A stretch of 64,000 nucleotides of DNA from Sulfurimonas sp. (lineage in GTDB: Bacteria; Campylobacterota; Campylobacteria; Campylobacterales; Sulfurimonadaceae): NCBI RefSeq assembly GCF_023229105.1, contig NZ_JALNZY010000001.1:1938-65937 (forward strand), in the 5' to 3' direction. Positions 1 to 64,000 of the stretch are shown one piece after another; the stretch's first letter is position 1; the number at the start of each line of letters is the position of its first letter. The notes under the pieces are model-generated. The model was not told the origin of the DNA, searched no databases, and worked only from the letters and a program-made list of their open reading frames with translations. The position numbers were made by a program, and so were the translations under genes.

Positions 1-130
1 AGTTGAAAAGCTAGAAGCTTTCAATCCACCAACACTCCAAGCAGCTTCGCAGATTTCGGGTATTACTCCGGCAGCGATAGAGATACTGCATATATTTATA
101 AGAATTTCTATGAAAAATCAGAAATATTAA
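1..130 (+). CDS. mnmG: tRNA uridine-5-carboxymethylaminomethyl modification enzyme MnmG/GidA, C-terminal end (partial)
   Basis: My translation from base 2 is [42 protein letters not shown], matching the conserved MnmG C-terminus (P.TL..ASRISG.TPAA); stop TAA at 128-130. Confidence 0.85.
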
Positions 131-236
131 CAATTTCTTGACCTACTCTACTACATGTAAGCTGTGTGTTAAATTTTTATGACAGCCTTTGTATAGTTCT
201 TGATTTTTTTAACATTATCATAAGAGACAATCCATT

Positions 237-494
237 TTATAACGTCTTCGGCAACAGTTCACACATATCTATTTCAAGTACATAAGCGATTTTTGCCAGA
301 TGCTCTATATTGAAGTGCTGTTTATTATGGTAAATCTCCGCAAGAGAAATGATAGAAACGGATTTATGCCCTATCATCTGCGCTAGTTTTAGTTGACTGA
401 GTCCTTTTTCTGTACGTGCTTTTTTAACATTATTGCCTATTTCTACATGTAGGTCATCTATAAAATCTTCGGGTAAATCTAAAATATCTTTCAT
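237..494 (-). CDS. XRE/Cro-C1 family helix-turn-helix transcriptional regulator
   Basis: 85 aa with IGNNVKKARTEKGLSQLKLAQMIG, a typical HTH_3 pattern. Confidence 0.85.
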   Translation of the reverse strand: MKDILDLPEDFIDDLHVEIGNNVKKARTEKGLSQLKLAQMIGHKSVSIISLAEIYHNKQHFNIEHLAKIAYVLEIDMCELLPKTL

Positions 495-604
495 TTAATC
501 CAACTTGTTATAAGAAGTTGTAAAGTTTATTAGGATAAAATTTTTCTATCAACTTGTAATAACAAGTTAAAATATAAAAAGTGAATTGAAAAGCAGTAAT
601 TTAA

Positions 605-1459
605 ATGAAGTATGAATCTTATTTACAATATATTTCTTTAATAGGAAAACATGTACCTATTTCCGTTACCAACACACACGGTGTCATAACTTGCGTAAGT
701 GATGCCTTTTGCAAAATGACGGGTTATTCAGAGCACGAACTTATCGGACAGAAACATTCCCTATTGCGTCATTTTGATACAAGAGATGAAATTTATAGCG
801 ACATGTGGAGCAAGATATCACAGGGAGTATCTTGGTATGGACGTCTGAAAAATAAGACCAAATGTAAAAAGACTTTTTTGGTGGACGAATATATAGAACC
901 TCTGTTCAAAGCCGGCGAAGTCATCGGCTATATGGCTATACGAAAAAACGTCACCAATGAAGCGGCATTTGAAAAACTTGCAAAAATAGATCCTTTGACG
1001 GGGCTATATAACCGTTATGCTATCGAAGAGTTTTTACGTTTGTTCATAGAAGAAGCCCACAGATATGAGGTAGAGTTCTCCGTTATTATGATAGACTTGG
1101 ATGATTTTAAAGAAGTAAATGACATGTATGGGCATTTGGCAGGGGATGAAGTTCTAAAAAGCTTTGCGACTATTTTTCAAAAAACGATTCGATTGTCCGA
1201 CCGTGTAGGTCGTTGGGGCGGAGAGGAGTTTTTAGTTCTGCTTCCGCATGCATCATACGAAGAAGCGTTTGAGTTGGCTGAGCGCGTGCGCGTAAAAACA
1301 TGCTCTTGTCGATTCGATGAAATAGGATATAAAACCGCAAGTTTTGGAGTTGCGTTGTTTGAAAAAGGAGATACTCTGACATCATTGATAAACAAAGCAG
1401 ATCAAGCATTATATATATCTAAAAAAAAAGGTAAGAATCAAGTACGTTGTTTTAGATAA
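605..1459 (+). CDS. PAS-domain diguanylate cyclase (GGDEF)
   Basis: N-terminal PAS (VSDAFCKMTGYSEHELIGQ), DPLTGLYNR, GGEEF active site and RxxD I-site (RLSD). Confidence 0.92.
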   Translation: MKYESYLQYISLIGKHVPISVTNTHGVITCVSDAFCKMTGYSEHELIGQKHSLLRHFDTRDEIYSDMWSKISQGVSWYGRLKNKTKCKKTFLVDEYIEPLFKAGEVIGYMAIRKNVTNEAAFEKLAKIDPLTGLYNRYAIEEFLRLFIEEAHRYEVEFSVIMIDLDDFKEVNDMYGHLAGDEVLKSFATIFQKTIRLSDRVGRWGGEEFLVLLPHASYEEAFELAERVRVKTCSCRFDEIGYKTASFGVALFEKGDTLTSLINKADQALYISKKKGKNQVRCFR

Positions 1460-1720
1460 CCTTGCAATCTCCTCAATATAATCGAACACGAGTGTTATAT
1501 TTTCGAACTTAAAGATATACCTCTCTTTTGCGTCGTCGCCCCTCTTGGAACTCTGTAAGTTTTACGTATATAGGTTACAGAGACCGCATGAAATTTTTTG
1601 TCTTTTTTTATGAGAATTATCCTTTTGAAGTTCTCGTTTAGTTATTTTGATATAAGCAGTATTAATCAGCAAAACAGGTTAAAAGGATAAAATTTTAAAA
1701 ATTATAAGAGAGATAGAGAA

Positions 1721-2587
1721 ATGAATATCTACTACTATGTACATACTGGGCACAGAATAGGGCTTGACAGATTTAGAAGAGCATGTACGATAATCCGCTT
1801 GTTAAAAGATATGGATATTACGCTTCTTTGTTCGGATTTTCGTATTGCAAATGAGGCGAGACATTTTGGTGTGGATAAAGCGGTTGGAATAGATGTGATT
1901 AGGAACATTCCTCAAATTGCAAAACATGGCGATAAACTGATATTTGACTCTGAAGAAGCAAATCCTATCATGCTTGATGATATGAGAAAATTTTTCTCCA
2001 CTTTTATCCGTGTAAGCGATGATAAAAATGATAAAAAAGAGCAGGGAGAATTTTTAATTTCTCCTTATTTAAGTGGCGAGGGCATCTGTAATGCTGTTGC
2101 AATAGATGATAAATATTTTCAAGATAAAGAAAAAACAATCAAGCTTTCATACTTTTTCGGCGATGATGATTATGAGAAGGATTTAGAGAAAAATTTAGCT
2201 TTTGTTGAGGATTTAAACCCTGATTTACTGCTCGGTTTTTATTACTTTTTGGATTATGAAGATTCCCTAAAAGGGAAGTTTAATAAGCATCATGAGTTTG
2301 AAGAGTATGACGATGTCATTCAAAAGTCAGAAATTCTCATAACATCATCCCCTCAAGCCGTTTTAGAAAGTTTAGCATCAGGTGCTAAACCAATATATAT
2401 TCAAAGAGAGGATTATGCTTCAGATTTTCAAGAATTGTTTAAGAAAATGAACATTCCAATCATCGAAAATTATGAAAAATGTCAACTCTTGACAACATTG
2501 AAAAGCCTTGAAACAAGGGAGTATTACAATGTGCAACATAATAGCGATAAATTACGAGATTTTATAAAAGAAAACTTAAATTTATAA
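1721..2587 (+). CDS. conserved hypothetical protein, distantly PseG/SpsG-like (GT-B fold)
   Basis: 288-aa ORF with good RBS; N-terminus HTGHRIGLDRFRR resembles the PseG/SpsG GxGH..R region; C-terminal SEILITSSPQAVLESLASG is GT-B-like. Confidence 0.45.
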   Translation: MNIYYYVHTGHRIGLDRFRRACTIIRLLKDMDITLLCSDFRIANEARHFGVDKAVGIDVIRNIPQIAKHGDKLIFDSEEANPIMLDDMRKFFSTFIRVSDDKNDKKEQGEFLISPYLSGEGICNAVAIDDKYFQDKEKTIKLSYFFGDDDYEKDLEKNLAFVEDLNPDLLLGFYYFLDYEDSLKGKFNKHHEFEEYDDVIQKSEILITSSPQAVLESLASGAKPIYIQREDYASDFQELFKKMNIPIIENYEKCQLLTTLKSLETREYYNVQHNSDKLRDFIKENLNL

Positions 2588-2648
2588 TTACTTAAAACTA
2601 TTTTAGTATATAATCAGGCTTTAATTTTATACGAAAGAGAGCTTAGAG

Positions 2649-3173
2649 ATGCATAACAGTAGCCGTAGAGGTTTTATGGGTAAAGCATTTGGTGCCGTTG
2701 CAGGTATCGGTGCTGTTGGTTCATTGGTTGCAATGAAAAAGTCTTGGGACCCGCTTCCAAGCGTTAAAGCCGCAGGTTTTACCACTCTTGATATGACAAT
2801 ATATCCAGAAGGTGAACTAGTAACAGAAAAATGGAGAGGAAAGCCTATCTTTGTTTTGAAAAAAACAGCTGAAATGATTGCAAGCCAAACAGAGAGCCAA
2901 AAGGCAAGAGATGTTGTCGTTGGAGATTCTCATTTTATGATTGCTATTGGTTTATGCACACACTTAGGTTGTATCCCAGGTTACAATCCCGCAGAGAAGT
3001 CATTTTTATGTGCTTGTCATGGCGGTATGTTTAACTGGGCCGGTGAGGTAACTAAAGTTCCGCCACCACGTGCATTTGATATTCCTCCATTTAAAATTGA
3101 AGGTAACAATATGATTCTTGGCGAAGTAGGTCCGGAATTTCAAGCTATGAAAGATAGCGGAATAACGCTTTAA
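2649..3173 (+). CDS. petA: ubiquinol/menaquinol-cytochrome c reductase Rieske Fe-S subunit
   Basis: Tat signal SRRGFM; Rieske boxes CTHLGC and CACHGG. Confidence 0.97.
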   Translation: MHNSSRRGFMGKAFGAVAGIGAVGSLVAMKKSWDPLPSVKAAGFTTLDMTIYPEGELVTEKWRGKPIFVLKKTAEMIASQTESQKARDVVVGDSHFMIAIGLCTHLGCIPGYNPAEKSFLCACHGGMFNWAGEVTKVPPPRAFDIPPFKIEGNNMILGEVGPEFQAMKDSGITL

Positions 3174-3188
3174 AGAGGGGGATGAATT

Positions 3189-4403
3189 ATGGCACATTTT
3201 ACAAAAGCAACAAGTGTTAAGGATTGGTTAAACCAACGCCTAGCAATTGAAAAAGTTGAAAAGGTTATGGCATCTGAGTATTGGATACCGAAAAATATTA
3301 ACTTTTTATGGGCAATGGGTATGGTTTTGGCAATTACATTTGCATTACTATTAGTTTCAGGAATTTTTCTTTTAATGTATTATCAACCACATGTTGATTT
3401 GGCATTTGACAGTGTAAACTTCACTATCATGAGAGAGGTAGATTTTGGTTGGTTATGGAGACATGTTCACGGGGTAGCTGCATCTGTAGTTTTCTTGGTT
3501 ATTTATATTCACATGTTTACGGGCATCTATTATGGTTCATATAAGAAGGGGCGTGAGATGATTTGGATCTCGGGCATGCTTTTATTTGTGACTTTTTCTG
3601 CTGAAGCGTTTAGCGGATATATGCTTCCTTGGGGACAAATGAGTTACTGGGCAGGTATGGTTATTACTAACATTTTTAGTCTTGGCGATTTGCACTTAAA
3701 TGGTTTAGTTGAGTGGATTCGTGGAGATTATGTTCCTGCTCAAGCATTCTTAAGCCGTTTCTTTATGCTTCACGTACTTCTTTTACCATTGGCTATTATG
3801 GGACTTATAGGGCTTCACTTTGCAGCTCTTCGTATTCCACATGTTAATAATCAAGACGGCGAAGAGATTGATTTTGATGCAGAGAGTAAAAAATACCTAG
3901 CTGGCGATAAAGCTGGTTCTAAAGTTATGCGTTTTGCTAATGATTTTATGAGTAAAGATTTAATGGTTGTCGGTATATTCCTTATCTTTTTCTTTTATCT
4001 TGTATTTTATAATTACGGTTTTGCACTTGATCCTGTAAACTTTGACCCTGCAGATATGCTTAAAACTCCTGCACATATCTACCCAGAGTGGTACTTCTTG
4101 TGGTCTTATGAGATTTTACGTCCATTTTCTGTAAACATCGGTCTAATGGCTTTTGGTTTTGCACAAGTTATCTTTGTTCTTCTTCCATGGTTAGATAGAA
4201 GCCCAAATGCTGTTCCGGCAAGTCGTCGTGGTGCATTTAAAGTTTGGTTCTGGTTGTTATTAATCGATATGATTGTCTTGACAGCCATGGGCAAACTACC
4301 TCCAGAGGGTATATTCAGCACTATTGGTTTAGTTGCTGCATTAGCGTTTATAGTTTTATGGGTTGCACTTCCATTTATAACTATGAATGAAAAAAAAGTA
4401 TAA
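3189..4403 (+). CDS. petB: cytochrome b of the bc1 complex
   Basis: WLWRHVH, GYMLPWGQMSYW, PEWY motif. Confidence 0.97.
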   Translation: MAHFTKATSVKDWLNQRLAIEKVEKVMASEYWIPKNINFLWAMGMVLAITFALLLVSGIFLLMYYQPHVDLAFDSVNFTIMREVDFGWLWRHVHGVAASVVFLVIYIHMFTGIYYGSYKKGREMIWISGMLLFVTFSAEAFSGYMLPWGQMSYWAGMVITNIFSLGDLHLNGLVEWIRGDYVPAQAFLSRFFMLHVLLLPLAIMGLIGLHFAALRIPHVNNQDGEEIDFDAESKKYLAGDKAGSKVMRFANDFMSKDLMVVGIFLIFFFYLVFYNYGFALDPVNFDPADMLKTPAHIYPEWYFLWSYEILRPFSVNIGLMAFGFAQVIFVLLPWLDRSPNAVPASRRGAFKVWFWLLLIDMIVLTAMGKLPPEGIFSTIGLVAALAFIVLWVALPFITMNEKKV

Positions 4404-4413
4404 GGAGAATAGG

Positions 4414-5361
4414 ATGAAAAATAAAGAACCTTTAATATTGGTTATTGTTATTGCTTTTGCTCTCCTAACATACTGGTTAGTTGAGCCATTTGCACACTCT
4501 CAGATGCATAAACATGTAGAGGGTAAAAATTTTGCTTATGCAGATTTACCGGCTCTTACTAAAGTAGGTAATGCCGCAAACGGTAAAGAACTTACAATGG
4601 GAGCTGCCGGTTGTACCGGTTGTCACTCTATCATAAAAGAGGGAGCACCTGCTGGGATGGATCCTGTTACTGCTGCGCAGAGCTATGGTGTAAATCCACC
4701 AGATCTAGGTGAAGCCGGTGTTCTTTATGATGCTAAGTTTTTAGCAGAGCTGATTAAAAATCCTGCACATGCACTTAAAGTTGAGCATAAATTTGATGCC
4801 GCTAAAGGTCAAATGCACCCAATGGTTGCTTTTTACGGAGCAGGCGGAGATATTGATCAAGAAGTTGCAGACATGGTTGCATATCTGCAATCAATAGCAG
4901 TTAAAAAAGATGAACTAACGCCAAAAATGGCATATGAAAATGCTTGTGGTAGATGTCATGAGATGAGATATGAAAAATGGACACAAATAGGAACTAAACC
5001 TTCGTTTAAGTTTGAAAAAGATTTATTAGCGTTTGATATTCAAGTGTTAGAGTACCAAAATGCATTAACGGCGTATATGGGTAAACTTCCTCCGGATTTA
5101 TCAATGTACATCCGTTCAAGAAGCGAGCATTTCTTAAGTACCTTTATCGAAAACCCTCAAGCACATTTAGCTGGTACAGCAATGCCTAGAGTAGGTATTA
5201 CGGCAGACACTGCGCACAAAGTTATTGAGCATATGGCAAATTCTGGAGATACAAAAAGAGATGAAAGAGCGTCTATTGGAACCAATGTGATGTGGTATAT
5301 TCTTGTTTTTGCTATCTTTGCATTCCTATGGAAAAGATCAGTTTGGAGAGATTTACACTAA
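4414..5361 (+). CDS. petC: cytochrome c1 (diheme, Campylobacterota type)
   Basis: Follows petB; CTGCH and CGRCH; C-terminal TM helix. Start moved to the ATG at 4414, behind the AAGGAG RBS. Confidence 0.93.
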   Translation: MKNKEPLILVIVIAFALLTYWLVEPFAHSQMHKHVEGKNFAYADLPALTKVGNAANGKELTMGAAGCTGCHSIIKEGAPAGMDPVTAAQSYGVNPPDLGEAGVLYDAKFLAELIKNPAHALKVEHKFDAAKGQMHPMVAFYGAGGDIDQEVADMVAYLQSIAVKKDELTPKMAYENACGRCHEMRYEKWTQIGTKPSFKFEKDLLAFDIQVLEYQNALTAYMGKLPPDLSMYIRSRSEHFLSTFIENPQAHLAGTAMPRVGITADTAHKVIEHMANSGDTKRDERASIGTNVMWYILVFAIFAFLWKRSVWRDLH

Positions 5362-5373
5362 ACTATCCAAAAT

Positions 5374-5397
5374 AACTTGCCTCTTCTGAGGCAAGTT
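5374..5397. terminator. hairpin terminator after petC (convergent with the RDD gene)
   Basis: Perfect 10-bp stem AACTTGCCTC-ttct-GAGGCAAGTT. Confidence 0.8.
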
Positions 5398-5460
5398 TCC
5401 TTCAGCAACTTCAAACTCAACTCTAAAATAACAGTATATAAATCACTCAAAAAATTAAAA

Positions 5461-5925
5461 CTACTCTTTTGTACTTACAACTAAAGTATTACAGATGATA
5501 TCATGAAGAGCTTTTTTGTCTTTTCTATAAAATGGCACAAGGAGCCCTAAAAGTGTAGTAGCAGTAAACAAAAAGGCTACAAACCGCAACAGAGCTCTAA
5601 AAAAACTTAGATTTTTCCCTGTTTTATCATCTACAACTTTTAATTCGTAAGCTTTTTTCCCCGGAGTTTGCCCAAACTTGCTCAAAAGCACAGCGTAGAT
5701 TAGCCCATAGAGAGACACACCAATAAGCGGTGCTAATTGTGAAGACTGAAACGCATCTTTACCATCTAAAGCAACATAAGTTATAAGGTAGAGTATGGGA
5801 GCATATATCATAAACAGATCTGTAATAAAAGCTTTTACTCTTGAACTATAATGTGCATAGTGGAGTTTATTTATCTTTTTTTTCTCTGTAATGTGCTTGT
5901 TTTTTTTTAGGTTTCTAAATCTCAT
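5461..5925 (-). CDS. RDD family membrane protein
   Basis: RVKAFITD...GQTPGKK...R..LHD RDD signature. Start moved to MRFRNLKK, just downstream of a TGTTATAAT box at 5932-5940. Confidence 0.88.
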   Translation of the reverse strand: MRFRNLKKNKHITEKKKINKLHYAHYSSRVKAFITDLFMIYAPILYLITYVALDGKDAFQSSQLAPLIGVSLYGLIYAVLLSKFGQTPGKKAYELKVVDDKTGKNLSFFRALLRFVAFLFTATTLLGLLVPFYRKDKKALHDIICNTLVVSTKE

Positions 5926-6185
5926 GGCGCAATTATAACAAAGGAAAAGAACATTTTTAATGTCTAGAAGTATAAAGCAGTGCTTAAAATGTAGAATTAG
6001 CAAATAAAAGTCAACAAAATGACAATGAAAGGGTAAATTTAAACTAAATTTAAAAATTAGAGAGGTAGAATATGTGAGGTCGTAATTGCCTATAACTAGA
6101 AGTGATATACAAGCTATAAGATTTATAGCGTTATATATCACTTCTATAAAGAGGGTGATTAAGAGACAAAAAACAGGAGAATTAA

Positions 6186-7415
6186 ATGAGAAATATGGTA
6201 AAAATGTCAATAGTGGCAGCTTCACTGATTGCAACTACAGCAATGGCTGCAGATAAAGGTATAGATATTACTACTACTGGTCAAGCGGTAGTTTATTATC
6301 AAACATTAGCTAATAATGGCGCTGGCGCACCAGATCTTTTTGATCAAGCAACCGGTAGAGCGAATGTGGGTATTCAGTTAAACTTAGATGCAGATCTTAA
6401 AAATGGGTTTACGTTTGGTTCAACAATTAACTACCTAGGAACTTTAGGTTTAGAAAAAAACATAGTTTCTGGTACTATGCAAAATACAAATGGTGGGATA
6501 GCTGAAAACAATATTGCTGATGATATCTACTTAAGTCAATTGTATATTGCTAAAAAGATTGCTAACACAACTGTAAAACTTGGTCGTCAAGAACTTCCAC
6601 AATCTCTTTCACCATTTGCATATTCTGAGGGATGGAGTGTATTTAAAAATACTTTCGATGCTGCTTTAGTTGTTAATACAGATATTCCTGATACTACTTT
6701 GGTTGGTGCTTATGTTTCTAAAGGAAACTTTAACGCTGCTGCAAATGCTGATATGTCAAGCTATGGAGATCTTAGCACAACAGCAGGTGCTGTAAACAGT
6801 ACTGCTTATATGGTTACTGCTCAAAATAAGTCTATTCCAGTGGCAACTTTAACGGGTACATATTATTCATTATCTGACGTAGCTGGGGTTGTAGATGCAG
6901 ATGTTCTTTGGGGAGATGTTGCTATAGCTAGTAAAGATTTACCGTTGGGACTAAACTTTGGTATTCAAGGTGGATCTATCATGCCAGATTCTGGTTTAAA
7001 AGATACTGACGCTTTAGGTTTAAAAGCTGGCATGAAAATTGATGCTTTATCTTTAACTGCAGCATATACAACTGTTAATGATGGAGCTGTTGGTATAAGA
7101 AATACAGGTGGTATCAAAACTCCACTATATACACAAATGATTCTTAATCAAACTTCTCTATATTTAGACAATGACACTTACATGTTAAAAGTTGCTTATA
7201 GTTTTGGAGAAGCCGGTACTCTAATCGCTCAAGGTGCTATAACTGATGATAAATCAGTTGCTGATAGAGATTTAACTGACTTAGAGCTTGTATATAAAGT
7301 TAAAGCCGGCGGTGTTGATTTCTTAGCTGCTTACGTTAACCAATCATGGGACGCACCAGCAGGCGCTGCTGATGGTCAAGACTTAGTTCGTGTTGTTGCA
7401 CGTTATAACTTCTAA
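6186..7415 (+). CDS. major outer membrane porin (Campylobacterota MOMP/OprD-like)
   Basis: Signal peptide, amphipathic beta-strands, C-terminal VARYNF beta-signal, strong RBS and own terminator. Confidence 0.8.
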   Translation: MRNMVKMSIVAASLIATTAMAADKGIDITTTGQAVVYYQTLANNGAGAPDLFDQATGRANVGIQLNLDADLKNGFTFGSTINYLGTLGLEKNIVSGTMQNTNGGIAENNIADDIYLSQLYIAKKIANTTVKLGRQELPQSLSPFAYSEGWSVFKNTFDAALVVNTDIPDTTLVGAYVSKGNFNAAANADMSSYGDLSTTAGAVNSTAYMVTAQNKSIPVATLTGTYYSLSDVAGVVDADVLWGDVAIASKDLPLGLNFGIQGGSIMPDSGLKDTDALGLKAGMKIDALSLTAAYTTVNDGAVGIRNTGGIKTPLYTQMILNQTSLYLDNDTYMLKVAYSFGEAGTLIAQGAITDDKSVADRDLTDLELVYKVKAGGVDFLAAYVNQSWDAPAGAADGQDLVRVVARYNF

Positions 7416-7444
7416 TAAACATTTAACACGCTAAATGTTTTCCT

Positions 7445-7466
7445 CTCTCAAGCTCTTGCTTGAGAG
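7445..7466 (+). terminator. terminator after the porin gene
   Basis: CTCTCAAGC-tctt-GCTTGAGAG, 9-bp perfect stem. Confidence 0.8.
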
Positions 7467-7548
7467 TACATCTTTTAAAATATCCGTTTCTTATAAAATA
7501 TTCAACTCCTTATGATATAATCTAACATAAAAATAAAAAAGAGTAACT

Positions 7549-8166
7549 ATGAAAAAAATTAAAATATTACTAAGTGCAACGGCATTGTTGCTCATAACCG
7601 GATGTGCAAATAAAGTTCCATTTGAAGAGAGTGTACCTCTTGAAAATGCATCTGTAGCTTATGTATATATGCCAAATTACAGTGAATTAGTTGAAGGCAG
7701 TTCTAATCAAAATTATTCTATAAGAATAAATGATAAAATGGTTGAAGGTAGAATTAAAAGCAATGAATATATGGTGCTTGACTTAAAGCCACAAAATATC
7801 AAATTTTCGGCAATAAGAGGTGCTATAGAGGAAAAAACAGTTACCTTAGATTTAAAAGCAGGGGAGACATACTATCTTAGAATCAGAGATAATCTGCAAA
7901 ACGGTAGTTTCGGTTTTGAAAATGTTTCAAAAGAGATTGCAAAAAAAGAGATTATCAACACTGGTCTTGCCGGCTCAGTTATGGAAGATGCAAGCAATGT
8001 TCTTAGTGAACTTGTAGGAACTTCTGAGCCAAAAGAGGAAAAAATAAAAGCTAAAACAGTTACTTCAAAAACTGATGAATTGGAAAAAGCATATAACTTA
8101 AAACAAAAAGGCGCTCTAACAGAGGAGGAGTTTAAAGCTCTAAAGTCTGAAATCATCTCCAAATAA
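7549..8166 (+). CDS. lipoprotein, DUF2846-like domain plus C-terminal SHOCT domain
   Basis: Lipobox LITGC; C-terminal LEKAYNLKQKGALTEEEFKALKSEII is the SHOCT pattern; TGATATAAT promoter at 7513-7521. Confidence 0.75.
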   Translation: MKKIKILLSATALLLITGCANKVPFEESVPLENASVAYVYMPNYSELVEGSSNQNYSIRINDKMVEGRIKSNEYMVLDLKPQNIKFSAIRGAIEEKTVTLDLKAGETYYLRIRDNLQNGSFGFENVSKEIAKKEIINTGLAGSVMEDASNVLSELVGTSEPKEEKIKAKTVTSKTDELEKAYNLKQKGALTEEEFKALKSEIISK

Positions 8167-8170
8167 CTAT

Positions 8171-8193
8171 CTTCTTGTACCTAGTACAAGAAG
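8171..8193 (+). terminator. terminator hairpin
   Basis: CTTCTTGTAC-cta-GTACAAGAAG, 10-bp perfect stem right after the stop codon. Confidence 0.75.
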
Positions 8194-8279
8194 CCCTCTT
8201 TTAATTTTTTCTGATTAGCATCAAACTTTATTTTAGCTCTACAAGATATAATACAAGCAACAATAAAATAGGAAAATAT

Positions 8280-9245
8280 ATGCTAATTGATAGCTTTGAG
8301 AGGGTAGTTGACTATCTTCGCATCTCCGTAACAGAGAGATGCAACTTTAGATGTCAGTACTGTATGCCTGAGAAGCCTTTTTCATGGGTGCCAAAAGAGA
8401 ATCTGCTTACATTTGAGGAGCTTTTTTTATTTGTCAAAGTTGCCATTGACGAGGGAATTAAAAAAATCCGCATAACAGGTGGAGAACCGCTTCTAAGAGA
8501 AGACTTAGATAAATTCATAAAAATGATTTACGATTATGAGCCTAGCATAGATTTGGCTATGACGACAAATGCCTTTTTGCTCAAATCCACTGCACAAAAA
8601 CTAAAAGATGCTGGATTAAAACGTTTAAACGTAAGCATTGACACACTAAAACCTGAAGTTGCGCAAAAAATAGCAGGAAAAGATGTTTTAAAGAATGTTT
8701 TAGAGGGTGTTGAGGAAGCAAGAGCAGTAGGTTTAAAGGTTAAGGTAAACATGGTTCCTATGAAAAATGTTAATGCAGATGAAATTATAGATGTTTTAAA
8801 CTACTGCAAAGAGCGTGATATGACGATAAGATTTATAGAGTATATGGAGAACCAATATGCTTCTAAAGAGATAAGTGGACTTAAATCAGATGAACTTTTG
8901 GCAACTCTAAGAGAGCATTATGAGTTTGAAGATGAAGGATTTGATGGGGCATCTCCTTCACATTATTACCGTTTAAAAGATGGTTATAGATTTGGAATCA
9001 TTGAGCCTTATGGGGATGATTTTTGTAAGCAGTGCAATCGTATTCGTTTAACTGCAGAGGGAAATCTTATACCATGCCTCTATTTTGATGAAGCTATGAG
9101 TATATCAAAATCCATAAAAGAGGATGATATTGCAGCGGCTGCTGAAGTTTTAAGAGAAGTTGTAAAGAGTAAGCCGGAAAAAAATCGTTGGGGTGGGGAA
9201 GATGGAGAAGTTTCATCCCGTGCTTTTTATGAAACAGGTGGTTGA
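8280..9245 (+). CDS. moaA: GTP 3',8-cyclase (molybdenum cofactor biosynthesis)
   Basis: [17 protein letters not shown] radical SAM motif; C-terminal [11 protein letters not shown]...PC cluster; ends in GG. Confidence 0.97.
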
Positions 9246-10003
9246 TGATATATTTAGTTGAACATTTTTACTCTATCCAAGGCGAGGGACGCTACACGGG
9301 TACGCCATCAATTTTTTTTCGTTTTGGCGGCTGCAATATGAAGTGTGAGGGTTTTGGCTGCCAAGAGAGAGCGCCTGATGGCACTAAAATTTTGGGATGC
9401 GATACGGTTTATGCGGTAAACAAAGAGCACTTTTTACAAAACTGGATTCCTATAAAGAGTGTAAAAGAGCTATTGGGTGTTTTAGATCTTTATGAGTTGC
9501 CAAAAAAAGTAGATATTGTCTTAACAGGTGGAGAACCGCTTATCTATGCAAGTGAGCATATTTTTATAGAGTTTTTAGAAGCGTTGCATGCAGCTGGGCA
9601 TAGAATTACTTTTGAAACAAACGGTTCATTGGGAGTAGATTTTGAGCGCTATCCAATCTACAAAGAGTGCATTTTTGCGTTATCAGTAAAGCTCTCAAAC
9701 TCAAACGAACCCTTAAGCAAAAGAGTTAGAGGCAGTGTTATAAACTCCATTGCTACAAATGCAAAGGAGGCTTTTTTTAAATTTTCTATTGATGCCGAGT
9801 CTATAAATTTGGGACTTGAGGAGGAGATAGAAGAGATTATTATACATTCGCCTACAACTTCACTTTACTGTATGCCTCTTGGCGGAACAAAAGAGGAAGT
9901 TGAAGCAAATACAGCTCCTCTAATAGAGTTTTGCAAGTCAAAAGGGTACAATTTTAGCGACAGACTTCATATACGAATATGGGACCAAAACAGAGGTGTT
10001 TAG
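9245..10003 (+). CDS. queE: 7-carboxy-7-deazaguanine synthase
   Basis: EHFYSIQGEG, RFGGCNMKC...CDT, LTGGEP, RLHI..W. Confidence 0.92.
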   Translation: MIYLVEHFYSIQGEGRYTGTPSIFFRFGGCNMKCEGFGCQERAPDGTKILGCDTVYAVNKEHFLQNWIPIKSVKELLGVLDLYELPKKVDIVLTGGEPLIYASEHIFIEFLEALHAAGHRITFETNGSLGVDFERYPIYKECIFALSVKLSNSNEPLSKRVRGSVINSIATNAKEAFFKFSIDAESINLGLEEEIEEIIIHSPTTSLYCMPLGGTKEEVEANTAPLIEFCKSKGYNFSDRLHIRIWDQNRGV

Positions 10004-10006
10004 TTT

Positions 10007-10588
10007 ATGATAATAAGAAAGCTTTTTAAATTTGAAAACGCGCATATAGTCAGGGGATGCTCTAGCATAAAATGCAGAAGCTCTATTCATGGACACTCAT
10101 ACAGAGTCGAACTCCTATTTGAGTCAAATTTTTTAGATAACGGTCAGATGGTTTATGATTTTGGACTTATGAAGCAAAATATGAAAGATATTATTGACGG
10201 CTTTGATCATGCTATAACTATATGGAGCGGTGACGATAAAGAGTATATAACAGATATGAAAAAGCACTCTGCTAGATGGGTAGAAGTTCCTCTCTCCCCA
10301 TCGGCAGAGCAGTTTAGCAGAATATTTTTTGTGCTTATTGACAGACTTTTAAAACTTACTAGTACGGTTAACGGAGAGAGGGAAGTAAAGCTTCACAGTG
10401 TAATAGTTCATGAGACGGCGACAGGTTATGCAGAGGCTTTTAAAGAAGATGCTTACTCAGATATAATGGGTAAAATTGACTTAAATGAGATTTTGTTCTC
10501 TTTGGAGATACAAAATAGCTGGCAAGACTCTAAGCTCTTTGAGAAGATTAAAAACGGTGAAAATTTCATAAATCCTAAGAGTGTTTAA
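10007..10588 (+). CDS. queD: 6-carboxytetrahydropterin synthase
   Basis: FENAH...C...HGHSY, DHA and ETATG motifs; follows queE. Confidence 0.9.
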   Translation: MIIRKLFKFENAHIVRGCSSIKCRSSIHGHSYRVELLFESNFLDNGQMVYDFGLMKQNMKDIIDGFDHAITIWSGDDKEYITDMKKHSARWVEVPLSPSAEQFSRIFFVLIDRLLKLTSTVNGEREVKLHSVIVHETATGYAEAFKEDAYSDIMGKIDLNEILFSLEIQNSWQDSKLFEKIKNGENFINPKSV

Positions 10589-11802
10589 CTGCAGGAGAGG
10601 CTTTTTTGCTCTTTTGAGTTGAAACTAAATCTTGTAGAGATTATCTTAACCCTGCTATCCTTTTTTATCAGTTCACACTTCCCATCAGTTATAATATACG
10701 CGTTTGAGTGTGCTAAAGGTGTTATCATTCCGGGTGAAAAATTATCGTGTGGGGTAAACTCATAGCCGTCAAAGTAACCGGGAATCAGCGATCTTCTGCC
10801 GCCTCTTATGGTGCAGTCATTTGATATTTTTGTCTCTATTGTAGCAATGTATTTTTCCTCATCCCCGCTAAGAGCCAAGATAATGCTTTGAGCAAAAAGT
10901 TCAAAATTGAGTGCGGCGGCTAGTGGATTTCCCGGAAGATTGAGCACTAAAGTATCTTTTATGCGACCAAATGTTGTTGGCTTACCGGGTTTAATCTCAA
11001 TTTTGTCAAAAAATATCTCATACCCGAACTTGCCAAATGCCTCTTTTGTAAAGTCCGCATCCCCGACACTTACCCCGCCTGAGGTTACTACCAAATCGCT
11101 CTCTAGAGCACTTTGAATATGTTCATATATAGCATCAAGCGAATCACATGCCGTTCCTATAAAGTCAACTTCGCATCCAAGCTCCTGCACTCTGCTGCAA
11201 AATGTAGGAGAGTTTGTGTTGTAGAGTTGATGAGATGCAACGCTCTCAAAGTGCATCTTTAGCTCATTTCCTGAAGCAAAAACAGCCACCTTTGGTTTCT
11301 TATGTACTTTTATATGGCTGATGCCCTGTGATGCTAAGAGTGTAATATGGTGCGCATGGATTCGTTGCCCTTTTTTTAGCAGGATGGTTCCGCTTTTGAT
11401 ATCTTCGCCGCATAAACGAATATGTTTTGATGCTTTTATAAAGCCGGGGAGTTTAACGCCGTTGTTAGTTAGCGTAACATCTTCTATGGGAACGATTGCC
11501 TCGCATCCTAAAGGAATTCTCGCGCCTGTCATTATTTTGATAGCAAACCCACCCTTTAATGCCTCTTTAGAGTCATCTCCCGCAAATATTGTATGCTCTA
11601 CCGTTACCTCTTTAAGAGCATCTGCAACTTTTACGGCATAGCCGTCCATTGCCGAGTTGTCGTATGGTGGAAGATTGTGACTTGCCGTAATGTTCTCTGC
11701 CAAAACAGAGCCTAAAGCCTCTTCAATCGGTAATATTTTAAGTGATTTTGCCTTAACGTTTTTATAAATATAATCAAGCGCTTCTTCTATAGTAACAGCC
11801 AT
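10585..11802 (-). CDS. moeA: molybdopterin molybdotransferase
   Basis: PPYDNSAMDGYAV, IMTGA, TSGGVSVGDAD, IKPGKP, LPGNP. Start moved to MAVTIEE at 11802. Confidence 0.95.
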   Translation of the reverse strand: MAVTIEEALDYIYKNVKAKSLKILPIEEALGSVLAENITASHNLPPYDNSAMDGYAVKVADALKEVTVEHTIFAGDDSKEALKGGFAIKIMTGARIPLGCEAIVPIEDVTLTNNGVKLPGFIKASKHIRLCGEDIKSGTILLKKGQRIHAHHITLLASQGISHIKVHKKPKVAVFASGNELKMHFESVASHQLYNTNSPTFCSRVQELGCEVDFIGTACDSLDAIYEHIQSALESDLVVTSGGVSVGDADFTKEAFGKFGYEIFFDKIEIKPGKPTTFGRIKDTLVLNLPGNPLAAALNFELFAQSIILALSGDEEKYIATIETKISNDCTIRGGRRSLIPGYFDGYEFTPHDNFSPGMITPLAHSNAYIITDGKCELIKKDSRVKIISTRFSFNSKEQKSLSCS

Positions 11803-11839
11803 GTTTCTTCTTTTTCTCTTTTTATTGTAATATTCCACC

Positions 11840-12247
11840 ATGAATGAAATGTATGATATGAGTATTGTAACACACAACTGGGGTGTTACGTTAGTGTTGG
11901 GCGTAATTTTTGTAAATATTTTTATGCTCTTTGGTATAAAAAGTTTAACAAAATATACAAAAGCAATGTCGCTTTTTACGCCGATTGTTGCAACGGCTAT
12001 AGGTATGGTTGTTTTTACGGGTGTTGTTATGATGGCGGCAAAACATCTTGATTTTACGATAGAAAATATCATCATGATACTTTTTGCATTTCTGCTTATT
12101 TATCTTGAGATAAAGCGTGCAAAAGGGCTTAAGAAAATCAACAAAAAAGAGCCTGATACATTTAAAAACTTTAAAGCATATGCGTTTAAAATTTTTCTTT
12201 TGCAGATATTTGTGACACTTAGTATCTCATTTTGGATGTGGCTTTGA
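11840..12247 (+). CDS. hypothetical membrane protein (about 4 TM helices)
   Basis: Hydrophobic 135-aa ORF overlapping the rsmE start. Confidence 0.7.
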   Translation: MNEMYDMSIVTHNWGVTLVLGVIFVNIFMLFGIKSLTKYTKAMSLFTPIVATAIGMVVFTGVVMMAAKHLDFTIENIIMILFAFLLIYLEIKRAKGLKKINKKEPDTFKNFKAYAFKIFLLQIFVTLSISFWMWL

Positions 12248-12915
12248 TATATATACTTGATGATGAAGCAGGGAAGCAGGCGCTGCATGTAAAAGGGGAG
12301 CTGCATAAATATCTCATAAAAGTTCGTCGTCACAAAGAGGGCGATGAGATAAATTTCAGATCAAGACAAAACATAGAGATTTTGCACAGATATAAAATAG
12401 AGACAGTTGAACCAAGGAGTGCAGAGTTGTCTCTTATCTCTTCAGATATACATGAGGTCAAGAGTGAAAAATCGCTCCATATCGGCTGGTGCACAATAGA
12501 TGCAAACTCTATAGAAAAGGTTCTTCCATCTCTTTGTGAGATAGGCGTTGCAAGAGTGTCGTTTATAACATGCCAGAGAAGCCAAAAAAACACTAAGCTT
12601 GATTTTAAAAGATTTCAAAGAATTATAGAGGCTTCAATGCAACAGTGCGGAAGAAGCACATATATTGAGTTTGATACCTATAAAAACGTGGAGGAGTTTG
12701 TGACAAAGTTTCCCGACGTAAATGTATTTGACTTTTGTGATGAGGTTTTAGAGGAGTATAGCGCCGTTAAAACGGTTTTAATTGGCTGCGAGGGAGGTTT
12801 CTCTTTAAGTGAGAGAGAGCTTCTTTCATCTTTAAAAAGATTCCGACTAAACACGCCGATGGTTTTGCGCTCAGAGAGTGCAGTTGTTGCGATAGCTAGT
12901 AAAATACTGCTTTAA
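12232..12915 (+). CDS. rsmE: 16S rRNA m3U1498 methyltransferase
   Basis: HKYLIKVRR, EASMQQCGR, LIGCEGGFS, VLRSESA SPOUT motifs. Confidence 0.92.
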   Translation: MDVALIYILDDEAGKQALHVKGELHKYLIKVRRHKEGDEINFRSRQNIEILHRYKIETVEPRSAELSLISSDIHEVKSEKSLHIGWCTIDANSIEKVLPSLCEIGVARVSFITCQRSQKNTKLDFKRFQRIIEASMQQCGRSTYIEFDTYKNVEEFVTKFPDVNVFDFCDEVLEEYSAVKTVLIGCEGGFSLSERELLSSLKRFRLNTPMVLRSESAVVAIASKILL

Positions 12916-12924
12916 GATATTTTT

Positions 12925-12933
12925 TGCTATAAT
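12925..12933 (+). promoter_or_regulatory. extended -10 promoter of rpmE
   Basis: TGCTATAAT, the Campylobacterota sigma70 TGnTATAAT type, 83 bp upstream of the ATG. Confidence 0.65.
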
Positions 12934-13015
12934 CCGATTTCTAAAAATCCGCCCCCATACGGATTTAAAAAATATATAGATATTCGCACACAAACGAGTA
13001 TCAAAAGGCAAAAAA

Positions 13016-13216
13016 ATGAAAAAAGATCTTCACCCAAAATTAGTAACTTGTACAGTAACATGCTCATGTGGAAACACTTTTGAAACACAAAGCGCGAAAG
13101 AAGAGATGAGAATTGACATCTGTAATGAGTGTCACCCGTTTTTTACCGGTTCTGAGAGAATGGTAGATACAGCAGGAAGAATTGAAAAGTTCAACCAACG
13201 TTACGCAAAAAAATAA
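13016..13216 (+). CDS. rpmE: 50S ribosomal protein L31 (Zn-binding form)
   Basis: MKKDLHP...CSCG...[10 protein letters not shown]...GRIEKF. Confidence 0.98.
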
Positions 13217-13228
13217 TCAAGATTTTTC

Positions 13229-14044
13229 TTGCTTACACTTGTTCCAACTCCGATTGGAAATATAGGCGATATATCACTTAGAGCAATAGAAGCTCTAAGT
13301 GATGCCGATATACTTTTATGCGAAGATACTCGCGTTACGAAAAAACTTATCCACATACTCAAAGAGCGCTACAACACCTCTTTTAAATCCGAACAAAATT
13401 TTATCTCCCTTCATTCTCATAACGAAAAAGAGTTTATAGCCACTCTTGAGAGCTCTTTTTTTGAACAAAATGTTATCTATGTCAGTGATGCTGGGATGCC
13501 TGGAGTTAGTGATCCGGGTCAAGCACTTGTTAGATACTGCCAAAAAAATGGTGTCGTTTATGATGTTTTGCCGGGGGCTAATGCGCTTTTAACTGCTTTT
13601 GTAGCAAGCGGATTTGTAGAGACAAAGATGCTTTTTTGGGGATTTTTACCTCATAAAGGCAAAGAGAGGACAGCTTCGCTTCTTGGAGCACTCGGTAGCG
13701 GGTTTACCACGGTTGTTTATGAATCTCCGCATAGACTCGAAAAACTCTTAGATGAGCTAGCTTTCGAGGAACCGACAAGAGAGATATTTTTGGCAAAAGA
13801 GCTTACGAAAAAGTATCAGCGCTACTATTTTGGAACTGCTGAGGATATTAAACAAAAAGTTGATGCAAATCTTCGTGGCGAGTGGGTTGTAGTTATTAGT
13901 GCAGCTGAGGCACAAAATCCAAGCGCAATAAGTCAAAATGATATTTTAGAACTTGATTTGCCTAAGAAAGTTCAGGCAAAGCTTATCTCTAAAATAACGG
14001 GCGAAAATACAAAAGCCTGTTATGAGAGACTCTTAAAGCTATAG
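13229..14044 (+). CDS. rsmI: 16S rRNA C1402 2'-O-methyltransferase
   Basis: LVPTPIGNIGDIS.RA, CEDTR, SDAGMPGVSDPG, YESPHR, KELTK; TTG start. Confidence 0.95.
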   Translation: MLTLVPTPIGNIGDISLRAIEALSDADILLCEDTRVTKKLIHILKERYNTSFKSEQNFISLHSHNEKEFIATLESSFFEQNVIYVSDAGMPGVSDPGQALVRYCQKNGVVYDVLPGANALLTAFVASGFVETKMLFWGFLPHKGKERTASLLGALGSGFTTVVYESPHRLEKLLDELAFEEPTREIFLAKELTKKYQRYYFGTAEDIKQKVDANLRGEWVVVISAAEAQNPSAISQNDILELDLPKKVQAKLISKITGENTKACYERLLKL

Positions 14045-14082
14045 ATATATACTATTTTCAATTTTTTGGATAAAATGCTCAA

Positions 14083-14769
14083 ATGTTAATTTATGCAAAA
14101 CAACCAATCAACTATATTATAAACAATCATCCTGCAAAGATAAAAACACTTTATCTGGCAAAAGAGATAGAGAAAAAAGAGTATTCTCGTCTTATGAAAA
14201 TGGGTTTCGAGATAAAAAGAATACCCTCTGACGCAGCCGGAAAAATGTGCAAAAATGCCTCTCATCAAGGAATACTTGCGGAAGTGGACGAATACGAGCT
14301 GCAAGACTATAAGGCTTTTTTAAATTATGATTTTGTTCTTATACTTTCAGGTCTTAGTGATGTCGGCAATATCGGCGCAATTATCAGAACTGCTTATGCG
14401 CTTGGCGTTGATGCAGTTATTGCATGTGGTGTAAAATCACTTCCTCTTGAAGCCATTACTAGAACAAGTACCGGAGCGCTTTTTGATATGCCTTTTGCCA
14501 TAGAGACCAATATCCATAATGTGATAAATGACTTAAAAATGTCAGGCTTTACTACATATGGCGCAGATATGGGAGGTGTTGACATAAGAGATATAAAAGT
14601 TCAAAGCAGACGCGCTCTCTTTTTAGGAAGTGAAGGCGAGGGACTTACTTCGCGGGTTAGCTCAAAGCTCGATAGCATCATAAGCATAAAAATGGCACAC
14701 AAGTTTGACTCTTTAAATGTCGGTGCAGCGGGGGCAATTTTGATAGATAGGATGAGAAAATATGAGTGA
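14083..14769 (+). CDS. rlmB: 23S rRNA G2251 2'-O-methyltransferase (TrmH family)
   Basis: HQGILA, DVGNIGAIIRTA, GSEGEG, SLNV motifs. Confidence 0.9.
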   Translation: MLIYAKQPINYIINNHPAKIKTLYLAKEIEKKEYSRLMKMGFEIKRIPSDAAGKMCKNASHQGILAEVDEYELQDYKAFLNYDFVLILSGLSDVGNIGAIIRTAYALGVDAVIACGVKSLPLEAITRTSTGALFDMPFAIETNIHNVINDLKMSGFTTYGADMGGVDIRDIKVQSRRALFLGSEGEGLTSRVSSKLDSIISIKMAHKFDSLNVGAAGAILIDRMRKYE

Positions 14770-15547
14770 TGATTTTGAAAAATTAAAACGTATCGGTATA
14801 CAGAAAATCCATGAAACAACTCATATCGCAAGAGCACATATTCAAGCGATATTTAATGAAAATTTTGAGGAGATGAGCAGTGTTCAGCTTTTTGGATTTA
14901 TCTCTATACTAGAGAGAGAATATACTCTTGATTTAAGTGAATTAAGAGCTAACGCCAAAGAGTTTTTTAAAACCAATACTCTCCCTTTTGAAAACACAAG
15001 CAAAGTTAAAATTTTTGCAACACCAAAGAAAAAAAGCAATGCCACCTTTATCTATACCATTATAGCTCTTGTAGCTGCTGTTTTGACACTACTCTATTTT
15101 GCTTCAAGAGCGCCTCAAACTGAAGTTGCAGAAATTCACAAAACTATTGAGAGTGCCGCTATAATAGCTCAAGATGATGAAAATAGCTCAAAAATTGATG
15201 AAAATTCTACACAATTGCTCGAACCAACAGAAGTAGAAGAGGTACGAGTTCAAGCAGAAGCTAAGCCGATAACGCTGAAAATTATTCCAAAAACAAGGGT
15301 GTGGTTAGGCTATATTGATTTGTCTGATTATAAAAAGTATCAAAAAGTCTTTTCAGACGAACTTGAACTTAACACGACAAAAGATTGGCTTCTATCGTTT
15401 GGACATGGACATGTAGATATAGAGATAAACGGCGAAGTAAAAAGTTTTAAAGACCCAAAAAATATAAGATTTTCATATATTGATTCTGAGTTAAAAGAGA
15501 TAAATTTTGAGGAGTTTAAGAGTTTAAACAAGGGTAGTGGATGGTAA
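14762..15547 (+). CDS. conserved hypothetical membrane protein, RodZ-like architecture
   Basis: N-terminal HTH-like segment (IQKIHETTHI...FISILEREY), one TM helix, periplasmic beta-rich C-terminus (RVWLGY). Confidence 0.5.
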   Translation: MSDDFEKLKRIGIQKIHETTHIARAHIQAIFNENFEEMSSVQLFGFISILEREYTLDLSELRANAKEFFKTNTLPFENTSKVKIFATPKKKSNATFIYTIIALVAAVLTLLYFASRAPQTEVAEIHKTIESAAIIAQDDENSSKIDENSTQLLEPTEVEEVRVQAEAKPITLKIIPKTRVWLGYIDLSDYKKYQKVFSDELELNTTKDWLLSFGHGHVDIEINGEVKSFKDPKNIRFSYIDSELKEINFEEFKSLNKGSGW

Positions 15548-16401
15548 AAATATTTTTATTTTTTGCTCTGCTACTCTCCCTCTCCTCTGCCGCCGAAGTA
15601 AAACAAAAGAGCAAAGATGACCCCTTGATTCAAAAAGTCAAAAGTTTGATAGCTCCTGCTACGTTTGCCAAAGATAGGGCTTATATAGATATTATTTTCT
15701 CTCCAAGAGCAGATTATTATAACAGCGAGGGAAGAGTAGATTCTGTAAAAGTTGTTCAAACACTCAAAGATAACGGCATTTTAAACCTCTTTTTTAAAAC
15801 TCCACGTGAGATAAATATAAGTTTTAAAACCCAAGGGTTACCCCTGTTTTTTATAAAGATAATGAGTGATTCACTTAGAAATATAGGCTATTACAGGTAT
15901 GTGACTAAGGAGTCGAGTTTTGATGAATCAGAATTTATTTGGAAGATAAGTCTTACCTCTGAATATGCTGCTGATCCGCTTATTCTTAGTCAAGAGCTAA
16001 GGAAAAGCAACTGCGAAATTGTTGATGTTGTAAGAGAGACGGAGAGTGACTGGTCGTATATTATTGATATGAAAAATGCCAAACTAAATGTAAGTGTACT
16101 TGAAGATTCTGAGGAGTTTAGGCTTAAGAGATCTCTGTACTCATATTGGCTTGATGTATCAAAGGTAGATGATATTGAGATAAGAAGTTCTAGTAGAAAC
16201 GACTGGTATCCATATATAGCCTATTATGACAAATCTCTAAAGCTACTGCGTGTCATTAAAATAGATAAAAAAACAAGTAAAATTATGTTAAATATGAGAG
16301 AAAATACGCACTACATAAAGATTTCAGATATCTACTCTCTTAAAAATATCAAAGATGATTTGGTTTTAAAACCGACAGTTAAAGAAATAAACAAATTATA
16401 A
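15541..16401 (+). CDS. conserved hypothetical periplasmic protein
   Basis: Signal peptide; 286-aa ORF translationally coupled within the operon. Confidence 0.7.
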   Translation: MVKIFLFFALLLSLSSAAEVKQKSKDDPLIQKVKSLIAPATFAKDRAYIDIIFSPRADYYNSEGRVDSVKVVQTLKDNGILNLFFKTPREINISFKTQGLPLFFIKIMSDSLRNIGYYRYVTKESSFDESEFIWKISLTSEYAADPLILSQELRKSNCEIVDVVRETESDWSYIIDMKNAKLNVSVLEDSEEFRLKRSLYSYWLDVSKVDDIEIRSSSRNDWYPYIAYYDKSLKLLRVIKIDKKTSKIMLNMRENTHYIKISDIYSLKNIKDDLVLKPTVKEINKL

Positions 16402-16445
16402 AAATTTTCGATAGAATGTCATTAATAATTTAAGCAGGAATATTC

Positions 16446-17663
16446 ATGTTTGACGAAATACAATTTGATAGAGTAAAAAGATTGCCAAAGTACGTTTTTG
16501 CTGAGGTAAATGAACTTAAAATGGCGCAGCGTAGAGCAGGTGCGGATGTAATAGATTTTTCTATGGGAAATCCGGATGGAGATACTCCTGAGCATATCAG
16601 ACAAAAACTGATTGAGTCTGCACAAAAGACAAAGACACATGGGTATTCAACTTCAAAAGGGATTCCTAAGCTTTTATCAGCGATTGCGGATTGGTACAAA
16701 AGAAGATATGACTGTGATCTGGACCCTATGACTGAGTGTGTTGCTACAATGGGCTCAAAAGAGGGATATGCGCATCTCGCATACGCTATAACCAACCTCG
16801 GTGACGTTACTATTGTGCCCGACCCGACATATCCTATACATGAATACGCATTTATACTAGCAGGCGGAAGCGTAATCAAGTTTGGAATAGAGTTTGACGA
16901 AGATTTCAAGATAAATGAGGATAAGTTTTTTGAAGATCTTGTAAAAGTTTTTAAAGAGAGCTCGCCTAGACCAAAGTATGTTTTGGTAAATTTTCCTCAT
17001 AATCCTACAACAGCAACTGTTACACAGGACTTTTATGTCAGACTCGTGGCACTTGCTAAGGAGCTTAGATTTTATGTAATTAGCGATATCGCTTATGGAG
17101 ATATAACATTTTGTGATTATGTAACACCATCTATCATGAGTGTTCCTGGTGCAAAAGATGTGGCGGTTGAGAGTTTTACTCTCTCAAAAAGCTACAATAT
17201 GGCTGGGTGGCGAGTAGGCTTTTTTGTCGGTAATAAGAAACTTATCGGCGCACTTCAAAAAATCAAATCCTGGCTTGATTATGGGATGTTTACTCCTATT
17301 CAAGTAGCGGCTACGATAGCATTAAACGGCGATCAGCAGTGTGTTAAAGATATTACTGCAAAGTACGAGCATCGCCAGGATATTCTTTTAGAGGCGTTTG
17401 ATAGAGCAGGTTGGCATGTACGAAAAAATCGTTCAAGTATGTTTGTCTGGGCGAAACTTCCTGAGTGCGTAGCGCATCTTGGAAGCTTGGAGTTTTCAAA
17501 AAGATTGCTTGTAGAAGCTGGGGTGGCAGTTGCTCCGGGGATAGGCTTTGGCGAGTATGGAGAGGGTTATGTTCGTATAGCTCTTATAGAAAATGACAAT
17601 AGAATTCGTCAAGCGGCACGAAACATAAAAGAGTTTTTAAAACAATTTGAAGAGAAAAAATAA
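16446..17663 (+). CDS. PLP-dependent class I/II aminotransferase (AlaC/YfdZ-like; often annotated LL-diaminopimelate aminotransferase)
   Basis: RLPKYVF, DFSMGNPD, SKSYNMAGWRVG PLP-lysine motif. Confidence 0.9.
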   Translation: MFDEIQFDRVKRLPKYVFAEVNELKMAQRRAGADVIDFSMGNPDGDTPEHIRQKLIESAQKTKTHGYSTSKGIPKLLSAIADWYKRRYDCDLDPMTECVATMGSKEGYAHLAYAITNLGDVTIVPDPTYPIHEYAFILAGGSVIKFGIEFDEDFKINEDKFFEDLVKVFKESSPRPKYVLVNFPHNPTTATVTQDFYVRLVALAKELRFYVISDIAYGDITFCDYVTPSIMSVPGAKDVAVESFTLSKSYNMAGWRVGFFVGNKKLIGALQKIKSWLDYGMFTPIQVAATIALNGDQQCVKDITAKYEHRQDILLEAFDRAGWHVRKNRSSMFVWAKLPECVAHLGSLEFSKRLLVEAGVAVAPGIGFGEYGEGYVRIALIENDNRIRQAARNIKEFLKQFEEKK

Positions 17664-17665
17664 AT

Positions 17666-18925
17666 ATGATTAAAGTAGGAATTATTGGCGTTGGGACTGT
17701 TGGAACGAGTGTAGCACAGATTTTAAAGGACAATGCCGATGTAATTTCTGCGCGTGCGGGAGTTGATATAGTCGTAAAAAGTGGGGTTGTAAAAAACCTA
17801 AACAAGGATAGGGGTTTAGATATAAAACTTACAGACAATGTTGATGACATTTTAGATGATGATGAGATTGATATTGTAGTTGAGCTTATGGGCGGCGTTG
17901 ATGAGGCTTTTGAGATAGTAAAACGTGCGCTTAAAAACGGTAAAGCAGTCGTAACTGCAAACAAGGCGCTTTTAGCTTATCACAGATATGAACTTCAGGA
18001 GATTGCGCAAGATATAGCTTTTGAGTATGAAGCTAGCGTTGCGGGCGGCATTCCTATTATCAATGCTCTTCGTGATGGGCTATCGGCAAATCATATAGAG
18101 TCTATCAAGGGGATTATGAACGGTACGAGTAACTATATGCTAACTGAGATGATTCAAAACGGCATGAGCTATTTTGATGCCCTTAAAAGTGCACAAGATC
18201 TCGGTTATGCAGAGGCAGACCCGACTTTTGACGTAGGCGGCTATGATGCGGCGCATAAGCTTCTAATCCTTGCAAGCATCGCTTATGGCATAGATGCAAA
18301 ACCAGAAGATATTCTTATAGAGGGTATTGAGAATGTCTCAAAAGATGATGTCGAATTTGCAAATGAGTTTGGATATGCTATCAAGCTTCTAGGCATTGCC
18401 AAAAAAGATGCAAACATGGTGGAGCTTCGCGTTCATGCAAGCATGATAAGCAAAGATGAGATGATAGCAAAGATAGACGGTGTTATGAACGGCATCAGCG
18501 TTGTTGGTGATAAAGTCGGCGAAACTCTATATTATGGACCTGGAGCCGGTGGAGATGCTACTGCAAGTGCCGTTGTCGCAAACATTATAGACATAGCAAG
18601 AAGCGGAAAGAGCAAACCAATGCTCGGCTTTGACAAACCGATGGAACGTGGACTTTTTTTAAAACCTGCGCAGGACATTGAGTCAAAATACTACCTGCGA
18701 ATAAATGTCTCTGATAAAAAGGGAGTTTTAGCAAGAGTAACCAAAATGTTTGAAGATAACGATATCTCTATTGAGACTATGTTACAGCGCCCATCTTCAA
18801 AGGAGAGTGCAAATCTTCTTATCTCAACACATACAGCTTATGAGAGAGATATCCAAAAGCTTATAAAGGCACTATCTGAGTTGGAGTTTGTAAACTTCAA
18901 GCCTGTCATGATTAGGATAGTGTAA
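17666..18925 (+). CDS. hom: homoserine dehydrogenase with C-terminal ACT domain
   Basis: GVGTVG, VVTANKA, EASVAGGIP, NGTSNY, YAEADP, GPGAG. Confidence 0.97.
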   Translation: MIKVGIIGVGTVGTSVAQILKDNADVISARAGVDIVVKSGVVKNLNKDRGLDIKLTDNVDDILDDDEIDIVVELMGGVDEAFEIVKRALKNGKAVVTANKALLAYHRYELQEIAQDIAFEYEASVAGGIPIINALRDGLSANHIESIKGIMNGTSNYMLTEMIQNGMSYFDALKSAQDLGYAEADPTFDVGGYDAAHKLLILASIAYGIDAKPEDILIEGIENVSKDDVEFANEFGYAIKLLGIAKKDANMVELRVHASMISKDEMIAKIDGVMNGISVVGDKVGETLYYGPGAGGDATASAVVANIIDIARSGKSKPMLGFDKPMERGLFLKPAQDIESKYYLRINVSDKKGVLARVTKMFEDNDISIETMLQRPSSKESANLLISTHTAYERDIQKLIKALSELEFVNFKPVMIRIV

Positions 18926-18938
18926 GGTTATTATCCTC

Positions 18939-19769
18939 TTACACTTTTAAAATAACTACATCTTTTTTTGAGTTTTCTAAGATGTCAAGGGCATAAAAAC
19001 TTACACTGCCTGTTGTATGAACCGCCACTAGGTCAAAATTGATATCCTTGACTTCACTCTCAAATAGTTTCGGGTTTAGTGAACTTTTACGAACTTTGCC
19101 TGAGATATTTATATCTTTTGGTAGCTCTAAAGAGTTTATAAAAATATCTAACTTTTCTTCAGACTCCTGCATCAAAGAGAGTTGATAATCAATAATATCT
19201 GTATTATTAAAGCCATAAGTGTTTAATCTGTTTTCAAATGGGATTGTATAAAAGTTTAAAAGTTTTATATTTAAACTAGGAAATATATTGACTACTCTTC
19301 TTATAGCTTCTCTGGAGTCATTAGAAAAATCTGTAAGCATTAAAATATTTTTGTATTTTAACTCATGGTCGCTTTTTACAACCAGAACAGGAACAGGAGA
19401 ATTTCTTATTATATCTTTTGTGTGTGACCCCATATAAGCATCGCCTAAAAAATAGGTCTCTCCGCTTTTGCCCATAATAATCAAATCACTGTTTAAAATT
19501 TGCGCAGCTTTTGCTACCTCGTTTTTTATTTTTCCATTTACACAGTGAAAGTTTTCATCGTTTATGCTAGGAAACTTTTCACTAAGTTTTTTTACACTAT
19601 GCTCTCTAATATAGGAGAGATCTTTTTTTGGTGAAAAAAATGAGTTCTCAACAACATGAACAATATGCACGACTCCATTAAACTTTTTTGTAAAATTCAT
19701 AGCCTTTTGTAGCACCCTAAGGCTGTCATCCGAAAAATCTACAGCTACTAGTGTCTTTAACTTATTCAT
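18939..19769 (-). CDS. universal stress protein (tandem USP domains)
   Basis: LVAVDFS..S, DLIIMGKSG, MGS, PVLVVK, followed by a second ILMLTDFS domain. Confidence 0.9.
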   Translation of the reverse strand: MNKLKTLVAVDFSDDSLRVLQKAMNFTKKFNGVVHIVHVVENSFFSPKKDLSYIREHSVKKLSEKFPSINDENFHCVNGKIKNEVAKAAQILNSDLIIMGKSGETYFLGDAYMGSHTKDIIRNSPVPVLVVKSDHELKYKNILMLTDFSNDSREAIRRVVNIFPSLNIKLLNFYTIPFENRLNTYGFNNTDIIDYQLSLMQESEEKLDIFINSLELPKDINISGKVRKSSLNPKLFESEVKDINFDLVAVHTTGSVSFYALDILENSKKDVVILKV

Positions 19770-19860
19770 GATTTTTCCCTGCTATTTTAACTAACATGTA
19801 TTCTATCTTTTTATTGTAAAGAAATATGATAGAATTTATCAAATTTAAAGGAGCGGAAAT

Positions 19861-20211
19861 ATGAAATTTGTTGCTTTAGTAGTTATAGCATCTACGCAGT
19901 ATGAGGAGAAGCTTAAAGATATTGCCAAAGAAGCAGGGGCAGGTGGCGGAACTATTTTACAAGGCAAGGGAAGTAGCTTAGGAGAAAAAAAGAGCTTTTT
20001 TGCCCTTACTTTTGAAGGGAACCAATCTGTGATTATTTATATCCTAGAAGAGAAGCTCTCAAGAGCAGTTCTCAAAGCTATAAACACAGAGATACAAAAC
20101 AACCCAACAGATTGTATCGCTTTTACAATGCCGATTTCACACATGGTAGGGCTTGATAGAGAGCTGCTTAAAGTATTTGAAGATTCAATCAAACTTGAAG
20201 AGAACTTATAG
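19861..20211 (+). CDS. PII-like signal transduction protein
   Basis: AKEAGAGGGTILQGKG...IAFTMPI PII pattern; TGATAGAAT promoter at 19827-19835. Confidence 0.8.
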   Translation: MKFVALVVIASTQYEEKLKDIAKEAGAGGGTILQGKGSSLGEKKSFFALTFEGNQSVIIYILEEKLSRAVLKAINTEIQNNPTDCIAFTMPISHMVGLDRELLKVFEDSIKLEENL

Positions 20212-20217
20212 GAGAAG

Positions 20218-20607
20218 ATGATGATAGTAGAGAATGTTATGAAAAAGAGTGTAACCACAATTAAGCCATACGCAACTCTCAAAGAGGCACTTTTGCTTAT
20301 GAAAGAGAAGAAGTTGAAATCACTAATAGTTGATAAAAGTTTACCGAGTGATGCTTATGGGATAATTACAAATACGCAGATATTAAAAGCAATATTGGCA
20401 GAAGATGGCGATATAGAGCTTCTGAATGTTTACGATGTATATAATAAGCCCGCCTTTAGCGTCTCTGCAAAAATAGATGTAAAGTATGCTGCAAAAATAA
20501 TGATAGATCACAATATCAAAAGAGTCGTAGTAACCGACAATAACGAGCTCAAAGGCGTGCTCTCAATCACTGATTTAACTGATTATCTGATGAGTTTAGT
20601 GGATTAA
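20218..20607 (+). CDS. CBS-domain pair protein
   Basis: VENVMKK...YGIIT..IL...GVLSITD, two CBS motifs. Confidence 0.88.
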   Translation: MMIVENVMKKSVTTIKPYATLKEALLLMKEKKLKSLIVDKSLPSDAYGIITNTQILKAILAEDGDIELLNVYDVYNKPAFSVSAKIDVKYAAKIMIDHNIKRVVVTDNNELKGVLSITDLTDYLMSLVD

Positions 20608-22097
20608 TGTTAGAATTAATAAAAGAGTTTAAAAAAACTTTTATTGAATCATTTTTAAATCTTATTCCGATTCTGCTTATTATTGCAGGGTTTCAAATCT
20701 TTGTTTTTCAAAGTGTTCCGGATGATTTAGATTCTATAGTTTTTGGCTTTTTTATAGTTATTATCGGGGTAACATTCTTTTTAATGGGGCTTGAGATTGG
20801 AGTGTTCCCGCTTGGAAACAGTCTCTCAAGTGAATTTTTGGAGAAAAAATCTATATTTTGGTTTGCACTATTTGGTTTTGCTTTGGGTTTTAGCGCCTCT
20901 GTCGCTGAACCTGCCATAATAGCCGTTGCTTCTCAGGCACAGACAATCACAAACGGTGTTCTTGATGCTTGGACGCTTAGGCTTATTATTGCGACAAGTG
21001 TCGGAACAATTACCGCTTTTAGCATTATTAGAACTATCTATGGCTGGTCGATTTCAAAGATTATTATCATAGGATATGCGGCAGTTCTGCTTATAACATA
21101 CTTCGCCCCTCGTGAGATTGTAGGGCTCGCCCATGATTCAGGCGTTGTTGCTACTAATGTTGCGACTGTTCCTCTTATTGTAGCCCTTGGCATTGGGATA
21201 GCTTCGGCAATTAAAGAGAGAAGTGTTTTAAGAGACGGTTTTGGATTTGTGGCACTCGCTAGTATTACTCCAATGATCAGTATCCAGCTTTATGGTATAT
21301 TTGTCCTTGATGATGGTTTCTCATCTCAAATCCAATATGTCGTAAATGAGGTAGATGGTAAGACTCATTATATCGGTGGCTTTAGTGTGATAAAGGTTCT
21401 TTTAGATCTCCTTGATACATTTACCAATATCTTGCCTATCATTGTTACTATCGTTCTTTTTCAATACTTTGTGATTAAAAAACCACTACCAAATATCAGT
21501 AGAGTTATATTTGGGTTTATCTTTTTAATTTTTGGACTTTATGGTTTTATTGTTGGAATCAAGCTTGGACTCTTTCCTATAGGAGAATCAATTGCCCAAA
21601 ATTTGGTAATTATGAACAATGTATTTTTTATATATCTTTTTGCATTTTTGATAGGTTTTGGCACAACCATGGCCGAACCTGCTTTGGTGGCGGTTATAAA
21701 ACAGGCAGATAAAATGTCGGAAAAGCAGATGAATGTTAAAATAATTAGGTTATTGGTCGCTATTGGTGTGGGAATGGGAATAGTAGTTGGTGCATATAAG
21801 ATAGTAAATGGAGATGATATTTGGTTATATATTGCATTTTTGTATATGTTTGCAATTTTGCTTGCTCTGTTTGCTCCAAAAGATATTATAGCTTTTGCTT
21901 TTGATTTAGGTGGCGTTACAACTTCAGCGATTACAGTGCCAATAGTTACGGCATTTGGGCTTTACTTAGCGATAAATATAGAAGGAAGAGACCCTCTTAT
22001 GGATGGATTAGGACTTATGGCATTTGCCTCCATATCTCCGATGATAACCGTAATGGGATATAGTATCTTGGTAGAAAAGTTTAAAAATTCTCTTTAA
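20607..22097 (+). CDS. DUF1538 family membrane protein (two fused DUF1538 halves)
   Basis: Repeated G..LGLFP.G, AEPA and DSG/DLGGVTT...VP motifs in both halves; highly hydrophobic. Confidence 0.8.
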   Translation: MLELIKEFKKTFIESFLNLIPILLIIAGFQIFVFQSVPDDLDSIVFGFFIVIIGVTFFLMGLEIGVFPLGNSLSSEFLEKKSIFWFALFGFALGFSASVAEPAIIAVASQAQTITNGVLDAWTLRLIIATSVGTITAFSIIRTIYGWSISKIIIIGYAAVLLITYFAPREIVGLAHDSGVVATNVATVPLIVALGIGIASAIKERSVLRDGFGFVALASITPMISIQLYGIFVLDDGFSSQIQYVVNEVDGKTHYIGGFSVIKVLLDLLDTFTNILPIIVTIVLFQYFVIKKPLPNISRVIFGFIFLIFGLYGFIVGIKLGLFPIGESIAQNLVIMNNVFFIYLFAFLIGFGTTMAEPALVAVIKQADKMSEKQMNVKIIRLLVAIGVGMGIVVGAYKIVNGDDIWLYIAFLYMFAILLALFAPKDIIAFAFDLGGVTTSAITVPIVTAFGLYLAINIEGRDPLMDGLGLMAFASISPMITVMGYSILVEKFKNSL

Positions 22098-22149
22098 TTA
22101 ATATTAAATAGATAAAATTTTGTATAAAAATAAGATGTGAAAGTTTTAG

Positions 22150-24213
22150 ATGGAAAATACTCAAACAATAGATAGCGTTTGCACATACTGCGGTGTCGGC
22201 TGTGATATAGCCGCACATGTAAAAGATAATAAAATTCAAAAAATCTTTGCACACAAAGATGGAGTCGTCTCGCAGGGGAAGCTGTGCGTAAAAGGGAAGT
22301 ACGGATTTGATTTTGTTGACTCAAAAGAGCGTCTTAGGGCTCCTAGAATAAAAAAGAGTTTCTTAGATAAAAATCCTTCCATAAAGGAGGCGGTAGCATC
22401 AGCACTACTTGATTTTGACGATGTTTGGTATGAGAGTGATTTGGACAGTGCTACAACCGCTGCTGCCATGAAGCTTAAAGAGATTCAAAAGATGTACGGA
22501 CGAAAAAGTATAGCTTCTATCGGGGGAGCGAGAACCTCATGTGAGAGTGCCTATCTTTTTCAAAAATTTACCCGTCACACGCTTAACTCCCCGCATGTAG
22601 ATAACTGTGCGAGAGTCTGCCACTCACCGAGCTTAAAAGGGATGCGCACTACCATCGGAGAGGGCGCTGCAACGAACCCTTACAACGACATATATAACTG
22701 CGAATTTATGATAGTTATCGGCTCAAATACGACAGAGGCACATCCTATTATTGCAAATCGTATTGTTGACATGGCGCAAAAACATGACAATCTAGCTGTT
22801 TTTGATGTTAGAGAGATAAAACTCCACCGCTTTGCAAAATATAAGGCAATTGTGCCTTATGAGGCAAATCTTCTTGTGTTAAATATGCTCGCACATGTCA
22901 TTATAAGCGAAGAGCTTTATGATGAGAGTTTTATAGCGGAGCGGACAAAGGGCTTTGCGGAGTTCAAGGAGATGATTTTAAATGATCCTTATGCAGATCC
23001 GAAATATTTTGAGAACATTAAAGGGTATGAGCAGTTAAGCAAGACAATTCCAAAGGTTGCAAGGGAGTATGCGCTTAAGAAATCGATGATTTTTTGGGGA
23101 CTTGGAATCACTGAACATATAGATGGTTCTTATGCGGTTATGGCGATTACGCATCTCGCACTGATGAGTGGAAATATCGGTAAAAGTGGTGCAGGTCTTA
23201 TGCCGCTTCGTGGGCAGAACAATGTTCAAGGCGCTTGTGATATGGGAATGCTTCCATATTATGACCCTGATTATCAAGTGCCAAAAGAGGTTGGCTTGAT
23301 GACTCCGCAGCTTGTGGATGAGATGCTTGAGGGTCGCTTAAAAGCGGTGCTGAATATCGGAGAGGACTTGACGCATATTCATCCAAATGTAAATAAAGTT
23401 GAGGGAGCAATAAGCAACTTAGAGTTTATAATGGTGCAAGAGCTTTTTGTAACGGATATTACGGCAAAAGCGGACATCATCATAGGTGTTAAATCAGCGT
23501 ATGAAAAGACAGGTGTTTACGTAAATGCTATGAGAAGACTGCATCTCTCTCAGCCGCTTGTTGAGTCTGATTTGCCTGATGACTGGGAAGTTTTACAACT
23601 TCTTGATAATAAAATGGGCGGAAGCAGCGCTTATAAAAACTCAAACGAAATTTGGGATGAGGTTCGGGAAGTGGCATACCGCCGCTTTAGCGGGGCATCA
23701 TATATTAGACTTCAAAGGCATAGAAAAAGAGGGCTTCAGTGGCCTGTTCATACCGAAGATACGCCGATTTTGCATCAGCTAGACTTTAGAACGGAGGACG
23801 GTTTAGGCGAATTCCACTATCATCAGTACAAGTTACGAAACATGGTGCAGGAGATAGTTGAGCAAAAAGATAGAAACTACTATCTTACAACCGGAAGAAC
23901 GATAGCCATGTACAACAACGCTGCGCAAACAAAACAAACGCCTAGTTTGGTAGATAGATACGAGGAGGATATTTTGCTTGTAAATAGTGATGACGCGGAT
24001 GATTTTAGAGGGGAACGTGTCATCTTAAAAACAAAAAACGGGCAGACGAAACCGCTAAAGATTAAATTTACGGATAAGGTGGAGCCAAAAACTCTTTTTG
24101 TAACATTTCACTATGCAGACTCTAAAATAAATGCGCTTTTTGGGGATGAGAGTGATGAGCTGATTTTAACGGCTGCTTTTAAATCTCTAAAAGTTGAAGT
24201 AGTAAATCTTTAG
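22150..24213 (+). CDS. molybdopterin oxidoreductase, formate dehydrogenase H (FdhF)-like catalytic subunit, Cys type
   Basis: CTYCGVGC...CVKG [4Fe-4S] motif, DNCARVCHSPS active-site loop, LRGQNNVQG; no signal peptide. Confidence 0.82.
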   Translation: MENTQTIDSVCTYCGVGCDIAAHVKDNKIQKIFAHKDGVVSQGKLCVKGKYGFDFVDSKERLRAPRIKKSFLDKNPSIKEAVASALLDFDDVWYESDLDSATTAAAMKLKEIQKMYGRKSIASIGGARTSCESAYLFQKFTRHTLNSPHVDNCARVCHSPSLKGMRTTIGEGAATNPYNDIYNCEFMIVIGSNTTEAHPIIANRIVDMAQKHDNLAVFDVREIKLHRFAKYKAIVPYEANLLVLNMLAHVIISEELYDESFIAERTKGFAEFKEMILNDPYADPKYFENIKGYEQLSKTIPKVAREYALKKSMIFWGLGITEHIDGSYAVMAITHLALMSGNIGKSGAGLMPLRGQNNVQGACDMGMLPYYDPDYQVPKEVGLMTPQLVDEMLEGRLKAVLNIGEDLTHIHPNVNKVEGAISNLEFIMVQELFVTDITAKADIIIGVKSAYEKTGVYVNAMRRLHLSQPLVESDLPDDWEVLQLLDNKMGGSSAYKNSNEIWDEVREVAYRRFSGASYIRLQRHRKRGLQWPVHTEDTPILHQLDFRTEDGLGEFHYHQYKLRNMVQEIVEQKDRNYYLTTGRTIAMYNNAAQTKQTPSLVDRYEEDILLVNSDDADDFRGERVILKTKNGQTKPLKIKFTDKVEPKTLFVTFHYADSKINALFGDESDELILTAAFKSLKVEVVNL

Positions 24214-24543
24214 ATGAGCAGGGCTAAAGGGAATTTTGCAGAGGATAAAGCTTGCGAATTTCTTATAGATGCTGGATTTAGCGTTGTAGAGAGAAATTTT
24301 TACTCCCGTTTTGGCGAGATAGATATCATCGCTATCAAAGGGAATGTTTTGCACTTTATAGAGGTTAAGAGCGGTCTTGATTATGAGAGTGCGGTTTATA
24401 ATATCACAAAAAGCAAGCTCTCTAAAATCATAAAAACGGCACATGTTTATATGAAAAGGAGCTCTTTAGATGTGGATTTTGTTTTTGATGCTTTGATTGT
24501 TGTGGATGCAAAGATAGAGTTTATAGAGAACATTACGCTCTAA
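24214..24543 (+). CDS. yraN: YraN/UPF0102 family protein
   Basis: KGNFAEDKA..FL, RNFYSRFGEIDIIA, FIEVK. Confidence 0.9.
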   Translation: MSRAKGNFAEDKACEFLIDAGFSVVERNFYSRFGEIDIIAIKGNVLHFIEVKSGLDYESAVYNITKSKLSKIIKTAHVYMKRSSLDVDFVFDALIVVDAKIEFIENITL

Positions 24544-24545
24544 GG

Positions 24546-24935
24546 TTATTTTTTTAAATCTACCTCTTCAAGGAGATTTAAAAATCCATCAACCTCTCTG
24601 CTTCCGTTGTCGGCGTGTATTATCTCGCCCCTATTTGTTAAGAAGTAGTGTCTAGGCACACCTTGGGTTTTAAACCTTTTTGGTATCTGATGCTTGTCTC
24701 TTGAGAGATATAAAAGCACATACTCCTCTTGAAGCCTATCTATAACCTCTTTTTTTGAGAGCGTCAACTCCTTAAATCTATCACACCATCTGCATACATC
24801 AGCACCTATAAAAAGATAGACTCCCTTGTTCTGTTTTTGAGCTTGTTGGAGTGCTTTATCGTAGTCGTTAAGCCAATTAAGTTCAGCACTATAGAGAGTT
24901 GCAAGAAGTGTAAACAGGAGTGCAAAAAGTTTCAT
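24546..24935 (-). CDS. exported thioredoxin-fold protein (Thioredoxin_7/SoxW-like)
   Basis: Signal peptide, W..DYDKALQQA, CRWC, GVP. Confidence 0.8.
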   Translation of the reverse strand: MKLFALLFTLLATLYSAELNWLNDYDKALQQAQKQNKGVYLFIGADVCRWCDRFKELTLSKKEVIDRLQEEYVLLYLSRDKHQIPKRFKTQGVPRHYFLTNRGEIIHADNGSREVDGFLNLLEEVDLKK

Positions 24936-25014
24936 GTTATTTGTAAAGACCTAAGAAATTATTTTTCACTATAATAACACAAGAATAAAAATAAAATAGA
25001 GCAGGAGAGTTTTT

Positions 25015-26430
25015 ATGGTTGCAAATATATTTTTTGGCTCAAAAGAAGTATCAAGAAAAGAGATGACGTATAGAGTGAGTCCATACAGCAAAGAGGTCGT
25101 CTCCTCGGCGGTAATTTGTAGCGCTGATGATGCAAATAAAGCACTGCTTATCGCCAAAGAAGCTTCAAAGGAGGCTAGAAAAACTACAATAGCGCAGAGA
25201 TGCGACTGGCTTTTAGATGTTGCTAAAAAATTAAAAGAAAATAGAGAGGATATAGCAAAAACCATTACCGATGAGGTAGGAAAACCCATCGTTTTTGCCA
25301 GAGTAGAAGTTGATAGATGCATAGAGACCATAACAATTTCTGCCGAGACTATGCGAACTATGCATGGGGAGACGATTAACACTGATGCTATGAGAAGCGG
25401 TAAAAAAACGACAGCCTTTTTTATACGCGAGAGTGCGGGGGTTGTTGTGGCAATTACTCCTTTTAACTTTCCGCTAAATTTAGTGGCGCACAAACTGGCT
25501 CCTGCTTTAGCGGCAGGAAATGCAGTTGTGTTAAAACCGACTCCCGAGGCCCCACTTACCGCCTATAAATTTGCAAAACTATTTATAGAGAGTGAGTATG
25601 CGATAAAAGATGCTCTTAGCGTTGTTTATGGTGATGCTGAGGTAGGTAGTGCGCTTATTACAAGCGAGATACCACGGGTTATAAGCTTTACGGGCAGCGT
25701 TGCTGTCGGTAATATTATTGCAAAGAGTGCCGGAATTAAAAAAATCTCTCTTGAGCTTGGAGGAAATGCCGCGACTTATATTGATGAGAGTGCGGATTTG
25801 GATTTGGCGGCTTCAAGATGTGCTATCGGCGCATTTGTAAACTCTGGGCAGGTCTGCATCTCGCTTCAGCGCATCTATGTCAATGCAAAAATATATGATG
25901 AGTTTGCGCAAAAGATGGCAGAGCAAACAAAAAAACTCGTTGTCGGTTCTCCTTATGAGGAGGATACTTTTATGGGTCCGCTTATTGATGATGAGGCGTG
26001 CAAGAGGGCTATGAGTTGGGTAGAGAGTGCCATAAAAGAGGGAGCAACCGCTATGCTCTCTCCAAAGATAGAGGGGCGGCTTTTTTACCCATGTATTATG
26101 AGCGAGGTTCGAGATGATATGGCGATTGTTTGTGAGGAAGTTTTTGCACCGATAGTCTCTTTGATTAGAGTTGAGAGTTTTGATGATGCGCTTGTGCGTA
26201 TGAACAACTCTCCTTACGGGCTTCAATTTTCAATCTTCACAAATGATTTGAGTCTTACAAAAAGAGCAATCTACGAACTTGACGCAGGAGGAGTGGTAAT
26301 TAACGACATACCGACTCTGCGTTTTGATATTCAACCTTATGGCGGAGTGAAACTTAGTGGTGTGGGACGAGAGGGGCCGCGCTTTGCTATAGAAGAGATG
26401 AGTGAGATAAAAAGTATTGTTATCTGCTGA
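25015..26430 (+). CDS. NAD(P)-dependent aldehyde dehydrogenase family protein
   Basis: ITPFNFP, FTGS, LELGGN, GQVC, EEVFAP, PYGGVKLSG. Confidence 0.95.
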   Translation: MVANIFFGSKEVSRKEMTYRVSPYSKEVVSSAVICSADDANKALLIAKEASKEARKTTIAQRCDWLLDVAKKLKENREDIAKTITDEVGKPIVFARVEVDRCIETITISAETMRTMHGETINTDAMRSGKKTTAFFIRESAGVVVAITPFNFPLNLVAHKLAPALAAGNAVVLKPTPEAPLTAYKFAKLFIESEYAIKDALSVVYGDAEVGSALITSEIPRVISFTGSVAVGNIIAKSAGIKKISLELGGNAATYIDESADLDLAASRCAIGAFVNSGQVCISLQRIYVNAKIYDEFAQKMAEQTKKLVVGSPYEEDTFMGPLIDDEACKRAMSWVESAIKEGATAMLSPKIEGRLFYPCIMSEVRDDMAIVCEEVFAPIVSLIRVESFDDALVRMNNSPYGLQFSIFTNDLSLTKRAIYELDAGGVVINDIPTLRFDIQPYGGVKLSGVGREGPRFAIEEMSEIKSIVIC

Positions 26431-26670
26431 AAATAAGAGAAGTAATGTTACAAAAATACTAAAAGTAAAAATATTCATTTTGTAATATAAAATCTTAAAT
26501 CCGTTAAAAAAGTCTCATTTAATACATTTTAAAATTAAATTTAAAATGCCTAAAATAAGGGATATACAGGAAAAATTAAGTCTGTACAATTATTTAATAG
26601 AAGGTACAAAAACAGTGCAAAAAGATGAAAAAAAAAGATGATAAATTCATATTAAAATTAGAAAAAGTTA

Positions 26671-26679
26671 TGATATAAT
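26671..26679 (+). promoter_or_regulatory. extended -10 promoter of the first cytochrome operon
   Basis: TGATATAAT 45 bp upstream of the ATG at 26724. Confidence 0.6.
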
Positions 26680-26723
26680 CGGACACAGTATAACTAAAAT
26701 AACTAAAACAAGGGAGCTTTTAG

Positions 26724-27074
26724 ATGAAAAAAACAATAGTAGGCTTATCGATTTCAACACTTTTTTTGTGTAATATTTGGGCTCAAGATATAAGTGCCCA
26801 AAGAGGTCAAGTGATATTTGAAACAAAAGGGTGTGTGACATGTCATAAAGATGATATAGATACAATCGGGCCATCATTGTCTACAATTGCCAGAGAGTAT
26901 CTAGGAAAAGAGAGAGAACTTCTCTCTTATCTTAGAGGACAGGCACCGGCTATTATTGATCCTGCGCGTGCACCGGTTATGGATCCGCAACTTGTAAAAA
27001 TCAGGTCGCTTTTTGATCCGGATATGCAAGCGCTTACAATGTACATCATTTCTGCAAACGACAGACCGTTTTAA
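26724..27074 (+). CDS. monoheme class I cytochrome c (c551/c552-like)
   Basis: Signal peptide, CVTCH, IGPSL, distal Met (PVMDPQ). Confidence 0.88.
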   Translation: MKKTIVGLSISTLFLCNIWAQDISAQRGQVIFETKGCVTCHKDDIDTIGPSLSTIAREYLGKERELLSYLRGQAPAIIDPARAPVMDPQLVKIRSLFDPDMQALTMYIISANDRPF

Positions 27075-27102
27075 TAAATAGTGAGGAAAGAGAAAAATAA
27101 AT

Positions 27103-28287
27103 ATGAAATATAGCTGGTTTTTTATATTAAAGATAGTAGTTGTCATGCTATCTGTTAGTGTCTTCGCACAAGGAGCTGTTTTAACAGATGCTGAGAAGTT
27201 TTACGGCACAGAACTCAAAGCATCAAAAAAAGTTCAGCACCCTCCTTTTGAGTGGGGTGACTGTACTGTTTGTCATACGGACGCAAAGGGGGAAGGAGCT
27301 CTTATTATGGATCCTCCTGAGTTATGTGCTATGTGTCATGAAGCAAAAGACACCAAAGCATTTATTCATGGTCCGGTAGCAGCAGGTGCATGTACAGCTT
27401 GCCATAATCCACATGAATCAGATAATGCAAAATTATTAACAGCATCTAGTATAAATGAGCTTTGTGTTTCATGTCATCAAGCTAAAGATGAGTTTATGCG
27501 CAATACCGCAAATATCCACTCGCCAGTAAAAGATCAGTGTATTAATTGCCATGACCCCCATACCGAGGATCATCAGTATCAATTAAAAGCCGATGGTAAA
27601 AAAGATCTCTGTGTTATGTGCCATGTCGATAAAGAAGTTTGGACAAGCACGGTAACAGATAAGCACGGCGCACTTGATAGACCTAGAAAGTGTTTAGAGT
27701 GTCATGATGCGCATGGCTCAGAGGTGCCGATGAATTTGATTAAAAATACTTCAAAAGAGCTCTGTTTGTCATGTCACAGCGAATCATTAACAAGAGATGA
27801 AGACGGTAGTAAGATTCTAAATATAGGAAAACATCTTGAAAATAATCCTGACTGGCATGGTCCTATTCTCTGGGGAGATTGTGCAGCATGTCACAATCCG
27901 CATGGTTCAAATAACTTAAGAATGTTGAACAAGCCGTTCCCTAGAACTTTCTATGATAAGTTTGAAGAGGATAACTATATCTGTTTTCAGTGCCATGAAA
28001 AAGAGAAGATTATGGATGCCAATACAACAACAGCGACAAATTTTAGAAACGGCTCAAACAATATGCACTTTGTACATGTAAACAAAGAAAAAGGTCGCTC
28101 TTGCCGAGCTTGTCATGATTTCCATGGTACAAAAGAGTATCCGCACCACTTAAGAGCAAAGACGAAGTTTGGTAAGATAAACTTCCCTATTCGTTTCATT
28201 GAAACGGAAAACGGCGGTTCATGTGCACCTGCCTGCCACGCTCGCCGTCACTATGACAGAGCAACGCCAAAAGTTAACCTTAAATAA
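27103..28287 (+). CDS. periplasmic dodecaheme cytochrome c (paired-CXXCH type; 11 CXXCH + CX3CH)
   Basis: Signal peptide; repeating H-x-P...CXXCH-xPH...L-CXXCH units; terminal CAPACH. Confidence 0.92.
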   Translation: MKYSWFFILKIVVVMLSVSVFAQGAVLTDAEKFYGTELKASKKVQHPPFEWGDCTVCHTDAKGEGALIMDPPELCAMCHEAKDTKAFIHGPVAAGACTACHNPHESDNAKLLTASSINELCVSCHQAKDEFMRNTANIHSPVKDQCINCHDPHTEDHQYQLKADGKKDLCVMCHVDKEVWTSTVTDKHGALDRPRKCLECHDAHGSEVPMNLIKNTSKELCLSCHSESLTRDEDGSKILNIGKHLENNPDWHGPILWGDCAACHNPHGSNNLRMLNKPFPRTFYDKFEEDNYICFQCHEKEKIMDANTTTATNFRNGSNNMHFVHVNKEKGRSCRACHDFHGTKEYPHHLRAKTKFGKINFPIRFIETENGGSCAPACHARRHYDRATPKVNLK

Positions 28288-28288
28288 A

Positions 28289-29314
28289 ATGAGTTTTAAA
28301 TTTATATACTTATTTCTCTTGTTATTTACCACAATAAGTGGTAATGCGCAAGAGATATCTTCCTTAATACTTCAGCCTCAAGATAAAACACGTTATATTG
28401 GAGAGAGCAGCACTTTTGTAATAAATGCTACGCTTAAAGAGGCAGACTATATAGTTATAGAGCAAAGTGATATAACTACGACATTAGAAATAAAACCGCA
28501 AAAAGATACATACTGTAAAACAATTAACCTCAATCCGGGAGAAAACACTGTTTTTGTTACTCTTTACAAGGATGCAAAACCTATAGGTAAAAGTAGTAGA
28601 GTGCTCTATTTTCTTTCAGAACTTTTTGAGGGAGTTGATGAATATGAGCTTGATGAGTACAAGATAAGATTTTTTCATCAGGATGCCAAAGAGAAGAAGT
28701 GTGCCTCATGTCACAATATGACATCAAATATTCCAACGAATAATGAAGCTCTTGAAGATGTGACAAAAACCACATGTTATGAGTGTCACAACAGCATGAT
28801 AAGTACAAAAAACACACATGCTCCAGCTGCCAACTGGCTTTGCATCAATTGCCATAATGGAAAATTTGGCGAGTATAATATGCAAGATAAAGGCGCTTCA
28901 AAATACTTAGTAGCAGATCCAGTGGCAAAAACTTGTGCAGAGTGTCACGAGGATGTTAAAGAGTGGGAAGAGAGTAAATTTGGACATGGTCCTGTGAATG
29001 ATGGAAGATGTGAGAGGTGTCATAACCCACACGGCTCAGACAACGAGTTTTTTCTAAGAAAATCAATCTGGGAGTTGTGCACTACATGTCATGCTGAAAA
29101 ATCAAATGGACAACATGTTACATCAGCTATAGGTTTTGGTGCACCGAATAAAAGTGGAGGACATCCAACAAGAGATAGAGAAGACCCTGCACGTCCCGGA
29201 AGAGAACTTACTTGTAGCGGATGCCATAACCCGCACGGTTCCGGCGGAATATCTCTGTTAAGAATGAAGGGAACTATGCCTTATGGCGTATGTCAAAGAT
29301 GCCACAAGAAGTAA
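28289..29314 (+). CDS. octaheme cytochrome c with N-terminal non-heme beta-sandwich-like domain
   Basis: Start moved to MSFKFIY at 28289; signal peptide; ~130-aa heme-free region, then 8 CXXCH. Confidence 0.9.
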   Translation: MSFKFIYLFLLLFTTISGNAQEISSLILQPQDKTRYIGESSTFVINATLKEADYIVIEQSDITTTLEIKPQKDTYCKTINLNPGENTVFVTLYKDAKPIGKSSRVLYFLSELFEGVDEYELDEYKIRFFHQDAKEKKCASCHNMTSNIPTNNEALEDVTKTTCYECHNSMISTKNTHAPAANWLCINCHNGKFGEYNMQDKGASKYLVADPVAKTCAECHEDVKEWEESKFGHGPVNDGRCERCHNPHGSDNEFFLRKSIWELCTTCHAEKSNGQHVTSAIGFGAPNKSGGHPTRDREDPARPGRELTCSGCHNPHGSGGISLLRMKGTMPYGVCQRCHKK

Positions 29315-29330
29315 ACAAACAGTTATTCTT

Positions 29331-29347
29331 ATCACAAAAATATCACA
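29331..29347 (+). promoter_or_regulatory. ATCACA-N5-ATCACA direct repeat, candidate regulator site
   Basis: ATCACAAAAATATCACA; a near-identical copy (16/17) lies at 44265-44281. Confidence 0.5.
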
Positions 29348-29386
29348 ATATTACAATTTATCTATATTTTTGTTACAAAAAGTGAC

Positions 29387-29400
29387 TTGATATAAGTCAA
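29387..29400. promoter_or_regulatory. Crp/Fnr-family box (TTGA-N6-TCAA)
   Basis: TTGATATAAGTCAA: 9/10 match to the FNR consensus TTGAT-N4-ATCAA; upstream of the OmcE-like gene. Confidence 0.55.
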
Positions 29401-29505
29401 AGTGATTTTTTTCTCTCTTTTAATCATGTTTAATTTAGATTTAGTTATACTTGTACTAGAAAATAGTATTACAAAAAATTATATACTATTAGGGAAGGAG
29501 ACAAA

Positions 29506-30249
29506 ATGATTAGTAATAAAATCAAAGTTATTCTGTTTGCATCAATGTTAGGTGCCTCGTCTGTATTTGCTGGTCCGATTAGTGGTAGTCCGCATGACTT
29601 GTCCGCTCTTGCTGGATTAGATAGTTCAACTGCTGACAATGGGGAGATATGTGTATATTGTCATACGCCTCACGCGGCAAACTCCGCTTTTACAGGTGCG
29701 CCTTTGTGGAACAAGGCTACTCCAGCGGGAACATTTGATATGTATGGTGCAACAATAGCAGGAACAAATACAGAGGCAGCTCCGGCGAGTCCGTCTTTAG
29801 CATGCCTTAGCTGTCATGATGGTGTTAGTGCGATAGACTCTATTGTAAATGCACCCGGTTCTGGTATGAAATCAGTAACTGGATCTAAAGACATAGTAAC
29901 TGGTCTTGCGACTCAGTATGGCGGGAACATAGGTGGTCCGCTAAATGCTACGACTACGGGTAACCCTGATTTGACAAACGATCATCCTGTATCGATTATA
30001 TATACAGAGGGTAAAGCTGGACTTAGAGCGACTACTGTAAATCTTGCAACACTAGGTGATAATATTGCTTGGTTGGGTGCTACAACTATTGGAGATTTGC
30101 TTCGCGGGCCTACAAATGATCAAGTAGAGTGCGGTAGTTGTCATGATCCACATAACGGTGGAAATGATCAAGCAACAGCTACTGAAGTTAACTTCCTTCG
30201 CCATACAAATAAAAACAGCTACCTTTGTCTAGGTTGCCACAATAAATAA
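29506..30249 (+). CDS. secreted tetraheme cytochrome c, OmcE-like (candidate nanowire subunit)
   Basis: Sec signal (SVFA/G); PHDLS, EICVYCHTPH, PLWN, CLSCHDG, DLTNDHPV, VECGSCHDPH, FLR, LCLGCH. This order matches my recollection of Geobacter OmcE. Confidence 0.8.
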   Translation: MISNKIKVILFASMLGASSVFAGPISGSPHDLSALAGLDSSTADNGEICVYCHTPHAANSAFTGAPLWNKATPAGTFDMYGATIAGTNTEAAPASPSLACLSCHDGVSAIDSIVNAPGSGMKSVTGSKDIVTGLATQYGGNIGGPLNATTTGNPDLTNDHPVSIIYTEGKAGLRATTVNLATLGDNIAWLGATTIGDLLRGPTNDQVECGSCHDPHNGGNDQATATEVNFLRHTNKNSYLCLGCHNK

Positions 30250-30253
30250 TATT

Positions 30254-30280
30254 CAGTAGAGAGGTTCTTCCTCCCTGCTG
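30254..30280 (+). terminator. imperfect hairpin terminator after the OmcE-like gene
   Basis: CAGTAGAGAGG-ttctt-CCTCCCTGCTG followed by a T-rich tract. Confidence 0.55.
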
Positions 30281-30306
30281 TCTTCATTTTCCCATTATAC
30301 TTTCTT

Positions 30307-30315
30307 TGTTATAAT
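30307..30315 (+). promoter_or_regulatory. extended -10 promoter of the NHL/PPIase/barrel operon
   Basis: TGTTATAAT 33 bp upstream of the ATG at 30348. Confidence 0.6.
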
Positions 30316-30347
30316 GCAATATTATTATATCAAAGTCGGAGTCTTAT

Positions 30348-31451
30348 ATGAAAATCATCTTTCTTTCAATTCAAGTTATTATAATGTTCTTTTTTCAGGC
30401 TTGTGCTACCAAAGAGGTTGAAGTAGAAAAAATTATAACATTTCCTCAATATCCACAAACACCAAAAATACTGTATCTAACCACATACAGAGGTGGTGCA
30501 AAAGAGGATAAGTCAAGTGCATTAGATGTTTTTTTGGGTGAAAAAAAGAGTGAAAAAAAGGTTTCAAACATCATCAAGCCATATGGTGTTGGACTTCAAG
30601 ATGGCAAAGTGTATGTTGCGGATACAGGTTCGGATGCAGTATTTGTAATAGATGAGAATAGCAGAGAGCTTAAGTTTATAGGCAACGGTATAGTAGGCAG
30701 ACTTGCTGCACCTGTTGGAATTGCATTTGATAGAGATAAAAATTTATATGTAAGTGATTCGCGTGAGAGAAAAATAAACGGCTATAACTTAAACGGAGAG
30801 CTAAATTTTGTTCTTGGGGATAGAATGGAGTTTGCAAGCCCTACGGGAATTGCAGTAGATAAAAAACAGCACAGACTTTATGTTGTAGATACAAAAGCGC
30901 ATCAGTTTAAAGCTTACGATATTGCTACAAAAGAGCTTCTGTATAGCGTAGGTCAAAGAGGCACAAATGATGCAGAGTTTAACTTTCCTACAAACATTGC
31001 AGTAGATCAAAGAAATGGAAATATAGTAGTTGTAGATACACAAAACTTTCGAGTACAAATATTTGATAAAGATGGAAAATTTATAAGCAAGTTTGGAAAT
31101 ATCGGCAATAAGCCGGGAACATTTGCAAGACCAAAAGGTGTCGGTATTGACAGTGAGGGTAACATTTATATAGCTGATAGCGCGTTTAACAATATTCAGA
31201 TATTTGATGAGAAGGGAAGCGCACTGCTTATGTTTTTTGGCGGTGGGGGTTATGGTCCAACTCAGTTTCGTCTAGTTACTGGAGTATATATAGATGAGAA
31301 TGACAAGATAATAGTTGCTGATGGTTTTAGCGGAAGAGTACAGACATTTCAGTATATTAGTGAGAAATGGAAAGAGAACAATCCTCAGAAATATAGTGAA
31401 ATTACTGCTCCTCCAAATCTAGAATCGGATAATAAAACAGAAAAAAAGTAG
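30348..31451 (+). CDS. NHL-repeat (6-bladed beta-propeller) lipoprotein
   Basis: Lipobox FQAC; repeats PYGVG/PVGIA/PTGIA/PTNIA/PKGVG...YVADT, FNFP, NFRVQIFD. Confidence 0.92.
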   Translation: MKIIFLSIQVIIMFFFQACATKEVEVEKIITFPQYPQTPKILYLTTYRGGAKEDKSSALDVFLGEKKSEKKVSNIIKPYGVGLQDGKVYVADTGSDAVFVIDENSRELKFIGNGIVGRLAAPVGIAFDRDKNLYVSDSRERKINGYNLNGELNFVLGDRMEFASPTGIAVDKKQHRLYVVDTKAHQFKAYDIATKELLYSVGQRGTNDAEFNFPTNIAVDQRNGNIVVVDTQNFRVQIFDKDGKFISKFGNIGNKPGTFARPKGVGIDSEGNIYIADSAFNNIQIFDEKGSALLMFFGGGGYGPTQFRLVTGVYIDENDKIIVADGFSGRVQTFQYISEKWKENNPQKYSEITAPPNLESDNKTEKK

Positions 31452-31460
31452 GGTGGGGTT

Positions 31461-32396
31461 TTGAATAAAGTATTTTTAATAGCCGTTTTAGGCACATTTT
31501 TATACGCAGGTAAGATACTGTTACCGGAATCTACGGTTGCAGTTGTCAATGGTACTGCTATTTCAGTAGATGAGAGAGACAAAGAGGTTGGAAAACTGCT
31601 TCCAAAAGCATATTTTCACTCAAGCGTAAATGCTGAAAAGCTAAAAGATTTACAAGAAAAAGCACTGGAAACATTGATTGAAAAAACACTGCTTTATACT
31701 TATGCTGTTTCAAAAAATATAAAAACAAGTGAGAGTGAAGTAGATGAAGTTATGACAAATCTCGCTGCAACTTACGGCTCTAAAGAAAAGCTAGAAGAAG
31801 CAGTGAAGCAGCTTGGATTTACAAAAGAGACTTTTAGAGAAGTTGTTAAAAAAGATGAAACACTAAAAAAACTTTATAAAAAAGAGATAAAGAGTGATAT
31901 TAGCGATAGAGCGCTAAGAGACTATTATGAAAAAAATAGCTACAAATTTAAAGAACCTGAAAAGATAAGAGTTAGACTGATACATATAAGAAACAACCCT
32001 GAAGATCCAGAAGGCAAAAGCAAAGCAAAAAAGAGAGTTGATGATGCAATGGCAGAGATAAAAAAGGGGACTCCTTTTGCAGATGTAGCGGCAAAATACT
32101 CTACTGCTATGAGCCGCATTAAAGGCGGAGATATGGGATTCCTTCATAGAGGAAGACTGGAAGTAGCGGTTGAAGATGCTGCTTTTTCTATGGAAATTGG
32201 GCAAACAAGTGAGATTATAGAACAAGATATCGGTTTTTTTATAGTAAAAGTGGAAGATAAAGCCCTATCAAATCAGCTCTCTTTTGAAGAAGTCAAAGAT
32301 GGACTTAAGAAGGATTTAAAAACCAAAGAAGAAGATGAAAAAAAAGCAAAACTACTTGAGAGGCTAATGCTAAATTCGGTGATTGTGAAACAATAG
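31461..32396 (+). CDS. periplasmic parvulin-type peptidyl-prolyl isomerase / SurA-PrsA-like chaperone
   Basis: VAVVNGTAIS SurA-N pattern; VRLIHI, FADVAAKYS, KGGDMGF rotamase motifs. Confidence 0.9.
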   Translation: MNKVFLIAVLGTFLYAGKILLPESTVAVVNGTAISVDERDKEVGKLLPKAYFHSSVNAEKLKDLQEKALETLIEKTLLYTYAVSKNIKTSESEVDEVMTNLAATYGSKEKLEEAVKQLGFTKETFREVVKKDETLKKLYKKEIKSDISDRALRDYYEKNSYKFKEPEKIRVRLIHIRNNPEDPEGKSKAKKRVDDAMAEIKKGTPFADVAAKYSTAMSRIKGGDMGFLHRGRLEVAVEDAAFSMEIGQTSEIIEQDIGFFIVKVEDKALSNQLSFEEVKDGLKKDLKTKEEDEKKAKLLERLMLNSVIVKQ

Positions 32397-32397
32397 C

Positions 32398-34179
32398 GTG
32401 TTACAAAAAAAAACCCTATGTTGCCTCTGTCTAACCCTTGCATTAGTCTCAAGGCTTGCGGCAAATGATTATCCCGATGGTGGACTTTATGGAAGCCTAA
32501 ATTATCTATATATTCAAGATGATTATACCAATAGCGGAAGAGAGAACTCAAAAGAGAACTTTTTACAAGAGTATAAAATGGGGTACAAAGGCAATATCTA
32601 TAGTCCACGTCTGCTTGACTACTCACTTGAAGGTCTTATTAGATTTGATACAGAAAAACTTCAAAGAGACAAAGAGACATCAAAGCGTAAAACTTACGGG
32701 GAAGATTATAAAGCATATCTTGATTTTATCAAAGACACAAAAGTTCCTTTTACTATTTATGCGAATAAAACACAAAGACCGGTAAATACGGTTTATAGCG
32801 CTTACTCAACAAATTATCAGTATGAGACAAGCGGCGAGGGAGTAACCGGTTCTTTAAAATTTGAACCGTATATGGTTACATATGGGGCTACTACAATAAA
32901 AACAGTGGCAGAGTTCAGCGACAGACTGCAAGATTCTCGAACTACAACTTACAGTAGTTCATTTCGTTATAACAAAGAAAAGCATAACGTACAAGCAAAC
33001 TATTCACACTCCATATTGGAAAATGAACAAAACTATATTAACGATGAAATTACGAGCATTAATCAAGTCAAAGATATATTTGCAATATCTCATAACTGGA
33101 AAGCTTCTGATGCTTTTAATATAGATTCTACTGCATCATATGAAAATGATGAATATTATGCAAGAGAGACTATGGATGCAGGCGTGAATCTAAACTATAG
33201 ACCAAAAAATGCCGACTATGACACTTACTTATCGTTTCTTGGAACGACAATGGAGTATGGAGATTTAACAGGGGGTGAAAAATATATTTTTGACTCGTTA
33301 AACATTAATCAAGGAGTTAACTACAGGGTAACTCCGAGTATTACTTTATCAGAGTCTGCCATGGCATATTTATATGATAGCACGACCTCAAGTGGCAGCA
33401 ATTCGTATGTTAATTTAGATGCTACTCACAACTATGCAACTACTATATTTTCAGATGTTTCTTTTACTCTTGTAAGCAGGGTGGGTGTGCAAAAAAATGA
33501 TTCTATAGTAAAAACCATCTTAGATGCAAACTCAACCACTACAAAAACAAGTACAGAGAGATATAACATTCAGCTCACCGCTAGAGGGAGAAAAAATTTC
33601 CCTTCTATCAATTCAAATTTAAATATAGACAGTGGCTACTATCACTCTTTGTACTCTACAAAAAGAGAAGAGCAGAGATATAACTTTGGGCTCTATTTTT
33701 TGTCAAAAATTTTTAGTATCGTAAATAATAATATTACTGCCAGATACAGTCATACAAATACTATCCCTGCGCCTTCTTTAATTACGCCAGAAGGAAGAAG
33801 CAGCTATTCAACGACAAATATAATGGAGTCTTTAGATTTTCATTTTAGACTTGGCGCAAGAGGACGAATCAGATTTAGAGTTGGAGCAGAATATGTAAAC
33901 ACAAAAACTGATAATGAAACCAACAGCCGTGTTGACCCAAGAGCAGAGATGAATATGAACTATAGGTTTTTCAATAACTGGATGTTTGATGCTTCCGCAA
34001 GGATAAACGAAGCATACAATACTCTTGAGCATTCAGGAAATGCAAATTTGACATTCAAAGCAGGAAAAACTAGTTTTTTAATGGGATATCAGTATAATAA
34101 GAGTGAGATAGAGAGTGTTTTAAACACAATACAAAATGAGCGTTCAACTTTTAGAGTACAGTTGACGCGGACATTTTAA
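32398..34179 (+). CDS. large outer-membrane beta-barrel protein (porin-cytochrome conduit or secretion pore candidate)
   Basis: GTG start, signal peptide, Tyr/Asn/Ser-rich alternating strands throughout, C-terminal FRVQLTRTF beta-signal, no CXXCH. Confidence 0.8.
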   Translation: MLQKKTLCCLCLTLALVSRLAANDYPDGGLYGSLNYLYIQDDYTNSGRENSKENFLQEYKMGYKGNIYSPRLLDYSLEGLIRFDTEKLQRDKETSKRKTYGEDYKAYLDFIKDTKVPFTIYANKTQRPVNTVYSAYSTNYQYETSGEGVTGSLKFEPYMVTYGATTIKTVAEFSDRLQDSRTTTYSSSFRYNKEKHNVQANYSHSILENEQNYINDEITSINQVKDIFAISHNWKASDAFNIDSTASYENDEYYARETMDAGVNLNYRPKNADYDTYLSFLGTTMEYGDLTGGEKYIFDSLNINQGVNYRVTPSITLSESAMAYLYDSTTSSGSNSYVNLDATHNYATTIFSDVSFTLVSRVGVQKNDSIVKTILDANSTTTKTSTERYNIQLTARGRKNFPSINSNLNIDSGYYHSLYSTKREEQRYNFGLYFLSKIFSIVNNNITARYSHTNTIPAPSLITPEGRSSYSTTNIMESLDFHFRLGARGRIRFRVGAEYVNTKTDNETNSRVDPRAEMNMNYRFFNNWMFDASARINEAYNTLEHSGNANLTFKAGKTSFLMGYQYNKSEIESVLNTIQNERSTFRVQLTRTF

Positions 34180-34192
34180 AGGGGAAAAAGAG

Positions 34193-35203
34193 ATGAAAAT
34201 TTTTTTATATATGCTGGTTTTTATAGGGGGCTTCAATACTTTTTATGCTCAAGAGAGAGTAAAATTGGTATGGCCACCGCCGCCGGATGAGGCCAAAATA
34301 GAGTTTGTCTCTTCTATCCATAATTCTGATGATTTAGGGATAAAAAAAGGTTTTTTTTCAAAGGCTTTTGATTTTTTATTCGGTAAAGAGGAGAGAAGCC
34401 TCCGAGCTCCGTTTGGTGTTCACGCTCATGAAGAGAGAGTTTATACGACCGATATAGCTACAAAATCACTCTATATATTTGATAAAAAAAAGAATAATAT
34501 GATTACGATTAGCGGTTCTAAAAAGGAGCAGTTTTTATATCCTATAGATATTACGACTGATGAGAGTGGAAATATTTATGTCTCAGACTCCGTAAGAGCT
34601 AAAATATATGTCTTTGAAAAAGATGGAGATTACAAATACTCTATAGAGCCAAAAATGCTGCAAAGACCGGTTGGAATTGCTATAAGCCCAGATAAAAAAC
34701 TCTATATCGTAGATGCGCTCTCAAGCCAGATACACGTAACTTCTCTAAAAGGGGACTACTTAGGATCTATCGGCAAAAACGGCACAGGCGATGGAGAGTT
34801 TAACAGACCTACCTTTATGGATATCGGTCATGATGGAAAGCTTTATGTGTCTGACTCTATGAATCATCGTGTGCAGATACTCGGTAGTGATGGAGGGTTT
34901 ATAGATAAATTTGGTAAGTTAGGGCAAGAGATAGGGAACTTTGGTAGTCCTAGGGGTATCTCGATAGATAGTGATGAGAATATTTATGTATGTGATACGA
35001 TGTTTAACAATATACAGATTTTTAATCAAAAAAAAGAGCTATTAATGGTGCTTGGTCGTTATGGAGATAAAAGAGGCGAATTTGCCCTAGCAGAAGATAT
35101 TTCAATAACAAAAGATAATATAATATATGTAACAGATACCAATAATAACCGCATTCAACTCTTTAAGCTTATTAACTCAGCACAGATAAGGAGTTTAAAA
35201 TGA
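34193..35203 (+). CDS. second NHL-repeat beta-propeller protein
   Basis: Signal peptide; PFGV/PIDI/PVGI/RPT/PRGI repeats, GEFNRP, NHRVQI, NNRIQLF. Confidence 0.92.
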   Translation: MKIFLYMLVFIGGFNTFYAQERVKLVWPPPPDEAKIEFVSSIHNSDDLGIKKGFFSKAFDFLFGKEERSLRAPFGVHAHEERVYTTDIATKSLYIFDKKKNNMITISGSKKEQFLYPIDITTDESGNIYVSDSVRAKIYVFEKDGDYKYSIEPKMLQRPVGIAISPDKKLYIVDALSSQIHVTSLKGDYLGSIGKNGTGDGEFNRPTFMDIGHDGKLYVSDSMNHRVQILGSDGGFIDKFGKLGQEIGNFGSPRGISIDSDENIYVCDTMFNNIQIFNQKKELLMVLGRYGDKRGEFALAEDISITKDNIIYVTDTNNNRIQLFKLINSAQIRSLK

Positions 35204-37260
35204 AATCTTTAATAATTACTTTATTGGTTTTTTTGTTTTTTTCAACCATTGAGTCGGCAGCCTCGATTGTAAATACAAAGCATAACCTCTCGGTAACAAG
35301 TGCTGTAGGAAACATAAAAGCTACGAGTGAAACTGAGGTTTGCGTCTTTTGTCATATACCGCATTTCTCACAGACTATTGGAAAGCCGCTTTGGAACAGA
35401 AGTATGCCCACAACAGACTATGTTATGTATGATAGTGATTATCTAAGACGGATGGGTTACCCTTCAATTGCCTCAGACCTTGGCTCGGCAAATGATACTC
35501 CGGGGGCACTCTCTCGTCAATGTCTTAGTTGTCATGATGGAACGATTGCCGTCGGTGCAGTCTCAAAACTTAGACGTGATTATGATGGCTCCTCAACAAT
35601 AGATATGAGCGGTGATGCCCCCGATGGAACCATACCCGATACAGCAGTAGGATTTATAGGCGCGGATCTCTCAAATCATCATCCCGTAGGAGTTGTCTAT
35701 GACCCGACAATAAGTAAAACCTTTGGCAATGGCGGAATCCGCTCAATGGAGCTAAAAGCAATACCAGACGCTCCTATAAAACTTTATGAGTATGCAGGAT
35801 ACAGCGGAAAATATGTAGAGTGTTCCTCCTGCCATAATCCGCATAAAGAGAATAGTAAGTTTTTACACTATGACAGCGGGGCAAACCATGGGCAAAATTT
35901 TGTAGGCACATGTACATCTTGTCATGAAAAAACGGATTGGACAGGGAGTGTGCACCAAAATCCTCCAGGTAATCCAACATATACCGATGCAGAACTTATT
36001 GCAAGATATGGAACTGGTGCTGTAAAAGAGCTTGGGTGTGCAAATTGTCATGTGCCTCACAACGGGGAGGGTGTAGGATACTTAAATAGACAGGTTAACG
36101 AGCAGACATGTTTTCAAGGAGCTGCCTCTACTGAGGGTGGTGCTGCTTGTCATGGTGTCGGCGGGGCAAAAGATATAAAGTCTATTTTAAGCAGATTATA
36201 TACTCATCCTGTCTTGGCGGAGGATAATATTGTGGGAACTCAGCATACAAATCTTGATACGCTCTATGGAACAGGCAATCTTGACCCGCTTGCTATAAAA
36301 GGGATGGACTGGGAAACAAATAAACATGCTGTTTGTATGGATTGTCACAATCCGCACCGTGCACGTGCCGGCACACATATAGTTGACGGTTCATGGTATG
36401 GCGTGCCCGGAGGATCTACAAATCTTGTCTCAAATGTACTTAAGGGAGTCTCCGGTATTGAGCCAACATGGCCGCCAGAATGGACACAGCCGACTACATT
36501 TACAACCATGGAGAGTTCAGAGAAGGAGTACCAAATCTGTTTTAAATGTCACTCATATTGGGGAATAGGTCTTGTAGCTAATAAATATGCTCCTTCAACT
36601 TATACTTCAGCAGGCGGTACTTTGCTTACGGATGTGGCATGGGAGATGAATATAAACAATAAATCTGGACACCCTGTTGTTATAAATTCTCTTGGAAGAA
36701 GTGGTGCTTATGCTCCAAAGGAGCTTGATACAATTCAGCTGCTTACGCCGTGGAAAGAGAATCCAGGGCTTAACACTATGTACTGTTCTGATTGTCACGG
36801 AGCCGATAATGAGCTTGGAGGCGACCCAAAAGGTCCTCATGGCTCAAACTTAAAGTATATTCTTAAAGGTGTAAATCAACACTGGCCGATGAAGCCAGAT
36901 GGTATTACTCTTTACACTATGGATGATTTGAAAAACAATACTGCCCAAGAGCTATTTTGCGCAAACTGCCATGACCCTAAGGAGCCACATACTACATGGT
37001 GGAATAAGATGGCAAACAAAGGTTACCAATGCGTTCAGTGCCATGTAGCAATACCGCATGGTTCTTCTGTTTCTAGACTGGTTGGATATCAGGGTTGGCC
37101 GGCGCCATATAATTATCAAGGGAATAAGTTGACTATGATTGGATATCGAAAAAATGCTTACACGCTTGTTGACCCGCGGGATGCATATGCTACGCATGCA
37201 GGTGGTGGCAGCTGTCATACCACAAATGCCGGTGGTTATGACTTGAACTTGATGCCGTAG
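35200..37260 (+). CDS. secreted multiheme cytochrome c: OmcE-like tetraheme module plus C-terminal extension (10 CXXCH + CX12CH)
   Basis: Signal peptide; SIVNTKHNLS...EVCVFCHIPH...PLWNR...CLSCHDG...DLSNHHPV...VECSSCHNPH...FL...CTSCH, then 7 further sites. Confidence 0.85.
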   Translation: MKSLIITLLVFLFFSTIESAASIVNTKHNLSVTSAVGNIKATSETEVCVFCHIPHFSQTIGKPLWNRSMPTTDYVMYDSDYLRRMGYPSIASDLGSANDTPGALSRQCLSCHDGTIAVGAVSKLRRDYDGSSTIDMSGDAPDGTIPDTAVGFIGADLSNHHPVGVVYDPTISKTFGNGGIRSMELKAIPDAPIKLYEYAGYSGKYVECSSCHNPHKENSKFLHYDSGANHGQNFVGTCTSCHEKTDWTGSVHQNPPGNPTYTDAELIARYGTGAVKELGCANCHVPHNGEGVGYLNRQVNEQTCFQGAASTEGGAACHGVGGAKDIKSILSRLYTHPVLAEDNIVGTQHTNLDTLYGTGNLDPLAIKGMDWETNKHAVCMDCHNPHRARAGTHIVDGSWYGVPGGSTNLVSNVLKGVSGIEPTWPPEWTQPTTFTTMESSEKEYQICFKCHSYWGIGLVANKYAPSTYTSAGGTLLTDVAWEMNINNKSGHPVVINSLGRSGAYAPKELDTIQLLTPWKENPGLNTMYCSDCHGADNELGGDPKGPHGSNLKYILKGVNQHWPMKPDGITLYTMDDLKNNTAQELFCANCHDPKEPHTTWWNKMANKGYQCVQCHVAIPHGSSVSRLVGYQGWPAPYNYQGNKLTMIGYRKNAYTLVDPRDAYATHAGGGSCHTTNAGGYDLNLMP

Positions 37261-37267
37261 GTGTAAG

Positions 37268-37807
37268 ATGAGATTTTTTTTATTAATATTACTATTTTTA
37301 GTGCAGCTTTGTTTTGCTAGCTCAAATGTAAATGATGATAAACGCATAAAAGATTCGTTGTTGAAATATAACTATGGAATCATCAAGATGACAAATAGCG
37401 GCAATACAAAACTTTTAAAAGATATGCTCTCTCAAGAGGTATATTTTAAGTTGATGGTTTGGGCAGACTCTTGGAAGTTCAGCAATCTTGCCATGGTTGC
37501 GCAGATAAATGACTTAAGGTTCTCTCCGATTGCTTACAATGAGAATAATGCCACCATAAGAACTATGGAGAACTGGACATTTGGGTATGCTGACTTGGTA
37601 AAGAGAGATTATGCATTAAAACCTATGACAATCTTTTATAAGATGAAATATACGCTAAAAAAACATCATGGGGAGTGGATAATAGTTGCTGTTGAAAATC
37701 TTCAAGAGGAGGTTTTTACGGAGCCAAATACGCATGAGACATCTTTGCTAGAAAAAAAAGAGAAGCCAAAAGAGGAGGCTGTGCAAGGAAAAATAGAGAC
37801 ACATTAA
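37268..37807 (+). CDS. exported hypothetical protein, NTF2/SnoaL-like fold suspected
   Basis: Signal peptide; ATIRTMENWTFGY...YKMKYTLKKHHGEWIIVAV pattern. Confidence 0.55.
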   Translation: MRFFLLILLFLVQLCFASSNVNDDKRIKDSLLKYNYGIIKMTNSGNTKLLKDMLSQEVYFKLMVWADSWKFSNLAMVAQINDLRFSPIAYNENNATIRTMENWTFGYADLVKRDYALKPMTIFYKMKYTLKKHHGEWIIVAVENLQEEVFTEPNTHETSLLEKKEKPKEEAVQGKIETH

Positions 37808-37861
37808 CCGTTGCGTAATAACTCTGTGATAGACTCCCTGCTTCATAAAAGTATTACAAAC

Positions 37862-37870
37862 TGTTATAAT
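37862..37870 (+). promoter_or_regulatory. extended -10 promoter of ccsBA
   Basis: TGTTATAAT 33 bp upstream of the ATG at 37903. Confidence 0.6.
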
Positions 37871-37902
37871 ACTTTGCAAGATTTAAAACTTTAAGGACAA
37901 GT

Positions 37903-40900
37903 ATGACATTTATTAAAAAAGTGTGGTCATTTTTAATCTCTATGAAATTAATGGCCGTTCTAATTCTGTTATTTGGAGCCGCAAGCGGCGTAGGAACGTT
38001 TATAGAAAATGATTACGGTGTAAATACTTCTTGGGCTGTTATATATGCAAGCAGATGGTTTGAGGCAATTCAGATACTGCTGGGAATAAGTATTTTGGGA
38101 AATATTTTTCGATATAAAATGATTCAGAAAAAAAAGATTCCTGTTCTTATATTCCACGTAGGATTTATAGTTATTTTAATAGGTTCTGGAATAACACGTT
38201 ACTGGGGTTATGAGGGCATAATGAATATACGTGAAGGTGCAACTGAACACCGCATGCTCTCATCTGATGCATTTTTGCAGATAGAGGCAAAAAAGGGCCC
38301 TAAAGAGTTTATAAAACATAAGGTAGTTTATGTCTCTGAGCTTGGGGGAAGAGACTTTAGCGAGAGTTTATATATTGACGATAAAGAGCTTAAGGTAACC
38401 TATAAAGGTTTTATAGCAAAAGCGGTAAAAACGGTTGTTGAAGATCCAAACGGAAAGCCTATAGCAGGACTTGTCATAATGACGCCTCAGGGACCTGAGA
38501 AGTATTTTATAAGCAGCGGAGAATCTTTTGATGTCGGTCCGCTTGCCGTATTTTTTGACAAAGAAGTCTCTGTAAACAAGCCTGTTATTCGCCTTATGAG
38601 CGAGGGAGATAAAATATCTTTTGTGGCTAATGTTCCTATCGGATGGACAAAAATGGCTGATAGAACAGAGGGCGTTTATGAAGCAGGCGTGAAGTACGCA
38701 TTTGATGCGGGAGAGCTCTATAATGTCAGAGGCGTTCAGGTAGTTGCCAAAGAAGTTTATGAGAGAGGTGCAGTCAAGGTTGTTGATGCAGATGAATATC
38801 AAAAAACTGCAAAACAGAATCTTAACATGGATAAAAACCCGCTATCTGCACTCGTAGTAGATGTTACATACAACGGAGAAACACGTGAGGTCGCTATGAT
38901 GGGTAAAGGAAAGCGTTATCAGGGCTTTACAGAGCTGCTAAATATGGATGATATAGAGCTTACACTAGAGTGGGGTGCAAAGATTTTAGAGCTACCGTTT
39001 GCGCTTAAGCTAAATAAATTTGTGATGCTAAAGTACCCAGGCTCGATGAGTCCATCCTCTTATGAGAGCTATATTACTCTGTTGGATAATAAAAACAGTA
39101 TAAAAGAGGATTATAAGATTTATATGAACAATGTACTTGACTATGGTGGATATCTCTTTTTTCAATCATCTTACGACAAAGATGAAAAAGGAACTGTACT
39201 ATCTGTAAATCATGACCCAGGAAAGTGGCCTACCTATATAGGCTATATAATGCTTGGAATAGGGATGTTTCTAAACCTTTTAAATCCAAATAGCTACTTC
39301 GGAAAACTTGCCCGCATGAAATATGAGTACAAGGCTGGAGTTGTTGCAGCAGTTGTGGCTTTTACAACACTTTTTGGCACGCAGCCTCTTGTCGCATCAA
39401 CTGCTGATGCCGGGCAAATTAAACATGTTGATGCAAACCATGCAAATCACTATGGGACTCTGCTTGTTCAGAGTCGTGACGGCAGGATTAAGCCTCTTGA
39501 TACGATGAGTATGGAGTATCTAAATAAAATTACTGCAAAAAGTAGTATGTTTGGACTCAGTCACAATCAGATAATTTTAGGCATGGCATCAAACCCTGAA
39601 GCTTGGAAAGAGGTGGAGATGATTAAAATCTTCCACCCGAAACTGAAAAAAGAGCTAGGAATAGAAGAGTCAAAAAACAGTTTTGCCTACAGCATAGTTT
39701 TTGATAAATTCGGTAACTATATTTTAGGTCCATTGGCGGAAGAGGCTCTTAGAAAACGCCCTGCAGAGAGAGGCACTTACGAAAAAGAGATTATTAAAGT
39801 AGATGAGAGAGTAAATGTCGCTTATATGGTATATTCAGGACGTTTTATGACCGTCTTTCCTTTAAAAGGAGATCAGACTCATAAGTGGTACTATCCTCAA
39901 GAGGCATTAGAAACTTTTCCTAGTGAAGCCGCAAATGAGGTAATGGCTCTTTTAAGAAGCAACTCTCTGGGACTCTCTAAAGGGTTGCAGAGTGGTAACT
40001 GGAGTGATGCAAACAAGGCAATTGACGACATTAAAGCATATCAGGTTAAGATAAACCCAGAGCTAGTAGCAGAAGATATGCTTATAAAAGCAGAGTTGTT
40101 ATATAACAAGCTACAAATCTTTGAGAGGCTTTACCCTATCTATCTGTTGTCCGGTCTTCTTTTGCTTGTGTTGATTTTTATCCGTTTAGCAAAACCTGCT
40201 CTAGACTTAAAAAGAGTTGTGCGCGTGATACTTGTTATTTTTGCAGTTGCATTTGTCGTTCATACGTTTAGCCTTGGACTTCGATGGTACATAGCAGGGC
40301 ATGCACCGTGGAGTAACGGATATGAGGCGATGCTTTATATCTCATGGAGTATAATTTTAGCCGGTCTCTTGTTCGCAAGGTCATCAGAGCTTGCAGTTGC
40401 AACTACAGGTCTTTTTTCGGGAATAACACTTTTTGTAGCACACTTAAGCTGGCTTGATCCTCAAATCACGACCATGGTACCTGTACTTAAATCCTACTGG
40501 CTGACTATACATGTATCTATAATTACGGCGAGTTACGGCTTCCTTGGGCTTAGTACACTGCTTGGCTTTATATCGTTGATATTTTATATTATGCTTGCAA
40601 ATAAGAGTAAACGTGAGCAGATTAGCGTTAACATTATGGAATCTACTCGTATAAGCCAGATGTCAATGATTGTGGGACTTTCTCTTCTTACGCTTGGAAA
40701 CTTTATCGGAGGTGTTTGGGCAAACGAGTCCTGGGGAAGATATTGGGGATGGGACCCTAAAGAGACTTGGACTATAGTTACAATCGCTGTTTATGTTTTT
40801 GCAACACACATGCGTTTTATCCCCGCACTCAAGTCAAACTTTTTATATAATGTAGTCTCCGTTATAGCGTATGCATCAGTCATTATGACTTACTTTGGAG

Positions 40901-41061
40901 TGAACTATTATCTCTCGGGTATGCACTCTTATGCCGCAGGAGATCCTGTTCCGGTACCAGAGTGGATATACTATGTTATCTCTGTAATAGTTTTAGTTAT
41001 TATCATGGCATCGTTAAATCGTGAAAAATTGGTAAAAGTAAAACCGATAATCACAAAGTAG
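37903..41061 (+). CDS. ccsA: fused system II cytochrome c synthase (CcsBA; NrfI/CcsA1/CcsA2 type)
   Basis: ResB-like N-half (FHVGF..ILIG, YPGS..PSSY); CcsA C-half with WANESWGRYWGWDPKETW (WWD domain) and GMHSYA. Confidence 0.95.
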   Translation: MTFIKKVWSFLISMKLMAVLILLFGAASGVGTFIENDYGVNTSWAVIYASRWFEAIQILLGISILGNIFRYKMIQKKKIPVLIFHVGFIVILIGSGITRYWGYEGIMNIREGATEHRMLSSDAFLQIEAKKGPKEFIKHKVVYVSELGGRDFSESLYIDDKELKVTYKGFIAKAVKTVVEDPNGKPIAGLVIMTPQGPEKYFISSGESFDVGPLAVFFDKEVSVNKPVIRLMSEGDKISFVANVPIGWTKMADRTEGVYEAGVKYAFDAGELYNVRGVQVVAKEVYERGAVKVVDADEYQKTAKQNLNMDKNPLSALVVDVTYNGETREVAMMGKGKRYQGFTELLNMDDIELTLEWGAKILELPFALKLNKFVMLKYPGSMSPSSYESYITLLDNKNSIKEDYKIYMNNVLDYGGYLFFQSSYDKDEKGTVLSVNHDPGKWPTYIGYIMLGIGMFLNLLNPNSYFGKLARMKYEYKAGVVAAVVAFTTLFGTQPLVASTADAGQIKHVDANHANHYGTLLVQSRDGRIKPLDTMSMEYLNKITAKSSMFGLSHNQIILGMASNPEAWKEVEMIKIFHPKLKKELGIEESKNSFAYSIVFDKFGNYILGPLAEEALRKRPAERGTYEKEIIKVDERVNVAYMVYSGRFMTVFPLKGDQTHKWYYPQEALETFPSEAANEVMALLRSNSLGLSKGLQSGNWSDANKAIDDIKAYQVKINPELVAEDMLIKAELLYNKLQIFERLYPIYLLSGLLLLVLIFIRLAKPALDLKRVVRVILVIFAVAFVVHTFSLGLRWYIAGHAPWSNGYEAMLYISWSIILAGLLFARSSELAVATTGLFSGITLFVAHLSWLDPQITTMVPVLKSYWLTIHVSIITASYGFLGLSTLLGFISLIFYIMLANKSKREQISVNIMESTRISQMSMIVGLSLLTLGNFIGGVWANESWGRYWGWDPKETWTIVTIAVYVFATHMRFIPALKSNFLYNVVSVIAYASVIMTYFGVNYYLSGMHSYAAGDPVPVPEWIYYVISVIVLVIIMASLNREKLVKVKPIITK

Positions 41062-41094
41062 ATATAAGCAAACAGATACCAAAGGAGAGAAGAG

Positions 41095-41691
41095 ATGAAA
41101 AAATGGTTTATGGCAGTTGCGATTGCTATTTTGACAGCGGGGTGTTCGACGCTTGAGGTACAGGTTGATTATGATCCGGAGTATAAATTCTCAAGCCTCT
41201 CTACGTTTAGCGTGGTCTATACAAACAGAAATGATGCGAGAGATTTTGACAGAGATCGCATCAGCAGACTGCTAGATGCGTATATGCAAGAGAAGGGGTA
41301 TATAAAGTCTCCTAAGAACAAAGCTGAGTTTTATATTACAATGCATCTTGATGTGCAAAAAAAGAGTCAGATGGAGACTAATTATGAGACTATCGGAATC
41401 AGACCTATACCGTATGTATATTATGGAGCAATGGGTCCCGCAGCTATTTATCCAAGAGGCTATCCTTCAGGAATGGTTACAGCAGAGCCTGATGTTAGGG
41501 TAACTACAAGAACTAACGAGTATGAAGAGGGCAAACTTATTCTAGAAGTTTTTGATGTCAAGGAAAACAGGGTTGTTTGGCAGGGTATAGCAATAGATGA
41601 GCTCTCAAAAGGTCATACGCAAGAAGAGAAAAACAACTATTTAAAAAAAGTTATTTCCGAGCTTTTTAAAGATTTTCCTGCAAAGAAGTAG
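41095..41691 (+). CDS. DUF4136 family lipoprotein
   Basis: Lipobox LTAGC; VDYDP...F, EYEEGKLILEVFD...VVWQG. Confidence 0.8.
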   Translation: MKKWFMAVAIAILTAGCSTLEVQVDYDPEYKFSSLSTFSVVYTNRNDARDFDRDRISRLLDAYMQEKGYIKSPKNKAEFYITMHLDVQKKSQMETNYETIGIRPIPYVYYGAMGPAAIYPRGYPSGMVTAEPDVRVTTRTNEYEEGKLILEVFDVKENRVVWQGIAIDELSKGHTQEEKNNYLKKVISELFKDFPAKK

Positions 41692-41695
41692 AGGC

Positions 41696-41729
41696 TAGAG
41701 TGGGTATCCTTTAAAGATATCCCAATCTA
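41696..41729. terminator. bidirectional terminator between convergent operons
   Basis: TAGAGTGGGTATC-ctttaaa-GATATCCCAATCTA imperfect stem. Confidence 0.55.
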
Positions 41730-41737
41730 TATATATA

Positions 41738-42595
41738 TTATAAAGAGGTAAATTTAGCTTCTTCTATAAGTACAGAGAAGTTGTACCCGTAACCGAGGTC
41801 GATGTCTGTTTTGACTATTCCGTTTGCAGTAACTGTGTCTCCTACTTGTACGGTTGAGTTTACCGCCGTTGCGATTATATCGTTTGTGCCTGCACTACCA
41901 GAGCCATCTTGAAGATGAATCCAATCCTTACCCATAATATTTTTAGAAATTTTGACTATCTTAGCATTTATTTTTACGCTTTTGTCTTTAAGGGCAGCTT
42001 TTTTTGTATATAGCTCTTCTATAGTGTATCCGCCTTTGTTTTTTGCTACAGAGATGGCAGCTGAATCAGGCTGCGTTACCGTTGCTGTTGTTGCAGGCTC
42101 TTTTGAGTGGTCGCAATTTGCATGAGCATCCTCTAGGGTCAATGTTTTAGCAGATGCATCTGTAGCACTTCCATCTGCGGGTACAATAGCACTTACAAAA
42201 ACTAACTGGTCAAAATGTTTATTTAACGACTTACTTGTAAAATCATTCATAACCATCTGCTCCAAGAACGAGATAGAGCTTCCAACAACAACATTTGTCT
42301 GTGGACCTGCTATCCAGTATATGTTTCCGCCTTCATCAACTTTAGCATAAGTGTAACCGCCGCCATTTATAGTCTCTAGTGCCTTTGCTATATGAGGCGT
42401 GTTTAACTGTACATTACCCTTAGCAGGTGCGTTTGCTTGTGCTTGCTCTGTGGCAGGCACGCCATACATACTTTTAGGAATACTCTCCTCGACACTTTTG
42501 CTTATTTGGGTTGAACTCTCTTGTTCTTTAGGCTTATCGCTACAGCCGTACATTAAAAGTGCGGCAACACTAATTGCTATTGATATTTTGTTCAT
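41738..42595 (-). CDS. NrfJ-like lipoprotein with C-terminal OB-fold-like domain
   Basis: Lipobox MYGC; ALETINGGGYTYAKV...YWIAGP (NrfJ-like); C-terminal VKINAKIVK...MGKDWIHLQDGSG...DLGYGY. Confidence 0.6.
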   Translation of the reverse strand: MNKISIAISVAALLMYGCSDKPKEQESSTQISKSVEESIPKSMYGVPATEQAQANAPAKGNVQLNTPHIAKALETINGGGYTYAKVDEGGNIYWIAGPQTNVVVGSSISFLEQMVMNDFTSKSLNKHFDQLVFVSAIVPADGSATDASAKTLTLEDAHANCDHSKEPATTATVTQPDSAAISVAKNKGGYTIEELYTKKAALKDKSVKINAKIVKISKNIMGKDWIHLQDGSGSAGTNDIIATAVNSTVQVGDTVTANGIVKTDIDLGYGYNFSVLIEEAKFTSL

Positions 42596-43343
42596 TTTGT
42601 TCCTTTAAAATTTTTTTATGTTCTTCATATCTTTTTTTTGCTGCTTCAAAAGTTTCGTTGGGGTTTTTACTTGCTTTGAAGTATTCTTCCATAAAGTTGT
42701 TGTAGTCAATCTCTTCTTGAGTTATTTTTTTGGCTTTTTTCTGGGCATCTTTTTGTTCTTGAGTTAGAACTAGAGGTAGAGCTTCTATAAGAATAGCTAC
42801 GGCATTCATCTGCTTCTCAGAGAGTTTTGAAGCCTGCCCATTCATCATGACTCCTTGACCGTAAGTATTTCTTGTACCTGCTTTATATTCCTTTAAATCT
42901 TTTACAACTTCTGTTGCACTCATTCCAGCAATCAGTTTGCTTACGCCAAGCGATTTTTTTTGACCCTTGTCGCCATGGCATACCGCGCATTTTTGAAAAA
43001 TCTCTTCAGCAGTCATATCTTTTGTCCGTTTAGGCTCTGTAGCTATTTTGACTATCGGAGCAAGAGATGCTATATAGCCAGAGAGTTCTTTTATATCTGC
43101 ATCAGAGAGTCGTTTTGCCTGTCCTTGCATCATGCTTCCGAGTCCGTATGTGTTCCTAGTGCCTGCTCTGTACTCTTGAAGTATAGCGGTAACCTCTTTT
43201 TGGTCCATGCCAGCAATGCTTTTTGTTAGATTTTGAGAGTGTTTTTCACCATTTTTTCCATGACAAGTCGCACATCTATCAAAGAGTTGTGTTGCGGAAG
43301 CTACAGTGGCGATTGAGATTAGAATAAGTAAAGCTTTTTTCAT
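42570..43343 (-). CDS. diheme cytochrome c (tandem c553-like domains)
   Basis: Signal peptide; CATCHG and CAVCHG, each followed by YKAGTR.....MM.GQA..LS. Confidence 0.9.
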   Translation of the reverse strand: MKKALLILISIATVASATQLFDRCATCHGKNGEKHSQNLTKSIAGMDQKEVTAILQEYRAGTRNTYGLGSMMQGQAKRLSDADIKELSGYIASLAPIVKIATEPKRTKDMTAEEIFQKCAVCHGDKGQKKSLGVSKLIAGMSATEVVKDLKEYKAGTRNTYGQGVMMNGQASKLSEKQMNAVAILIEALPLVLTQEQKDAQKKAKKITQEEIDYNNFMEEYFKASKNPNETFEAAKKRYEEHKKILKEQNEQNINSN

Positions 43344-43346
43344 CTT

Positions 43347-44090
43347 CTACTCCTCTGGAAGAACCGACTCTTGAATTTCAACTTGCCACTGCTCTTGATC
43401 TAAAATCAGTTTTGCTTCCGAGTTTCCGTTTAGGTAAGCCTCTTTTAAGAGATCCTCTGCCTCTTTTTTATCTTTGGCAACACCGTCGCCTTCAAGATAC
43501 ATTCTGCCAAGCGTATATTGAGCCTCTCCGCAGCTTTGCATTGCGGACTTGCTTAGATACTCTTTTGCTTTTTCTATATCCTTTTTAACTCCTTGCCCAC
43601 TTTTATACATATAGCCCACTTTGTTTTGTGCCAGTGGATAACCTGCATCGGCAACCTGCTTATATAGAGGAAAGGCTTTTGCATAATCCTGCTCTGCACC
43701 GTCACCTTTATAATATAAGTCCGCTAAATGAAGCGCCGATTTTTGATCACCTTTTTTAGCTGCTTTGGAAAACAGAGCGATAGCCTCTTTGTCATTTTGT
43801 TTTACGCCATCACCCTTGTGGTACATAACCGCGAGGTTATAAATAGCTTTTGCATGACCTTGATCTGCTGCTTTTTGGTACAACTTAGCGGCCATGGCAT
43901 GGTCTTTATCGGTAACAATTCCTTGATAATACATACCACCCAATGCAAACTGGCTATTTGCTTCCCCTTTTTCGGCTTTTATTTTTACGGACATAAAAGC
44001 TTTTTTATTCATATCAATCTTCTCTGCAGCAACGGCTGAGTTTAAAATCAGCAAAGAGTGCAGAAGAAGTATAAGCACTGTTTTTTTCAT
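43347..44090 (-). CDS. Sel1-like (SLR/TPR) repeat periplasmic protein
   Basis: Signal peptide; repeated A.QG.A.AQ..LG.MY..G.GV..D units; TGATATAAT promoter on the minus strand at 44128-44136. Confidence 0.92.
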   Translation of the reverse strand: MKKTVLILLLHSLLILNSAVAAEKIDMNKKAFMSVKIKAEKGEANSQFALGGMYYQGIVTDKDHAMAAKLYQKAADQGHAKAIYNLAVMYHKGDGVKQNDKEAIALFSKAAKKGDQKSALHLADLYYKGDGAEQDYAKAFPLYKQVADAGYPLAQNKVGYMYKSGQGVKKDIEKAKEYLSKSAMQSCGEAQYTLGRMYLEGDGVAKDKKEAEDLLKEAYLNGNSEAKLILDQEQWQVEIQESVLPEE

Positions 44091-44264
44091 AGTTATTCCT
44101 CGTAAATTACTTTGTCAGTAAGGGGTTATTATATCAGCAGTAAGTAAATTAATTTCTTAAAAATCGATATGCAGCTTTTTGTTTTGTATAAATAATAATA
44201 ATTATAAATAGAAGGATAATTATATGTTTATATTATATTTACTATTTAATTATTGTATGAAATA

Positions 44265-44281
44265 ATCACAAAAAAATCACA
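44265..44281 (+). promoter_or_regulatory. ATCACA-N5-ATCACA direct repeat, candidate regulator site
   Basis: ATCACAAAAAAATCACA upstream of the NapC/NirT gene; matches 29331-29347 at 16/17. Confidence 0.5.
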
Positions 44282-44378
44282 TTCAAACAAAGTTTATTCT
44301 TTTGCTCTATATTTAGTTTAAATTAATAAAGAAAGGTTAATAATTACAAGAAGTATACATAAAAGGGAAGAGGGAAAA

Positions 44379-45008
44379 GTGCAAAAAGATGATATGAGAA
44401 TAGAAAGAAAGAGAAAATACTCTTTTGGAATAAGGGTTATAATTGCTCTTATAGTAGGTGGAGTAGTTGTAGGGATGGGAACATCTTTTGTTACGGTCAT
44501 TGCAGTAAAGCATACGTCAGACGTAAACTTTTGTGGTTCTTGCCACTCTATGAAGCCTATGGCTGATGCTTATAGAAATAGTGTTCATGGTGGGTACGGT
44601 GATAGCGGTATTATGGCTACTTGTGCGGATTGTCACTTGCCACATGAATCTACTCTTGGTTATATGGTACAGAAGGTTAAGACCGGTATGTGGGATGTGT
44701 GGGTTGAGACTACGCACGATACTTCAAAAATTGATTGGCATGAGCGTCGCAGAGAGCGTCGTAACTGGGTTTATGATAGTGGATGTCTGCATTGTCATGA
44801 AAACTTATTACGCGGTACCCGACCAAATAAAAAGGCATTTACTGCTCATAAAGCCTATTTCTCTGAAAAACTTTTAGTTGAAGGTGAAGATGGGAAAGAG
44901 CGTGCAAAGTGTGTTGATTGTCACAGAAATGTAGGTCACTATCAACTAGAAAAACATCTTCCGCCACCGCCAGTGGAAGTATATAATGAAAATAATAAAA
45001 AGCATTAA
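44379..45008 (+). CDS. NapC/NirT family membrane-bound tetraheme quinol dehydrogenase (CymA/NrfH-like)
   Basis: GTG start; N-terminal TM helix; TSDVNFCGSCHSM, CADCHLPH, CLHCH, CVDCH..VGH. Confidence 0.93.
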   Translation: MQKDDMRIERKRKYSFGIRVIIALIVGGVVVGMGTSFVTVIAVKHTSDVNFCGSCHSMKPMADAYRNSVHGGYGDSGIMATCADCHLPHESTLGYMVQKVKTGMWDVWVETTHDTSKIDWHERRRERRNWVYDSGCLHCHENLLRGTRPNKKAFTAHKAYFSEKLLVEGEDGKERAKCVDCHRNVGHYQLEKHLPPPPVEVYNENNKKH

Positions 45009-45014
45009 GGAGAT

Positions 45015-45539
45015 ATGATGGAACAAAAATATATTAAACCAACTATTATTGTGGGTGTGCTTGTTATCATTATCATTCTGCTTGCTATGTCAAATGCTGG
45101 TGAAAAGTTTGTGCGTTTAGGAAAAATTGGGGAGCAGATTGCAACCAATCTTGCTAATGCAAGTCATGGAGATCCTCGTTCTCTTAAAGAGATGGACAAA
45201 GAACGAATAAAAGCTACTACGGGTAGCTCTCATACCGTAGATGTCAGTGAGTTGCCAAAGGCATTTCTCCCACTCAAAGAGCATGGGCATCCACCTTTTA
45301 CCCTGGGTGCGTGTAACGTATGTCATGCTTCAAGAACAGATAAGCCCGCTGCAATTACGACTCGTACGGTAGCTGAGCTTTGTTACACATGTCATTATCC
45401 AAAAGAGGAAATTGATAAGCGTATGGCTGCACTAGATTGTAATAAGTGTCACAGCCCTCATCACGCAGATAGGGAAAAACTTGTGCGAAATAAAGTTATT
45501 GAAAAAGAGTGTCCAGTAGGTGAATTTCAATCAAACTAA
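45015..45539 (+). CDS. membrane-anchored triheme cytochrome c
   Basis: N-terminal hydrophobic helix; CNVCH, CYTCH, CNKCH; HPPF.LGAC motif shared with the dodecahemes. Confidence 0.85.
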   Translation: MMEQKYIKPTIIVGVLVIIIILLAMSNAGEKFVRLGKIGEQIATNLANASHGDPRSLKEMDKERIKATTGSSHTVDVSELPKAFLPLKEHGHPPFTLGACNVCHASRTDKPAAITTRTVAELCYTCHYPKEEIDKRMAALDCNKCHSPHHADREKLVRNKVIEKECPVGEFQSN

Positions 45540-45583
45540 TAGTTTGATTGAAATTTGGTAGTTAAAAAACACGAGGTATAGTA

Positions 45584-47104
45584 ATGAAACAAAATATGAC
45601 AAAAATAATAATAACAGTGTTGGTATTAGCACTGAGTGTATTCTTATTTCAGTCATATGGTGTTGCTGATAAGCTGAGTCGCTTTGTTACTATAATGGGT
45701 AATATAACAAATAGTCTTAAAAATGCCAAACATGCCTATGAAGAGGTTAATTTTACTATAAGCGATGATGAATTAAAAGATGTCAATATCACTAAACTTG
45801 CCCAAGAGTTTAAAAGTTCTATTGATAAGAAAAAAGAGGCTCTTGTTCTTGCTATAAAAGCACCGCCAGAGATTCAAGTTGATGAGATTAGAGAAGAAGA
45901 GATCCCAACACACACTAAAACACAAACAATAAAAGCAAAAATTGTTAAGATGGAAGATTTACCTGCAAAATTCAAACCGCTTAAGCAGTATCTTCATGAA
46001 CCATTTAAGATGGGAGCATGCCAAATCTGCCATACATCAAAGAATAATAAACCCGGAGAGCTGGTTAAGAAAAATATTTCTGAGATATGTTATGAATGTC
46101 ACAAGACTCGCTACACAAAAAAGTTTGATCATAAACCTGCAAAAGATGGACGATGCATGGACTGTCATGATCCGCATCAGTCAAATACAAAAAAGTTACT
46201 AAAGGCTGAGTCTGTAAATACCCTATGTCTGAAGTGCCATGACCGCAAAAGCACATTCAGTGCAAAAGCAGAAAAGCTGTTTGTCAACATGGACTTGGCG
46301 GTTAAGCATAAGCCTATTGTAGAAAAGAGTTGTTTAGAGTGTCACGATGCACATACGGCAGATCACAAATCACTCCTTTCTCTTGATGCAAAGATGGATT
46401 TATGTTTGGATTGCCATGATACAATTAAAGAAAAAATAACTCATGCAAAGTTTAAACATGGTGGTGTAAATACAAGTGAGAAGCGCTGTTTAGAGTGTCA
46501 TGATCCGCATGCTACAAAACATGTTAAACTGCTTAAAAAAGACCCGGTTGCTACATGTTTAAAGTGCCATGACAAAGAAGTAAAGTCTGATGAAGACGGC
46601 GGAATGCTTATGAATATGAAAAAGCATCTAGACGAAAATCCAAATTGGCACAAACCAATAAAAGATGTTAAAAAAGAGGGAGGATGTTCAGCTTGTCACG
46701 ATCCACACGGTTCAGATAACTTTAGCATTCTAAGAAAATCTTTTACGCAAAACTTTTATGCTGATTTGGCAAATAAAGAGTTTTTTTGTTTTAAGTGTCA
46801 CACAGAGAAAAAAATTACAAAACAGTTTATCACTACTTCACAGGAGCACAATATTACTGCGTTTAGAGACGGCGAGGTAAATCTGCACTACCTACATGTA
46901 AACGATAGAAAAGGGCGTGCATGTAGAGCTTGTCATGATGAACATGCTTCTAAATACAAGCATCTTATAAGGGACTATACCGATTTTAACGGTATAAAAT
47001 TTCCGCTTAGGTTTAAAGAGAGTGCTGAGGGTGGTTCTTGTGCTCCTGCTTGTCATAAAGAGTTTGCTTATGACCGTGTTAATCCAAAAGGGATAGGAAA
47101 GTGA
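45584..47104 (+). CDS. membrane-anchored dodecaheme cytochrome c (11 CXXCH + CX3CH), paralog of 27103-28287
   Basis: N-terminal TM helix and ~110-aa heme-free stalk, then paired-CXXCH units ending GGSCAPACH. Confidence 0.92.
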   Translation: MKQNMTKIIITVLVLALSVFLFQSYGVADKLSRFVTIMGNITNSLKNAKHAYEEVNFTISDDELKDVNITKLAQEFKSSIDKKKEALVLAIKAPPEIQVDEIREEEIPTHTKTQTIKAKIVKMEDLPAKFKPLKQYLHEPFKMGACQICHTSKNNKPGELVKKNISEICYECHKTRYTKKFDHKPAKDGRCMDCHDPHQSNTKKLLKAESVNTLCLKCHDRKSTFSAKAEKLFVNMDLAVKHKPIVEKSCLECHDAHTADHKSLLSLDAKMDLCLDCHDTIKEKITHAKFKHGGVNTSEKRCLECHDPHATKHVKLLKKDPVATCLKCHDKEVKSDEDGGMLMNMKKHLDENPNWHKPIKDVKKEGGCSACHDPHGSDNFSILRKSFTQNFYADLANKEFFCFKCHTEKKITKQFITTSQEHNITAFRDGEVNLHYLHVNDRKGRACRACHDEHASKYKHLIRDYTDFNGIKFPLRFKESAEGGSCAPACHKEFAYDRVNPKGIGK

Positions 47105-48036
47105 TATCTGCTTATGATTTTGCAAAAGCTTTTATAGCGTTGGCTATATTTTTCACAGGCGCTTTTGCAGAAGATGGGTTTATGCAGGTACTCACTCCAA
47201 AACAGAACCATCTTCAAACTGAGTTGACGCTAAATGTTGTTTTAGAGATAGACAAAAAAAGAGTAGATATCATTAAAATAATGACTCCCTTAGAGGAGAT
47301 AGAGATAGATATGAAAAGCCAAAAAAATACAGAGTGCAAAAACATTCAGCTGAGACTCGGTGAAAACAGAGTTGATATTAGAGCCTATAAAGAGAATGTT
47401 TTAGTAGCTCAAGAGAATAGAGATGTTTATGTCTCATCAGAGCTTTATCATCAGTTTAGGTATCCGCCACAAGAGTATAGCCATACTTATTTTCACAATA
47501 AAGATAATGAGAAACTTTGTGCAAAATGTCACGACATGAGTGTGAATGAAGTAAGTGGTGTGGCATTTGAGGATATTACAAAATCAAACTGTTATGGATG
47601 TCACAAGAGTATAAACAAAGAGAAGTATGCTCATGCCCCTTCGGCAAACTGGCTATGTACTAGCTGTCATATACAGAGCAAAAAAGGTGTCTCCAAATAT
47701 CTCACAAAAGAGCCTATTAATGCTTCATGTTTTGAGTGTCACGAGGAGAACAAAGAGTTATGGGGTAATGCAAAATATCGCCATGAACCATTGGATTCAG
47801 GACACTGCGAGAAGTGTCATAATCCTCACTCCGGTCCCTACATCATGTTTATACGCAAAGATGTAAACCTGATATGTCTGGGATGCCATAAAGATAAGCA
47901 TATAAAAGCGCAGCAGAGCAAAAATTCTGCATGTAGTGGTACTAGCGAGGGGGGCTTATGTATAGAGTGCCATACGCCGCATGCGTCAAATCAGCCGTTT
48001 TTTCTAAAAAAGAGATTTGAGAGAGTTGTAAAATGA
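47101..48036 (+). CDS. heptaheme cytochrome c with N-terminal beta-sandwich-like domain
   Basis: GTG start, signal peptide, 7 CXXCH; paralog of 28289 and 48033. Confidence 0.88.
   Translation: MISAYDFAKAFIALAIFFTGAFAEDGFMQVLTPKQNHLQTELTLNVVLEIDKKRVDIIKIMTPLEEIEIDMKSQKNTECKNIQLRLGENRVDIRAYKENVLVAQENRDVYVSSELYHQFRYPPQEYSHTYFHNKDNEKLCAKCHDMSVNEVSGVAFEDITKSNCYGCHKSINKEKYAHAPSANWLCTSCHIQSKKGVSKYLTKEPINASCFECHEENKELWGNAKYRHEPLDSGHCEKCHNPHSGPYIMFIRKDVNLICLGCHKDKHIKAQQSKNSACSGTSEGGLCIECHTPHASNQPFFLKKRFERVVK
47530..47625 (+). repeat. 96-bp direct repeat, copy 1
   Basis: 94/96 identical to 48465-48560. Confidence 0.9.
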
Positions 48037-49043
48037 GAAGGTATATCTGCATAAAATATATACTCTCTTTACTGTTCTGCTCTTTCTTGCTTTTTGCGCA
48101 GGATGAAACAGGATTCAGATTGCTTAATCCGCAAATCTCTAGTATAAATGAAGAGAGGATTGCTTCATTTGTGATTGAGGCTGATAGCCAAAAAATAGAT
48201 TTTATTTCAATAACGACAGATGCAAACAAGACGTTTAGCATTGAGGTTAATGAGGAGCGCTCACACTACTGTAAAAGTATAAATCTTCATATTGGGCTAA
48301 ACAGTATAAAAGTGGCAGGCTACAAAAATGCTTTAGTTATAAAAGAGCAGAGCAGAGAGCTCTTTTTTGTATCAAAAGTTGACAAAGATTTTAGATACCC
48401 GCCAGAGGGGTATAGCAAAAAACATTTTCATAACCAAGAGAATGAGAAGCTATGTATAAAATGCCACGACATGAGTGTGAATGAAGTAAGTGGCGTGGCA
48501 TTTGAAGATATTACAAAATCAAACTGTTATGGATGTCACAAGAGTATAAACAAAGAGAAGCACTCACATGCACCATCGGTAAATTGGCTCTGCACATCTT
48601 GTCATAACGGTGAGGTAGGAGTGTTTAATAAGGCAGATAAAGATAGGACAAAATATAGTGTTCCAGATCCGATAGAGGGAGTTTGCTTCTCCTGCCATAA
48701 AAAATATAAAGAGGAGTGGAGCAAAAAAAGGTTCCATCATGAGCCTGCGGAGTCCGGACGCTGCAATAGGTGTCATAATGCACACTCATCGCTTAGCGAG
48801 TTTTACCTAAAAAAGCCTTCTTGGGAGCTCTGTACAGATTGTCATAAAGATAAAATTGAGGGGATGCATATTGTTAAAACATTTGGGAGAAAAGCGCATC
48901 CGACCCATAATGTAAAAGATCCCTCCAGAGAAGGCAAGGATTTAAGCTGTACAAGTTGTCATAACCCGCATGCCTCAAACGCGCCATCTCTTCTACAGAG
49001 TGAAACCAGCATGGGGCTCTGCTCCCGTTGCCATAAAAAATAA
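48033..49043 (+). CDS. octaheme cytochrome c with N-terminal beta-sandwich-like domain
   Basis: Signal peptide, 8 CXXCH; same layout as 28289-29314 (HAP..NWLC, GHP/AHPT...DP.R.G..L.C). Confidence 0.9.
   Translation: MRRYICIKYILSLLFCSFLLFAQDETGFRLLNPQISSINEERIASFVIEADSQKIDFISITTDANKTFSIEVNEERSHYCKSINLHIGLNSIKVAGYKNALVIKEQSRELFFVSKVDKDFRYPPEGYSKKHFHNQENEKLCIKCHDMSVNEVSGVAFEDITKSNCYGCHKSINKEKHSHAPSVNWLCTSCHNGEVGVFNKADKDRTKYSVPDPIEGVCFSCHKKYKEEWSKKRFHHEPAESGRCNRCHNAHSSLSEFYLKKPSWELCTDCHKDKIEGMHIVKTFGRKAHPTHNVKDPSREGKDLSCTSCHNPHASNAPSLLQSETSMGLCSRCHKK
48465..48560 (+). repeat. 96-bp direct repeat, copy 2
   Basis: 94/96 identical to 47530-47625; both differences are synonymous. Confidence 0.9.
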
Positions 49044-49130
49044 AAAGTGTTGTCATTTGTTGAACTTTTTAAAGTGCTATAGTGCTGTTTTTAGATATAA
49101 TCGCGCAATTTTATACTAAGAGATACACTT

Positions 49131-51680
49131 ATGGATATTAGAGAAGAATTTTTAAGATTTTTTGAATCAAAAAATCATGACAGAGTGGCTAGCTCGCCTC
49201 TTGTTCCCGATGATGCGACGCTACTTTTTAACAATGCGGGGATGGTTCCTTTTAAGTCCATCTTTACAGGCGAAGTTCCTGCTCCTCACAATCCTAGAGC
49301 AGTCTCATGCCAAACATGTATTCGTGCCGGCGGAAAACACAATGACTTGGAAAATGTAGGTTATACGGCAAGACATCACACTTTTTTCGAGATGCTAGGT
49401 AACTTTAGTTTTGGGAATTATTTCAAAGAAGAAGCAATTGAGTATGCCTGGGAGTTTATAACAAAGGTTCTTAAGCTTCCAAAAGAGAAACTCTGGGTTA
49501 CAGTGCATGAGAGCGATGATGAAGCGGAGAAGCTTTGGCAAAAGCATGTAGCGCATGAGAGAATTATGCGTCTTGGCGATAAAGATAACTTTTGGCAGAT
49601 GGGTGACACGGGACCATGTGGACCATGTAGTGAAATTTTTTACGATCAAGGCGAGGAGAATTTCAATGGTCCTGAGGATTGTATGGGAGGCGAGGGCGAT
49701 AGATTTTTAGAGATTTGGAATCTTGTCTTTATGCAGTATGAGAGAAGCAGTGATGGCACCCTAACTCCTCTTCCAAAACCTTCTATTGATACAGGAATGG
49801 GGTTTGAGCGTGTTGTGGCAATTAGCGAGGGCGTTACAAGTAACTACTCCTCCTCACTTTTTATGCCTATAATCAAAAAGATTGAAGTGCTTATAAAAAA
49901 AGAGTATATTTATGCCGATGGCGCATCTTACCGCGTTATAGCAGATCACGTAAGAACTGCTCTTTTTCTTCTCTCTCAGGGTGTAAATTTCTCCAACGAG
50001 GGTAGAGGATACGTACTTAGAAGAATTCTCCGACGCGGGGTAAGACATGGTTATCTGCTTGGGTTTAGTGAGCCTTTTATGTATAAACTTGTAGATACTG
50101 TTGTCGCAATCATGGGCAAAGAGTATGATTATCTAGCTCAAAAAGCAGAAGTTGTAAAAGAGCAGATTGAGCTTGAAGAAGCAAGATTTTTCAAAACTAT
50201 TGCATCTGGAATTGAGCTTTTTAATGAAGAGCTTAAGGAGACAAAAGAGGTATTTAGCGGGGAGGTTGCATTTAAACTCTACGATACTTTTGGCTTCCCT
50301 CTTGATTTGACCGAAGATATGTTAAGAGAGAAAAATCTCAAACTTGATGCAGTTACGTTTGAAACACTGATGAGTCAGCAGCGTACACGTGCAAAAGCTG
50401 CTTGGAAGGGTAGCGGAGATGAAGCTGTTCATGGCGATTTTAAAGAGCTTTTAGAAAAATTCGGTGAAAATAGCTTTGTTGGGTACGAAAGTACAAAGCA
50501 CAAAAGTAGAGTTTTGGCACTCTTGGATAAGCAGTATCGTCATGCCGATATGCTCCCCTCAGGCGCAAAAGGTTGGGTGCTTTTAGAGGCAACTCCTTTT
50601 TATGCAGAATCAGGCGGACAGTGTGGAGATATAGGCACACTTACAGGCTTGGCAAAGGTAGAAGATACTAAGAAATTTTTCGGTTTAAACCTCTCTGAGA
50701 TAACGGTTGAAAAAGAGTTAAAAGTATCAGATGAAGTTGAAGCTGTTGTGGATATTTCAAGAAACGAGATAACTAAGCATCACTCTGCAACTCACTTGCT
50801 CCATGCAGTGCTTTTTGATGTGCTAGGAGAGCATATCTCTCAAGCAGGTTCGCTTGTTGAAGCAGATAGACTTCGCTTTGACTTCTCTCATCCAAAAGCT
50901 ATCTCGCAGGAAGAACTTCTTGAGATAGAAAACAGAGTAAATGAGCAGATTATGCGCGGTCTTGGTGGTAAAACTGAGGTCATGAGTATTGAGGACGCTA
51001 AAAAATCAGGTGCAAAAGCACAGTTTGGCGAGAAATACGGACAAGAGGTAAGAGTCGTTAGCTTCGGTGATGCAAGTATTGAGTTTTGTGGCGGAGTGCA
51101 TGTGGATAACACTGCATCAATCGGCTCATTTATTATCACAAAAGAGAGCGGCGTAAGTGCAGGTGTACGCAGAATTGAGGCAGTTTGCGGATATGCGGCG
51201 TATGAGCACTTCTGTGAGAATAGAGCACTGATTAAAGAGATTCAAGCAGAGGTTAAAAACCTAGATGCTATGGCAGGAATCTCAAGACTAAAATCAACTA
51301 TCTCTGAGTTAAAAGTAGAGCTTCTTGAGGCGCAAAACAGCATACACGTAGAGATAAAAGCGGATAATATTAACGGCGTTGCAGTTGTGGTTGATGAGCT
51401 GACAAGCGGCGATATAAAAGAGAAAATTGACGAACTTAAAAACCAAAACGAAAAATTATGCGCAATGCTCTTTCAAGTTAAAGGCGATAAAGTTTTGATA
51501 GCTGCAGGTGTTAAAGGTGCTGATGCAAAAGCAGGAGAGTGGATTAAAAACATTGCTCCGATTTTAGGCGGAGGTGGAGGCGGCAGAGCTGATTTTGCGC
51601 AAGCCGGTGGAAAAGATATCTCTAAGATTGCCGAAGCTAAAGTAAAAGCAAAAGCTTACATAAGTGAGGTTTTGGGGTAG
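49131..51680 (+). CDS. alaS: alanine--tRNA ligase
   Basis: [52 protein letters not shown]. Confidence 0.99.
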
Positions 51681-52162
51681 TGCAAGATATATTTTTAGAG
51701 CATAAAACAGTCATAGTTTTTTTACATGTGATTAGTGCAGTTGTTTGGGTAGGTGGCATGATAGCTATGCGTTACGCTGCTCACTACTCTTTTTTAGAAA
51801 TTGAGTCTCCGCAAAAGAGACTTGAGCGCATCTCTCATGCCCTAAAGAGACTTTTTTATATAGTGCTTCCGTTTGTCGTTACTCTTATAATAACTGCAAT
51901 TTTTATGATAAAAGGTTATGGACTGAGCCAGAGCGATTTTTCCGCGTTTTCTCATATAAAAGAGGGCATTTGGAGCATCATGTTTATTAATTTAATCGTC
52001 ATGATTTTAAGAAGAAGCAGAGGCGAGAGAATGTTAAATGAGGGCAATATGCTTGGAGCTAAAACTCAAATAGAGCTTATTGGAAAATTTATGGTTCCTC
52101 TAAATATCACTCTTGGTATTATCGCTATATTTTTAGGGACATACCTCTCAAGCACTCTGTGA
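51680..52162 (+). CDS. hypothetical membrane protein (4 TM helices, CopD/DUF-like)
   Basis: FLHVISAVVWVGGM motif; hydrophobic. Confidence 0.6.
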   Translation: MQDIFLEHKTVIVFLHVISAVVWVGGMIAMRYAAHYSFLEIESPQKRLERISHALKRLFYIVLPFVVTLIITAIFMIKGYGLSQSDFSAFSHIKEGIWSIMFINLIVMILRRSRGERMLNEGNMLGAKTQIELIGKFMVPLNITLGIIAIFLGTYLSSTL

Positions 52163-52728
52163 TGATAAGACTTGCATCTTCTTCGCAAACCCGTGCAAAA
52201 CTTCTCAGAGATTCGGGTATCGGGTTTATTCAAGAGAGTGTAGATTTTGATGAAGATAGCATAATCGCCTCATCTGCTAAAAATTTTGTATATCAGGCAA
52301 CAATAGGAAAATTTGAAGCAAATCTAAGAGCTTTTGGATATAAGGATTACCCGCTTTTAGTTGCTGACACAGTAGTTGCCTCAAGTGGGCAGATTCTTAG
52401 AAAAGCAAGATGCGCTGATGAAGCGCGAAATATTTTGTTTACTCAAAGCGGGAGTGAGACAAGTATAATTACCTGCATGGTATACCAATCTTGTGAAATG
52501 AAGATTATAGATATCTCTGAGACCAAGTATCTCTTTAATGATTTTGACTTTGATGAAGTAGAGAGATATTTAAAGAGCGGGGAGTGGCGAGGTAAAGCAG
52601 GAGCTTGTATGGTTGAAGGGTTTTGCAAACAGTATATTAGAGAAGTAAAAGGGTATGAAAGTACCGCTATGGGATTAAATACCGATTTATTGTCAATTTT
52701 TCTATTGGATAAAGAAAAATATTGTTAA
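52159..52728 (+). CDS. maf: Maf family nucleoside triphosphate pyrophosphatase
   Basis: IRLASSSQTR..LL, LVADTVV, EWRGKAGA, GL. Confidence 0.92.
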   Translation: MMIRLASSSQTRAKLLRDSGIGFIQESVDFDEDSIIASSAKNFVYQATIGKFEANLRAFGYKDYPLLVADTVVASSGQILRKARCADEARNILFTQSGSETSIITCMVYQSCEMKIIDISETKYLFNDFDFDEVERYLKSGEWRGKAGACMVEGFCKQYIREVKGYESTAMGLNTDLLSIFLLDKEKYC

Positions 52729-53834
52729 AATATATCAAAAAAGGATTTCTCATTTTAAAATCTAGCAGATTCTCTCTAATTGGAGTTATTGTTATAGTAA
52801 CACTGCTCTTAGGCGGTTGGCTCTATGTTGATTTTGTTGAGGATTCCAAGCGTGTGCTGGAGATTTCAAATAACGGCTTTGATTTTTTTATATATAAGTG
52901 GCTTACCATTACGCTAATTACTATTATGATTATTGCCGTGATAGTAGGTAATTATATTCATGAAAAAAATGACAAGCAAAGAATGTACTATAAAAATATT
53001 ATAGATTCTTCATCAAATATTGTAGTGGTGGTAGATAAGAACAGTATTATTGAGGTAAACAAGACTTTTTTCAAATATTTTAACAAATACAGCACCCTCG
53101 AAGAGTTTAAAAAAGAGCATAAATCAATATCTGGTTTTTTTGTAGAAAAAGATGGATATGTCCATAAAAATATGGGTGGAGTAAACTGGATTGAGTATGT
53201 GATGCAAAATCCTAAAGACAATCAAATAAAGATTCTCATCGGCTCAAATCTCTACTACTTTACGGTCGGAATCTCTCTTATTTCTCCAAAAGATGGTCAT
53301 TACAGTGCAATTTTTTCAGATATAACCAAAGAGAAGCTCTACCAAAAAGAGCTAGAACATACAAATATAACAGACCCTCTTACAAAGATAAGAAACAGAT
53401 ATTACTACAATCAGCAGATAAAGCAAGGTAGTTCAAACGCAAACCACTATTTTTATCCACTTTCGCTTATTGTTTTTGATATAGATTATTTTAAAAAAAT
53501 AAACGACAGTTATGGTCATGATATTGGAGATGATGTGCTTGTTGAATATACAAAACTGATATCTTCACATCTAAGAGACGGTGATATTTTTTGCAGAATT
53601 GGAGGAGAGGAGTTTACTCTTATACTTCCATATACAGATAGAGCAAGTGCGTACAAAGTAGCCGAAAAATTAAGAGTAGCAGTAAAAGAGCATAAAAAAA
53701 TAGTTCCAATCACTATGAGTTTTGGAGTTGTGGAGTATGCTAAAGGGGAAGACTTAGAGTTTCTTTTTAAAAGAGCAGATGAGGCTCTTTATGATGCTAA
53801 AGAGGGTGGCAGAGACAAGGTTATGGTTAGATAA
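52722..53834 (+). CDS. membrane-associated diguanylate cyclase (2 TM, PAS-like, GGDEF)
   Basis: TTG start; TDPLTKIRNR, DIDYFKKIND.YGH, RDGD I-site, GGEEF. Confidence 0.9.
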   Translation: MLKYIKKGFLILKSSRFSLIGVIVIVTLLLGGWLYVDFVEDSKRVLEISNNGFDFFIYKWLTITLITIMIIAVIVGNYIHEKNDKQRMYYKNIIDSSSNIVVVVDKNSIIEVNKTFFKYFNKYSTLEEFKKEHKSISGFFVEKDGYVHKNMGGVNWIEYVMQNPKDNQIKILIGSNLYYFTVGISLISPKDGHYSAIFSDITKEKLYQKELEHTNITDPLTKIRNRYYYNQQIKQGSSNANHYFYPLSLIVFDIDYFKKINDSYGHDIGDDVLVEYTKLISSHLRDGDIFCRIGGEEFTLILPYTDRASAYKVAEKLRVAVKEHKKIVPITMSFGVVEYAKGEDLEFLFKRADEALYDAKEGGRDKVMVR

Positions 53835-54928
53835 TGTACTATGAAAGCGAACTAAAAGCGCTTAAAAAATCTAAAAGATACAGGCAAAGAGAGCTTTATG
53901 ACGACGCTTTTTTAGATTTTGCTTCAAACGATTATCTTGGACTTGCACATAAAAAAGAGCTACATACTCTCACATGTCAAACTCTCTTAGAGATGCCGCT
54001 TCATAGTTCAAAAGCTTCACTTTTAGTAAATGGCTATCATCAAATTCATAAAAATTTTGAGACGGCTTTATGTGAAGCAAACGGCTTTGAAGATGGAGTG
54101 ATTTTAGGAAGCGGCTTTAATGCAAATATAGCGCTTATTGAAGCTCTTGTTAGACGTGGGGATACCCTTTTTATGGATGAGAAGTATCATGCCTCGGGAG
54201 TTCTTGCATCAAATATAAAGAGTGTAAATGTAAAATTTTTCTCTCATAACAATATGCAGGAGCTAGAAGAGCTTCTAAAATCATCCGAGGCTAAAAGAAA
54301 GATAGTCGCAGTTGAGGGCATCTACTCAATGGACGGCGATTTAGTAGAAAGCGCGGTTTTTGAAATTTGTGATAGATATGATGCTCTCTTGATAGTGGAT
54401 GAGGCGCATAGCAGCGGAGTAATCGGGGAAAATCTCATGGGAGTTTTTGACTACTATAAGATTGCCATCAAGCCAAACTACATAAAAATGGGAACGCTTG
54501 GAAAGGCTTATGGGAGTTTCGGTGCTTTCATTCTTGCCTCCTCACATATCGTCGAGTATCTTATCAACCGTGCAAAACCAATTATCTACGCTACTTCTCT
54601 TTCACTATATGATACACTTTTGGCGCATAATGCACTTAGATATATTTTGCAAAATAGAGAGTATTTAAAAAGTGAGATACAAAAACGCCAAAAGATTGTT
54701 TATGAAGAGTTGGGAGTTAAGGTAAAGGGTCTTATCGTTCCCATTACTATCAATGACAACAAAAAAGTTATAGAGATTCGTGAGGCACTTAAAAAATTAG
54801 GTTTTGAAGTTGGTGCAATAAGGCAGCCGACTGTTGAGAGAGCTATTATACGTCTTATAGCAAGAGTGGGCGAGAGTTGCGATATGTTAAGAGAGTTGTG
54901 CATAAGTTTGGCTAAAATAAAACAATGA
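53834..54928 (+). CDS. bioF: 8-amino-7-oxononanoate synthase
   Basis: DFASNDYLGL, SGFNAN, VEGIYSMDGD, DEAHS, GTLGKAYG. Confidence 0.9.
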   Translation: MYYESELKALKKSKRYRQRELYDDAFLDFASNDYLGLAHKKELHTLTCQTLLEMPLHSSKASLLVNGYHQIHKNFETALCEANGFEDGVILGSGFNANIALIEALVRRGDTLFMDEKYHASGVLASNIKSVNVKFFSHNNMQELEELLKSSEAKRKIVAVEGIYSMDGDLVESAVFEICDRYDALLIVDEAHSSGVIGENLMGVFDYYKIAIKPNYIKMGTLGKAYGSFGAFILASSHIVEYLINRAKPIIYATSLSLYDTLLAHNALRYILQNREYLKSEIQKRQKIVYEELGVKVKGLIVPITINDNKKVIEIREALKKLGFEVGAIRQPTVERAIIRLIARVGESCDMLRELCISLAKIKQ

Positions 54929-55614
54929 ATGTAACAAAACTGCGAATAACAATAGAGAAAAAAAATCTAGTTGACATTGCTTTTAACATCTCCTCCTCCC
55001 TCGCACTTGTCGGACAGAGCGGAAGCGGAAAGAGTTTGACAATAAAGGCTTTGCTTAACATGCTGCCAAAGAGTATGGAGTTGGAGATAGAGCACGAGGG
55101 CAATTTTGAGCTTATAGCCGGAAAGACTTTGGCTTTTGTGCCTCAAAATCCCTTTACGGCACTCTCTCCTCTAACAAAGATTAAAAAACAGTTTTTCATA
55201 CCTGAGCAAAAAGTGCAAACGCTTTTTGCTCAAGTCGGACTTGATGCAGATCTTTTAGAGAGATTCCCACCTGAGCTATCGGGCGGGCAGCTTCAAAGAG
55301 TGGTGATTGCTATGGCGCTAAGTAATGAGCCTGAACTTATTTTGCTTGATGAGCCTACAACCGCACTTGATCCAAAGAGTAGAGTTGTTATTTTAGATCT
55401 ACTAAAAACTCTCCAAGCTGAGTTTGGTTTTAAAATACTTTTTGTAACACATGACATGAATTCTGCTAAAATTTTATGTGAAGATATCTGCGTTATAAAA
55501 AATGGAAAAGTTGTAGAGAGTGGAAGAATGGAAAATGTTTTGCAAAATCCACTGGATGCGTACACAAAAGTTTTAATTGATGCAAGTTTTGCAAATAGGA
55601 GTTTTAGAACATGA
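54925..55614 (+). CDS. ABC transporter ATP-binding protein (peptide/nickel type)
   Basis: GQSGSGKS, FPPELSGGQLQR, LDEPTTALD, VTHD. Confidence 0.92.
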   Translation: MNVTKLRITIEKKNLVDIAFNISSSLALVGQSGSGKSLTIKALLNMLPKSMELEIEHEGNFELIAGKTLAFVPQNPFTALSPLTKIKKQFFIPEQKVQTLFAQVGLDADLLERFPPELSGGQLQRVVIAMALSNEPELILLDEPTTALDPKSRVVILDLLKTLQAEFGFKILFVTHDMNSAKILCEDICVIKNGKVVESGRMENVLQNPLDAYTKVLIDASFANRSFRT

Positions 55615-57611
55615 GAGTTGTTAAAAATATATTTTTCACGTTTCTTCTGTTTGGATTTTTAGCTCCATTTTTAGTTCTTGCTTATTTTTTGCTCGAAGAA
55701 GAGTATGATATATCTTCACTTGAAAATTATAAACCACCCTTAACAACAAGGTTTTATGATAAAAACGGCGAGAAGATTGCTAATATTTTTGAAAACGAAC
55801 ATAGATATTATGCAGAGTTTAATGAGATTCCCTCGCGTGCAATTGAGGCACTTTTAGCCATAGAAGATACTACTTTCTTTGAACACCCCGGCATAAATAT
55901 AGATGCTATTTTTAGAGCGATTATTAAAGATATTAAAGCAGGAAAATTGGTTGAGGGGGCTAGTACCATAACGCAGCAGTTGGTAAAAAATAGACTTCTC
56001 ACAAGAGAGAAAAAACTCTCAAGAAAAGTTAAAGAGGTTATCTACTCATTAAAACTCGAACTGGCTTTGAGTAAAGAGGAGATACTTGAGAGGTATCTCA
56101 ATGAGATCTATTTTGGGCATGGCTATTATGGGATAAAAACAGCAGCGGACGGCTATTTCCATAAAAAACTTGATGATTTGACCCTCAAAGAGATAGCGAT
56201 ACTTGTAGGTCTGCCAAAAGCTCCAAGCACTTATGCACCAACAAAAAATTATGAAATTTCTATGGGCAGGGCAAACCGTGTGATAGCAAGAATGTATGCC
56301 CTTGGATGGTTAGATGAGCAAACATACAACAACTCCCTGCTTGAGACGCCTGAAGTTTTTGATGATACGCTGACACAAAATAACGCACCGTTTATAGTGG
56401 ATGAGATTCTAAGAAGAGCCTCGGAGTTTGGAATAGATAATATAAAAAGTGGCGGATATGAAATCTATACGACTATAGATATAAGACTTCAAAAAGCGGC
56501 GAAAGAGTCTCTCAAAAAAGCTTACGATATGTCGATTGAGAGGATTGAGAGCTATATTGCTAGTGACAAGAGAGCGTTGGCTGCAAATCCAAATTATGAG
56601 ATTGAACAAGATATAAACAGCTCTCTTTTAAATGGTGCACTTGTTTCATTGGACTCTAAAACAGGAGATATTTTAGCCCTTGTAGGAAGTGTTGATTATC
56701 AAAAAAGCTCTTATAATAGGGCAACACAGGGGCGTCGTCAGCCGGGTTCTGCATTTAAGCCTTTTATATATCAAGTTGCTGTAGATTTAGGATATTCTGG
56801 AGCGACGGAGCTAATTGATATCTCTAGAACATACACTTATGAAAAAAACGGCGAAGAGCTAAAATGGCAGCCAAAAAATTACGAGAAAAATTATAAAGGT
56901 CTTGTAACGCTAAGGGAAGCACTTGTTCACTCAAGAAATTTAGCAACTATAAACCTTGTTAATGACATTGGCTTAACGACGCTTCTTAGAGAGTTTAGGA
57001 AGTTTGGCATAGCCAATCTTCCTCCGGATTTATCTATAGCACTAGGGAGCATTACGCTCTCTCCTTTAGAGTTGGCAAAATACTATACCTCTTTTGCAAA
57101 CGGCGGTATTCAGGTCAAGCCGCATCTTGTTCGATATATAGACAAAGGTTCTGTAACCGTTTATGAGAAGAGAGAGGACGCTCGTTTTATAACGCAGGAG
57201 ACGCAAGCCTATATAATGACGAATATTCTTCAAGATGTTATAAAAAGTGGAACGGGTAGAATGGCAGATGTTAAAGGGATAGAGCTTGCTGGCAAAACAG
57301 GAACTACAAACAACAACGTAGATGCTTGGTTTGCAGGCTATTCTCCGAGTATAGAGACTGTTGTTTGGTTTGGAAATGATGATAATACCCCGATGTACAA
57401 ACGTGAAACAGGCGGAAAAGTTGCCGGACCTGCATTTGCCTTGTACTATGAGAATGTATTAGAGCTATATCCGCAGATTCAAAGAGAGTTTGTTGTGCCT
57501 GAGGGAATTATGGAAGTAAATATAAACGGTAAGAGAGAGATTTTTAGTGAGATATCAAAACCGCCTCGTGCAGAGGCGGAAGTGAATTCACAAGAGATGT
57601 TGCTTTTTTAG
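55611..57611 (+). CDS. mrcA: penicillin-binding protein 1A (transglycosylase-transpeptidase)
   Basis: AIEDTTF, GASTITQQLVKN, RQPGSAFKP, HSRN, AGKTGT. Confidence 0.95.
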   Translation: MRVVKNIFFTFLLFGFLAPFLVLAYFLLEEEYDISSLENYKPPLTTRFYDKNGEKIANIFENEHRYYAEFNEIPSRAIEALLAIEDTTFFEHPGINIDAIFRAIIKDIKAGKLVEGASTITQQLVKNRLLTREKKLSRKVKEVIYSLKLELALSKEEILERYLNEIYFGHGYYGIKTAADGYFHKKLDDLTLKEIAILVGLPKAPSTYAPTKNYEISMGRANRVIARMYALGWLDEQTYNNSLLETPEVFDDTLTQNNAPFIVDEILRRASEFGIDNIKSGGYEIYTTIDIRLQKAAKESLKKAYDMSIERIESYIASDKRALAANPNYEIEQDINSSLLNGALVSLDSKTGDILALVGSVDYQKSSYNRATQGRRQPGSAFKPFIYQVAVDLGYSGATELIDISRTYTYEKNGEELKWQPKNYEKNYKGLVTLREALVHSRNLATINLVNDIGLTTLLREFRKFGIANLPPDLSIALGSITLSPLELAKYYTSFANGGIQVKPHLVRYIDKGSVTVYEKREDARFITQETQAYIMTNILQDVIKSGTGRMADVKGIELAGKTGTTNNNVDAWFAGYSPSIETVVWFGNDDNTPMYKRETGGKVAGPAFALYYENVLELYPQIQREFVVPEGIMEVNINGKREIFSEISKPPRAEAEVNSQEMLLF

Positions 57612-57614
57612 TCA

Positions 57615-58043
57615 TTACTGCTTATATTCATCTCGCACTATGTTATGGCAGCGAAAACAAGCATGTTCTATGTAAGTATAAGCTCTTTGAGCCTCTTCAC
57701 GACGAACTATGCCTGATTGATTGCGCTTGTTTTCAATAGCATCAAGGATTATTTGAACATTATGGCTGATGATTTGCGCGCTCATAACGGCTTCGCTTGC
57801 TTTATGTTTTTTGTTTGCTGGAAGCATAGCAGTGAAGTTGTCTTTATCTCCGAGTAAATCTTGTGAATGTTGTGCAAAGCGCTTGATTGAGTCTTCAACG
57901 CCTTTTTGATCACTAGCTATAAATGACTTCTGAACTTCAGCAAGTTCTGCTCCAAGTTGTAACATATTTGACCTAAGATCGTAAGCACTAAGTGGTGTAT
58001 AAAGTAGAAATATTAAACTACCTATGAGTGTTTTTTTTAACAT
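57615..58043 (-). CDS. class II (four-helix bundle, c'-like) cytochrome c
   Basis: Signal peptide, helical body, single C-terminal CFRCH. Confidence 0.75.
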   Translation of the reverse strand: MLKKTLIGSLIFLLYTPLSAYDLRSNMLQLGAELAEVQKSFIASDQKGVEDSIKRFAQHSQDLLGDKDNFTAMLPANKKHKASEAVMSAQIISHNVQIILDAIENKRNQSGIVRREEAQRAYTYIEHACFRCHNIVRDEYKQ

Positions 58044-58201
58044 AACAGAACTCCTTTTTTTGTTGTGATTGATTGTAACATAATAATTTTAATTTATATA
58101 TAAAGTTTTTTTGAATTTTTATGAACTATTTTTGGCGTTAACATTAAGTTTTTTTTAAAGAATAGAGAGTAAAGTAGAGCAGATTTTCACAAAGGTTGTA
58201 T

Positions 58202-58930
58202 ATGAGCAAAATTATTTTAATAGCTTTTGTCTTGATACTAAATCTAAGGGCAGATGAGGCTCATGAGATTATCAAAAAACTTGATGAAAACTTCAGAGGT
58301 AAAAATATCTATATGAAGTTAGAGATGAAGATACTCTTTATGGGGCATGAGAGAAGCATGAAGATGCAGAGCTATTCTCAGGGAACCAAAAAGAGCTTTG
58401 TAAAAATTATCTATCCGCCAAAAGATGACGGCATTACCTTCTTAAGCCTTGATGGGGAGATGTGGCAGTATGTGCCCAAGATAGAGAGGATTATAAAGAT
58501 ACCTCCCTCTATGATGCTTCAAAAATGGATGGGAAGCGACATAACAAACGATGATATGGTAAAACAGAGTTCAATAGTAGAGGATTATGAGCCAAAAATC
58601 ATAAAAAAAGAGGGAAGCCTCGTAATAATTGAGCTTTTACCAAAAGAGAACGCTCCTGTTGTTTGGGGGAAGATAGTGCTAAATATAGACACTAAGACCT
58701 ATACCTCCTCTAAAGATATATTTTATGATGAAGAGGGCAAAGAGGTAAGGTATTTTATATACGAAAATGTAAAAAAAGTAGGCAACTACTATATCCCGAC
58801 ATATTGGAGAGTCCAATCAAGTGATGTTGAGGGTAGATATACGGAGATATTTTTAGAAGAGGTTGAGTATGATAGGGAAATCTCAGAGGAGTATTTTCAG
58901 AAAAGTGCTTTAAAGAGATTTTCAAAGTAA
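58202..58930 (+). CDS. outer membrane lipoprotein-sorting protein (LolA-like)
   Basis: KSFVKIIYPPKDDGITFL...MWQYVPKIERIIKI...WMGSDITNDD family motif; ATG at 58202. Confidence 0.85.
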   Translation: MSKIILIAFVLILNLRADEAHEIIKKLDENFRGKNIYMKLEMKILFMGHERSMKMQSYSQGTKKSFVKIIYPPKDDGITFLSLDGEMWQYVPKIERIIKIPPSMMLQKWMGSDITNDDMVKQSSIVEDYEPKIIKKEGSLVIIELLPKENAPVVWGKIVLNIDTKTYTSSKDIFYDEEGKEVRYFIYENVKKVGNYYIPTYWRVQSSDVEGRYTEIFLEEVEYDREISEEYFQKSALKRFSK

Positions 58931-58942
58931 GGAGGAGCCGAG

Positions 58943-60163
58943 ATGTTTAAACTGGCACTTAAAAATACTCTTTTTTACAAGGGACGCTCTACTGCAACGG
59001 CTGTTTTGACCTTTGCATCGACGATACTTTTTATACTATATATATCTCTAACAAACGGCTCTCATAACGCCATACTTGAAAATTCTCTAAAAATTTATAC
59101 GGGTGCTATAGAGATTTACCATAAAGATTATCGCGATATCGGCGGCAACGAATATCTTATACAAAATGTTAAGGCAATTACTGACAAACTAGCTAAAATA
59201 GAAGCTATTGAAGCGTACAGCACAAGATATGAGACATACGGGCTGCTCTCAAACAAAGAGCACTCTGCCGCATCCATGGTTGCAGGGATAGAGCCAGAGA
59301 AAGAGAAGATTTTAAGCTCTCTTGAGTCAGCTCTTACAGAGGGTGCTTTTTTAGATAAAAACTCCGCAAACTGTGTCTATATGGGCATTGAGCTGGCAAA
59401 AAAATTAAAGCTTGGCATCGGCGATGAGGTTGCTTTTATCGGGAGTGCGAGTGATGGCTCTTTTGCGGCTGATATTTTTAGGGTTTGTGCAACATTTAAA
59501 ACAGGCTCGTTTGAGTTTGATTCAAGTAGCTCCTTTATCGCAAGAAGCTATTTTGATGAGCTGATGTATGCAAAAAACAGAGCCTCCTATATAACTATAA
59601 AGCTCAAAAATATAGATGATGCAGAGAAGGTAAATAGTCAAATCATTACAATTATTGATGATGAAAATTTAGAGTCTCTTACATGGAAAACCCTTATGAG
59701 AAATATGGTTGAGAGTATGGAGGTTGATGCTGTTTTTGGGTATATTTCCCTCTCTTTATTTATGGTTGTAATCTTTTTTGTGATTATGATTTACGGTTTT
59801 ATAAATGTCAGCTCTCGGATAAAAGGGTTTGGTGTTTTGCGTTGCATTGGACTCTCAAAGAGAAATATTTTCTCAATTCTTTTTTATGAAATCTTGATTC
59901 TCTCTATCTTAGCGACTGTTCTAGCCACGCCGATAGCCGCTTATATCTGTTACTATTACAGTATAAATCCCATCGTGATAGAGGGGATTGCCGACATATA
60001 CAAGGATTACGGAATCGTCTTAAATGAGATACCTTTTGATTTTAATCTATTTACAATTGGCTGGAATCTAGGAGTTATCTATCTGCTAAACTTTTTGAGC
60101 ATTTTATACCCCTATATGTATATAAACTCATTTGGACCTTTTGAGGCGACAAGACATGTATAA
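58943..60163 (+). CDS. ABC transporter permease (LolE/MacB/FtsX-like)
   Basis: LALKNT...R, large periplasmic domain, LKLGIGD, RIKGFGVLRCIG. Confidence 0.9.
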   Translation: MFKLALKNTLFYKGRSTATAVLTFASTILFILYISLTNGSHNAILENSLKIYTGAIEIYHKDYRDIGGNEYLIQNVKAITDKLAKIEAIEAYSTRYETYGLLSNKEHSAASMVAGIEPEKEKILSSLESALTEGAFLDKNSANCVYMGIELAKKLKLGIGDEVAFIGSASDGSFAADIFRVCATFKTGSFEFDSSSSFIARSYFDELMYAKNRASYITIKLKNIDDAEKVNSQIITIIDDENLESLTWKTLMRNMVESMEVDAVFGYISLSLFMVVIFFVIMIYGFINVSSRIKGFGVLRCIGLSKRNIFSILFYEILILSILATVLATPIAAYICYYYSINPIVIEGIADIYKDYGIVLNEIPFDFNLFTIGWNLGVIYLLNFLSILYPYMYINSFGPFEATRHV

Positions 60164-61367
60164 GCTCATACTAAAATTAGCATGGAAAAACTCATTTTTA
60201 AGGCGTGCAAGAGTGCTCCTTGTTATCATTATGATTGCGGTGAGTATGAGCATGATGCTTGTGCTTGAAGGTGTTTATGACGGCTTGGTTAAAAATATGG
60301 TAGATAAAAACAAAAGAAGCGAGAGTGGAGATATTAGCATTTTTGCAAAAGAGTATAGGGTAAACAGAGATTTAACATACAGGATAAAAAACGCAGATGA
60401 GATAAAAGCCCAACTACAGAGCATGAAAGGCGTAGAAGCGGTTGTTTTAAGAGTAAAAGCAGACGGTCTCCTCTCTACTGCAAGAAAATCATCGTTTGCA
60501 TCTCTCATCGGCATAGATTTAAAAGAGGAGGAGCATTTTGGAAAGTTTAGCGAGTTTTTAAAAGAGGGTGTTATTGATTTGCAAAAGCAGGGTGCTATCG
60601 TAGGAATAGAGCTTGCAAAAACACTAAAGCTTCGCATAGGCTCTAAAGTCGTCTTTTCCACTCAGGACACAAAGGGCGAGATAAACTCTATAGCACTTCA
60701 TGTTAGAGCAATTGTTCAGACTACAAATATCGGACTTGATAACAGCGCTATTTTTATAGATATTAATCAGTCGCACAAATTTCTAGGAACTACCTCACAA
60801 GATGCTATGCAGATTGCTATTAGAGGCGAAGAGAGAGAGCTTTATGAAAAACTAAAGAGGGCATTTCCAAATTTAGATGTTAAAGAGTTTTTAGAACTTC
60901 AGCCCATGATGAAGATGATGCAGGATGTGATGATTATATTTAACTCCGTCACATTTTTAATAGTTATGGGCGTTGTTTTTATAGGGATTTTCGGTGTCAT
61001 GTATGTCTCTATATTGGAGAGAGTCCGTGAATTTGGCATCATGATAAGCTTAGGGATGCCCTACAGATATATAAGAGCGCAGATATTTTTAGAGTCTATA
61101 GTTGTCGGGCTTCTTGGATATCTCGGTGGAGCGGTTTTAGGAGCTGTTTTGCTTATCTATCTTGAGCGTTATGGAATAGATTTGAGTGCATTTTCAGATG
61201 CTTTGGAGATGTGGGGCTATGAAGCGGTAATATATGCCACCATAAAAGTCTCTTACTTTACTACTACGTTTGGAGCGATTATAACCGCGTCACTACTTAG
61301 TGTAATTATTCCGCTGGCAAAGATAAAAAAACTCAACCCCATAGAAGTGATAAAGGCTGACAAATGA
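60156..61367 (+). CDS. second ABC transporter permease (LolE/MacB/FtsX-like)
   Basis: Start moved to MYKLILKLAWKN at 60156; ERVREFGIMISLG. Confidence 0.9.
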   Translation: MYKLILKLAWKNSFLRRARVLLVIIMIAVSMSMMLVLEGVYDGLVKNMVDKNKRSESGDISIFAKEYRVNRDLTYRIKNADEIKAQLQSMKGVEAVVLRVKADGLLSTARKSSFASLIGIDLKEEEHFGKFSEFLKEGVIDLQKQGAIVGIELAKTLKLRIGSKVVFSTQDTKGEINSIALHVRAIVQTTNIGLDNSAIFIDINQSHKFLGTTSQDAMQIAIRGEERELYEKLKRAFPNLDVKEFLELQPMMKMMQDVMIIFNSVTFLIVMGVVFIGIFGVMYVSILERVREFGIMISLGMPYRYIRAQIFLESIVVGLLGYLGGAVLGAVLLIYLERYGIDLSAFSDALEMWGYEAVIYATIKVSYFTTTFGAIITASLLSVIIPLAKIKKLNPIEVIKADK

Positions 61368-62044
61368 TAAAATTACAAAATGTAAATAAGTATTTCTACA
61401 GAGGTGAGCCAAGAGAGGTTCATGCACTTCGTGATATAAACTTAATCATAGAAGCCGGAGAGTTTACTCTTTTTCGCGGACCTTCGGGATGCGGAAAGAC
61501 TACACTTCTAAATGTCATAGGAGCACTTGATAGCTGTGATAGCGGCGAGATTTTTCTTCAAGAAAGAGAGATAACGGCTTTGAGTGAAGGCGAGCGGACA
61601 AATTTAAGACTCCATGAGATGGGTTTTGTGTTTCAAGCCTATAATCTTATTCCTGTTTTAAATGTTGAAGAGAACATTGGCTTTGTTATGAGACTTCGTG
61701 GTTTTAGCGATAGCGATATAAAAAAAAGAGTTCTGGAGGTTGCAACGCTTTTGGAGATTGACAATAAGCTAAAATCACTTCCAAATGCTCTAAGCGGTGG
61801 ACAGCAGCAACGCGTGGCAGTCGCACGCGCAGTAGCCGCGAAACCAAAGATCATACTAGCAGACGAGCCTACCGCAAATCTTGACTCTAAGAACTCTGAG
61901 ATACTTATTGGGATGATGAGAGAGTTAAATGAGAGAGAGGAGATTAGCATCCTGTTTGCTTCACATGATGAGCTTATTATGAGAAGTGTAACGAGGATTG
62001 TTACGTTAATAGATGGCGCAGTCGCAGATGATTATAAACAATAA
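61364..62044 (+). CDS. ABC transporter ATP-binding protein (LolD-like)
   Basis: GPSGCGKTT, GFVFQAYNL, LSGGQQQRVA, ADEPTANLD. Confidence 0.93.
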   Translation: MIKLQNVNKYFYRGEPREVHALRDINLIIEAGEFTLFRGPSGCGKTTLLNVIGALDSCDSGEIFLQEREITALSEGERTNLRLHEMGFVFQAYNLIPVLNVEENIGFVMRLRGFSDSDIKKRVLEVATLLEIDNKLKSLPNALSGGQQQRVAVARAVAAKPKIILADEPTANLDSKNSEILIGMMRELNEREEISILFASHDELIMRSVTRIVTLIDGAVADDYKQ

Positions 62045-63188
62045 AAAATTACTCTTTTTTCTACCTTTTGTTGCCATAACACTCTTTGGAGATATGAGTT
62101 ATAAAGTAGAAAATACCAATATTACACTCTCGCAAGGCTCAAGCGCTGTAGAATATAAAAGGCATATTTACAATTACAATAGAGTTAGAGTTTATGCCAA
62201 CTACACAAATGAGGGCTATTTCGCAAGCGTAATTGGTGACGCGGTAAATTATTTAGGAGATAGCTATACAAGCTCAAATGGTTTTGAGTACCTAAAAAAC
62301 TCCCGTGCCAACACCCCTTTTGAGTCGCAGACAAATTTCAAAGATTATGGTGATGGTTCAGTTTATGTAAAACTCTATAGAGCCTACGTGGGGTATGAGG
62401 ATTCAAAAAACAGAGTAGTAGCAGGTTTACAAAATATATCTATGGGAGTAGGGCGTATATGGACACCGACAAATATCTTTAACCCAAAAAATAGCTATGC
62501 GATAGAGCCGGATGAGATATACGGAGTAAGTGCCGCCTCTTATGTCAGACACTTGAGTGATACCTCACATGTCACTTTTGTAGCGAGCCAAAATGCAGAA
62601 AAAAAGTTTAAGTATGCAGGAGGATACAAAGGGTATCTTGGCTTTGTGGATATTGGAGTCAATGTTGTACACTCTGAAAAAACCAAGATGCTAGGGTATG
62701 AGATAGAGGGTAATCTAGCAGATACGGGAATAGAGTTAAGAAGTGAAGCCGGTTATATAAAAAGCACCCTTTTTGATGCCCTAAACCAAGAGTATGAGGT
62801 GGAGTTTTTTCAGGGAATTTTAGGAGCGGAGTATGGCTTTAGAAATGGTGTGAGCGTGGTGTTTGAGACGTTGTACAGTTCAAAAGAGTTTACAAATGAA
62901 GAGAGACTTTTAAATATAAATTCGGATATTTTATCAAATCTCCTCAATGCTAATTTTTATGGCGGAGTTACACTATCTTATAGTTTCAATCTTTTTTTAG
63001 ATGCTTCTTTGCTTTATATAGAGAGCTTTGGTAACAAAAATTCACGTTTTATATCGCCTAGCCTAAACTATACGCTAAACGATTACAATAGTTTTACGAT
63101 AGGTGCACAGATACTAAATGGCAAAGAAGAGAGTGAGTTTGGAGCTTATGAAAACAGTTACTTTTTTAAATGGAGATTATCTTTTTAA
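62028..63188 (+). CDS. outer-membrane beta-barrel protein
   Basis: Signal peptide, LYRAYV, GVGRIWTPT.IFNP, C-terminal FKWRLSF beta-signal; start moved to 62028. Confidence 0.75.
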   Translation: MIINNKKLLFFLPFVAITLFGDMSYKVENTNITLSQGSSAVEYKRHIYNYNRVRVYANYTNEGYFASVIGDAVNYLGDSYTSSNGFEYLKNSRANTPFESQTNFKDYGDGSVYVKLYRAYVGYEDSKNRVVAGLQNISMGVGRIWTPTNIFNPKNSYAIEPDEIYGVSAASYVRHLSDTSHVTFVASQNAEKKFKYAGGYKGYLGFVDIGVNVVHSEKTKMLGYEIEGNLADTGIELRSEAGYIKSTLFDALNQEYEVEFFQGILGAEYGFRNGVSVVFETLYSSKEFTNEERLLNINSDILSNLLNANFYGGVTLSYSFNLFLDASLLYIESFGNKNSRFISPSLNYTLNDYNSFTIGAQILNGKEESEFGAYENSYFFKWRLSF

Positions 63189-63327
63189 GAGCCAAAGAGA
63201 GTTGCCCTCTTTTGCGGAGAAATTTTTCTGCCTTGTATGAGGCAAGCTTCTATAAAGAAACTTCATTTTATAGCCATAACTTCTGACGCTTTATGCGTCA
63301 AGCGTCAGTGCCACAGCGGCTAGCGTA

Positions 63328-63351
63328 GTCAAAGGAATTACTTCCTTTGAC
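63328..63351. terminator. terminator hairpin downstream of leuA
   Basis: GTCAAAGGAA-ttac-TTCCTTTGAC, perfect 10-bp stem 7 bp from the leuA stop. Confidence 0.75.
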
Positions 63352-63358
63352 GTTTATA

Positions 63359-64000
63359 TTAATGAAACGCTCTATTTAGTGCGCAAAAGAGTGCTTTTAC
63401 AGATGCTGTAGCTATATCGTTGTCTGAGCCTACTCCAAAGCATGAGAGCGTCTCTTTAGTCTCTATCTCTATATATGCGATAGCTTTTGCAGAGCTTTTG
63501 TTTCCAAAGGAGTGTTCAAAGTATGAGTTGATAGAAAACTCATTTTCGTAGTTTTTCATTAAGGCATCTTTACATGCATCAACAGGACCGTTTCCTTCTC
63601 CCTGGGCTACAATCTCTTTGCCCTCATGAGAGTAGGTCAAAGTACATTTTGAGATACCTTTTACACTAGAGACGGTAAAGTCAACTAAGGAGATATGCTC
63701 TTTTATAGCAAAATAGTTCTCGTTAAAAATTTCAAATATCTCTTCAGAGCTAAGTTCTTGTCCTTTTTTGTCACTTACTTCTTGAACTAGTTTACCGACT
63801 TCAGGGTGCATCGCTTTTGGAAGTTGATAACCAAAGTTTTTCTCTAAAATAAATGCAACCCCGCCTTTTCCAGACTGAGAATTTATGCGGATAATACTCT
63901 CATAGCTTCTTCCTACATCTTCAGGGTCTATCGGAAGATACGGAACTTCCCAGAAAATCTCATTTTTTGATTTTCTGTAAGCTAGGCCTTTATTTATAGC
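63359..64000 (-). CDS. leuA: 2-isopropylmalate synthase, C-terminal part (partial)
   Basis: Frame is open to the window edge: AINKG...WEVPYLPIDPEDVGRSYESIIRINSQSGKGG, then the regulatory domain GNGPVDA...YFEHS...A.AY.E...GVG. Confidence 0.95.
   Translation of the reverse strand, partial: AINKGLAYRKSKNEIFWEVPYLPIDPEDVGRSYESIIRINSQSGKGGVAFILEKNFGYQLPKAMHPEVGKLVQEVSDKKGQELSSEEIFEIFNENYFAIKEHISLVDFTVSSVKGISKCTLTYSHEGKEIVAQGEGNGPVDACKDALMKNYENEFSINSYFEHSFGNKSSAKAIAYIEIETKETLSCFGVGSDNDIATASVKALFCALNRAFH

Follow-up and report, generated by a model that had tools for sequence, protein, structure and literature searches.

A propeller, chaperone and barrel gene cassette in Sulfurimonas as the candidate non-haem outer-membrane part of an OmcE/Uet-type porin-cytochrome system

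Introduction

Two published kinds of gene cluster come closest to the locus described here. The smallest omcE clusters always encode two multihaem cytochromes, two beta-propeller lipoproteins, OmcE and a large beta-barrel, which has been read as a putative secretion or anchor device, and OmcE homologues have already been listed for Campylobacterota (bioRxiv 10.1101/2025.10.22.684050). The undecahaem electron transfer (uet) cluster is found in Ca. Tenderia electrophaga and Tenderiales and in some Gallionella, and the electron direction proposed for Tenderiales is uptake (10.1101/2022.05.06.490989; PMC10734462). Its genes run from the tetrahaem UetA through the parvulin UetB, the 28-strand barrel UetC and the NHL proteins UetH/I to the large extracellular multihaem UetJ and ccs, and UetC, predicted to have 28 strands and a pore of ~5 nm, has been read as a cytochrome sheath (10.1101/2022.05.06.490989).

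Other systems resemble the locus in part. The osc operon of G. sulfurreducens, as described in PMC13194489 (citing Shen et al. 2025) and PMC12307469, sets a nanowire-cytochrome gene amid a prolyl isomerase (OscH, proposed to act in folding), a porin-like secretion set (OscE/F/G, proposed to act in secretion) and other accessory proteins. It is built around the hexahaem OmcS, which has no sequence similarity to OmcE. In MtrCAB and other porin-cytochrome complexes (Shewanella MtrAB, 6R2Q), a multihaem wire in the periplasm is combined with a wide barrel that has no plug and with a cytochrome outside the cell, but the barrel MtrB has 26 strands, the extracellular partner is of the MtrC type, and there are no propellers and no dedicated chaperone. 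Multihaem cytochromes of Desulfovibrio ferrophilus IS5 are described as co-expressed with two NHL beta-propeller proteins, which were proposed to stabilise an outer-membrane cytochrome complex; a beta-barrel is not reported for that cluster (PMC5815863).

Results

The window, by which we mean the whole 64,000-nucleotide stretch of Sulfurimonas sp. DNA that was analysed, contains a cassette of four co-directional genes at positions 30348-35203; these genes and all others given below lie on the plus strand. An ORF check returned all four at the coordinates given earlier. They encode NHL1 (30348-31451; 367 aa), a six-bladed NHL beta-propeller lipoprotein; a periplasmic, SurA-like chaperone that carries a single parvulin PPIase domain (31461-32396; 311 aa); a predicted 28-strand outer-membrane beta-barrel without a plug (32398-34179; 593 aa); and NHL2 (34193-35203; 336 aa), an NHL beta-propeller that has a Sec signal peptide and is soluble rather than a lipoprotein. 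Successive genes are 9, 1 and 13 nt apart, and the NHL2 gene overlaps the downstream cytochrome gene, MHC686, by 4 nt, in agreement with an earlier note on this DNA that had described four tightly packed genes between two OmcE-like genes.

The conserved block around the cassette opens with a 116-aa monohaem class I cytochrome c (26724-27074; signal peptide, one CXXCH), which is syntenic in Sulfurimonadaceae loci and also found in comparison loci L026 and L029. It is followed by MHC394 (27103-28287), an MtrA/DmsE-like periplasmic multihaem cytochrome with 11 CXXCH, one CX3CH and five Pfam Paired_CXXCH_1 stretches, and by the octahaem MHC371/341 (28289-29314; 8 CXXCH), which probably starts at the ATG at 28289 (MSFKFIYLF...) rather than at the TTG at 28199. 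Matches to the DmsE family fall below threshold for both (for MHC394, 120 bits against a 192-bit cut-off), and the sole PDB sequence relative of either is 6R2Q chain A (E 3.4e-15 for MHC394, E 1.4e-13 for MHC371), which we take to be MtrA. The tetrahaem cytochrome OmcE247 (29506-30249) then leads into the cassette. Directly after MHC686 (35200-37260) come unk179 (37268-37807), a conserved secreted protein without a Pfam or NCBIfam match, and CcsBA (37903-41061), a fused ResB-CcsA system II cytochrome c synthetase with Pfam ResB and Cytochrom_C_asm domains. The unk179 gene is syntenic in Sulfurimonadaceae loci; L023 (E 3e-18) and L022 (E 3e-11) encode homologues, and L026, L027 and L029 have a similar-sized protein at its position. 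The cluster is also bordered by ccs genes in L023, L026, L027, L029 and G. sulfurreducens L025. Starting 3 kb downstream, a NapC/NirT tetrahaem quinol dehydrogenase (Pfam Cytochrom_NNT, E 5e-33) and four multihaem cytochromes (44379-49043) form a probable upstream electron feed. These four are paralogous to MHC394 and MHC371 (MHC506 against MHC394, 42% identity, E 3e-100; MHC336 against MHC371, E 6e-91), and a NapC/NirT gene also follows ccs in L027.

Cassette and block together are a member of the published omcE-cluster/uet-cluster kind. The omcE clusters are described for Desulfuromonadia (the G. sulfurreducens GSU0615-0619 region and D. soudanensis; bioRxiv 10.1101/2025.10.22.684050), and we compared the window with the G. 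sulfurreducens locus (L025). Two multihaem cytochromes (here MHC394 and MHC371), NHL propellers including a lipoprotein (NHL1, with NHL2), an OmcE tetrahaem (OmcE247), a large barrel (here of 28 predicted strands) and adjoining resB/ccs recur in the window. Four of the five components of the G. sulfurreducens cluster are clearly homologous to those of the window: MHC370 to MHC394 (36% identity, E 8e-63), MHC330 to MHC371 (E 8e-39), NHL361 to the NHL protein (E 1e-51) and OmcE to OmcE247 (E 2e-27). The Geobacter barrel, of 752 aa, matches the window family marginally, over 67 N-terminal columns (hhalign probability 46%, E 2e-4). The two loci also differ in gene order; the Geobacter locus lacks the parvulin, the OmcE-fused large cytochrome and unk179, and has, unlike the window, a set of glycosylation genes. 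The propellers of the smallest published omcE clusters are two lipoproteins; NHL2 of the window is not a lipoprotein. The statement of the earlier note that NHL propellers lie beside omcE agrees with the propeller lipoproteins of published omcE clusters (bioRxiv 10.1101/2025.10.22.684050).

Judged against the published description (10.1101/2022.05.06.490989), the window has the content and nearly the same relative gene order as the uet cluster. The orthology of its genes with UetA-J would follow from such descriptions and from a gammaproteobacterial MAG locus, L020, used as proxy, in which the order is tetrahaem, NHL, barrel, NHL, undecahaem and the barrel matches the window family with an hhalign probability of 97.6%. 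The window differs in that MHC686 has 10 CXXCH against the 11 of the large uet cytochrome, that two MtrA-like cytochromes are added upstream, and that no trihaem c7 (UetD/E/G) or cupredoxin (UetF) was found within 26.7-41.7 kb of the window. This nearest published match in gene content had been overlooked in the earlier note.

The 12-gene block that includes the cassette has the same order in all 19 Sulfurimonadaceae/Helicobacteraceae genome loci that span enough DNA to reveal it, and likewise in Ca. Sulfurimonas marisnigri, which has been cultured and reduces Mn(IV) oxide. A core of small OmcE-like cytochrome, NHL, optional parvulin, barrel, NHL, large cytochrome and Ccs recurs in six more distant loci, from higher-GC lineages. 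Chance does not explain this arrangement. The reading that a general porin, a housekeeping SurA/PEB4-type chaperone and unrelated propellers merely happen to lie among cytochrome genes might draw on the lack of an annotated family for the barrel, and SurA-like chaperones are indeed housekeeping proteins in many bacteria. Against this, order and adjacency persist within Sulfurimonadaceae where the barrels share just 31-35% identity, and in other lineages whose loci have 43-56% GC; the barrel belongs to a rare family (103 clusters among 1.84 billion representative proteins); and all members with fetched flanks sit in cytochrome clusters. Synteny thus effectively refutes a chance association, which we regard as extremely improbable.

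Both propellers carry Pfam NHL repeats (NHL1, E 1.7e-30; NHL2, E 4.9e-28), and NHL1 matches the NHL structures of TRIM71 and Thin (E 1e-47 to 1e-49). They are paralogues (32% identity, E 4e-49) that differ at the N-terminus, as the earlier note had read from one lipoprotein motif (FQAC) and one cleavable signal: all 18 NHL1 orthologues examined keep the lipobox Cys (FFQAC|A), whereas the Sec signal peptide of NHL2 is Cys-free in 19/19 orthologues and is followed by a conserved mature N-terminus, LVWPPPPDE.

The product of 31461-32396 combines a SurA-like N-domain (Pfam SurA_N_3, E 2.6e-12) with a PpiC-type Rotamase_3 domain (E 3.2e-21) behind an N-terminal signal sequence for periplasmic export. 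Among PDB structures it is most closely related to SurA, PrsA and PEB4, the parvulin type to which it belongs. Its position is that of UetB and its role would be analogous to that of OscH. The gene lies directly upstream of the barrel gene in the window and in L022, L026, L028 and L029; it is absent from the otherwise complete clusters L020, L023, L027 and Geobacter L025, and therefore the parvulin is not essential to the core.

The earlier note had proposed predicting the structure of the barrel; the AlphaFold2 model of the 593-aa protein is a 28-strand barrel without a plug domain (mean pLDDT 87), with a C-alpha diameter of ~5 nm by the geometry of the model. All 27 inter-strand connections in the model are at most 11 aa long, and the strands carry hydrophobic residues on one face and polar residues on the other. 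Taking the N-terminus as periplasmic, the odd-numbered connections are extracellular; their entropy is 2.02, compared with 1.25 in the even-numbered set, that is, the putative outer loops vary more than the periplasmic turns. The chain ends in ...QLTRTF, with R591 and F593 invariant in 31 homologues, which bears out the C-terminal BAM beta-signal that had been claimed. No Pfam or NCBIfam model matches the protein, and at E<0.1 none of 43 family members matches an outer-membrane-protein model of Pfam-A or NCBIfam. By this measure the barrel is not a member of the MtrB/PioB sequence family, whose models in these collections we expect to be PF11854 and TIGR03509. The top solved-structure neighbour is nevertheless MtrB (6R2Q_B; Foldseek E 1.9e-11). 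The absolute strength of this match is low (TM 0.36); LptD, TonB-dependent receptors and the usher FimD score nearly as well, and the PapC usher is also among the neighbours. A chaperone-usher translocon was rejected: it has 24 strands, a plug and N-/C-terminal periplasmic domains, whereas the barrel has 28 strands, no plug and no extra domains, and the FimD and PapC matches are generic barrel neighbours only.

OmcE247 is a secreted member of the OmcE family, similar to OmcE over residues 5-247 (7TFS, E 1.6e-22) and to the filament-forming D. soudanensis protein (9YUQ, E 2.7e-18). Its four CXXCH motifs (C49/C52/H53, C100/C103/H104, C209/C212/H213 and C241/C244/H245) and four further histidines (H30, H56, H160 and H216) form the bis-His ligand set and are invariant among 13 aligned sequences and in a 41-sequence set; the AF2 model, made without haems, has a pLDDT of 39. 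From sequence, OmcE247 is a candidate extracellular wire subunit equivalent to UetA. The decahaem, UetJ-like MHC686 joins an N-terminal OmcE-like tetrahaem module (~1-245; residues 7-223 against 7TFS, E 5.3e-22) to ~440 aa with six more CXXCH. All eight haem-ligand histidines are kept in this protein as well, and OmcE-like genes flank the cassette on both sides. Homologues of MHC686 are an 11-haem protein adjoining the barrel in the gammaproteobacterial MAG (E 2e-52), L022 MHC734 and L023 MHC792; the MHC371 homologue of the latter locus is MHC325 (E 2e-59).

OmcE247 and MHC686 might instead stay unpolymerised and sit on the barrel as a discrete MtrC-like cap that the NHL propellers keep in place. 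This would suit the stabilising role proposed for NHL propellers by Deng et al. 2018 (PMC5815863), the build of MHC686, which with an OmcE module and six haems in one chain could be a self-contained terminal reductase, and the observation that no filament is known from any of the Campylobacterota. We consider it improbable, given the match of OmcE247 to 9YUQ and its retention of the eight His ligands that are invariant in OmcE homologues, including the filament-forming OmcE of G. sulfurreducens.

Discussion

We judge it slightly more probable than the opposite that the cassette genes encode the non-haem outer-membrane parts of a porin-cytochrome system of the OmcE/Uet type that serves extracellular electron transfer. 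The plug-less barrel would span the outer membrane, and its lumen in vivo must hold a protein partner. Our guess for this filling is a long haem wire entering from the periplasm, the MtrA-like MHC394 (the candidate inserted wire) and/or MHC371, which would meet OmcE247 and MHC686 outside the cell, so that the barrel would serve both as electron conduit and as anchor for the extracellular cytochromes. NHL1 and NHL2 would be propeller scaffolds or caps docking on the barrel or the cytochromes, and the parvulin would chaperone the very large barrel, the coil-rich cytochromes, or both. The haem proteins would be matured by CcsBA, and electrons would pass to or from the quinone pool via the nearby NapC/NirT cytochrome and the paralogous periplasmic cytochromes.

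A conduit and anchor is favoured because MtrB is the barrel's best neighbour among solved structures and because MHC394 and MHC371 have no solved relative other than 6R2Q_A. In all fetched loci with sufficient flanks, the barrel is accompanied by a small OmcE-like cytochrome and at least one MtrA-like cytochrome, which is the architecture of periplasmic cytochrome, porin and extracellular cytochrome. Identity to the window proteins in Sulfurimonadaceae loci is highest for MHC394 (75-89%, the most conserved protein of the block), followed by NHL1 (62-90%), OmcE247 (52-81%) and the barrel (31-82%), and this gradient supports the conduit reading because it fits the expected locations. The reading is weakened in that an MtrAB-type conduit has no obvious need of two propellers and a dedicated chaperone, the strict linkage of which suggests a task in assembly or export in addition to conduction. 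The locus was found in no RNA run. Cytochromes that act outside the cell need some way across the outer membrane, and the block genes encode no ATPase and no other candidate route; the barrel may also be their export route.

The earlier note went further and took the cassette for an export and polymerisation apparatus. Its context is indeed homologous to the Geobacter omcE cluster; export and polymerisation themselves gained no support, and an MtrAB-like conduit fits at least equally well. As a dedicated machine, the barrel would be mainly a translocon for haem-loaded OmcE247 and MHC686, which would polymerise on it as in chaperone-usher or curli systems, with the parvulin keeping subunits export-competent, the propellers recruiting or ordering them and polymerisation supplying the driving force. 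An OmcE-like gene always adjoins the barrel gene, the modelled diameter would in principle admit a folded tetrahaem subunit, and the structures of similar fold include the FimD and PapC ushers and LptD; strict linkage to a chaperone and two propellers is commoner in assembly systems than in MtrAB-type conduits, and the lack of an ATPase or alternative route in the block fits as well. A porin-mounted model is preferred for OmcE and OmcS (bioRxiv 10.1101/2025.10.22.684050), and PMC13194489 reports the proposals of Shen et al. 2025 for OscH in folding, OscEFG in secretion and OscD in morphology. The osc operon so described answers to the OmcS-companion assembly cluster that the earlier note had named, and carries the same functional proposal. 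However, the 593 aa of the barrel are taken up by 28 strands and short turns, with no plug or usher-like subunit-recruiting periplasmic domains; the parvulin is missing from four clusters, as given above, and NHL proteins from L028; the co-conserved MtrA-like cytochromes would be unneeded by a pure secretion machine; and a secretion role is still termed speculative even for Geobacter (PMC12307469). We therefore hold a dedicated export machine to be possible but doubtful.

A kind of cluster known from Geobacter relatives and Tenderiales is thus present in a sulfur-oxidising Sulfurimonas, where the conduit and anchor reading would give it a role in extracellular electron transfer. New are a barrel family without any Pfam or NCBIfam model and a large cytochrome in which an OmcE module is fused to six extra haems. 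As judged from its sequence, MHC686 is a candidate filament base or tip: its OmcE unit could dock on an OmcE247 polymer via the same His-haem interface, while the six-haem extension could thread the 28-strand barrel and wire the filament to the periplasm or, alternatively, show exposed haems to mineral. That MHC686 is such a base or tip nanowire subunit, and the cassette an ATP-independent, porin-mounted assembly platform belonging to the Mn(IV)-oxide respiration machinery of Ca. Sulfurimonas marisnigri, is a speculative and rather unlikely extension. If it is true, the cassette would be self-contained, and the Mn(IV)-oxide respiration machinery of that organism would have been found.

Organization of the cytochrome block

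The four-gene cassette lies within a block of twelve genes, all on the + strand, that extends from 26.7 to 41.7 kb; GC content across the window is 35-41%, and near-identical DNA is present in groundwater and landfill metagenomes (DNA sequencing runs). The block opens with a monohaem cytochrome c, followed by two multihaem cytochromes, MHC394 (11 CXXCH and one CX3CH) and MHC371 (8 CXXCH), and by the tetrahaem OmcE247 (247 aa). The cassette itself (30348-35203) encodes the propeller NHL1, a parvulin chaperone, a 593-aa protein without family and the propeller NHL2. After it come the decahaem MHC686 (686 aa; 35200-37260), the 179-aa protein unk179 (37268-37807), a fused ResB-CcsA cytochrome synthetase and a DUF4136 lipoprotein. 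The earlier note had described four tightly packed genes between two OmcE-like genes, and this is what we find: gaps within the cassette are 9, 1 and 13 nt, the NHL2 and MHC686 genes overlap by 4 nt, and both flanking cytochromes match Geobacter OmcE (7TFS; E~1e-22) and also 9YUQ, the new D. soudanensis OmcE bundle structure.

Because promoter-like and terminator-like sites between 26 and 42 kb are no more frequent than in shuffled sequence (52 versus 49.1 and 11 versus 9.6, respectively), operon structure was judged on tight gene spacing alone. No RNA-seq runs carrying the locus were found in a run search. The longest open reading frame of the octahaem MHC371 begins at TTG 28199 and overlaps MHC394 by 89 nt. 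Its signal peptide begins at ATG 28289, one base past the MHC394 stop codon; the true start is therefore probably this ATG rather than the TTG, and the annotated start should move.

Elsewhere in the window, bc1 complex genes (Rieske, cytochrome b and cytochrome c1; 2649-5361) lie upstream of the block, with a PAS-GGDEF protein (605-1459) ahead of them; 52722-53834 encodes another GGDEF protein. At 58196-62044, two FtsX/MacB-type permeases and an ABC ATPase (assigned by position) come after a LolA-like protein, and this set may be a lipoprotein-sorting system or a MacB-like exporter.

Conservation of the cluster across genomes

A genome scan with the barrel profile (built on the 593-aa protein) recovered 19 loci, all from Sulfurimonadaceae or Helicobacteraceae MAGs, and the full twelve-gene order is kept in every locus that is long enough. 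Identity to the window proteins is 75-89% for MHC394, 62-90% for NHL1, 52-81% for OmcE247 and 31-82% for the barrel, the gradient expected going from periplasmic to surface-exposed proteins.

We further compared the genes around the barrel in seven distant family members. Six of these loci share an OmcE-like small cytochrome, a barrel gene flanked on both sides by NHL genes and, beyond the second of these, a large cytochrome; ccs genes come next wherever the contig continues. The seventh (L028) has a tetrahaem-parvulin-barrel arrangement, which is the uetABC order, and no NHL genes at the locus. At least one MtrA-like cytochrome lies beside the barrel in every sufficiently long locus. The cassette arrangement is more than chance. 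The parvulin gene is immediately upstream of the barrel in four of the seven; because several complete clusters lack it, we regard the parvulin as an accessory component and not part of the core.

One of the seven loci comes from the complete genome of Ca. Sulfurimonas marisnigri SoZ1 (CP054493.1:2227604-2249397), a cultured organism that reduces Mn(IV) oxide, and it contains the cluster in full. This locus and that of the window share a chromosomal neighbourhood, with genes for a molybdopterin oxidoreductase, UPF0102, thioredoxin and aldehyde dehydrogenase upstream in both. The SoZ1 locus differs in having CcsA and ResB split and an extra 195-aa gene after the tetrahaem. A 1473-aa subtilisin-like protein is encoded downstream of its cluster.

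A predicted 28-strand barrel without a family model

In the AlphaFold2 model (31 homologues; pLDDT 87), the 593-aa protein forms 28 antiparallel strands and lacks both a plug and any extra domain; all 27 inter-strand connections span at most 11 residues, and the strands have one hydrophobic face and an opposite polar face. The C-terminus (...TRTF, with R591 and F593 invariant) agrees with the beta-signal that had been read from the sequence. Standard barrel geometry gives a C-alpha diameter of ~50-52 Å for 28 strands versus ~47-48 Å for 26, so that the lumen size is an estimate by geometry and not a measurement on the model coordinates. Variability is much higher in the odd-numbered connections (entropy 2.02) than in the even-numbered set (1.25); the odd-numbered connections would be extracellular if the N-terminus is periplasmic.

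Among 350,000 PDB chains, the top fold neighbour is MtrB (6R2Q chain B; E 1.9e-11, with a TM-score of only 0.36), followed by TonB-dependent receptors, LptD and ushers. A profile of the family matches no PDB sequence, and none of 43 family members matches any Pfam or NCBIfam model. The UniRef label of the S. marisnigri homologue, 'TIGR03016 PEP-CTERM-associated outer membrane protein', was reproduced by NCBIfam in none of these 43 members, a set to which the labelled homologue does not itself belong. The family is rare, with 103 members among 1.84 billion representative proteins in an exhaustive HMM search, and the closest homologues of the window's putative barrel are all labelled Sulfurimonas or Campylobacterota. 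Distant members were reached by this HMM search; a word-index search with the 43-sequence alignment gave one new protein. Since neither Pfam nor NCBIfam models the family, surveys relying on MtrB/PioB-type porin models would miss it.

Cytochromes, propellers and chaperone

Four CXXCH motifs and four extra His ligands are invariant in alignments of the OmcE-like proteins. An AlphaFold2 model of OmcE247 with 40 OmcE homologues was unusable (pLDDT 39), and haem-scaffolded coil proteins evidently need haem-aware structure prediction. In MHC686 and its relatives, a complete OmcE module is joined to an extension with six or seven haems; in MHC686 this extension spans ~440 aa with six further CXXCH motifs. 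A recent study of Desulfuromonadia raised the question of which protein acts as filament tip or stopper, and its operons offered no candidate (bioRxiv 10.1101/2025.10.22.684050); MHC686, an OmcE-fused decahaem, is a candidate for the filament base or tip. Residues 245-299 of MHC686 weakly resemble NrfA-type nitrite reductases (E 0.004). One higher-GC, distant locus (L023, 6626-8413) carries three copies of the OmcE-like gene (247, 286 and 288 aa, four CXXCH each), two of which have Gly-rich tails (…GGGL).

MHC394 and MHC371 each have a single solved sequence relative, 6R2Q chain A. This chain is listed under the molecule name 'Cystathionine beta-synthase', which we read as a labelling error; we take it to be MtrA because it is 333 aa long and the entry is titled 'Structure of the Mtr complex'.

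Pfam recognises NHL repeats in each of the two propellers (E 1.7e-30 for NHL1 and 4.9e-28 for NHL2). The lipobox Cys of NHL1 is kept in 18 of 18 orthologues and NHL2 has a Cys-free Sec signal in 19 of 19, in keeping with the assignment of one lipoprotein and one protein with a signal in the earlier note. Assigning the NHL proteins as enzymes (arylesterase, gluconolactonase or ScyF) was rejected because the matches are sub-threshold cross-hits between propellers, and the best solved relatives by sequence are six-bladed NHL protein-interaction domains such as those of TRIM71 and Thin. The chaperone was likewise correctly named: it combines a SurA-like N-domain with a single parvulin domain (Pfam), and among solved proteins it is closest to SurA, PrsA and Campylobacter PEB4. 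The secreted, conserved unk179 matches no Pfam or NCBIfam family and always follows the large cytochrome, a position filled by homologues or similar-sized proteins in the distant loci L022, L023, L026 and L027 and in SoZ1 (L029).

Relationship to published clusters

The uet (undecahaem electron transfer) cluster of Tenderiales comprises the tetrahaem UetA, the parvulin UetB and the barrel UetC, predicted with 28 strands and a pore of ~5 nm, along with the trihaems UetD/E/G, the cupredoxin UetF, the NHL proteins UetH/I and the undecahaem UetJ, followed by ccsAB (10.1101/2022.05.06.490989; PMC10734462). Its fit to the window was judged on these published descriptions. A gammaproteobacterial MAG has the order tetrahaem-NHL-barrel-NHL-undecahaem; its barrel matches the window barrel family (hhalign probability 97.6%), and its UetJ-like 11-haem protein is homologous to MHC686 (E 2e-52).

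In its minimal form, the omcE cluster of Desulfuromonadia 'always' combines OmcE with two multihaem cytochromes, a pair of beta-propeller lipoproteins and a large barrel, the last described as 'putatively functioning as a secretion or anchor'; OmcE homologues are reported from five phyla, including Campylobacterota (10.1101/2025.10.22.684050). The same preprint gives OmcE-type filaments a rise of ~29 Å and a twist of 60°. Direct comparison with the G. sulfurreducens omcE locus pairs MHC394 with MHC370 (E 8e-63), MHC371 with MHC330 (E 8e-39), NHL1 with NHL361 (E 1e-51) and OmcE247 with OmcE (E 2e-27). BLAST found no match between the window barrel and the 752-aa Geobacter barrel, and the family-level comparison is marginal (hhalign probability 46%). 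The window has the same core toolkit as the Geobacter cluster in compact form, without the glycosylation genes. For the osc operon around OmcS, a folding isomerase (OscH) and a secretion set (OscEFG) have been proposed (Shen et al. 2025, as described in PMC13194489), and fit was again judged on the published description. The Geobacter clusters named in the earlier note correspond to the omcE and osc descriptions.

The window shares two MtrA-like cytochromes with the omcE cluster, and the parvulin, a UetJ-like large cytochrome and downstream ccs genes with the uet cluster. The direct protein comparisons and the MAG locus place it among clusters of the published omcE/uet type, mixing both feature sets.

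A proposed porin-cytochrome conduit

With 28 strands, short connections and no plug, something must fill the barrel, since an open pore is not tolerable in a living cell. Most economically, a haem wire would fill the lumen and OmcE-type cytochromes would be mounted at the outer mouth. MtrB as top fold neighbour, the 6R2Q_A relatives, the co-occurring MtrA-like cytochromes and the wide, plug-less barrel lead us to lean towards the cassette being part of such a porin-cytochrome conduit. The NHL propellers may serve as docking or capping scaffolds. LptE-LptD and BtuG-BtuB, whose barrels LptD and BtuB are both among the fold neighbours, are precedents in which a barrel is plugged or capped by a lipoprotein: LptE is the plug of LptD, and BtuG is a propeller. 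Clients of the SurA-like parvulin could be the unusually large barrel, the coil-rich cytochromes or both.

A second multihaem set, 3 kb downstream (44379-49043), encodes a membrane-anchored NapC/NirT tetrahaem (209 aa), MHC174, MHC506, MHC311 and MHC336. MHC506 is a paralogue of MHC394 (42% identity, E 3e-100); MHC311 and MHC336 are paralogues of MHC371. This set is probably a quinol-linked periplasmic feed to the outer-membrane module, in which the NapC/NirT quinol dehydrogenase and the MHC394/MHC371 paralogues would link the system to the quinone pool.

The earlier note instead proposed an export and polymerisation apparatus for OmcE-like cytochromes, a reading that is partly supported. Homology to the Geobacter omcE cluster is on its side, and extracellular cytochromes must cross the outer membrane somewhere, for which the block offers no alternative route. 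No gene for type II secretion or type IV pili was found among the scanned ORFs (120 aa or longer, covering most of the 64-kb window). Such a function is not demonstrated by sequence, however: the barrel is unlike an usher in having neither plug nor periplasmic domains, several complete clusters lack the parvulin, and reviews call export speculative even for Geobacter (PMC12307469). We consider a mainly exporting role less likely than the conduit. The need for a crossing point means that the two readings are not mutually exclusive.

Implications

Even for Geobacter, published work leaves open how cytochrome nanowires get through the outer membrane and how they are anchored (PMC12307469; bioRxiv 10.1101/2025.10.22.684050). 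The window barrel is a candidate for the 'undetected porin' whose existence in a Sulfurimonas MAG was suspected from metatranscriptome work (PMC11748539). New here are a barrel family without a Pfam or NCBIfam model, an OmcE-fused large cytochrome and the presence of the cluster in a cultured Mn(IV)-oxide reducer. The core nanowire-cytochrome toolkit is now seen in Campylobacterota, in compact form and at a fixed chromosomal position. Since the cluster is present in SoZ1 and we found no published link to Mn(IV)-oxide respiration of this organism in the literature searched on Sulfurimonas multihaem cytochromes, porins and extracellular electron transfer, it is a concrete candidate for that respiratory pathway.

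Follow-up and report, generated by a model that had tools for sequence, protein, structure and literature searches.

The window analysed here, a stretch of 64,000 nucleotides from a Sulfurimonas genome (contig NZ_JALNZY010000001.1), carries a cluster of forward-strand genes that encode multihaem cytochromes, a short OmcE-like tetrahaem cytochrome, two NHL propellers, a peptidyl-prolyl isomerase (PPIase), a presumed outer-membrane barrel, a long cytochrome with eleven haem sites, a small secreted protein and a cytochrome c synthase (Table 1). The long cytochrome is our subject. An earlier note, made from the sequence alone, had placed its open reading frame exactly (686 aa, forward strand), and the motifs quoted there (SIVNTKHNLS, PLWNR, SNHHPV, KFL, the haem motifs and the terminal CH) all occur in the translation. 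The same note had grouped the gene with those for the barrel, the propellers and the PPIase; indeed, all of them lie in the block from 30348 to 37807, where the spacing between genes is only -4 to 13 nt.

Table 1. Genes and features of the Sulfurimonas cluster (positions in the window; E, expectation value).
Feature	Position	Strand	Basis
Two multihaem cytochromes upstream of the short gene	27103..29314	+	TIGR03508, E 1e-34
Short OmcE-like tetrahaem cytochrome (247 aa), presumed major filament subunit	29506..30249	+	7tfs, E 1.6e-22, full length
Terminator-like hairpin and T-rich tail, directly 3' of the short gene	30254..30293	+	Fold energy -23.4 kcal/mol, z -4.4
NHL propeller lipoprotein, 367 aa, lipobox FFQAC	30348..31451	+	Pfam NHL, E 2e-30
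SurA/PpiC-type peptidyl-prolyl isomerase, 311 aa	31461..32396	+	Pfam Rotamase_3, E 3e-21; SurA_N_3
Secreted protein, 593 aa, presumed outer-membrane beta-barrel, ends ...LTRTF	32398..34179	+	C-terminal Phe and position
NHL six-bladed propeller, 336 aa, signal peptide, no lipobox	34193..35203	+	Pfam NHL, E 5e-28
Undecahaem cytochrome gene (686 aa)	35200..37260	+	Open reading frame and translation, ATG start
Sec signal peptide, residues 1-21, MKSLIITLLVFLFFSTIESAA	35200..35262	+	From sequence; cleavage site placed by eye
OmcE-like tetrahaem module, residues 22-246	35263..35937	+	7tfs homology, profile, Foldseek
Connector, residues 247-365: H252, haem 5 (C280ANCH, H287), haem 6	35938..36294	+	Invariant in 62/62 homologs
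Non-canonical haem site C304-X12-C317-H318, CFQGAASTEGGAACH	36109..36153	+	Homologous column is CxxCH in other clades
C-terminal module, residues 366-686, haems 7-11	36295..37257	+	Also found in other architectures
Terminal C672-H673 ('lone SCH')	37213..37218	+	Conservation in 62 homologs
Secreted protein, 179 aa	37268..37807	+	7 nt downstream of the long cytochrome
Fused CcsBA (ResB + CcsA) system II cytochrome c synthase, 1052 aa	37903..41061	+	Pfam ResB, Cytochrom_C_asm; TIGR03144

The long gene has an AAGGAG Shine-Dalgarno sequence 8 nt upstream of its start, which overlaps the stop of the preceding 336-aa NHL gene (ATGA, 4 nt), so that the two are translationally coupled. Its product is a Sec-secreted c-type cytochrome, with a signal peptide that has no lipobox Cys and with eleven secure haem sites (ten CxxCH and one CX12CH), four of them in an OmcE-like module and seven in an extension; all 23 Cys fall within the haem and CH motifs described below. 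The AF2 model of the protein has a pLDDT of 87.7.

The OmcE-like pattern that had been noticed in the first ~240 aa is true homology and not a chance resemblance. The 686-aa protein and OmcE of Geobacter sulfurreducens (GSU0618; PDB 7tfs) have in common sequence, fold, four CxxCH motifs, four distal His and the N-terminal KH arm: phmmer aligns residues 7-223 with 7tfs (E 5.3e-22) and residues 5-244 with PDB 9yuq (E 5e-17), presumably the OmcE of Desulfuromonas soudanensis; the family profile matches OmcE at E 6e-33, and Foldseek matches the AF2 model to 7tfs over 230 columns (E 1e-7, target-normalised TM 0.69). Identity to the 247-aa paralog encoded upstream is 31%. The predicted mature N-terminus, SIVNTKHNLS, resembles the ASIKNTKHDLS of OmcE, and the pattern of the long family, [AS]-I-x-N-T-K-H-N-L-S, is in the same register. 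Haems 1-4 lie at C48 (C48VFCH-IPH), C108 (C108LSCHDG), C208 (C208SSCHNPH) and C238 (C238TSCH), and the distal-His positions H28, H55, H161 and H215 reproduce the OmcE pattern (N-terminal KH, CH-x-PH, xHPV, CH-xx-H); these four motifs and four His are kept in 60-62 of 62 homologs. H160, considered as a predicted ninth histidine, was discarded as a general feature of the family, being clade-specific and present in only 33 of the 62. The protein falls outside the size of a single-domain OmcE (~210-290 aa, with an end 1-2 residues past the fourth CxxCH): whereas OmcE has ~230 aa and ends 2 residues past haem 4, here 444 more residues with 7 haem sites follow H242.

This extension consists of a connector and a C-terminal module. 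Within the connector, C304 and C317-H318 are invariant among the 62 homologs, and the alignment indicates that the CX12CH is a genuine haem site, since that position of the alignment reads CxxCH in Proteobacteria, Acidobacteriota and Elusimicrobia, with CX4CH found in Ignavibacteriota and Bacteroidota and CX7CH in Syntrophales; further clades have CX11-13 or CX16, so that the loop ranges overall from 2 to 16 residues. Comparable long loops between the haem Cys occur in OmcZ (CX14CH, haem 1) and in MccA (CX15CH), although these proteins are not homologous to ours; in OmcZ the loop sits in the subunit interface (PMC9473688). The C-terminal module carries haems 7-11 at C379 (C379MDCH), C447 (C447FKCH), C529 (C529SDCH), C587 (C587ANCH) and C611 (C611VQCH). 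It had no match in the PDB by sequence or fold, and it recurs elsewhere: giant multihaem proteins of 1000-3800 aa end in it, and proteins of 370-500 aa consist of it alone, which defines a new multihaem module common to giant cytochromes. When compared by hhalign with the OmcE-like module it is colinear (P 96.8%, 176 columns); unrelated controls score similarly, and the alignment is only suggestive that the C-terminal module may be a second, diverged OmcE-like unit with one additional haem and a tail. As for the terminal lone SCH, which the earlier note had listed after the haem motifs, C672-H673 is present and conserved (C672 in 60/62 homologs, H673 in 56/62) but belongs to a degenerate C-Xn-C(H) tail and cannot be counted as a secure haem site. 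In most relatives a second Cys stands 3-9 residues before C672, and the tail of distant clades reads C-X6-C-X2-H; with Ala replacing the upstream Cys in our protein, a disulfide plus a ligand His appears as likely as an uncertain twelfth haem. Conserved non-proximal His number at least 13 in the long family (12 in 60-62/62 homologs, plus H336, which is His or Met). Set against 11 haem sites, this suggests that the protein could satisfy all its own haems and still have one His left to donate.

The surrounding cluster is homologous to the omcE cluster of G. sulfurreducens, which comprises two multihaem cytochromes, an NHL protein, OmcE, resB/ccsA and a large presumed barrel. The multihaem pair upstream of the short gene (394 aa with 11 CxxCH, DmsE/MtrA-like, and ~340-371 aa with 8 CxxCH) shows 36% and 28% identity to the two genes upstream of omcE, and the NHL gene beside omcE shows 34% identity to the 367-aa NHL lipoprotein. 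The 593-aa protein had no match in Pfam, NCBIfam or the PDB; its C-terminal Phe, and a position equivalent to that of the 752-aa protein encoded after omcE, to which it is weakly similar (E 0.03), suggest an outer-membrane barrel. The 179-aa protein had no match in the family databases or the PDB, and homologs of it are found in 25 related loci (Campylobacterota, Aquificota and Nitrospirota), for the most part as the next gene after the long one. In 23 of 37 loci, the 6 kb that follow the long gene contain a ccsA or ccsBA gene. A dedicated haem lyase of the MccA/CcsA1 type serving the CX12CH was considered but is not supported, as ccsA/ccsBA also follow the long gene in clades with the canonical CxxCH (L051, L052, L074-L080). 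Nor is there a motif-specific link in the CX4CH clades, where ccsA/ccsBA are absent, and resB-ccsA flank the Geobacter omcE cluster too, although no long protein is encoded in that cluster.

Co-transcription of the long gene with its neighbours, apart from the short paralog, as proposed in the earlier note, is consistent with the tight spacing of the block and with the strong hairpin and T-run that follow the short gene. Past this hairpin comes TTTGTTATAAT, an extended -10-like element. Of 12 relatives, 10 (a Nitrospirae MAG among them) have an equivalent GC hairpin with a T-run, differing in stem sequence, 3' of the short gene; the remaining two had long gaps and were left unfolded. A terminator after the short gene, together with a tightly packed and translationally coupled long gene, is the layout expected of a major and a minor subunit, respectively.

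The combination of an OmcE module and a 7-haem extension was described at first as a fusion. The module and the seven haems stand, but there is nothing local about their union: relatives occur in at least 580 species of ~10 phyla, and the family distribution indicates an old and widespread architecture. Full-length members have ~690 aa, with 50-84% identity in Sulfurimonas, Nitrosophilus and Persephonella; the carrier clusters are in Campylobacterota, Aquificota, Nitrospirota, Ignavibacteriota/Bacteroidota, Acidobacteriota, Proteobacteria and others, and the carriers include Nitrosophilus alvini and Persephonella, apparently cultured isolates. OmcE-type extracellular electron-transfer machinery is thereby extended to sulfur- and hydrogen-oxidising bacteria of groundwater and vents. 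Finding homologs commonly without a short partner had been named beforehand as the observation that would speak against a filament role; instead, among the loci with at least 7 kb of upstream flank, a short OmcE-like gene accompanies the long one in 39 of 40. The tightest genomic partner, however, is not the barrel but the NHL propeller, which is encoded directly upstream in 55/58 loci. Relatives that have the C-terminal module but lack the OmcE module showed neither a short OmcE-like gene (0/8) nor an adjacent NHL gene (0/8). Two exceptions weigh against a filament role: one locus with full flanks (L057) has only the NHL and long genes, without a short partner, and in another (L013; 10 kb of flank downstream, only 3.4 kb upstream) neither NHL nor short partner was seen.

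A conserved OmcE-like protein with seven extra haems turns the question of how cytochrome nanowires begin and end, are fixed to the cell and pass electrons on to minerals or partners into a concrete target for modelling and purification. OmcE of G. sulfurreducens and of D. soudanensis are the tetrahaem subunits of extracellular cytochrome nanowires, with four haems and four distal His per subunit, one His serving the neighbour (bioRxiv 10.1101/2025.10.22.684050; PMC12203936); the acceptor of the donated His is haem 2 (review, PMC12203936). On present evidence, no better candidate for an end-piece of such nanowires is available than the 686-aa protein. We therefore propose, with a probability of about 0.45, that this cytochrome, purely an electron-transfer protein, serves OmcE-like filaments as a conserved minor component, a polar end-subunit or adaptor (cap, anchor), its incorporation, polarity and location being deduced. 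The short paralog, which coexists with the long protein as a normal short OmcE-like cytochrome and, with its own terminator and a C-terminus 2 residues past haem 4, is the better polymer candidate, would be the major polymerising subunit. The long protein would be made alongside the assembly genes (NHL propellers, PPIase, barrel), and since its N-module has retained the mature N-terminus of OmcE together with all four haems and all four distal His, it could dock on the filament like a normal subunit, via its haem-1/N-terminal side. On the haem-4 side the chain runs on through the invariant H252 into seven more haems, so that this face would be occupied by the protein's own extension, making it a polar piece for one polymer end only. 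That short paralogs stop exactly 2 residues past the last CxxCH in 61/64 cases points to a sterically constrained C-terminal face, although the self-capping of the long protein follows from sequence logic. Such an end-piece would lengthen the haem chain by roughly 11 haems. The analogy with the terminator or anchor subunits of chaperone-usher pili leads us to favour the cell-proximal end, with the distal tip nearly as likely. In a cell-proximal position the extension would partner the co-translated NHL propeller and pass electrons between the filament and multihaem cytochromes of the outer membrane or periplasm.

A more specific version is doubtful. In it, the 686-aa protein would be the missing terminal subunit of OmcE-type nanowires, in which two OmcE-like units follow each other in one chain, linked covalently by a connector with two haems, with its N-terminal His arm docked on the last short subunit and its opposite face self-capped, setting the polarity and length of the filament and wiring it to an outer-membrane conduit or to a mineral or partner cell. 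If true, the terminal-subunit reading would mean that a cap or anchor had for the first time been identified for any cytochrome nanowire, and would make the C-terminal module of giant multihaem proteins a general 'nanowire docking' domain.

The end-subunit reading has parallels in prediction and in other polymers. Petersen et al. predicted that a stopper would be OmcE-like with an extra His and a tip OmcE-like with more haems, found no stopper or tip gene in Desulfuromonadia omcE operons, and raised the analogy between nanowires and chaperone-usher pili (bioRxiv 10.1101/2025.10.22.684050). In those pili, minor pilins of the PapH and FimH type are likewise paralogous to the major subunit, with genes that lie among those for assembly, and by analogy the donor element (here the N-terminal arm) is kept while the acceptor face is altered, which would restrict the subunit to one polymer end. 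The analogy is functional only: there is no homology, and donor-strand exchange operates in the pili, as against the His-haem ligation and haem stacking proposed here. As summarised in PMC13194489 (citing Shen et al. 2025), the osc operon of G. sulfurreducens also has extra nanowire-subunit paralogs (OmcT, OscC and OmcJ) beside the major subunit and genes for a propeller, a PPIase and a channel; however, these belong to the unrelated OmcS family and are OmcS-like in size, not extended fusions.

The first alternative, which we hold to be rather unlikely, is that the long protein and its NHL partner form a separate periplasmic or cell-surface electron-transfer unit outside the filament, for example a charging cytochrome feeding the barrel, or a surface reductase or oxidase in its own right, and that the OmcE-like module reflects common ancestry only. 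The NHL-long pair is indeed the tightest of the cluster and can do without a short partner, the C-terminal module occurs in many architectures that lack the OmcE module, and the only targeting feature of the long protein is a Sec signal, with no evident surface-sorting feature. Geobacter OmcE filaments also need no long protein: G. sulfurreducens makes them without one, which means that such a protein is not a universal requirement, and D. soudanensis makes them without a long-type gene (bioRxiv 10.1101/2025.10.22.684050). The long protein is thus dispensable for OmcE polymerisation as such, which counts against the end-subunit reading. Yet a separate unit leaves unexplained both the near-constant presence of the short gene and its absence beside the module-less variants, as well as the strictness with which the N-terminal arm of OmcE and all four distal His are kept.

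Two further alternatives are improbable. (i) The long protein might polymerise with itself head to tail into a thicker nanowire with 11 haems per subunit, each N-terminal arm ligating a haem in the C-terminal end of the long subunit before it. The colinearity of the C-terminal and OmcE-like modules means that the former may present an OmcE-like haem-4 face plus an extra haem, the conserved C/H tail is a possible acceptor site, and L057 has the long gene alone; however, the His count suggests that no haem is left open, the hhalign score is not above that of the controls, the long gene lacks the terminator-flanked, first-in-cluster layout of the short one, and the near-obligate short partner points to a heteromeric role. 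(ii) The long protein might act with the NHL propeller and the PPIase as a transient template or nucleator for the short subunits, without being retained in the wire. Chaperone-like genes (PPIase, NHL) do surround its gene, which is coupled translationally to that for NHL, and the biogenesis of OmcS reportedly depends on a PPIase, on channel proteins and on a propeller (Shen et al. 2025, summarised in PMC13194489), but eleven conserved haems would be costly for a mere chaperone, and the continuous bis-His-type sites point to electron conduction. Very remote, finally, is a catalytic multihaem enzyme of the NrfA, OTR or HAO type: the weak local NrfA match of the profile near residues 164-300 (E 4e-5) and the weak NrfH and DmsE model matches span only paired CxxCH motifs and fall far below the family cut-offs, Foldseek finds no enzyme fold for the AF2 model, the protein has no CxxCK or other open-site motif, and its conserved His suffice for all haems.

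The islands DFE_0448-0451 and DFE_0461-0465 of Desulfovibrio ferrophilus IS5 resemble the Sulfurimonas cluster in content, with several multihaem cytochromes, NHL propellers and a PPIase, a likeness of gene order only (PMC8322314, PMC9769857); none of the D. ferrophilus proteins, the 'outer-membrane cytochromes' DFE_0464 and DFE_0450 included, is among the 120 matches listed in any homology search. Deletion mutants of an island that may be related still reduced Fe(III) oxide (PMC9769857), a point against the end-subunit reading. In D. ferrophilus, the NHL gene DFE_0463 lies directly upstream of DFE_0464, a 'predicted extracellular' cytochrome, and both islands serve as FeGenie 'iron reduction' markers, with homologs reported in Aquificales (PMC5815863, PMC8322314, PMC9769857, PMC7005843).

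The earlier note had taken the 686-aa cytochrome (here the long protein) for a minor subunit of an OmcE-like filament, and this reading is partly supported: the sequences point to an OmcE-type nanowire system with a conserved undecahaem accessory subunit that bears an OmcE module, whereas its placement in the filament is something we infer. The long protein comprises an OmcE-like tetrahaem unit (N-module, residues 22-246) and an extension with seven haem sites, which includes the C-module (residues 366-686). Every motif that the note had read from this ORF is found in its translation. AAGGAG precedes the ATG, which overlaps the stop of the upstream NHL-repeat gene (ATGA), and the protein begins with a plain Sec signal peptide without a lipobox. 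The resemblance of the N-module to OmcE is homology, and phmmer, a family profile and Foldseek all bear out the OmcE-like front part: the mature start, SIVNTKHNLS, is nearly identical to ASIKNTKHDLS in OmcE; phmmer against the PDB matches Geobacter sulfurreducens OmcE (7tfs) at E 5.3e-22 and another homolog that forms filaments (9yuq, 16 chains; presumably the D. soudanensis OmcE described in bioRxiv 10.1101/2025.10.22.684050) at E 5e-17; and with a family profile the OmcE match reaches E 6e-33. An AF2 model built from an alignment of 106 diverse sequences (pLDDT 87.7, pTM 0.88) has OmcE as its sole significant fold match in the PDB (Foldseek; E 1e-7, target-normalised TM 0.69, 230 columns); for the remaining 440 residues Foldseek returned no PDB fold match, OcwA being insignificant. 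Searched with the long protein, Pfam and NCBIfam gave generic multihaem motifs only. The short OmcE-like paralog, presumed to be the major filament subunit, aligns with OmcE from end to end (E 1.6e-22) and shares 31% identity with the front part of the long protein.

The note had described a fusion, and an OmcE-like module with a haem-rich extension is indeed what is found, but it is not a local event: it is a widespread family of ~690-aa proteins. The window belongs to a Sulfurimonas known from groundwater or landfill metagenomes, for which DNA runs only, and no RNA run, were listed. Sulfurimonas, further Campylobacterota, Nitrosophilus alvini and Persephonella have full-length relatives with 50-84% identity, and a scan with one genome per species found relatives in at least 580 species, including Nitrospirota, Syntrophales, Ignavibacteriota, Bacteroidota, Chlorobi, Elusimicrobia, Acidobacteriota and Alpha- and Gammaproteobacteria. 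Their database names are all generic ("cytochrome c3 family protein"), and our literature search found no paper describing the family. With residues 246-686 as query, 958 relatives were recovered from 1.8 billion representative proteins. The last ~310 residues (~373-680), which no Pfam family covers, recur at the C-terminal end, or close to it, in giant multihaem proteins (1000-3800 aa), of which some also carry fibronectin-III domains, and as stand-alone proteins of 370-500 aa. The giants come from metagenomes (P0134-P0268 in our protein search), for example P0241 (3811 aa) and P0148 (1830 aa, fn3 domains). Eight Nitrospirota variants with connector and C-module (loci L060, L062, L064, L065, L067, L068, L073 and L075) match from about residue 184-280 on, most of them from 280, and differ at the N-terminus; the one in L060 adjoins proteins with 26, 15 and 6 CxxCH. 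Residues 372-594 also align colinearly with 41-245 (hhalign profile-profile; P 96.8%, E 2.7e-10, 176 columns), pairing C379xxCH-NPH386 with C48xxCH-IPH55, C447xxCH with C108xxCH, GH491PV with HH161PV, C529xxCH with C208xxCH and C587xxCH with C238xxCH. Because unrelated multihaem families used as controls reach similar P and E through paired CxxCH, over at most 75 columns (hhalign, default settings), an internal repeat, with the layout OmcE-like unit, two-haem connector, second OmcE-like unit, one haem and tail, is a suggestion only.

All 23 cysteines of the long protein fall within haem motifs: ten CxxCH (C48, C108, C208, C238, C280, C379, C447, C529, C587, C611), C304-X12-C317-H318 and the terminal C672-H673. 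Among 62 homologs with the N-module, the ten CxxCH are each kept in 60-62 and the C304...C317-H318 site is invariant. At this column the motif is canonical CxxCH in Proteobacteria, Acidobacteriota and Elusimicrobia, CX4CH in Ignavibacteriota, Bacteroidota and Chlorobi, CX7CH in Syntrophales and CX11, CX13 or CX16 in other clades, which argues that CX12CH is a true haem site whose loop can expand, comparable to the CX14CH of OmcZ haem 1 (PMC9473688). The terminal lone SCH of the earlier note is present but insecure as a single-Cys twelfth haem site, its context varying by clade: the Cys is kept in 60/62 and the His in 56/62; in most close relatives another Cys precedes it by 3-9 residues (e.g. 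PxCGGGxxCH), where the window protein has Ala; and distant clades separate Cys from His (C-X6-C-X2-H) or lose the His. A disulfide plus a ligand His appears as plausible here as a twelfth haem. Twelve non-proximal His are conserved in 60-62 of the 62 homologs (H28, H55, H161, H215, H252, H287, H349, H376, H386, H491, H547, H620), and the H336 position holds His or Met, giving at least 13, which should suffice for 11-12 haems internally with one to spare. H160, considered as the "ninth histidine" predicted for a stopper, was rejected: it is found in 33/62 only (a Campylobacterota/Aquificota/Nitrospirota clade), with Asp elsewhere.

Features of the OmcE-type cluster and its surroundings in the window
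Start	End	Strand	Feature
26724		+	small cytochrome c
27103		+	394-aa, 11-haem DmsE/MtrA-like cytochrome
~28292	29314	+	8-haem cytochrome
29506	30249	+	short OmcE-like cytochrome, 247 aa
30254	30293		GC hairpin and T-rich run
30348		+	NHL lipoprotein
31461		+	SurA/PpiC isomerase
32398		+	presumed barrel, 593 aa, ends in Phe, no family match
34193	35203	+	NHL propeller, 336 aa
35200	37260	+	long cytochrome, 686 aa
37268	37807	+	179-aa protein, no assigned family
37903	41061	+	fused CcsBA
44379	49043	+	second multihaem cluster

Spacing between the genes from 30348 to 37807 is -4 to 13 nt. We compared 80 related loci, with counts limited to those with enough flank. The gene just upstream of the long gene encodes an NHL protein in 55/58, and the survey of long and short paralogs that the earlier note had called for found a short OmcE-like ORF (210-304 aa, mostly 4 CxxCH) in 39 of the 40 loci whose upstream flank is 7 kb or longer; the C-module-only Nitrospirota variants have neither an adjacent NHL gene (0/8) nor a short OmcE-like gene (0/8). 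Typically the genes run short OmcE, NHL, PPIase, a protein of 550-670 aa, NHL and long cytochrome, and ResB and CcsA often come next. The G. sulfurreducens omcE locus (purHDE, ppcA, resB, ccsA, multihaem(370), multihaem(330), NHL, omcE, 752-aa protein, glycosyltransferases) has homologs of the window's two multihaem proteins, NHL, OmcE and CcsA but no homolog of the C-terminal extension in the 10 kb that flank omcE on each side, which argues that the window system is an OmcE-type cluster to which a conserved pair, NHL and long cytochrome, has been added. The presumed barrel matches the Geobacter 752-aa protein at E 0.03 only. It is possible, though less likely, that the long protein is instead an independent NHL-partnered cytochrome outside the filament: one locus, L057, has the NHL and long genes without a short gene, and Geobacter manages without a long protein.

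Several smaller observations concern these loci. The 8-haem gene is listed as 28199-29314, from a TTG start that would make it share 89 nt with the preceding 394-aa gene; its likely start is the ATG in the table (MSFKFIYLFLLLF..., signal-peptide-like), giving ~340 aa. The 179-aa protein is secreted, begins 7 nt past the long gene and has homologs in 25 related loci (Campylobacterota, Aquificota, Nitrospirota), in most cases right after the long gene. In the second multihaem cluster the gene for a NapC/NirT-type tetrahaem quinol dehydrogenase of 209 aa is followed by those for cytochromes with 3, 11, 7 and 8 haems; together with the OmcE-type cluster it appears to complete an inner-membrane-to-outside route within the window. 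A Persephonella MAG (L021, 2172-13620) has three short OmcE-like ORFs (234, 214 and 244 aa), and its long-gene ORF is called at 960 aa rather than ~690, perhaps extended or merged with the next gene. Eight co-resident short ORFs have five CxxCH (e.g. L028, 16231-16896), matching the "5-haem OmcE-like" group proposed by Petersen et al. as a possible leaky-nanowire family (bioRxiv 10.1101/2025.10.22.684050).

Further features bear on which of the two genes encodes the major subunit. Genes for major subunits of the pilin or flagellin type are typically followed by a hairpin and a T-run, and such a hairpin (z -4.4) stands directly after the short gene, with a TGTTATAAT-like element after it in Sulfurimonas. 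A GC-rich hairpin lies just after the short gene in 10/12 relatives (L001, L002, L003, L039, L004, L005, L011, L016, L023, L028), across phyla and including a Nitrospirae MAG, with differing stems and, in most of the ten, a clear T-run; the other two have long intergenic gaps, which were not folded. A consensus promoter/terminator scan stayed at chance level. Short paralogs stop exactly two residues past the last CxxCH in 61/64, which suggests that their haem-4, C-terminal face cannot tolerate extension. Neighbour-joining groups the N-modules of long proteins in a single clade of 61 tips, apart from the short paralogs of the same loci, which would fit one old origin; G. sulfurreducens OmcE falls inside this clade, a placement not to be over-read.

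In OmcE and OmcS filaments one His per subunit ligates a haem of its neighbour (PMC9473688), and a review gives haem 2 as the acceptor in OmcE (PMC12203936). OmcE has four haems and four distal His. Its N-terminal arm and each of these His positions are retained in the long protein, which, unlike OmcE, runs past haem 4 via the invariant H252 into more haems and has spare His. The simplest model would make the long protein a polar end-piece of an OmcE-like filament, one side docking like a normal subunit and the other occupied and ligated by its own extension. Chaperone-usher terminators, raised as an analogy elsewhere (bioRxiv 10.1101/2025.10.22.684050), keep the donor and cannot accept; by this analogy the long protein would be the last subunit added and, if growth is from the base, would thus sit at the cell-proximal base, its ~7 extra haems connecting to the barrel and periplasmic cytochromes. 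The filament tip would be an alternative position. That the long protein polymerises with itself is improbable, and a passing role as nucleator is no likelier. An enzymatic role is very unlikely, since the open-site motif is absent, His suffice for all haems and the fold matches no enzyme.

Gene islands of Desulfovibrio ferrophilus IS5 (DFE_0448-0451 and DFE_0461-0465), used as FeGenie markers and with homologs reported in Aquificales, encode NHL propellers and a PPIase, and the gene of the "extracellular" cytochrome DFE_0464 comes right after an NHL gene (PMC5815863, PMC8322314, PMC9769857, PMC7005843). Their content is very similar to that of the window cluster and, compared by gene content alone, the two may be the same system; DFE_0464 is absent among the matches listed.

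The adjacent 1052-aa CcsBA had raised the idea of a dedicated haem lyase for CX12CH, in an MccA/CcsA1-like pairing. A ccsA gene also adjoins in clades with canonical CxxCH and at the Geobacter omcE cluster, which has no long protein, and is missing in CX4CH clades; the specific link was therefore dropped. System II biogenesis genes, fused as CcsBA in the window and separate as ResB and CcsA elsewhere, adjoin OmcE-type clusters in Campylobacterota, Aquificota, Nitrospirota, Syntrophales, Proteobacteria and Geobacter. Their linkage does not track the non-canonical CXnCH motif. They lie downstream of the long gene in L028, L042, L077 and L079, and L081 carries such genes at 3911-6148.

Follow-up and report, generated by a model that had tools for sequence, protein, structure and literature searches.

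We describe a five-gene operon of multihaem cytochromes, here called genes A–E, in a 64,000-nucleotide stretch of the genome of Sulfurimonas sp., a bacterium from groundwater or landfill (“the window”). On balance, we lean toward a reading in which the operon provides the inner-membrane and periplasmic part of a menaquinol-fed extracellular electron-transfer (EET) pathway; together with upstream genes for a putative outer-membrane pore and a cytochrome nanowire, it probably forms a complete route for respiratory electrons between the membrane and the outside. Several lines of evidence point this way: (i) an NrfH-type quinol site in protein A; (ii) conserved synteny and natural A::C fusions; (iii) a common design of proteins B and C, with an N-terminal module that is rare; (iv) the MtrA-like character of C and E, with C apparently a bis-His wire; (v) linkage to an outer-membrane cluster, the pattern of charge, and the published descriptions of EET clusters. 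We found no description of operon A–E in the literature and no RNA runs containing its sequence.

Organization and conservation of the operon

The operon spans positions 44379–49043 (Table 1). The original prediction placed a three-gene module at 44379–47104, a range that covers the first three genes and cuts the operon: the start of D overlaps the end of C by 4 nt, as does the start of E the end of D, so both D and E belong to it. For the first three genes, the ORFs and haem motif counts agree with what was predicted, i.e., a tetrahaem NapC/NirT gene followed by a trihaem and a dodecahaem gene, and the peptides quoted at the time occur verbatim in the sequence. The reported lack of an adjacent catalytic reductase also holds, with no nap, nrf, or nir catalytic genes adjoining the operon or among the window ORFs scanned.

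Table 1. Positions of the operon, of segments of its products, and of the upstream genes within the window
Feature	Position	Strand	Length or residues	Description
Likely outer-membrane limb	26724..37807	+		ten genes, 7–18 kb upstream of the operon
Monohaem cytochrome c	26724–27074	+		class I; opens the outer cluster
C2	27103–28287	+		soluble 12-haem paralogue of C
E2	28289–29314	+		soluble 8-haem paralogue of E
OmcE homologue	29506–30249	+		tetrahaem
NHL propeller	30348–31451	+
PPIase	31461–32396	+		SurA-like
Putative beta-barrel	32398–34179	+	593 aa
Second NHL propeller	34193–35203	+
10-haem cytochrome	35200–37260	+		OmcE-like N-domain
179-aa protein	37268–37807	+	179 aa
CcsBA fusion	37903..41061	+	1052 aa	system II cytochrome c haem lyase; flanked by the two cytochrome clusters
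A	44379..45008	+	209 aa	tetrahaem, NapC/NirT family, 4 CXXCH
B	45015..45539	+	174 aa	trihaem cytochrome, 3 CXXCH
B layout			8–28; 29–52	hydrophobic N-terminus; amphipathic helix motif; then short linker, pre-haem motif, 3 haems
C	45584..47104	+	506 aa	12-haem MtrA-like cytochrome, apparently tethered N-terminally
C hydrophobic segment	45602..45664	+	7–27	signal-anchor or signal peptide; 21 uncharged residues, 15-residue core
C amphipathic helix	45662..45736	+	27–51	DKLSRFVTIMGNITNSLKNAKH; common to B, kept in A::C fusion
C spacer/leash	45737..45949	+	52–122	71 aa; haem-free, charged, no Cys
C 12-haem wire domain	45950..47101	+	123–506	pLDDT mostly >85; net charge +16
D	47101..48036	+	311 aa	7-haem cytochrome
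E	48033..49043	+	336 aa	8-haem cytochrome

The gene order A-B-C-D/E is kept in 20 Campylobacterota loci, where B always lies between A and C. Aquificota, including the cultured Persephonella marina EX-H1, have the order A-C-E-E. B is dispensable, being absent from Aquificota and from lineages with an A::C fusion. An E-type gene is found 3′ of every C-type gene, including the A::C fusion and the soluble paralogue C2, and D is conserved after C in Sulfurimonas-type loci. The natural A::C fusion (688 aa) occurs in three independent assemblies, with an E-type gene next to it; the fusion drops the hydrophobic segment of C and keeps the amphipathic helix and spacer, such that QKFDKFITVMGDIKTNL comes straight after the NapC domain. 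Strict synteny in the 20 loci and the fusions in three assemblies support a functional tie between A and C.

Protein A is of the quinol dehydrogenase type

Protein A matches PF03264 (NapC/NirT) over profile positions 8–171 of 174, scoring 114.7 bits (cut-off, 24.1). It has one N-terminal TM anchor at approximately residues 19–43 (24 uncharged residues, KD19 of 2.42) and CXXCH sites at residues 52, 82, 136, and 178. In comparison with the NrfH structure 2J7A_C (E = 7e-10), M58/K99/D106 of A align with M49/K82/D89 of NrfH, and the haem-1 motif, CGSCHSM, fits CXXCHXM. The Met, and the Lys and Asp seven residues apart, would belong to a quinol site in A as described for NrfH. The Pfam match, CXXCHXM, and the retained Lys/Asp pocket thus support the predicted NapC/NirT quinol dehydrogenase type, with A being an NrfH/CymA-like membrane protein of this class.

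A scores below the NCBIfam cut-offs for the individual families, i.e., the NrfH equivalog (75.9 against 134.2), NapC (44.8 against 349), the NapC/NirT subfamily (59.3 against 310.6), and TorC (~66 against 455–478), and no genes for NrfA, NapAB, or TorA partners are present in the window. A Sulfurimonas paralogue with 45% identity to A adjoins an epsilon-Hao-like octahaem gene. This is an instance of NapC paralogues sitting beside their acceptor, and we count it in favor of the EET reading.

Proteins B–E are multihaem cytochromes, and C and E are MtrA-like

The haem sites of protein C comprise 11 CXXCH motifs and CAPACH (CX3CH) at residue 486. The CX3CH is invariant in 85 homologues, so the term “dodecahaem” stands. 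Alongside the 12 motif His, the same 85 sequences have 12 further invariant His, consistent with bis-His ligation of all 12 haems, which would make C a wire and not an enzyme. The C-family profile matches MtrA (6R2Q_A; E = 1.4e-21), and MtrA is also the sole significant Foldseek match of the AF2 model of C, which has a pLDDT of 83 (6r2q_A; E = 2.2e-5, probability 1.0). The superposition has a TM (target) of 0.55 over 269 columns and covers all of MtrA.

Upstream of the haem domain, C has the charged, haem-free spacer that was predicted. The haem-free region runs from ~28 to 122, with the variable spacer proper at 52–122. The spacer is 38% charged in C, with a pLDDT of 45–65 in the AF2 model; in 33 homologues, it is 61–96 aa long, with a charged fraction of ~43%, and in Aquificota it is rich in Pro, Glu, and Lys. 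A conserved I(S/T)DEELxDINITKIA stretch lies within it, so it is not featureless. Of the predicted membrane-tethered wire that lifts electrons across the periplasm, the part that is supported is the MtrA-like wire character of the haem domain; the stalk is haem-free and therefore cannot lift electrons, serving only as a leash or spacer. The amphipathic segment before the spacer has a hydrophobic moment of 0.49, matched by ~1% of shuffles, and is modelled by AF2 as a helix at residues 27–47 (pLDDT ~86). The N-terminal module is rare: a search of 1.84 billion representative proteins gave only 8 matches at E ≤ 1e-3. The haem domains of anchored C proteins are strongly basic (median charge +20.5), and OmcE-like subunits are acidic (median −9).

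Protein B, which matches Paired_CXXCH_1 (Pfam), resembles C in both parts of its sequence, well beyond what chance would give. BLASTP aligns the two across the N-terminus and first three haems (E = 1e-22), the portion of C to which B is the closest relative. The nearest counterpart of the B haem domain is likewise C residues 121–215 (36% identity, E = 2.5e-21). This fits the earlier suggestion that B is a truncated paralogue of C. Their proposed common N-terminal design, consisting of a hydrophobic N-terminus, an amphipathic helix, and a pre-haem motif, is likewise recovered when the family profiles are compared with hhalign, at P ~1e-15 per motif when each is compared by itself (post-anchor motif, 6.6e-15; pre-haem motif, 1.1e-15). 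We rejected a cytochrome c7/PpcA-type trihaem identity for B on account of its PF14522 score (21.2 against 24.8), its hydrophobic N-terminus, and the closeness of its haem domain to C.

Proteins D and E are paralogues of one another and have Ig-like N-domains. D has a canonical signal peptide (AFA-ED) and an N-terminal non-haem domain; E has a signal peptide (LFA-QD), an Ig/FN3-like beta-sandwich at residues 28–112, and an MtrA-like haem domain. The AF2 model of E (pLDDT 89.8) has Foldseek matches to FN3, Ig, and SoxY-like sandwiches, and the E-family profile matches MtrA with E = 4e-22. C, D, and E are not members of the MtrA/DmsE decahaem family proper (TIGR03508): C scores 99.5, below the 192.2 cut-off, and has 12 sites; D and E score ~64 and have 7 and 8 sites, respectively.

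Hydrophobic N-termini: anchors or signal peptides

Judged from their sequences, B and C are apparently tied to the inner membrane, with more uncertainty for C. Family means for the best 19-residue Kyte-Doolittle stretch are 2.83 for B, 2.31 for NapC anchors, 2.13 for C, and 1.66–1.94 for the cleaved paralogues, and AF2 models the hydrophobic segment of C as a helix (residues 2–24). It is possible, although we consider it doubtful, that the N-termini of B and/or C are signal peptides cut by signal peptidase I, with the mature proteins being soluble or held by the amphipathic helix; such cleavage is compatible with each functional reading of the operon. The 15-residue core of C is close to the 12–14 residues of its cleaved paralogues and has a plausible site, SYG-VA; many B homologues have small residues at −3/−1 (e.g., SNA-GE); and loss of the segment from the A::C fusion would be equally expected for a signal peptide. 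On the other hand, the B segment surpasses true NapC anchors in hydrophobicity, and that of C lies above those of the cleaved paralogues. The SYG-VA site is unconserved in the family, and a permissive rule, which flags 21 of 23 genuine NapC anchors and is thus weak evidence either way, finds no candidate site in 6 of 23 C homologues. Aquificota segments are 22–23 residues long and are followed by WQKR, N-terminal conservation is highest in the stretch right after the segment, and other family members are tethered via lipoboxes or by fusion.

A probable outer-membrane gene cluster upstream of the operon

The ten genes of the likely outer-membrane limb include an OmcE homologue that matches 7TFS_A (E = 1.6e-22; query residues 5–247, chain residues 6–232) and 9YUQ_N (2.7e-18). 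The 593-aa protein, encoded ~11 kb upstream of the operon and beside the C2 region, has no Pfam or PDB match; we consider it a putative outer-membrane barrel by analogy with known clusters and from its C-terminal Phe. The gene for the CcsBA fusion is co-located with such clusters in Campylobacterota and Aquificota loci. A dihaem cytochrome c gene also lies between the two clusters of the window.

Besides the window, at least 10 other loci link the operon to CcsBA and an OmcE-type/Uet-like cluster, with varied orders and orientations; lineages with such linkage include Sulfurimonas, Sulfuricurvum, Nitrosophilus, Campylobacterales MAGs, and Aquificota. The omcE and uet clusters are described in the literature as EET machinery. 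Given the OmcE-type/porin cluster and CcsBA upstream, a context that the original prediction lacked, the predicted “wire across the periplasm” would become a concrete EET pathway. The outer cluster is also found in “Ca. S. marisnigri”, Sulfurimonas sp. CS5, and others. In “Ca. S. marisnigri”, which is reported to reduce Mn(IV) oxide, a search with C gave the soluble paralogue as the best match and no anchored C, suggesting that the operon is not obligatory for the outer machinery.

Possible electron paths

In the reading that we favor, A, anchored in the inner membrane, would oxidise menaquinol and hand electrons to C, an MtrA-like 12-haem rod kept beside A by its N-terminus. Two elements would hold C in place, its hydrophobic segment and a conserved amphipathic helix that probably docks on or beside A, with the ~70 charged residues serving as a leash. 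B, a three-haem paralogue of the N-terminal end of C with a much shorter linker, would be a Campylobacterota-specific accessory that probably bridges A and C near the membrane. D and E, as soluble 7- and 8-haem MtrA-like wires with Ig-like heads, may extend the chain or hand electrons over to the upstream outer-membrane machinery, i.e., C2/E2, the putative beta-barrel, the NHL propellers, the PPIase, and the OmcE-type subunits. Net flow would most likely be outward, from menaquinol to Fe(III)/Mn(IV) oxides, humics, or partner cells. The physical contacts, the uncleaved anchors, the order of carriers after A, and the direction of flow are what we infer here. One published result may count against the EET reading, should the cytochromes concerned be homologous to those described here: in D. 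ferrophilus, Fe(III) oxide reduction persisted after deletion of cytochrome gene sets in NHL-containing clusters.

NapC/NirT enzymes can run in reverse. Electrons might instead enter from extracellular donors such as partner cells, cathode-like surfaces, Fe(II) minerals, or reduced humics, and A–E might pass them on either to menaquinone, in which case A would work as a quinone reductase, or to oxidases or reductases of the periplasm; we regard both uptake and such delivery as unlikely. For a non-electrogenic NapC-type protein to reduce low-potential menaquinone, the donor must itself be of low potential, and quinol oxidation is the reaction for which NrfH-type sites are known. “Ca. S. marisnigri”, the relative reported to reduce Mn(IV) oxide, has the outer cluster, which also speaks for outward flow. 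Pointing toward uptake are the chemolithoautotrophic lifestyle of the operon’s carriers and the nearby class-I monohaem and dihaem cytochromes c, typical links to cbb3/bc1 chains. In addition, electron uptake is the function proposed for uet of “Ca. Tenderia electrophaga”, which comes closest in gene content among described clusters, and an account of Fe(II)-oxidiser uptake pathways includes NapC/NirT homologues (ImoA).

A more remote alternative, to which we assign a distinctly low probability, is that A–E is a periplasmic electron-distribution hub or capacitor unrelated to the outer cluster. A would again oxidise menaquinol, and the 30 wire haems would store electrons or direct them to soluble reductases whose genes lie at other sites (Nap, Nos, polysulfide, tetrathionate, and others). 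Shewanella CymA is generally known, and described, as serving many periplasmic reductases; the operon has no terminal reductase of its own; and “Ca. S. marisnigri” appears to carry the outer cluster without A–E. These observations have to be set against linkage to OmcE/CcsBA genes that persists across Campylobacterota lineages and Aquificota despite rearranged order and orientation, the position of C2 and E2, paralogues of C and E, inside the outer cluster, and the failure to find nap, nrf, or nir genes nearby.

Within the outward EET reading, a stronger version, speculative and in our view improbable, has C (and B where present) permanently leashed to A by the hydrophobic segment and the amphipathic helix, forming with the Ig-headed E-type octahaems a continuous, protein-bound chain of at least 20 haems that spans the periplasm to the base of an OmcE-type nanowire. 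Through such a chain, presumably ~20 nm long by rough scaling from the length of MtrA, the quinol pool would charge a cytochrome nanowire directly, with no need for carriers that diffuse through the periplasm. On its charged spacer, the basic 12-haem rod of C could move back and forth between the inner membrane and outer partners that are acidic.

For the crossing of the 20–40 nm periplasm from the inner membrane to outer-membrane conduits or cytochrome nanowires, the current answer in Geobacter is diffusing trihaem carriers. The operon offers a compact, genetically testable alternative: a quinol dehydrogenase with apparently leashed MtrA-like rods, natural A::C fusion variants that mark the contact partners, and a location beside an OmcE-type cluster. 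If the EET reading is correct, nanowire-type EET would also occur among the sulfur- and hydrogen-oxidising Campylobacterota and Aquificota that live in groundwater, landfills, and hydrothermal vents, with a bearing on Mn/Fe cycling, the reported Mn(IV) reduction by Sulfurimonas, and their association with cable bacteria. Two cultured carriers, P. marina EX-H1 and Nitrosophilus alvini, make the operon experimentally accessible.

Comparison with known systems

Protein A resembles NrfH and CymA in its single N-terminal TM helix, four CXXCH motifs, and NrfH pocket residues, and its acceptors, as with CymA, would be multihaem carriers and not an enzyme. It differs in that its partners are encoded in cis, with one lineage fusing A to its partner, and in having no NrfA or Nap. 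TorC consists of a NapC/NirT tetrahaem domain and a C-terminal haem domain. The A::C fusion (P0063) similarly joins a quinol dehydrogenase to the domain of its immediate electron-accepting cytochrome; however, the extra domain of TorC has a single haem and supplies TMAO reductase, whereas the extension in A::C comprises a 96-aa spacer and 12 haems.

Paired-CXXCH units make up C, D, and E, as they do MtrA, DmsE, PioA, and MtoA, and the C and E profiles match MtrA. Unlike this family, C has 12 haems including the CX3CH, a beta-rich C-terminal end, and an N-terminal tether with a spacer, and operon A–E has no porin gene. In Geobacter, nanowires are thought to be charged through the diffusing trihaem PpcA–E. 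The job proposed for the inner-membrane quinol oxidases ImcH, CbcL, and CbcBA with PpcA–E, as far as the published accounts describe it, is to pass electrons from the quinol pool to periplasmic multihaem carriers and on to conduits or nanowires, which is similar to that suggested here; the architectures are unrelated, with small, free carriers in Geobacter and long, apparently leashed ones in the operon.

The upstream block is most similar to the OmcE clusters of Geobacter/Desulfuromonas and uet of “Ca. Tenderia electrophaga”, the likeness to uet being one of published gene content. Common elements are the OmcE homologue, two NHL propellers, the PPIase, a large putative barrel, an 11–12-haem “doubled CXXCH” cytochrome, and CcsBA. 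The published descriptions consulted for these clusters mention neither a NapC/NirT gene nor membrane-tethered wires.

Gene content of the operon

Five closely spaced genes, A to E, make up the operon (table). A and B are separated by 6 nt and B and C by 44 nt, and the C/D and D/E pairs each overlap by 4 nt. A 288-nt divergent intergenic region lies ahead of A, and alaS lies 87 nt after the operon. The features described in the original prediction for 44379-47104 are all there verbatim, but this range holds only the first three of the five genes. As also predicted, no catalytic reductase is adjacent: there are no nap, nrf or nir genes among the window ORFs scanned. In a scan of 43900-49300, promoter-like counts equaled the shuffled expectation, and terminator-like matches, most of them on the minus strand, were weak; neither gave a usable signal.

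Window GC content is ~37%. C has its closest homologues in Sulfurimonas MAGs (84% and 81% identity), and near-identical DNA is present in groundwater and landfill metagenomes. Fifteen sequencing runs matched, 9 of them with ≥20% of sampled words, under groundwater, landfill, farm and sediment metagenome labels; all 15 were guessed to be DNA, with no RNA runs among them.

Coordinates of the operon, the upstream cytochrome cluster and other features in the window
Feature	Position	Strand	Description
Rieske and cytochrome b genes	2649-4403	+	bc1-type
Molybdopterin oxidoreductase	22150-24213	+	687 aa, Fdh-alpha/NasC-like
Cytochrome c	26724-27074	+	monohaem
C2	27103-28287	+	soluble 12-haem paralogue of C
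E2	28289-29314	+	E-type octahaem
OmcE homologue	29506-30249	+	247 aa, tetrahaem
NHL propeller	30348-31451	+	
SurA-like PPIase	31461-32396	+	
Putative barrel	32398-34179	+	593 aa, no Pfam match, C-terminal Phe
Second NHL propeller	34193-35203	+	
10-haem cytochrome	35200-37260	+	686 aa
179-aa protein	37268-37807	+	
CcsBA	37903-41061	+	
Divergent trio	41738-44090	-	lipoprotein, dihaem cytochrome c, Sel1-repeat protein
Sel1/TPR protein	43347-44090	-	
Operon A-E	44379-49043	+	five genes
A	44379-45008	+	209 aa, 4 CXXCH
B	45015-45539	+	174 aa, 3 CXXCH
C	45584-47104	+	506 aa, 11 CXXCH + CAPACH
C haem domain	45950-47101		
C CX3CH site	47039-47056		residues 486-491
D	47101-48036	+	311 aa, 7 CXXCH
E	48033-49043	+	336 aa, 8 CXXCH

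The NapC/NirT protein

The NapC/NirT identity proposed for A is borne out by its match to PF03264 (114.7 bits; cut-off 24.1) and by alignment with the NrfH structure 2J7A_C (E = 7e-10), in which the haem-1 CXXCHXM motif is kept (M58) and K99/D106 correspond to the Lys/Asp pair K82/D89 of NrfH. A falls far under the cut-offs of the NCBIfam equivalogs NrfH, NapC and TorC, and represents a separate subfamily that is none of these. Homologues of A with ≥55% identity occur in the same lineages as those carrying the operon, and the two contexts read, in N. alvini and Persephonella, are operons of this kind. In another Sulfurimonas (L087:6001-7932), the gene after a NapC/NirT paralogue (45% identical) encodes a 458-aa Multi-haem_cyto/cytochrome c554-like octahaem protein (epsilon-Hao-like). 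This pair is a distinct NapC-type module with a catalytic partner, and fits the habit of the family to be encoded next to its acceptor. P0226, an Aeromonas relative of A and a suspected NetB, was uninformative: its neighbors are a two-component system and a small cytochrome of the c3 type.

A shared N-terminal design in B and C

B and C align by BLASTP (E = 1e-22) over the N-terminus and then, skipping the spacer of C, over three haems. Profiles of the two families, built from 20-22 loci and limited to non-haem segments, match at a post-anchor motif (P = 6.6e-15) and at a pre-haem motif, ELPxxFxPLKxxxHxPFxxG (P = 1.1e-15). The first of these, which follows the anchor segment, is an amphipathic helix, with a hydrophobic moment of 0.49-0.50 that ~1% of shuffles match; in the model of C it forms helix 27-47 (pLDDT ~86). 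We considered the conserved His of this motif (NAKH/NASH) as a ligand of an A haem but did not retain this idea, since the residue is absent from A::C, a natural fusion of A and C (NLMVSNDEYY). A search with the N-terminal 125 residues of C against 1.84 billion representatives yields just 8 proteins at E ≤ 1e-3, so this module is rare; a PDB sequence search with B gave no match.

The nearest match to the haem domain of B is C residues 121-215 (36% identity, E = 2.5e-21), ahead of the soluble paralogue C2 (E = 1e-11). B and the N-terminal third of C thus have a recent common ancestor. The trihaem protein had been described as a truncated paralogue of the dodecahaem protein; their kinship stands, but an extension of B would account for it as well as a truncation of C.

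Spacer and haem domains

The spacer of C (residues 52-122) is 71 aa long and 38% charged, with no Cys. In 33 homologues it spans 61-96 aa with a mean charged fraction of 43%, as helical-looking Glu/Lys runs in some Campylobacterales and Pro/Glu/Lys-rich, TonB-like runs in Aquificota. Its AlphaFold pLDDT is 45-65. Because it carries no haem, the spacer is non-conducting, limiting its role to positioning or leashing the haem domain; with its conserved ISDEELxDINITKIA segment, it is more than a pure linker.

Across 85 sequences, the 12 haem motifs of C are invariant, as are another 12 His, i.e., one distal His per haem, which leaves no open catalytic site. A catalytic role for C was rejected on these grounds, the CXXCK motif also being absent. 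The C-family profile matches MtrA of the Mtr complex (6R2Q_A; E = 1.4e-21), as does the E-family profile (4e-22). In a Foldseek search with the model of C (pLDDT 83; haem domain mostly >85), the sole significant match was MtrA (E = 2e-5, TM 0.55 across the whole of MtrA). The model of E (pLDDT 89.8) has an Ig/FN3-like sandwich (residues 28-112) and a haem domain. The CX3CH site of C lies in a GGSCxPACH sequence that is invariant in every C/C2 homologue, and the CcsBA haem lyase may be dedicated to, or required for, this unusual motif.

Across 22 homologues, the haem domain of anchored C is consistently and strongly basic (median charge +20.5, range +6 to +50). C2 has a charge close to neutral, and acidic values (median -9) are seen for the OmcE-like subunits. 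The asymmetry between C and the OmcE-like subunits is compatible, speculatively, with electrostatic steering.

Anchor or signal peptide

Mean best 19-residue Kyte-Doolittle scores are 2.31 for the NapC anchors of A, 2.83 for the B family, 2.13 for the C family and 1.66-1.94 for the paralogues C2, D, E and E2, which have canonical xFA↓Q sites; the signal peptides of D and E are of the canonical type. B, exceeding the NapC anchors, resembles an anchor. C appears borderline: in the window its hydrophobic core spans 15 residues and is followed by a usable SYG↓VA site. This site is unconserved, with D or K at -1 in many homologues; in Aquificota, WQKR comes after a hydrophobic stretch of 22-23 residues. 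The (-3,-1) signal-peptidase rule flags 21 of 23 genuine NapC anchors and is hence non-discriminating, so the hydrophobicity comparison alone was retained. Overall, an uncleaved N-terminal anchor is probable for B and slightly favored for C.

Other members of the C family are lipoproteins with an LTGC lipobox, so tethering is recurrent within the C/C2 family, in at least three ways: TM segment, lipid anchor and NapC fusion. Lipoboxes (e.g., LLTGC) with a longer N-terminal linker are seen in several nominally soluble 12-haem C2 homologues of Hydrogenimonas and Campylobacterales MAGs (L030-L033, L035, L036, L038).

Conservation and natural variants

A survey covering a single genome per species found the 12-13-haem core in at least 563 loci, distributed over Campylobacterota, Aquificota, Nitrospirota, Desulfobacterota, Bacteroidota, Planctomycetota and other groups; the tethered form has a restricted distribution. 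A and B directly precede full-length C in 20/20 Campylobacterota loci (L001, L006-L018, L020-L025), with D/E-type genes after C wherever the contig extends. The Aquificota order is A-C-E-E, without B, including in the isolate Persephonella marina EX-H1.

Three assemblies encode A::C as a 688-aa protein, followed by one E-type gene, with B absent. The fusion has lost the hydrophobic segment of C, so that the amphipathic helix QKFDKFITVMGDIKTNL directly follows the NapC domain, and it retains a 96-aa spacer. Synteny and the fusion together provide strong comparative evidence that A and C cooperate, that the N-terminus of C sits beside A at the inner membrane, and that the leash matters. A signal peptide would likewise be lost on fusion, so the fusion is consistent with C being either cleaved or uncleaved. 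The conserved minimum is A, C and E.

One Sulfurimonas MAG (L019:9656-11326) has a 556-aa ORF in which an E2-like N-terminus continues into C residues 127-506; the genes that would lie between E2 and C (OmcE, barrel, CcsBA, A, B) are missing. This is either a real recombination of paralogous clusters or an assembly collapse.

The upstream cluster and its surroundings

The tetrahaem protein upstream matches the Geobacter OmcE nanowire subunit over its full length (7TFS_A, E = 1.6e-22; 9YUQ_N, 2.7e-18), which suggests that a Sulfurimonas-type bacterium may form cytochrome filaments. Residues 7-223 of the 10-haem cytochrome are also OmcE-like (7TFS_A, E = 5e-22), and its other haem motifs lie in ~460 more residues. 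As a subunit, this protein is a candidate for the base, cap or tip of an OmcE-type filament; the OmcE paper found no evident candidate for such a subunit in the operons it examined. A PDB sequence search with the 593-aa protein gave no match, and its β-barrel nature is putative. The mechanical ORF of E2 begins at TTG 28199, overlapping C2; the true start is likely ATG 28289, immediately past the C2 stop, from which the protein would begin with a canonical signal peptide (MSFKFIYLF...).

A-E are linked to the OmcE-type block in Sulfurimonas, Sulfuricurvum, Nitrosophilus, other Campylobacterales and Aquificota, in differing orders and orientations. Ca. Sulfurimonas marisnigri, for which Mn(IV)-oxide reduction has been reported, carries the same block. 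In many lineages CcsBA lies between the two cytochrome clusters, with a Sel1/TPR protein close by. The divergent trio (a 285-aa lipoprotein that matches no family, a 257-aa dihaem class-I cytochrome c and the Sel1-repeat protein) also lies between CcsBA and the operon in Sulfurimonas-type loci L006-L009, L011 and L020, and may link the system to a high-potential cytochrome c chain. Elsewhere in the window are bc1-type genes and a molybdopterin oxidoreductase that falls under equivalog cut-offs and is probably cytoplasmic, since its alignment starts from residue 3-10; Ca. S. marisnigri (L004) has a similar molybdoenzyme upstream of its cytochrome cluster.

Proposed route and direction of electrons

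From the composition, homology, synteny and fusion documented here, we infer contacts, carrier order, anchoring and direction as follows. A would oxidize menaquinol and pass the electrons into the haems of C, whose N-terminal elements would keep it at A. In Campylobacterota, B would serve as a short-leashed three-haem adaptor. D and E would lengthen the chain or shuttle, with onward transfer to C2/E2, the putative barrel and the OmcE-type subunits. By rough scaling from the length of MtrA, a 12-haem rod would measure ~11-12 nm and an 8-haem rod ~7-8 nm; C and E together could span a typical periplasm.

Outward electron flow is favored on two grounds: quinol oxidation is what the NrfH-type site is known for, and menaquinone is a low-potential quinone. 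Inward flow, i.e., electron uptake, is a possible alternative, uptake being the role proposed for the uet cluster.

Comparison with known systems

The minimal omcE cluster, homologues of which have been noted in Campylobacterota and Aquificota, comprises two multihaem cytochromes, two β-propeller lipoproteins, OmcE and a large β-barrel. The uet cluster of Ca. Tenderia electrophaga encodes UetA (tetrahaem), UetB (PPIase), UetC (barrel), UetH/I (NHL), UetJ (undecahaem), CcsAB and a TPR protein. The window cluster matches both in gene content, the sole basis of the comparison with uet; the Sel1/TPR protein near CcsBA may be compared with the NrfG-like TPR protein of uet. In full-text searches of a literature collection with incomplete subscription coverage, we found no description of operon A-E. 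Undescribed in the literature searched are the pairing of a dedicated NapC-type protein with 12- and 3-haem wires that are leashed and have a docking helix in common, the partner octahaems with Ig heads, the naturally occurring NapC::wire fusions, and the location beside an OmcE-type cluster. Taken singly, the components are of familiar kinds: a quinol dehydrogenase of the NapC/NirT family, wires that resemble MtrA, and a cluster of the OmcE/Uet type.
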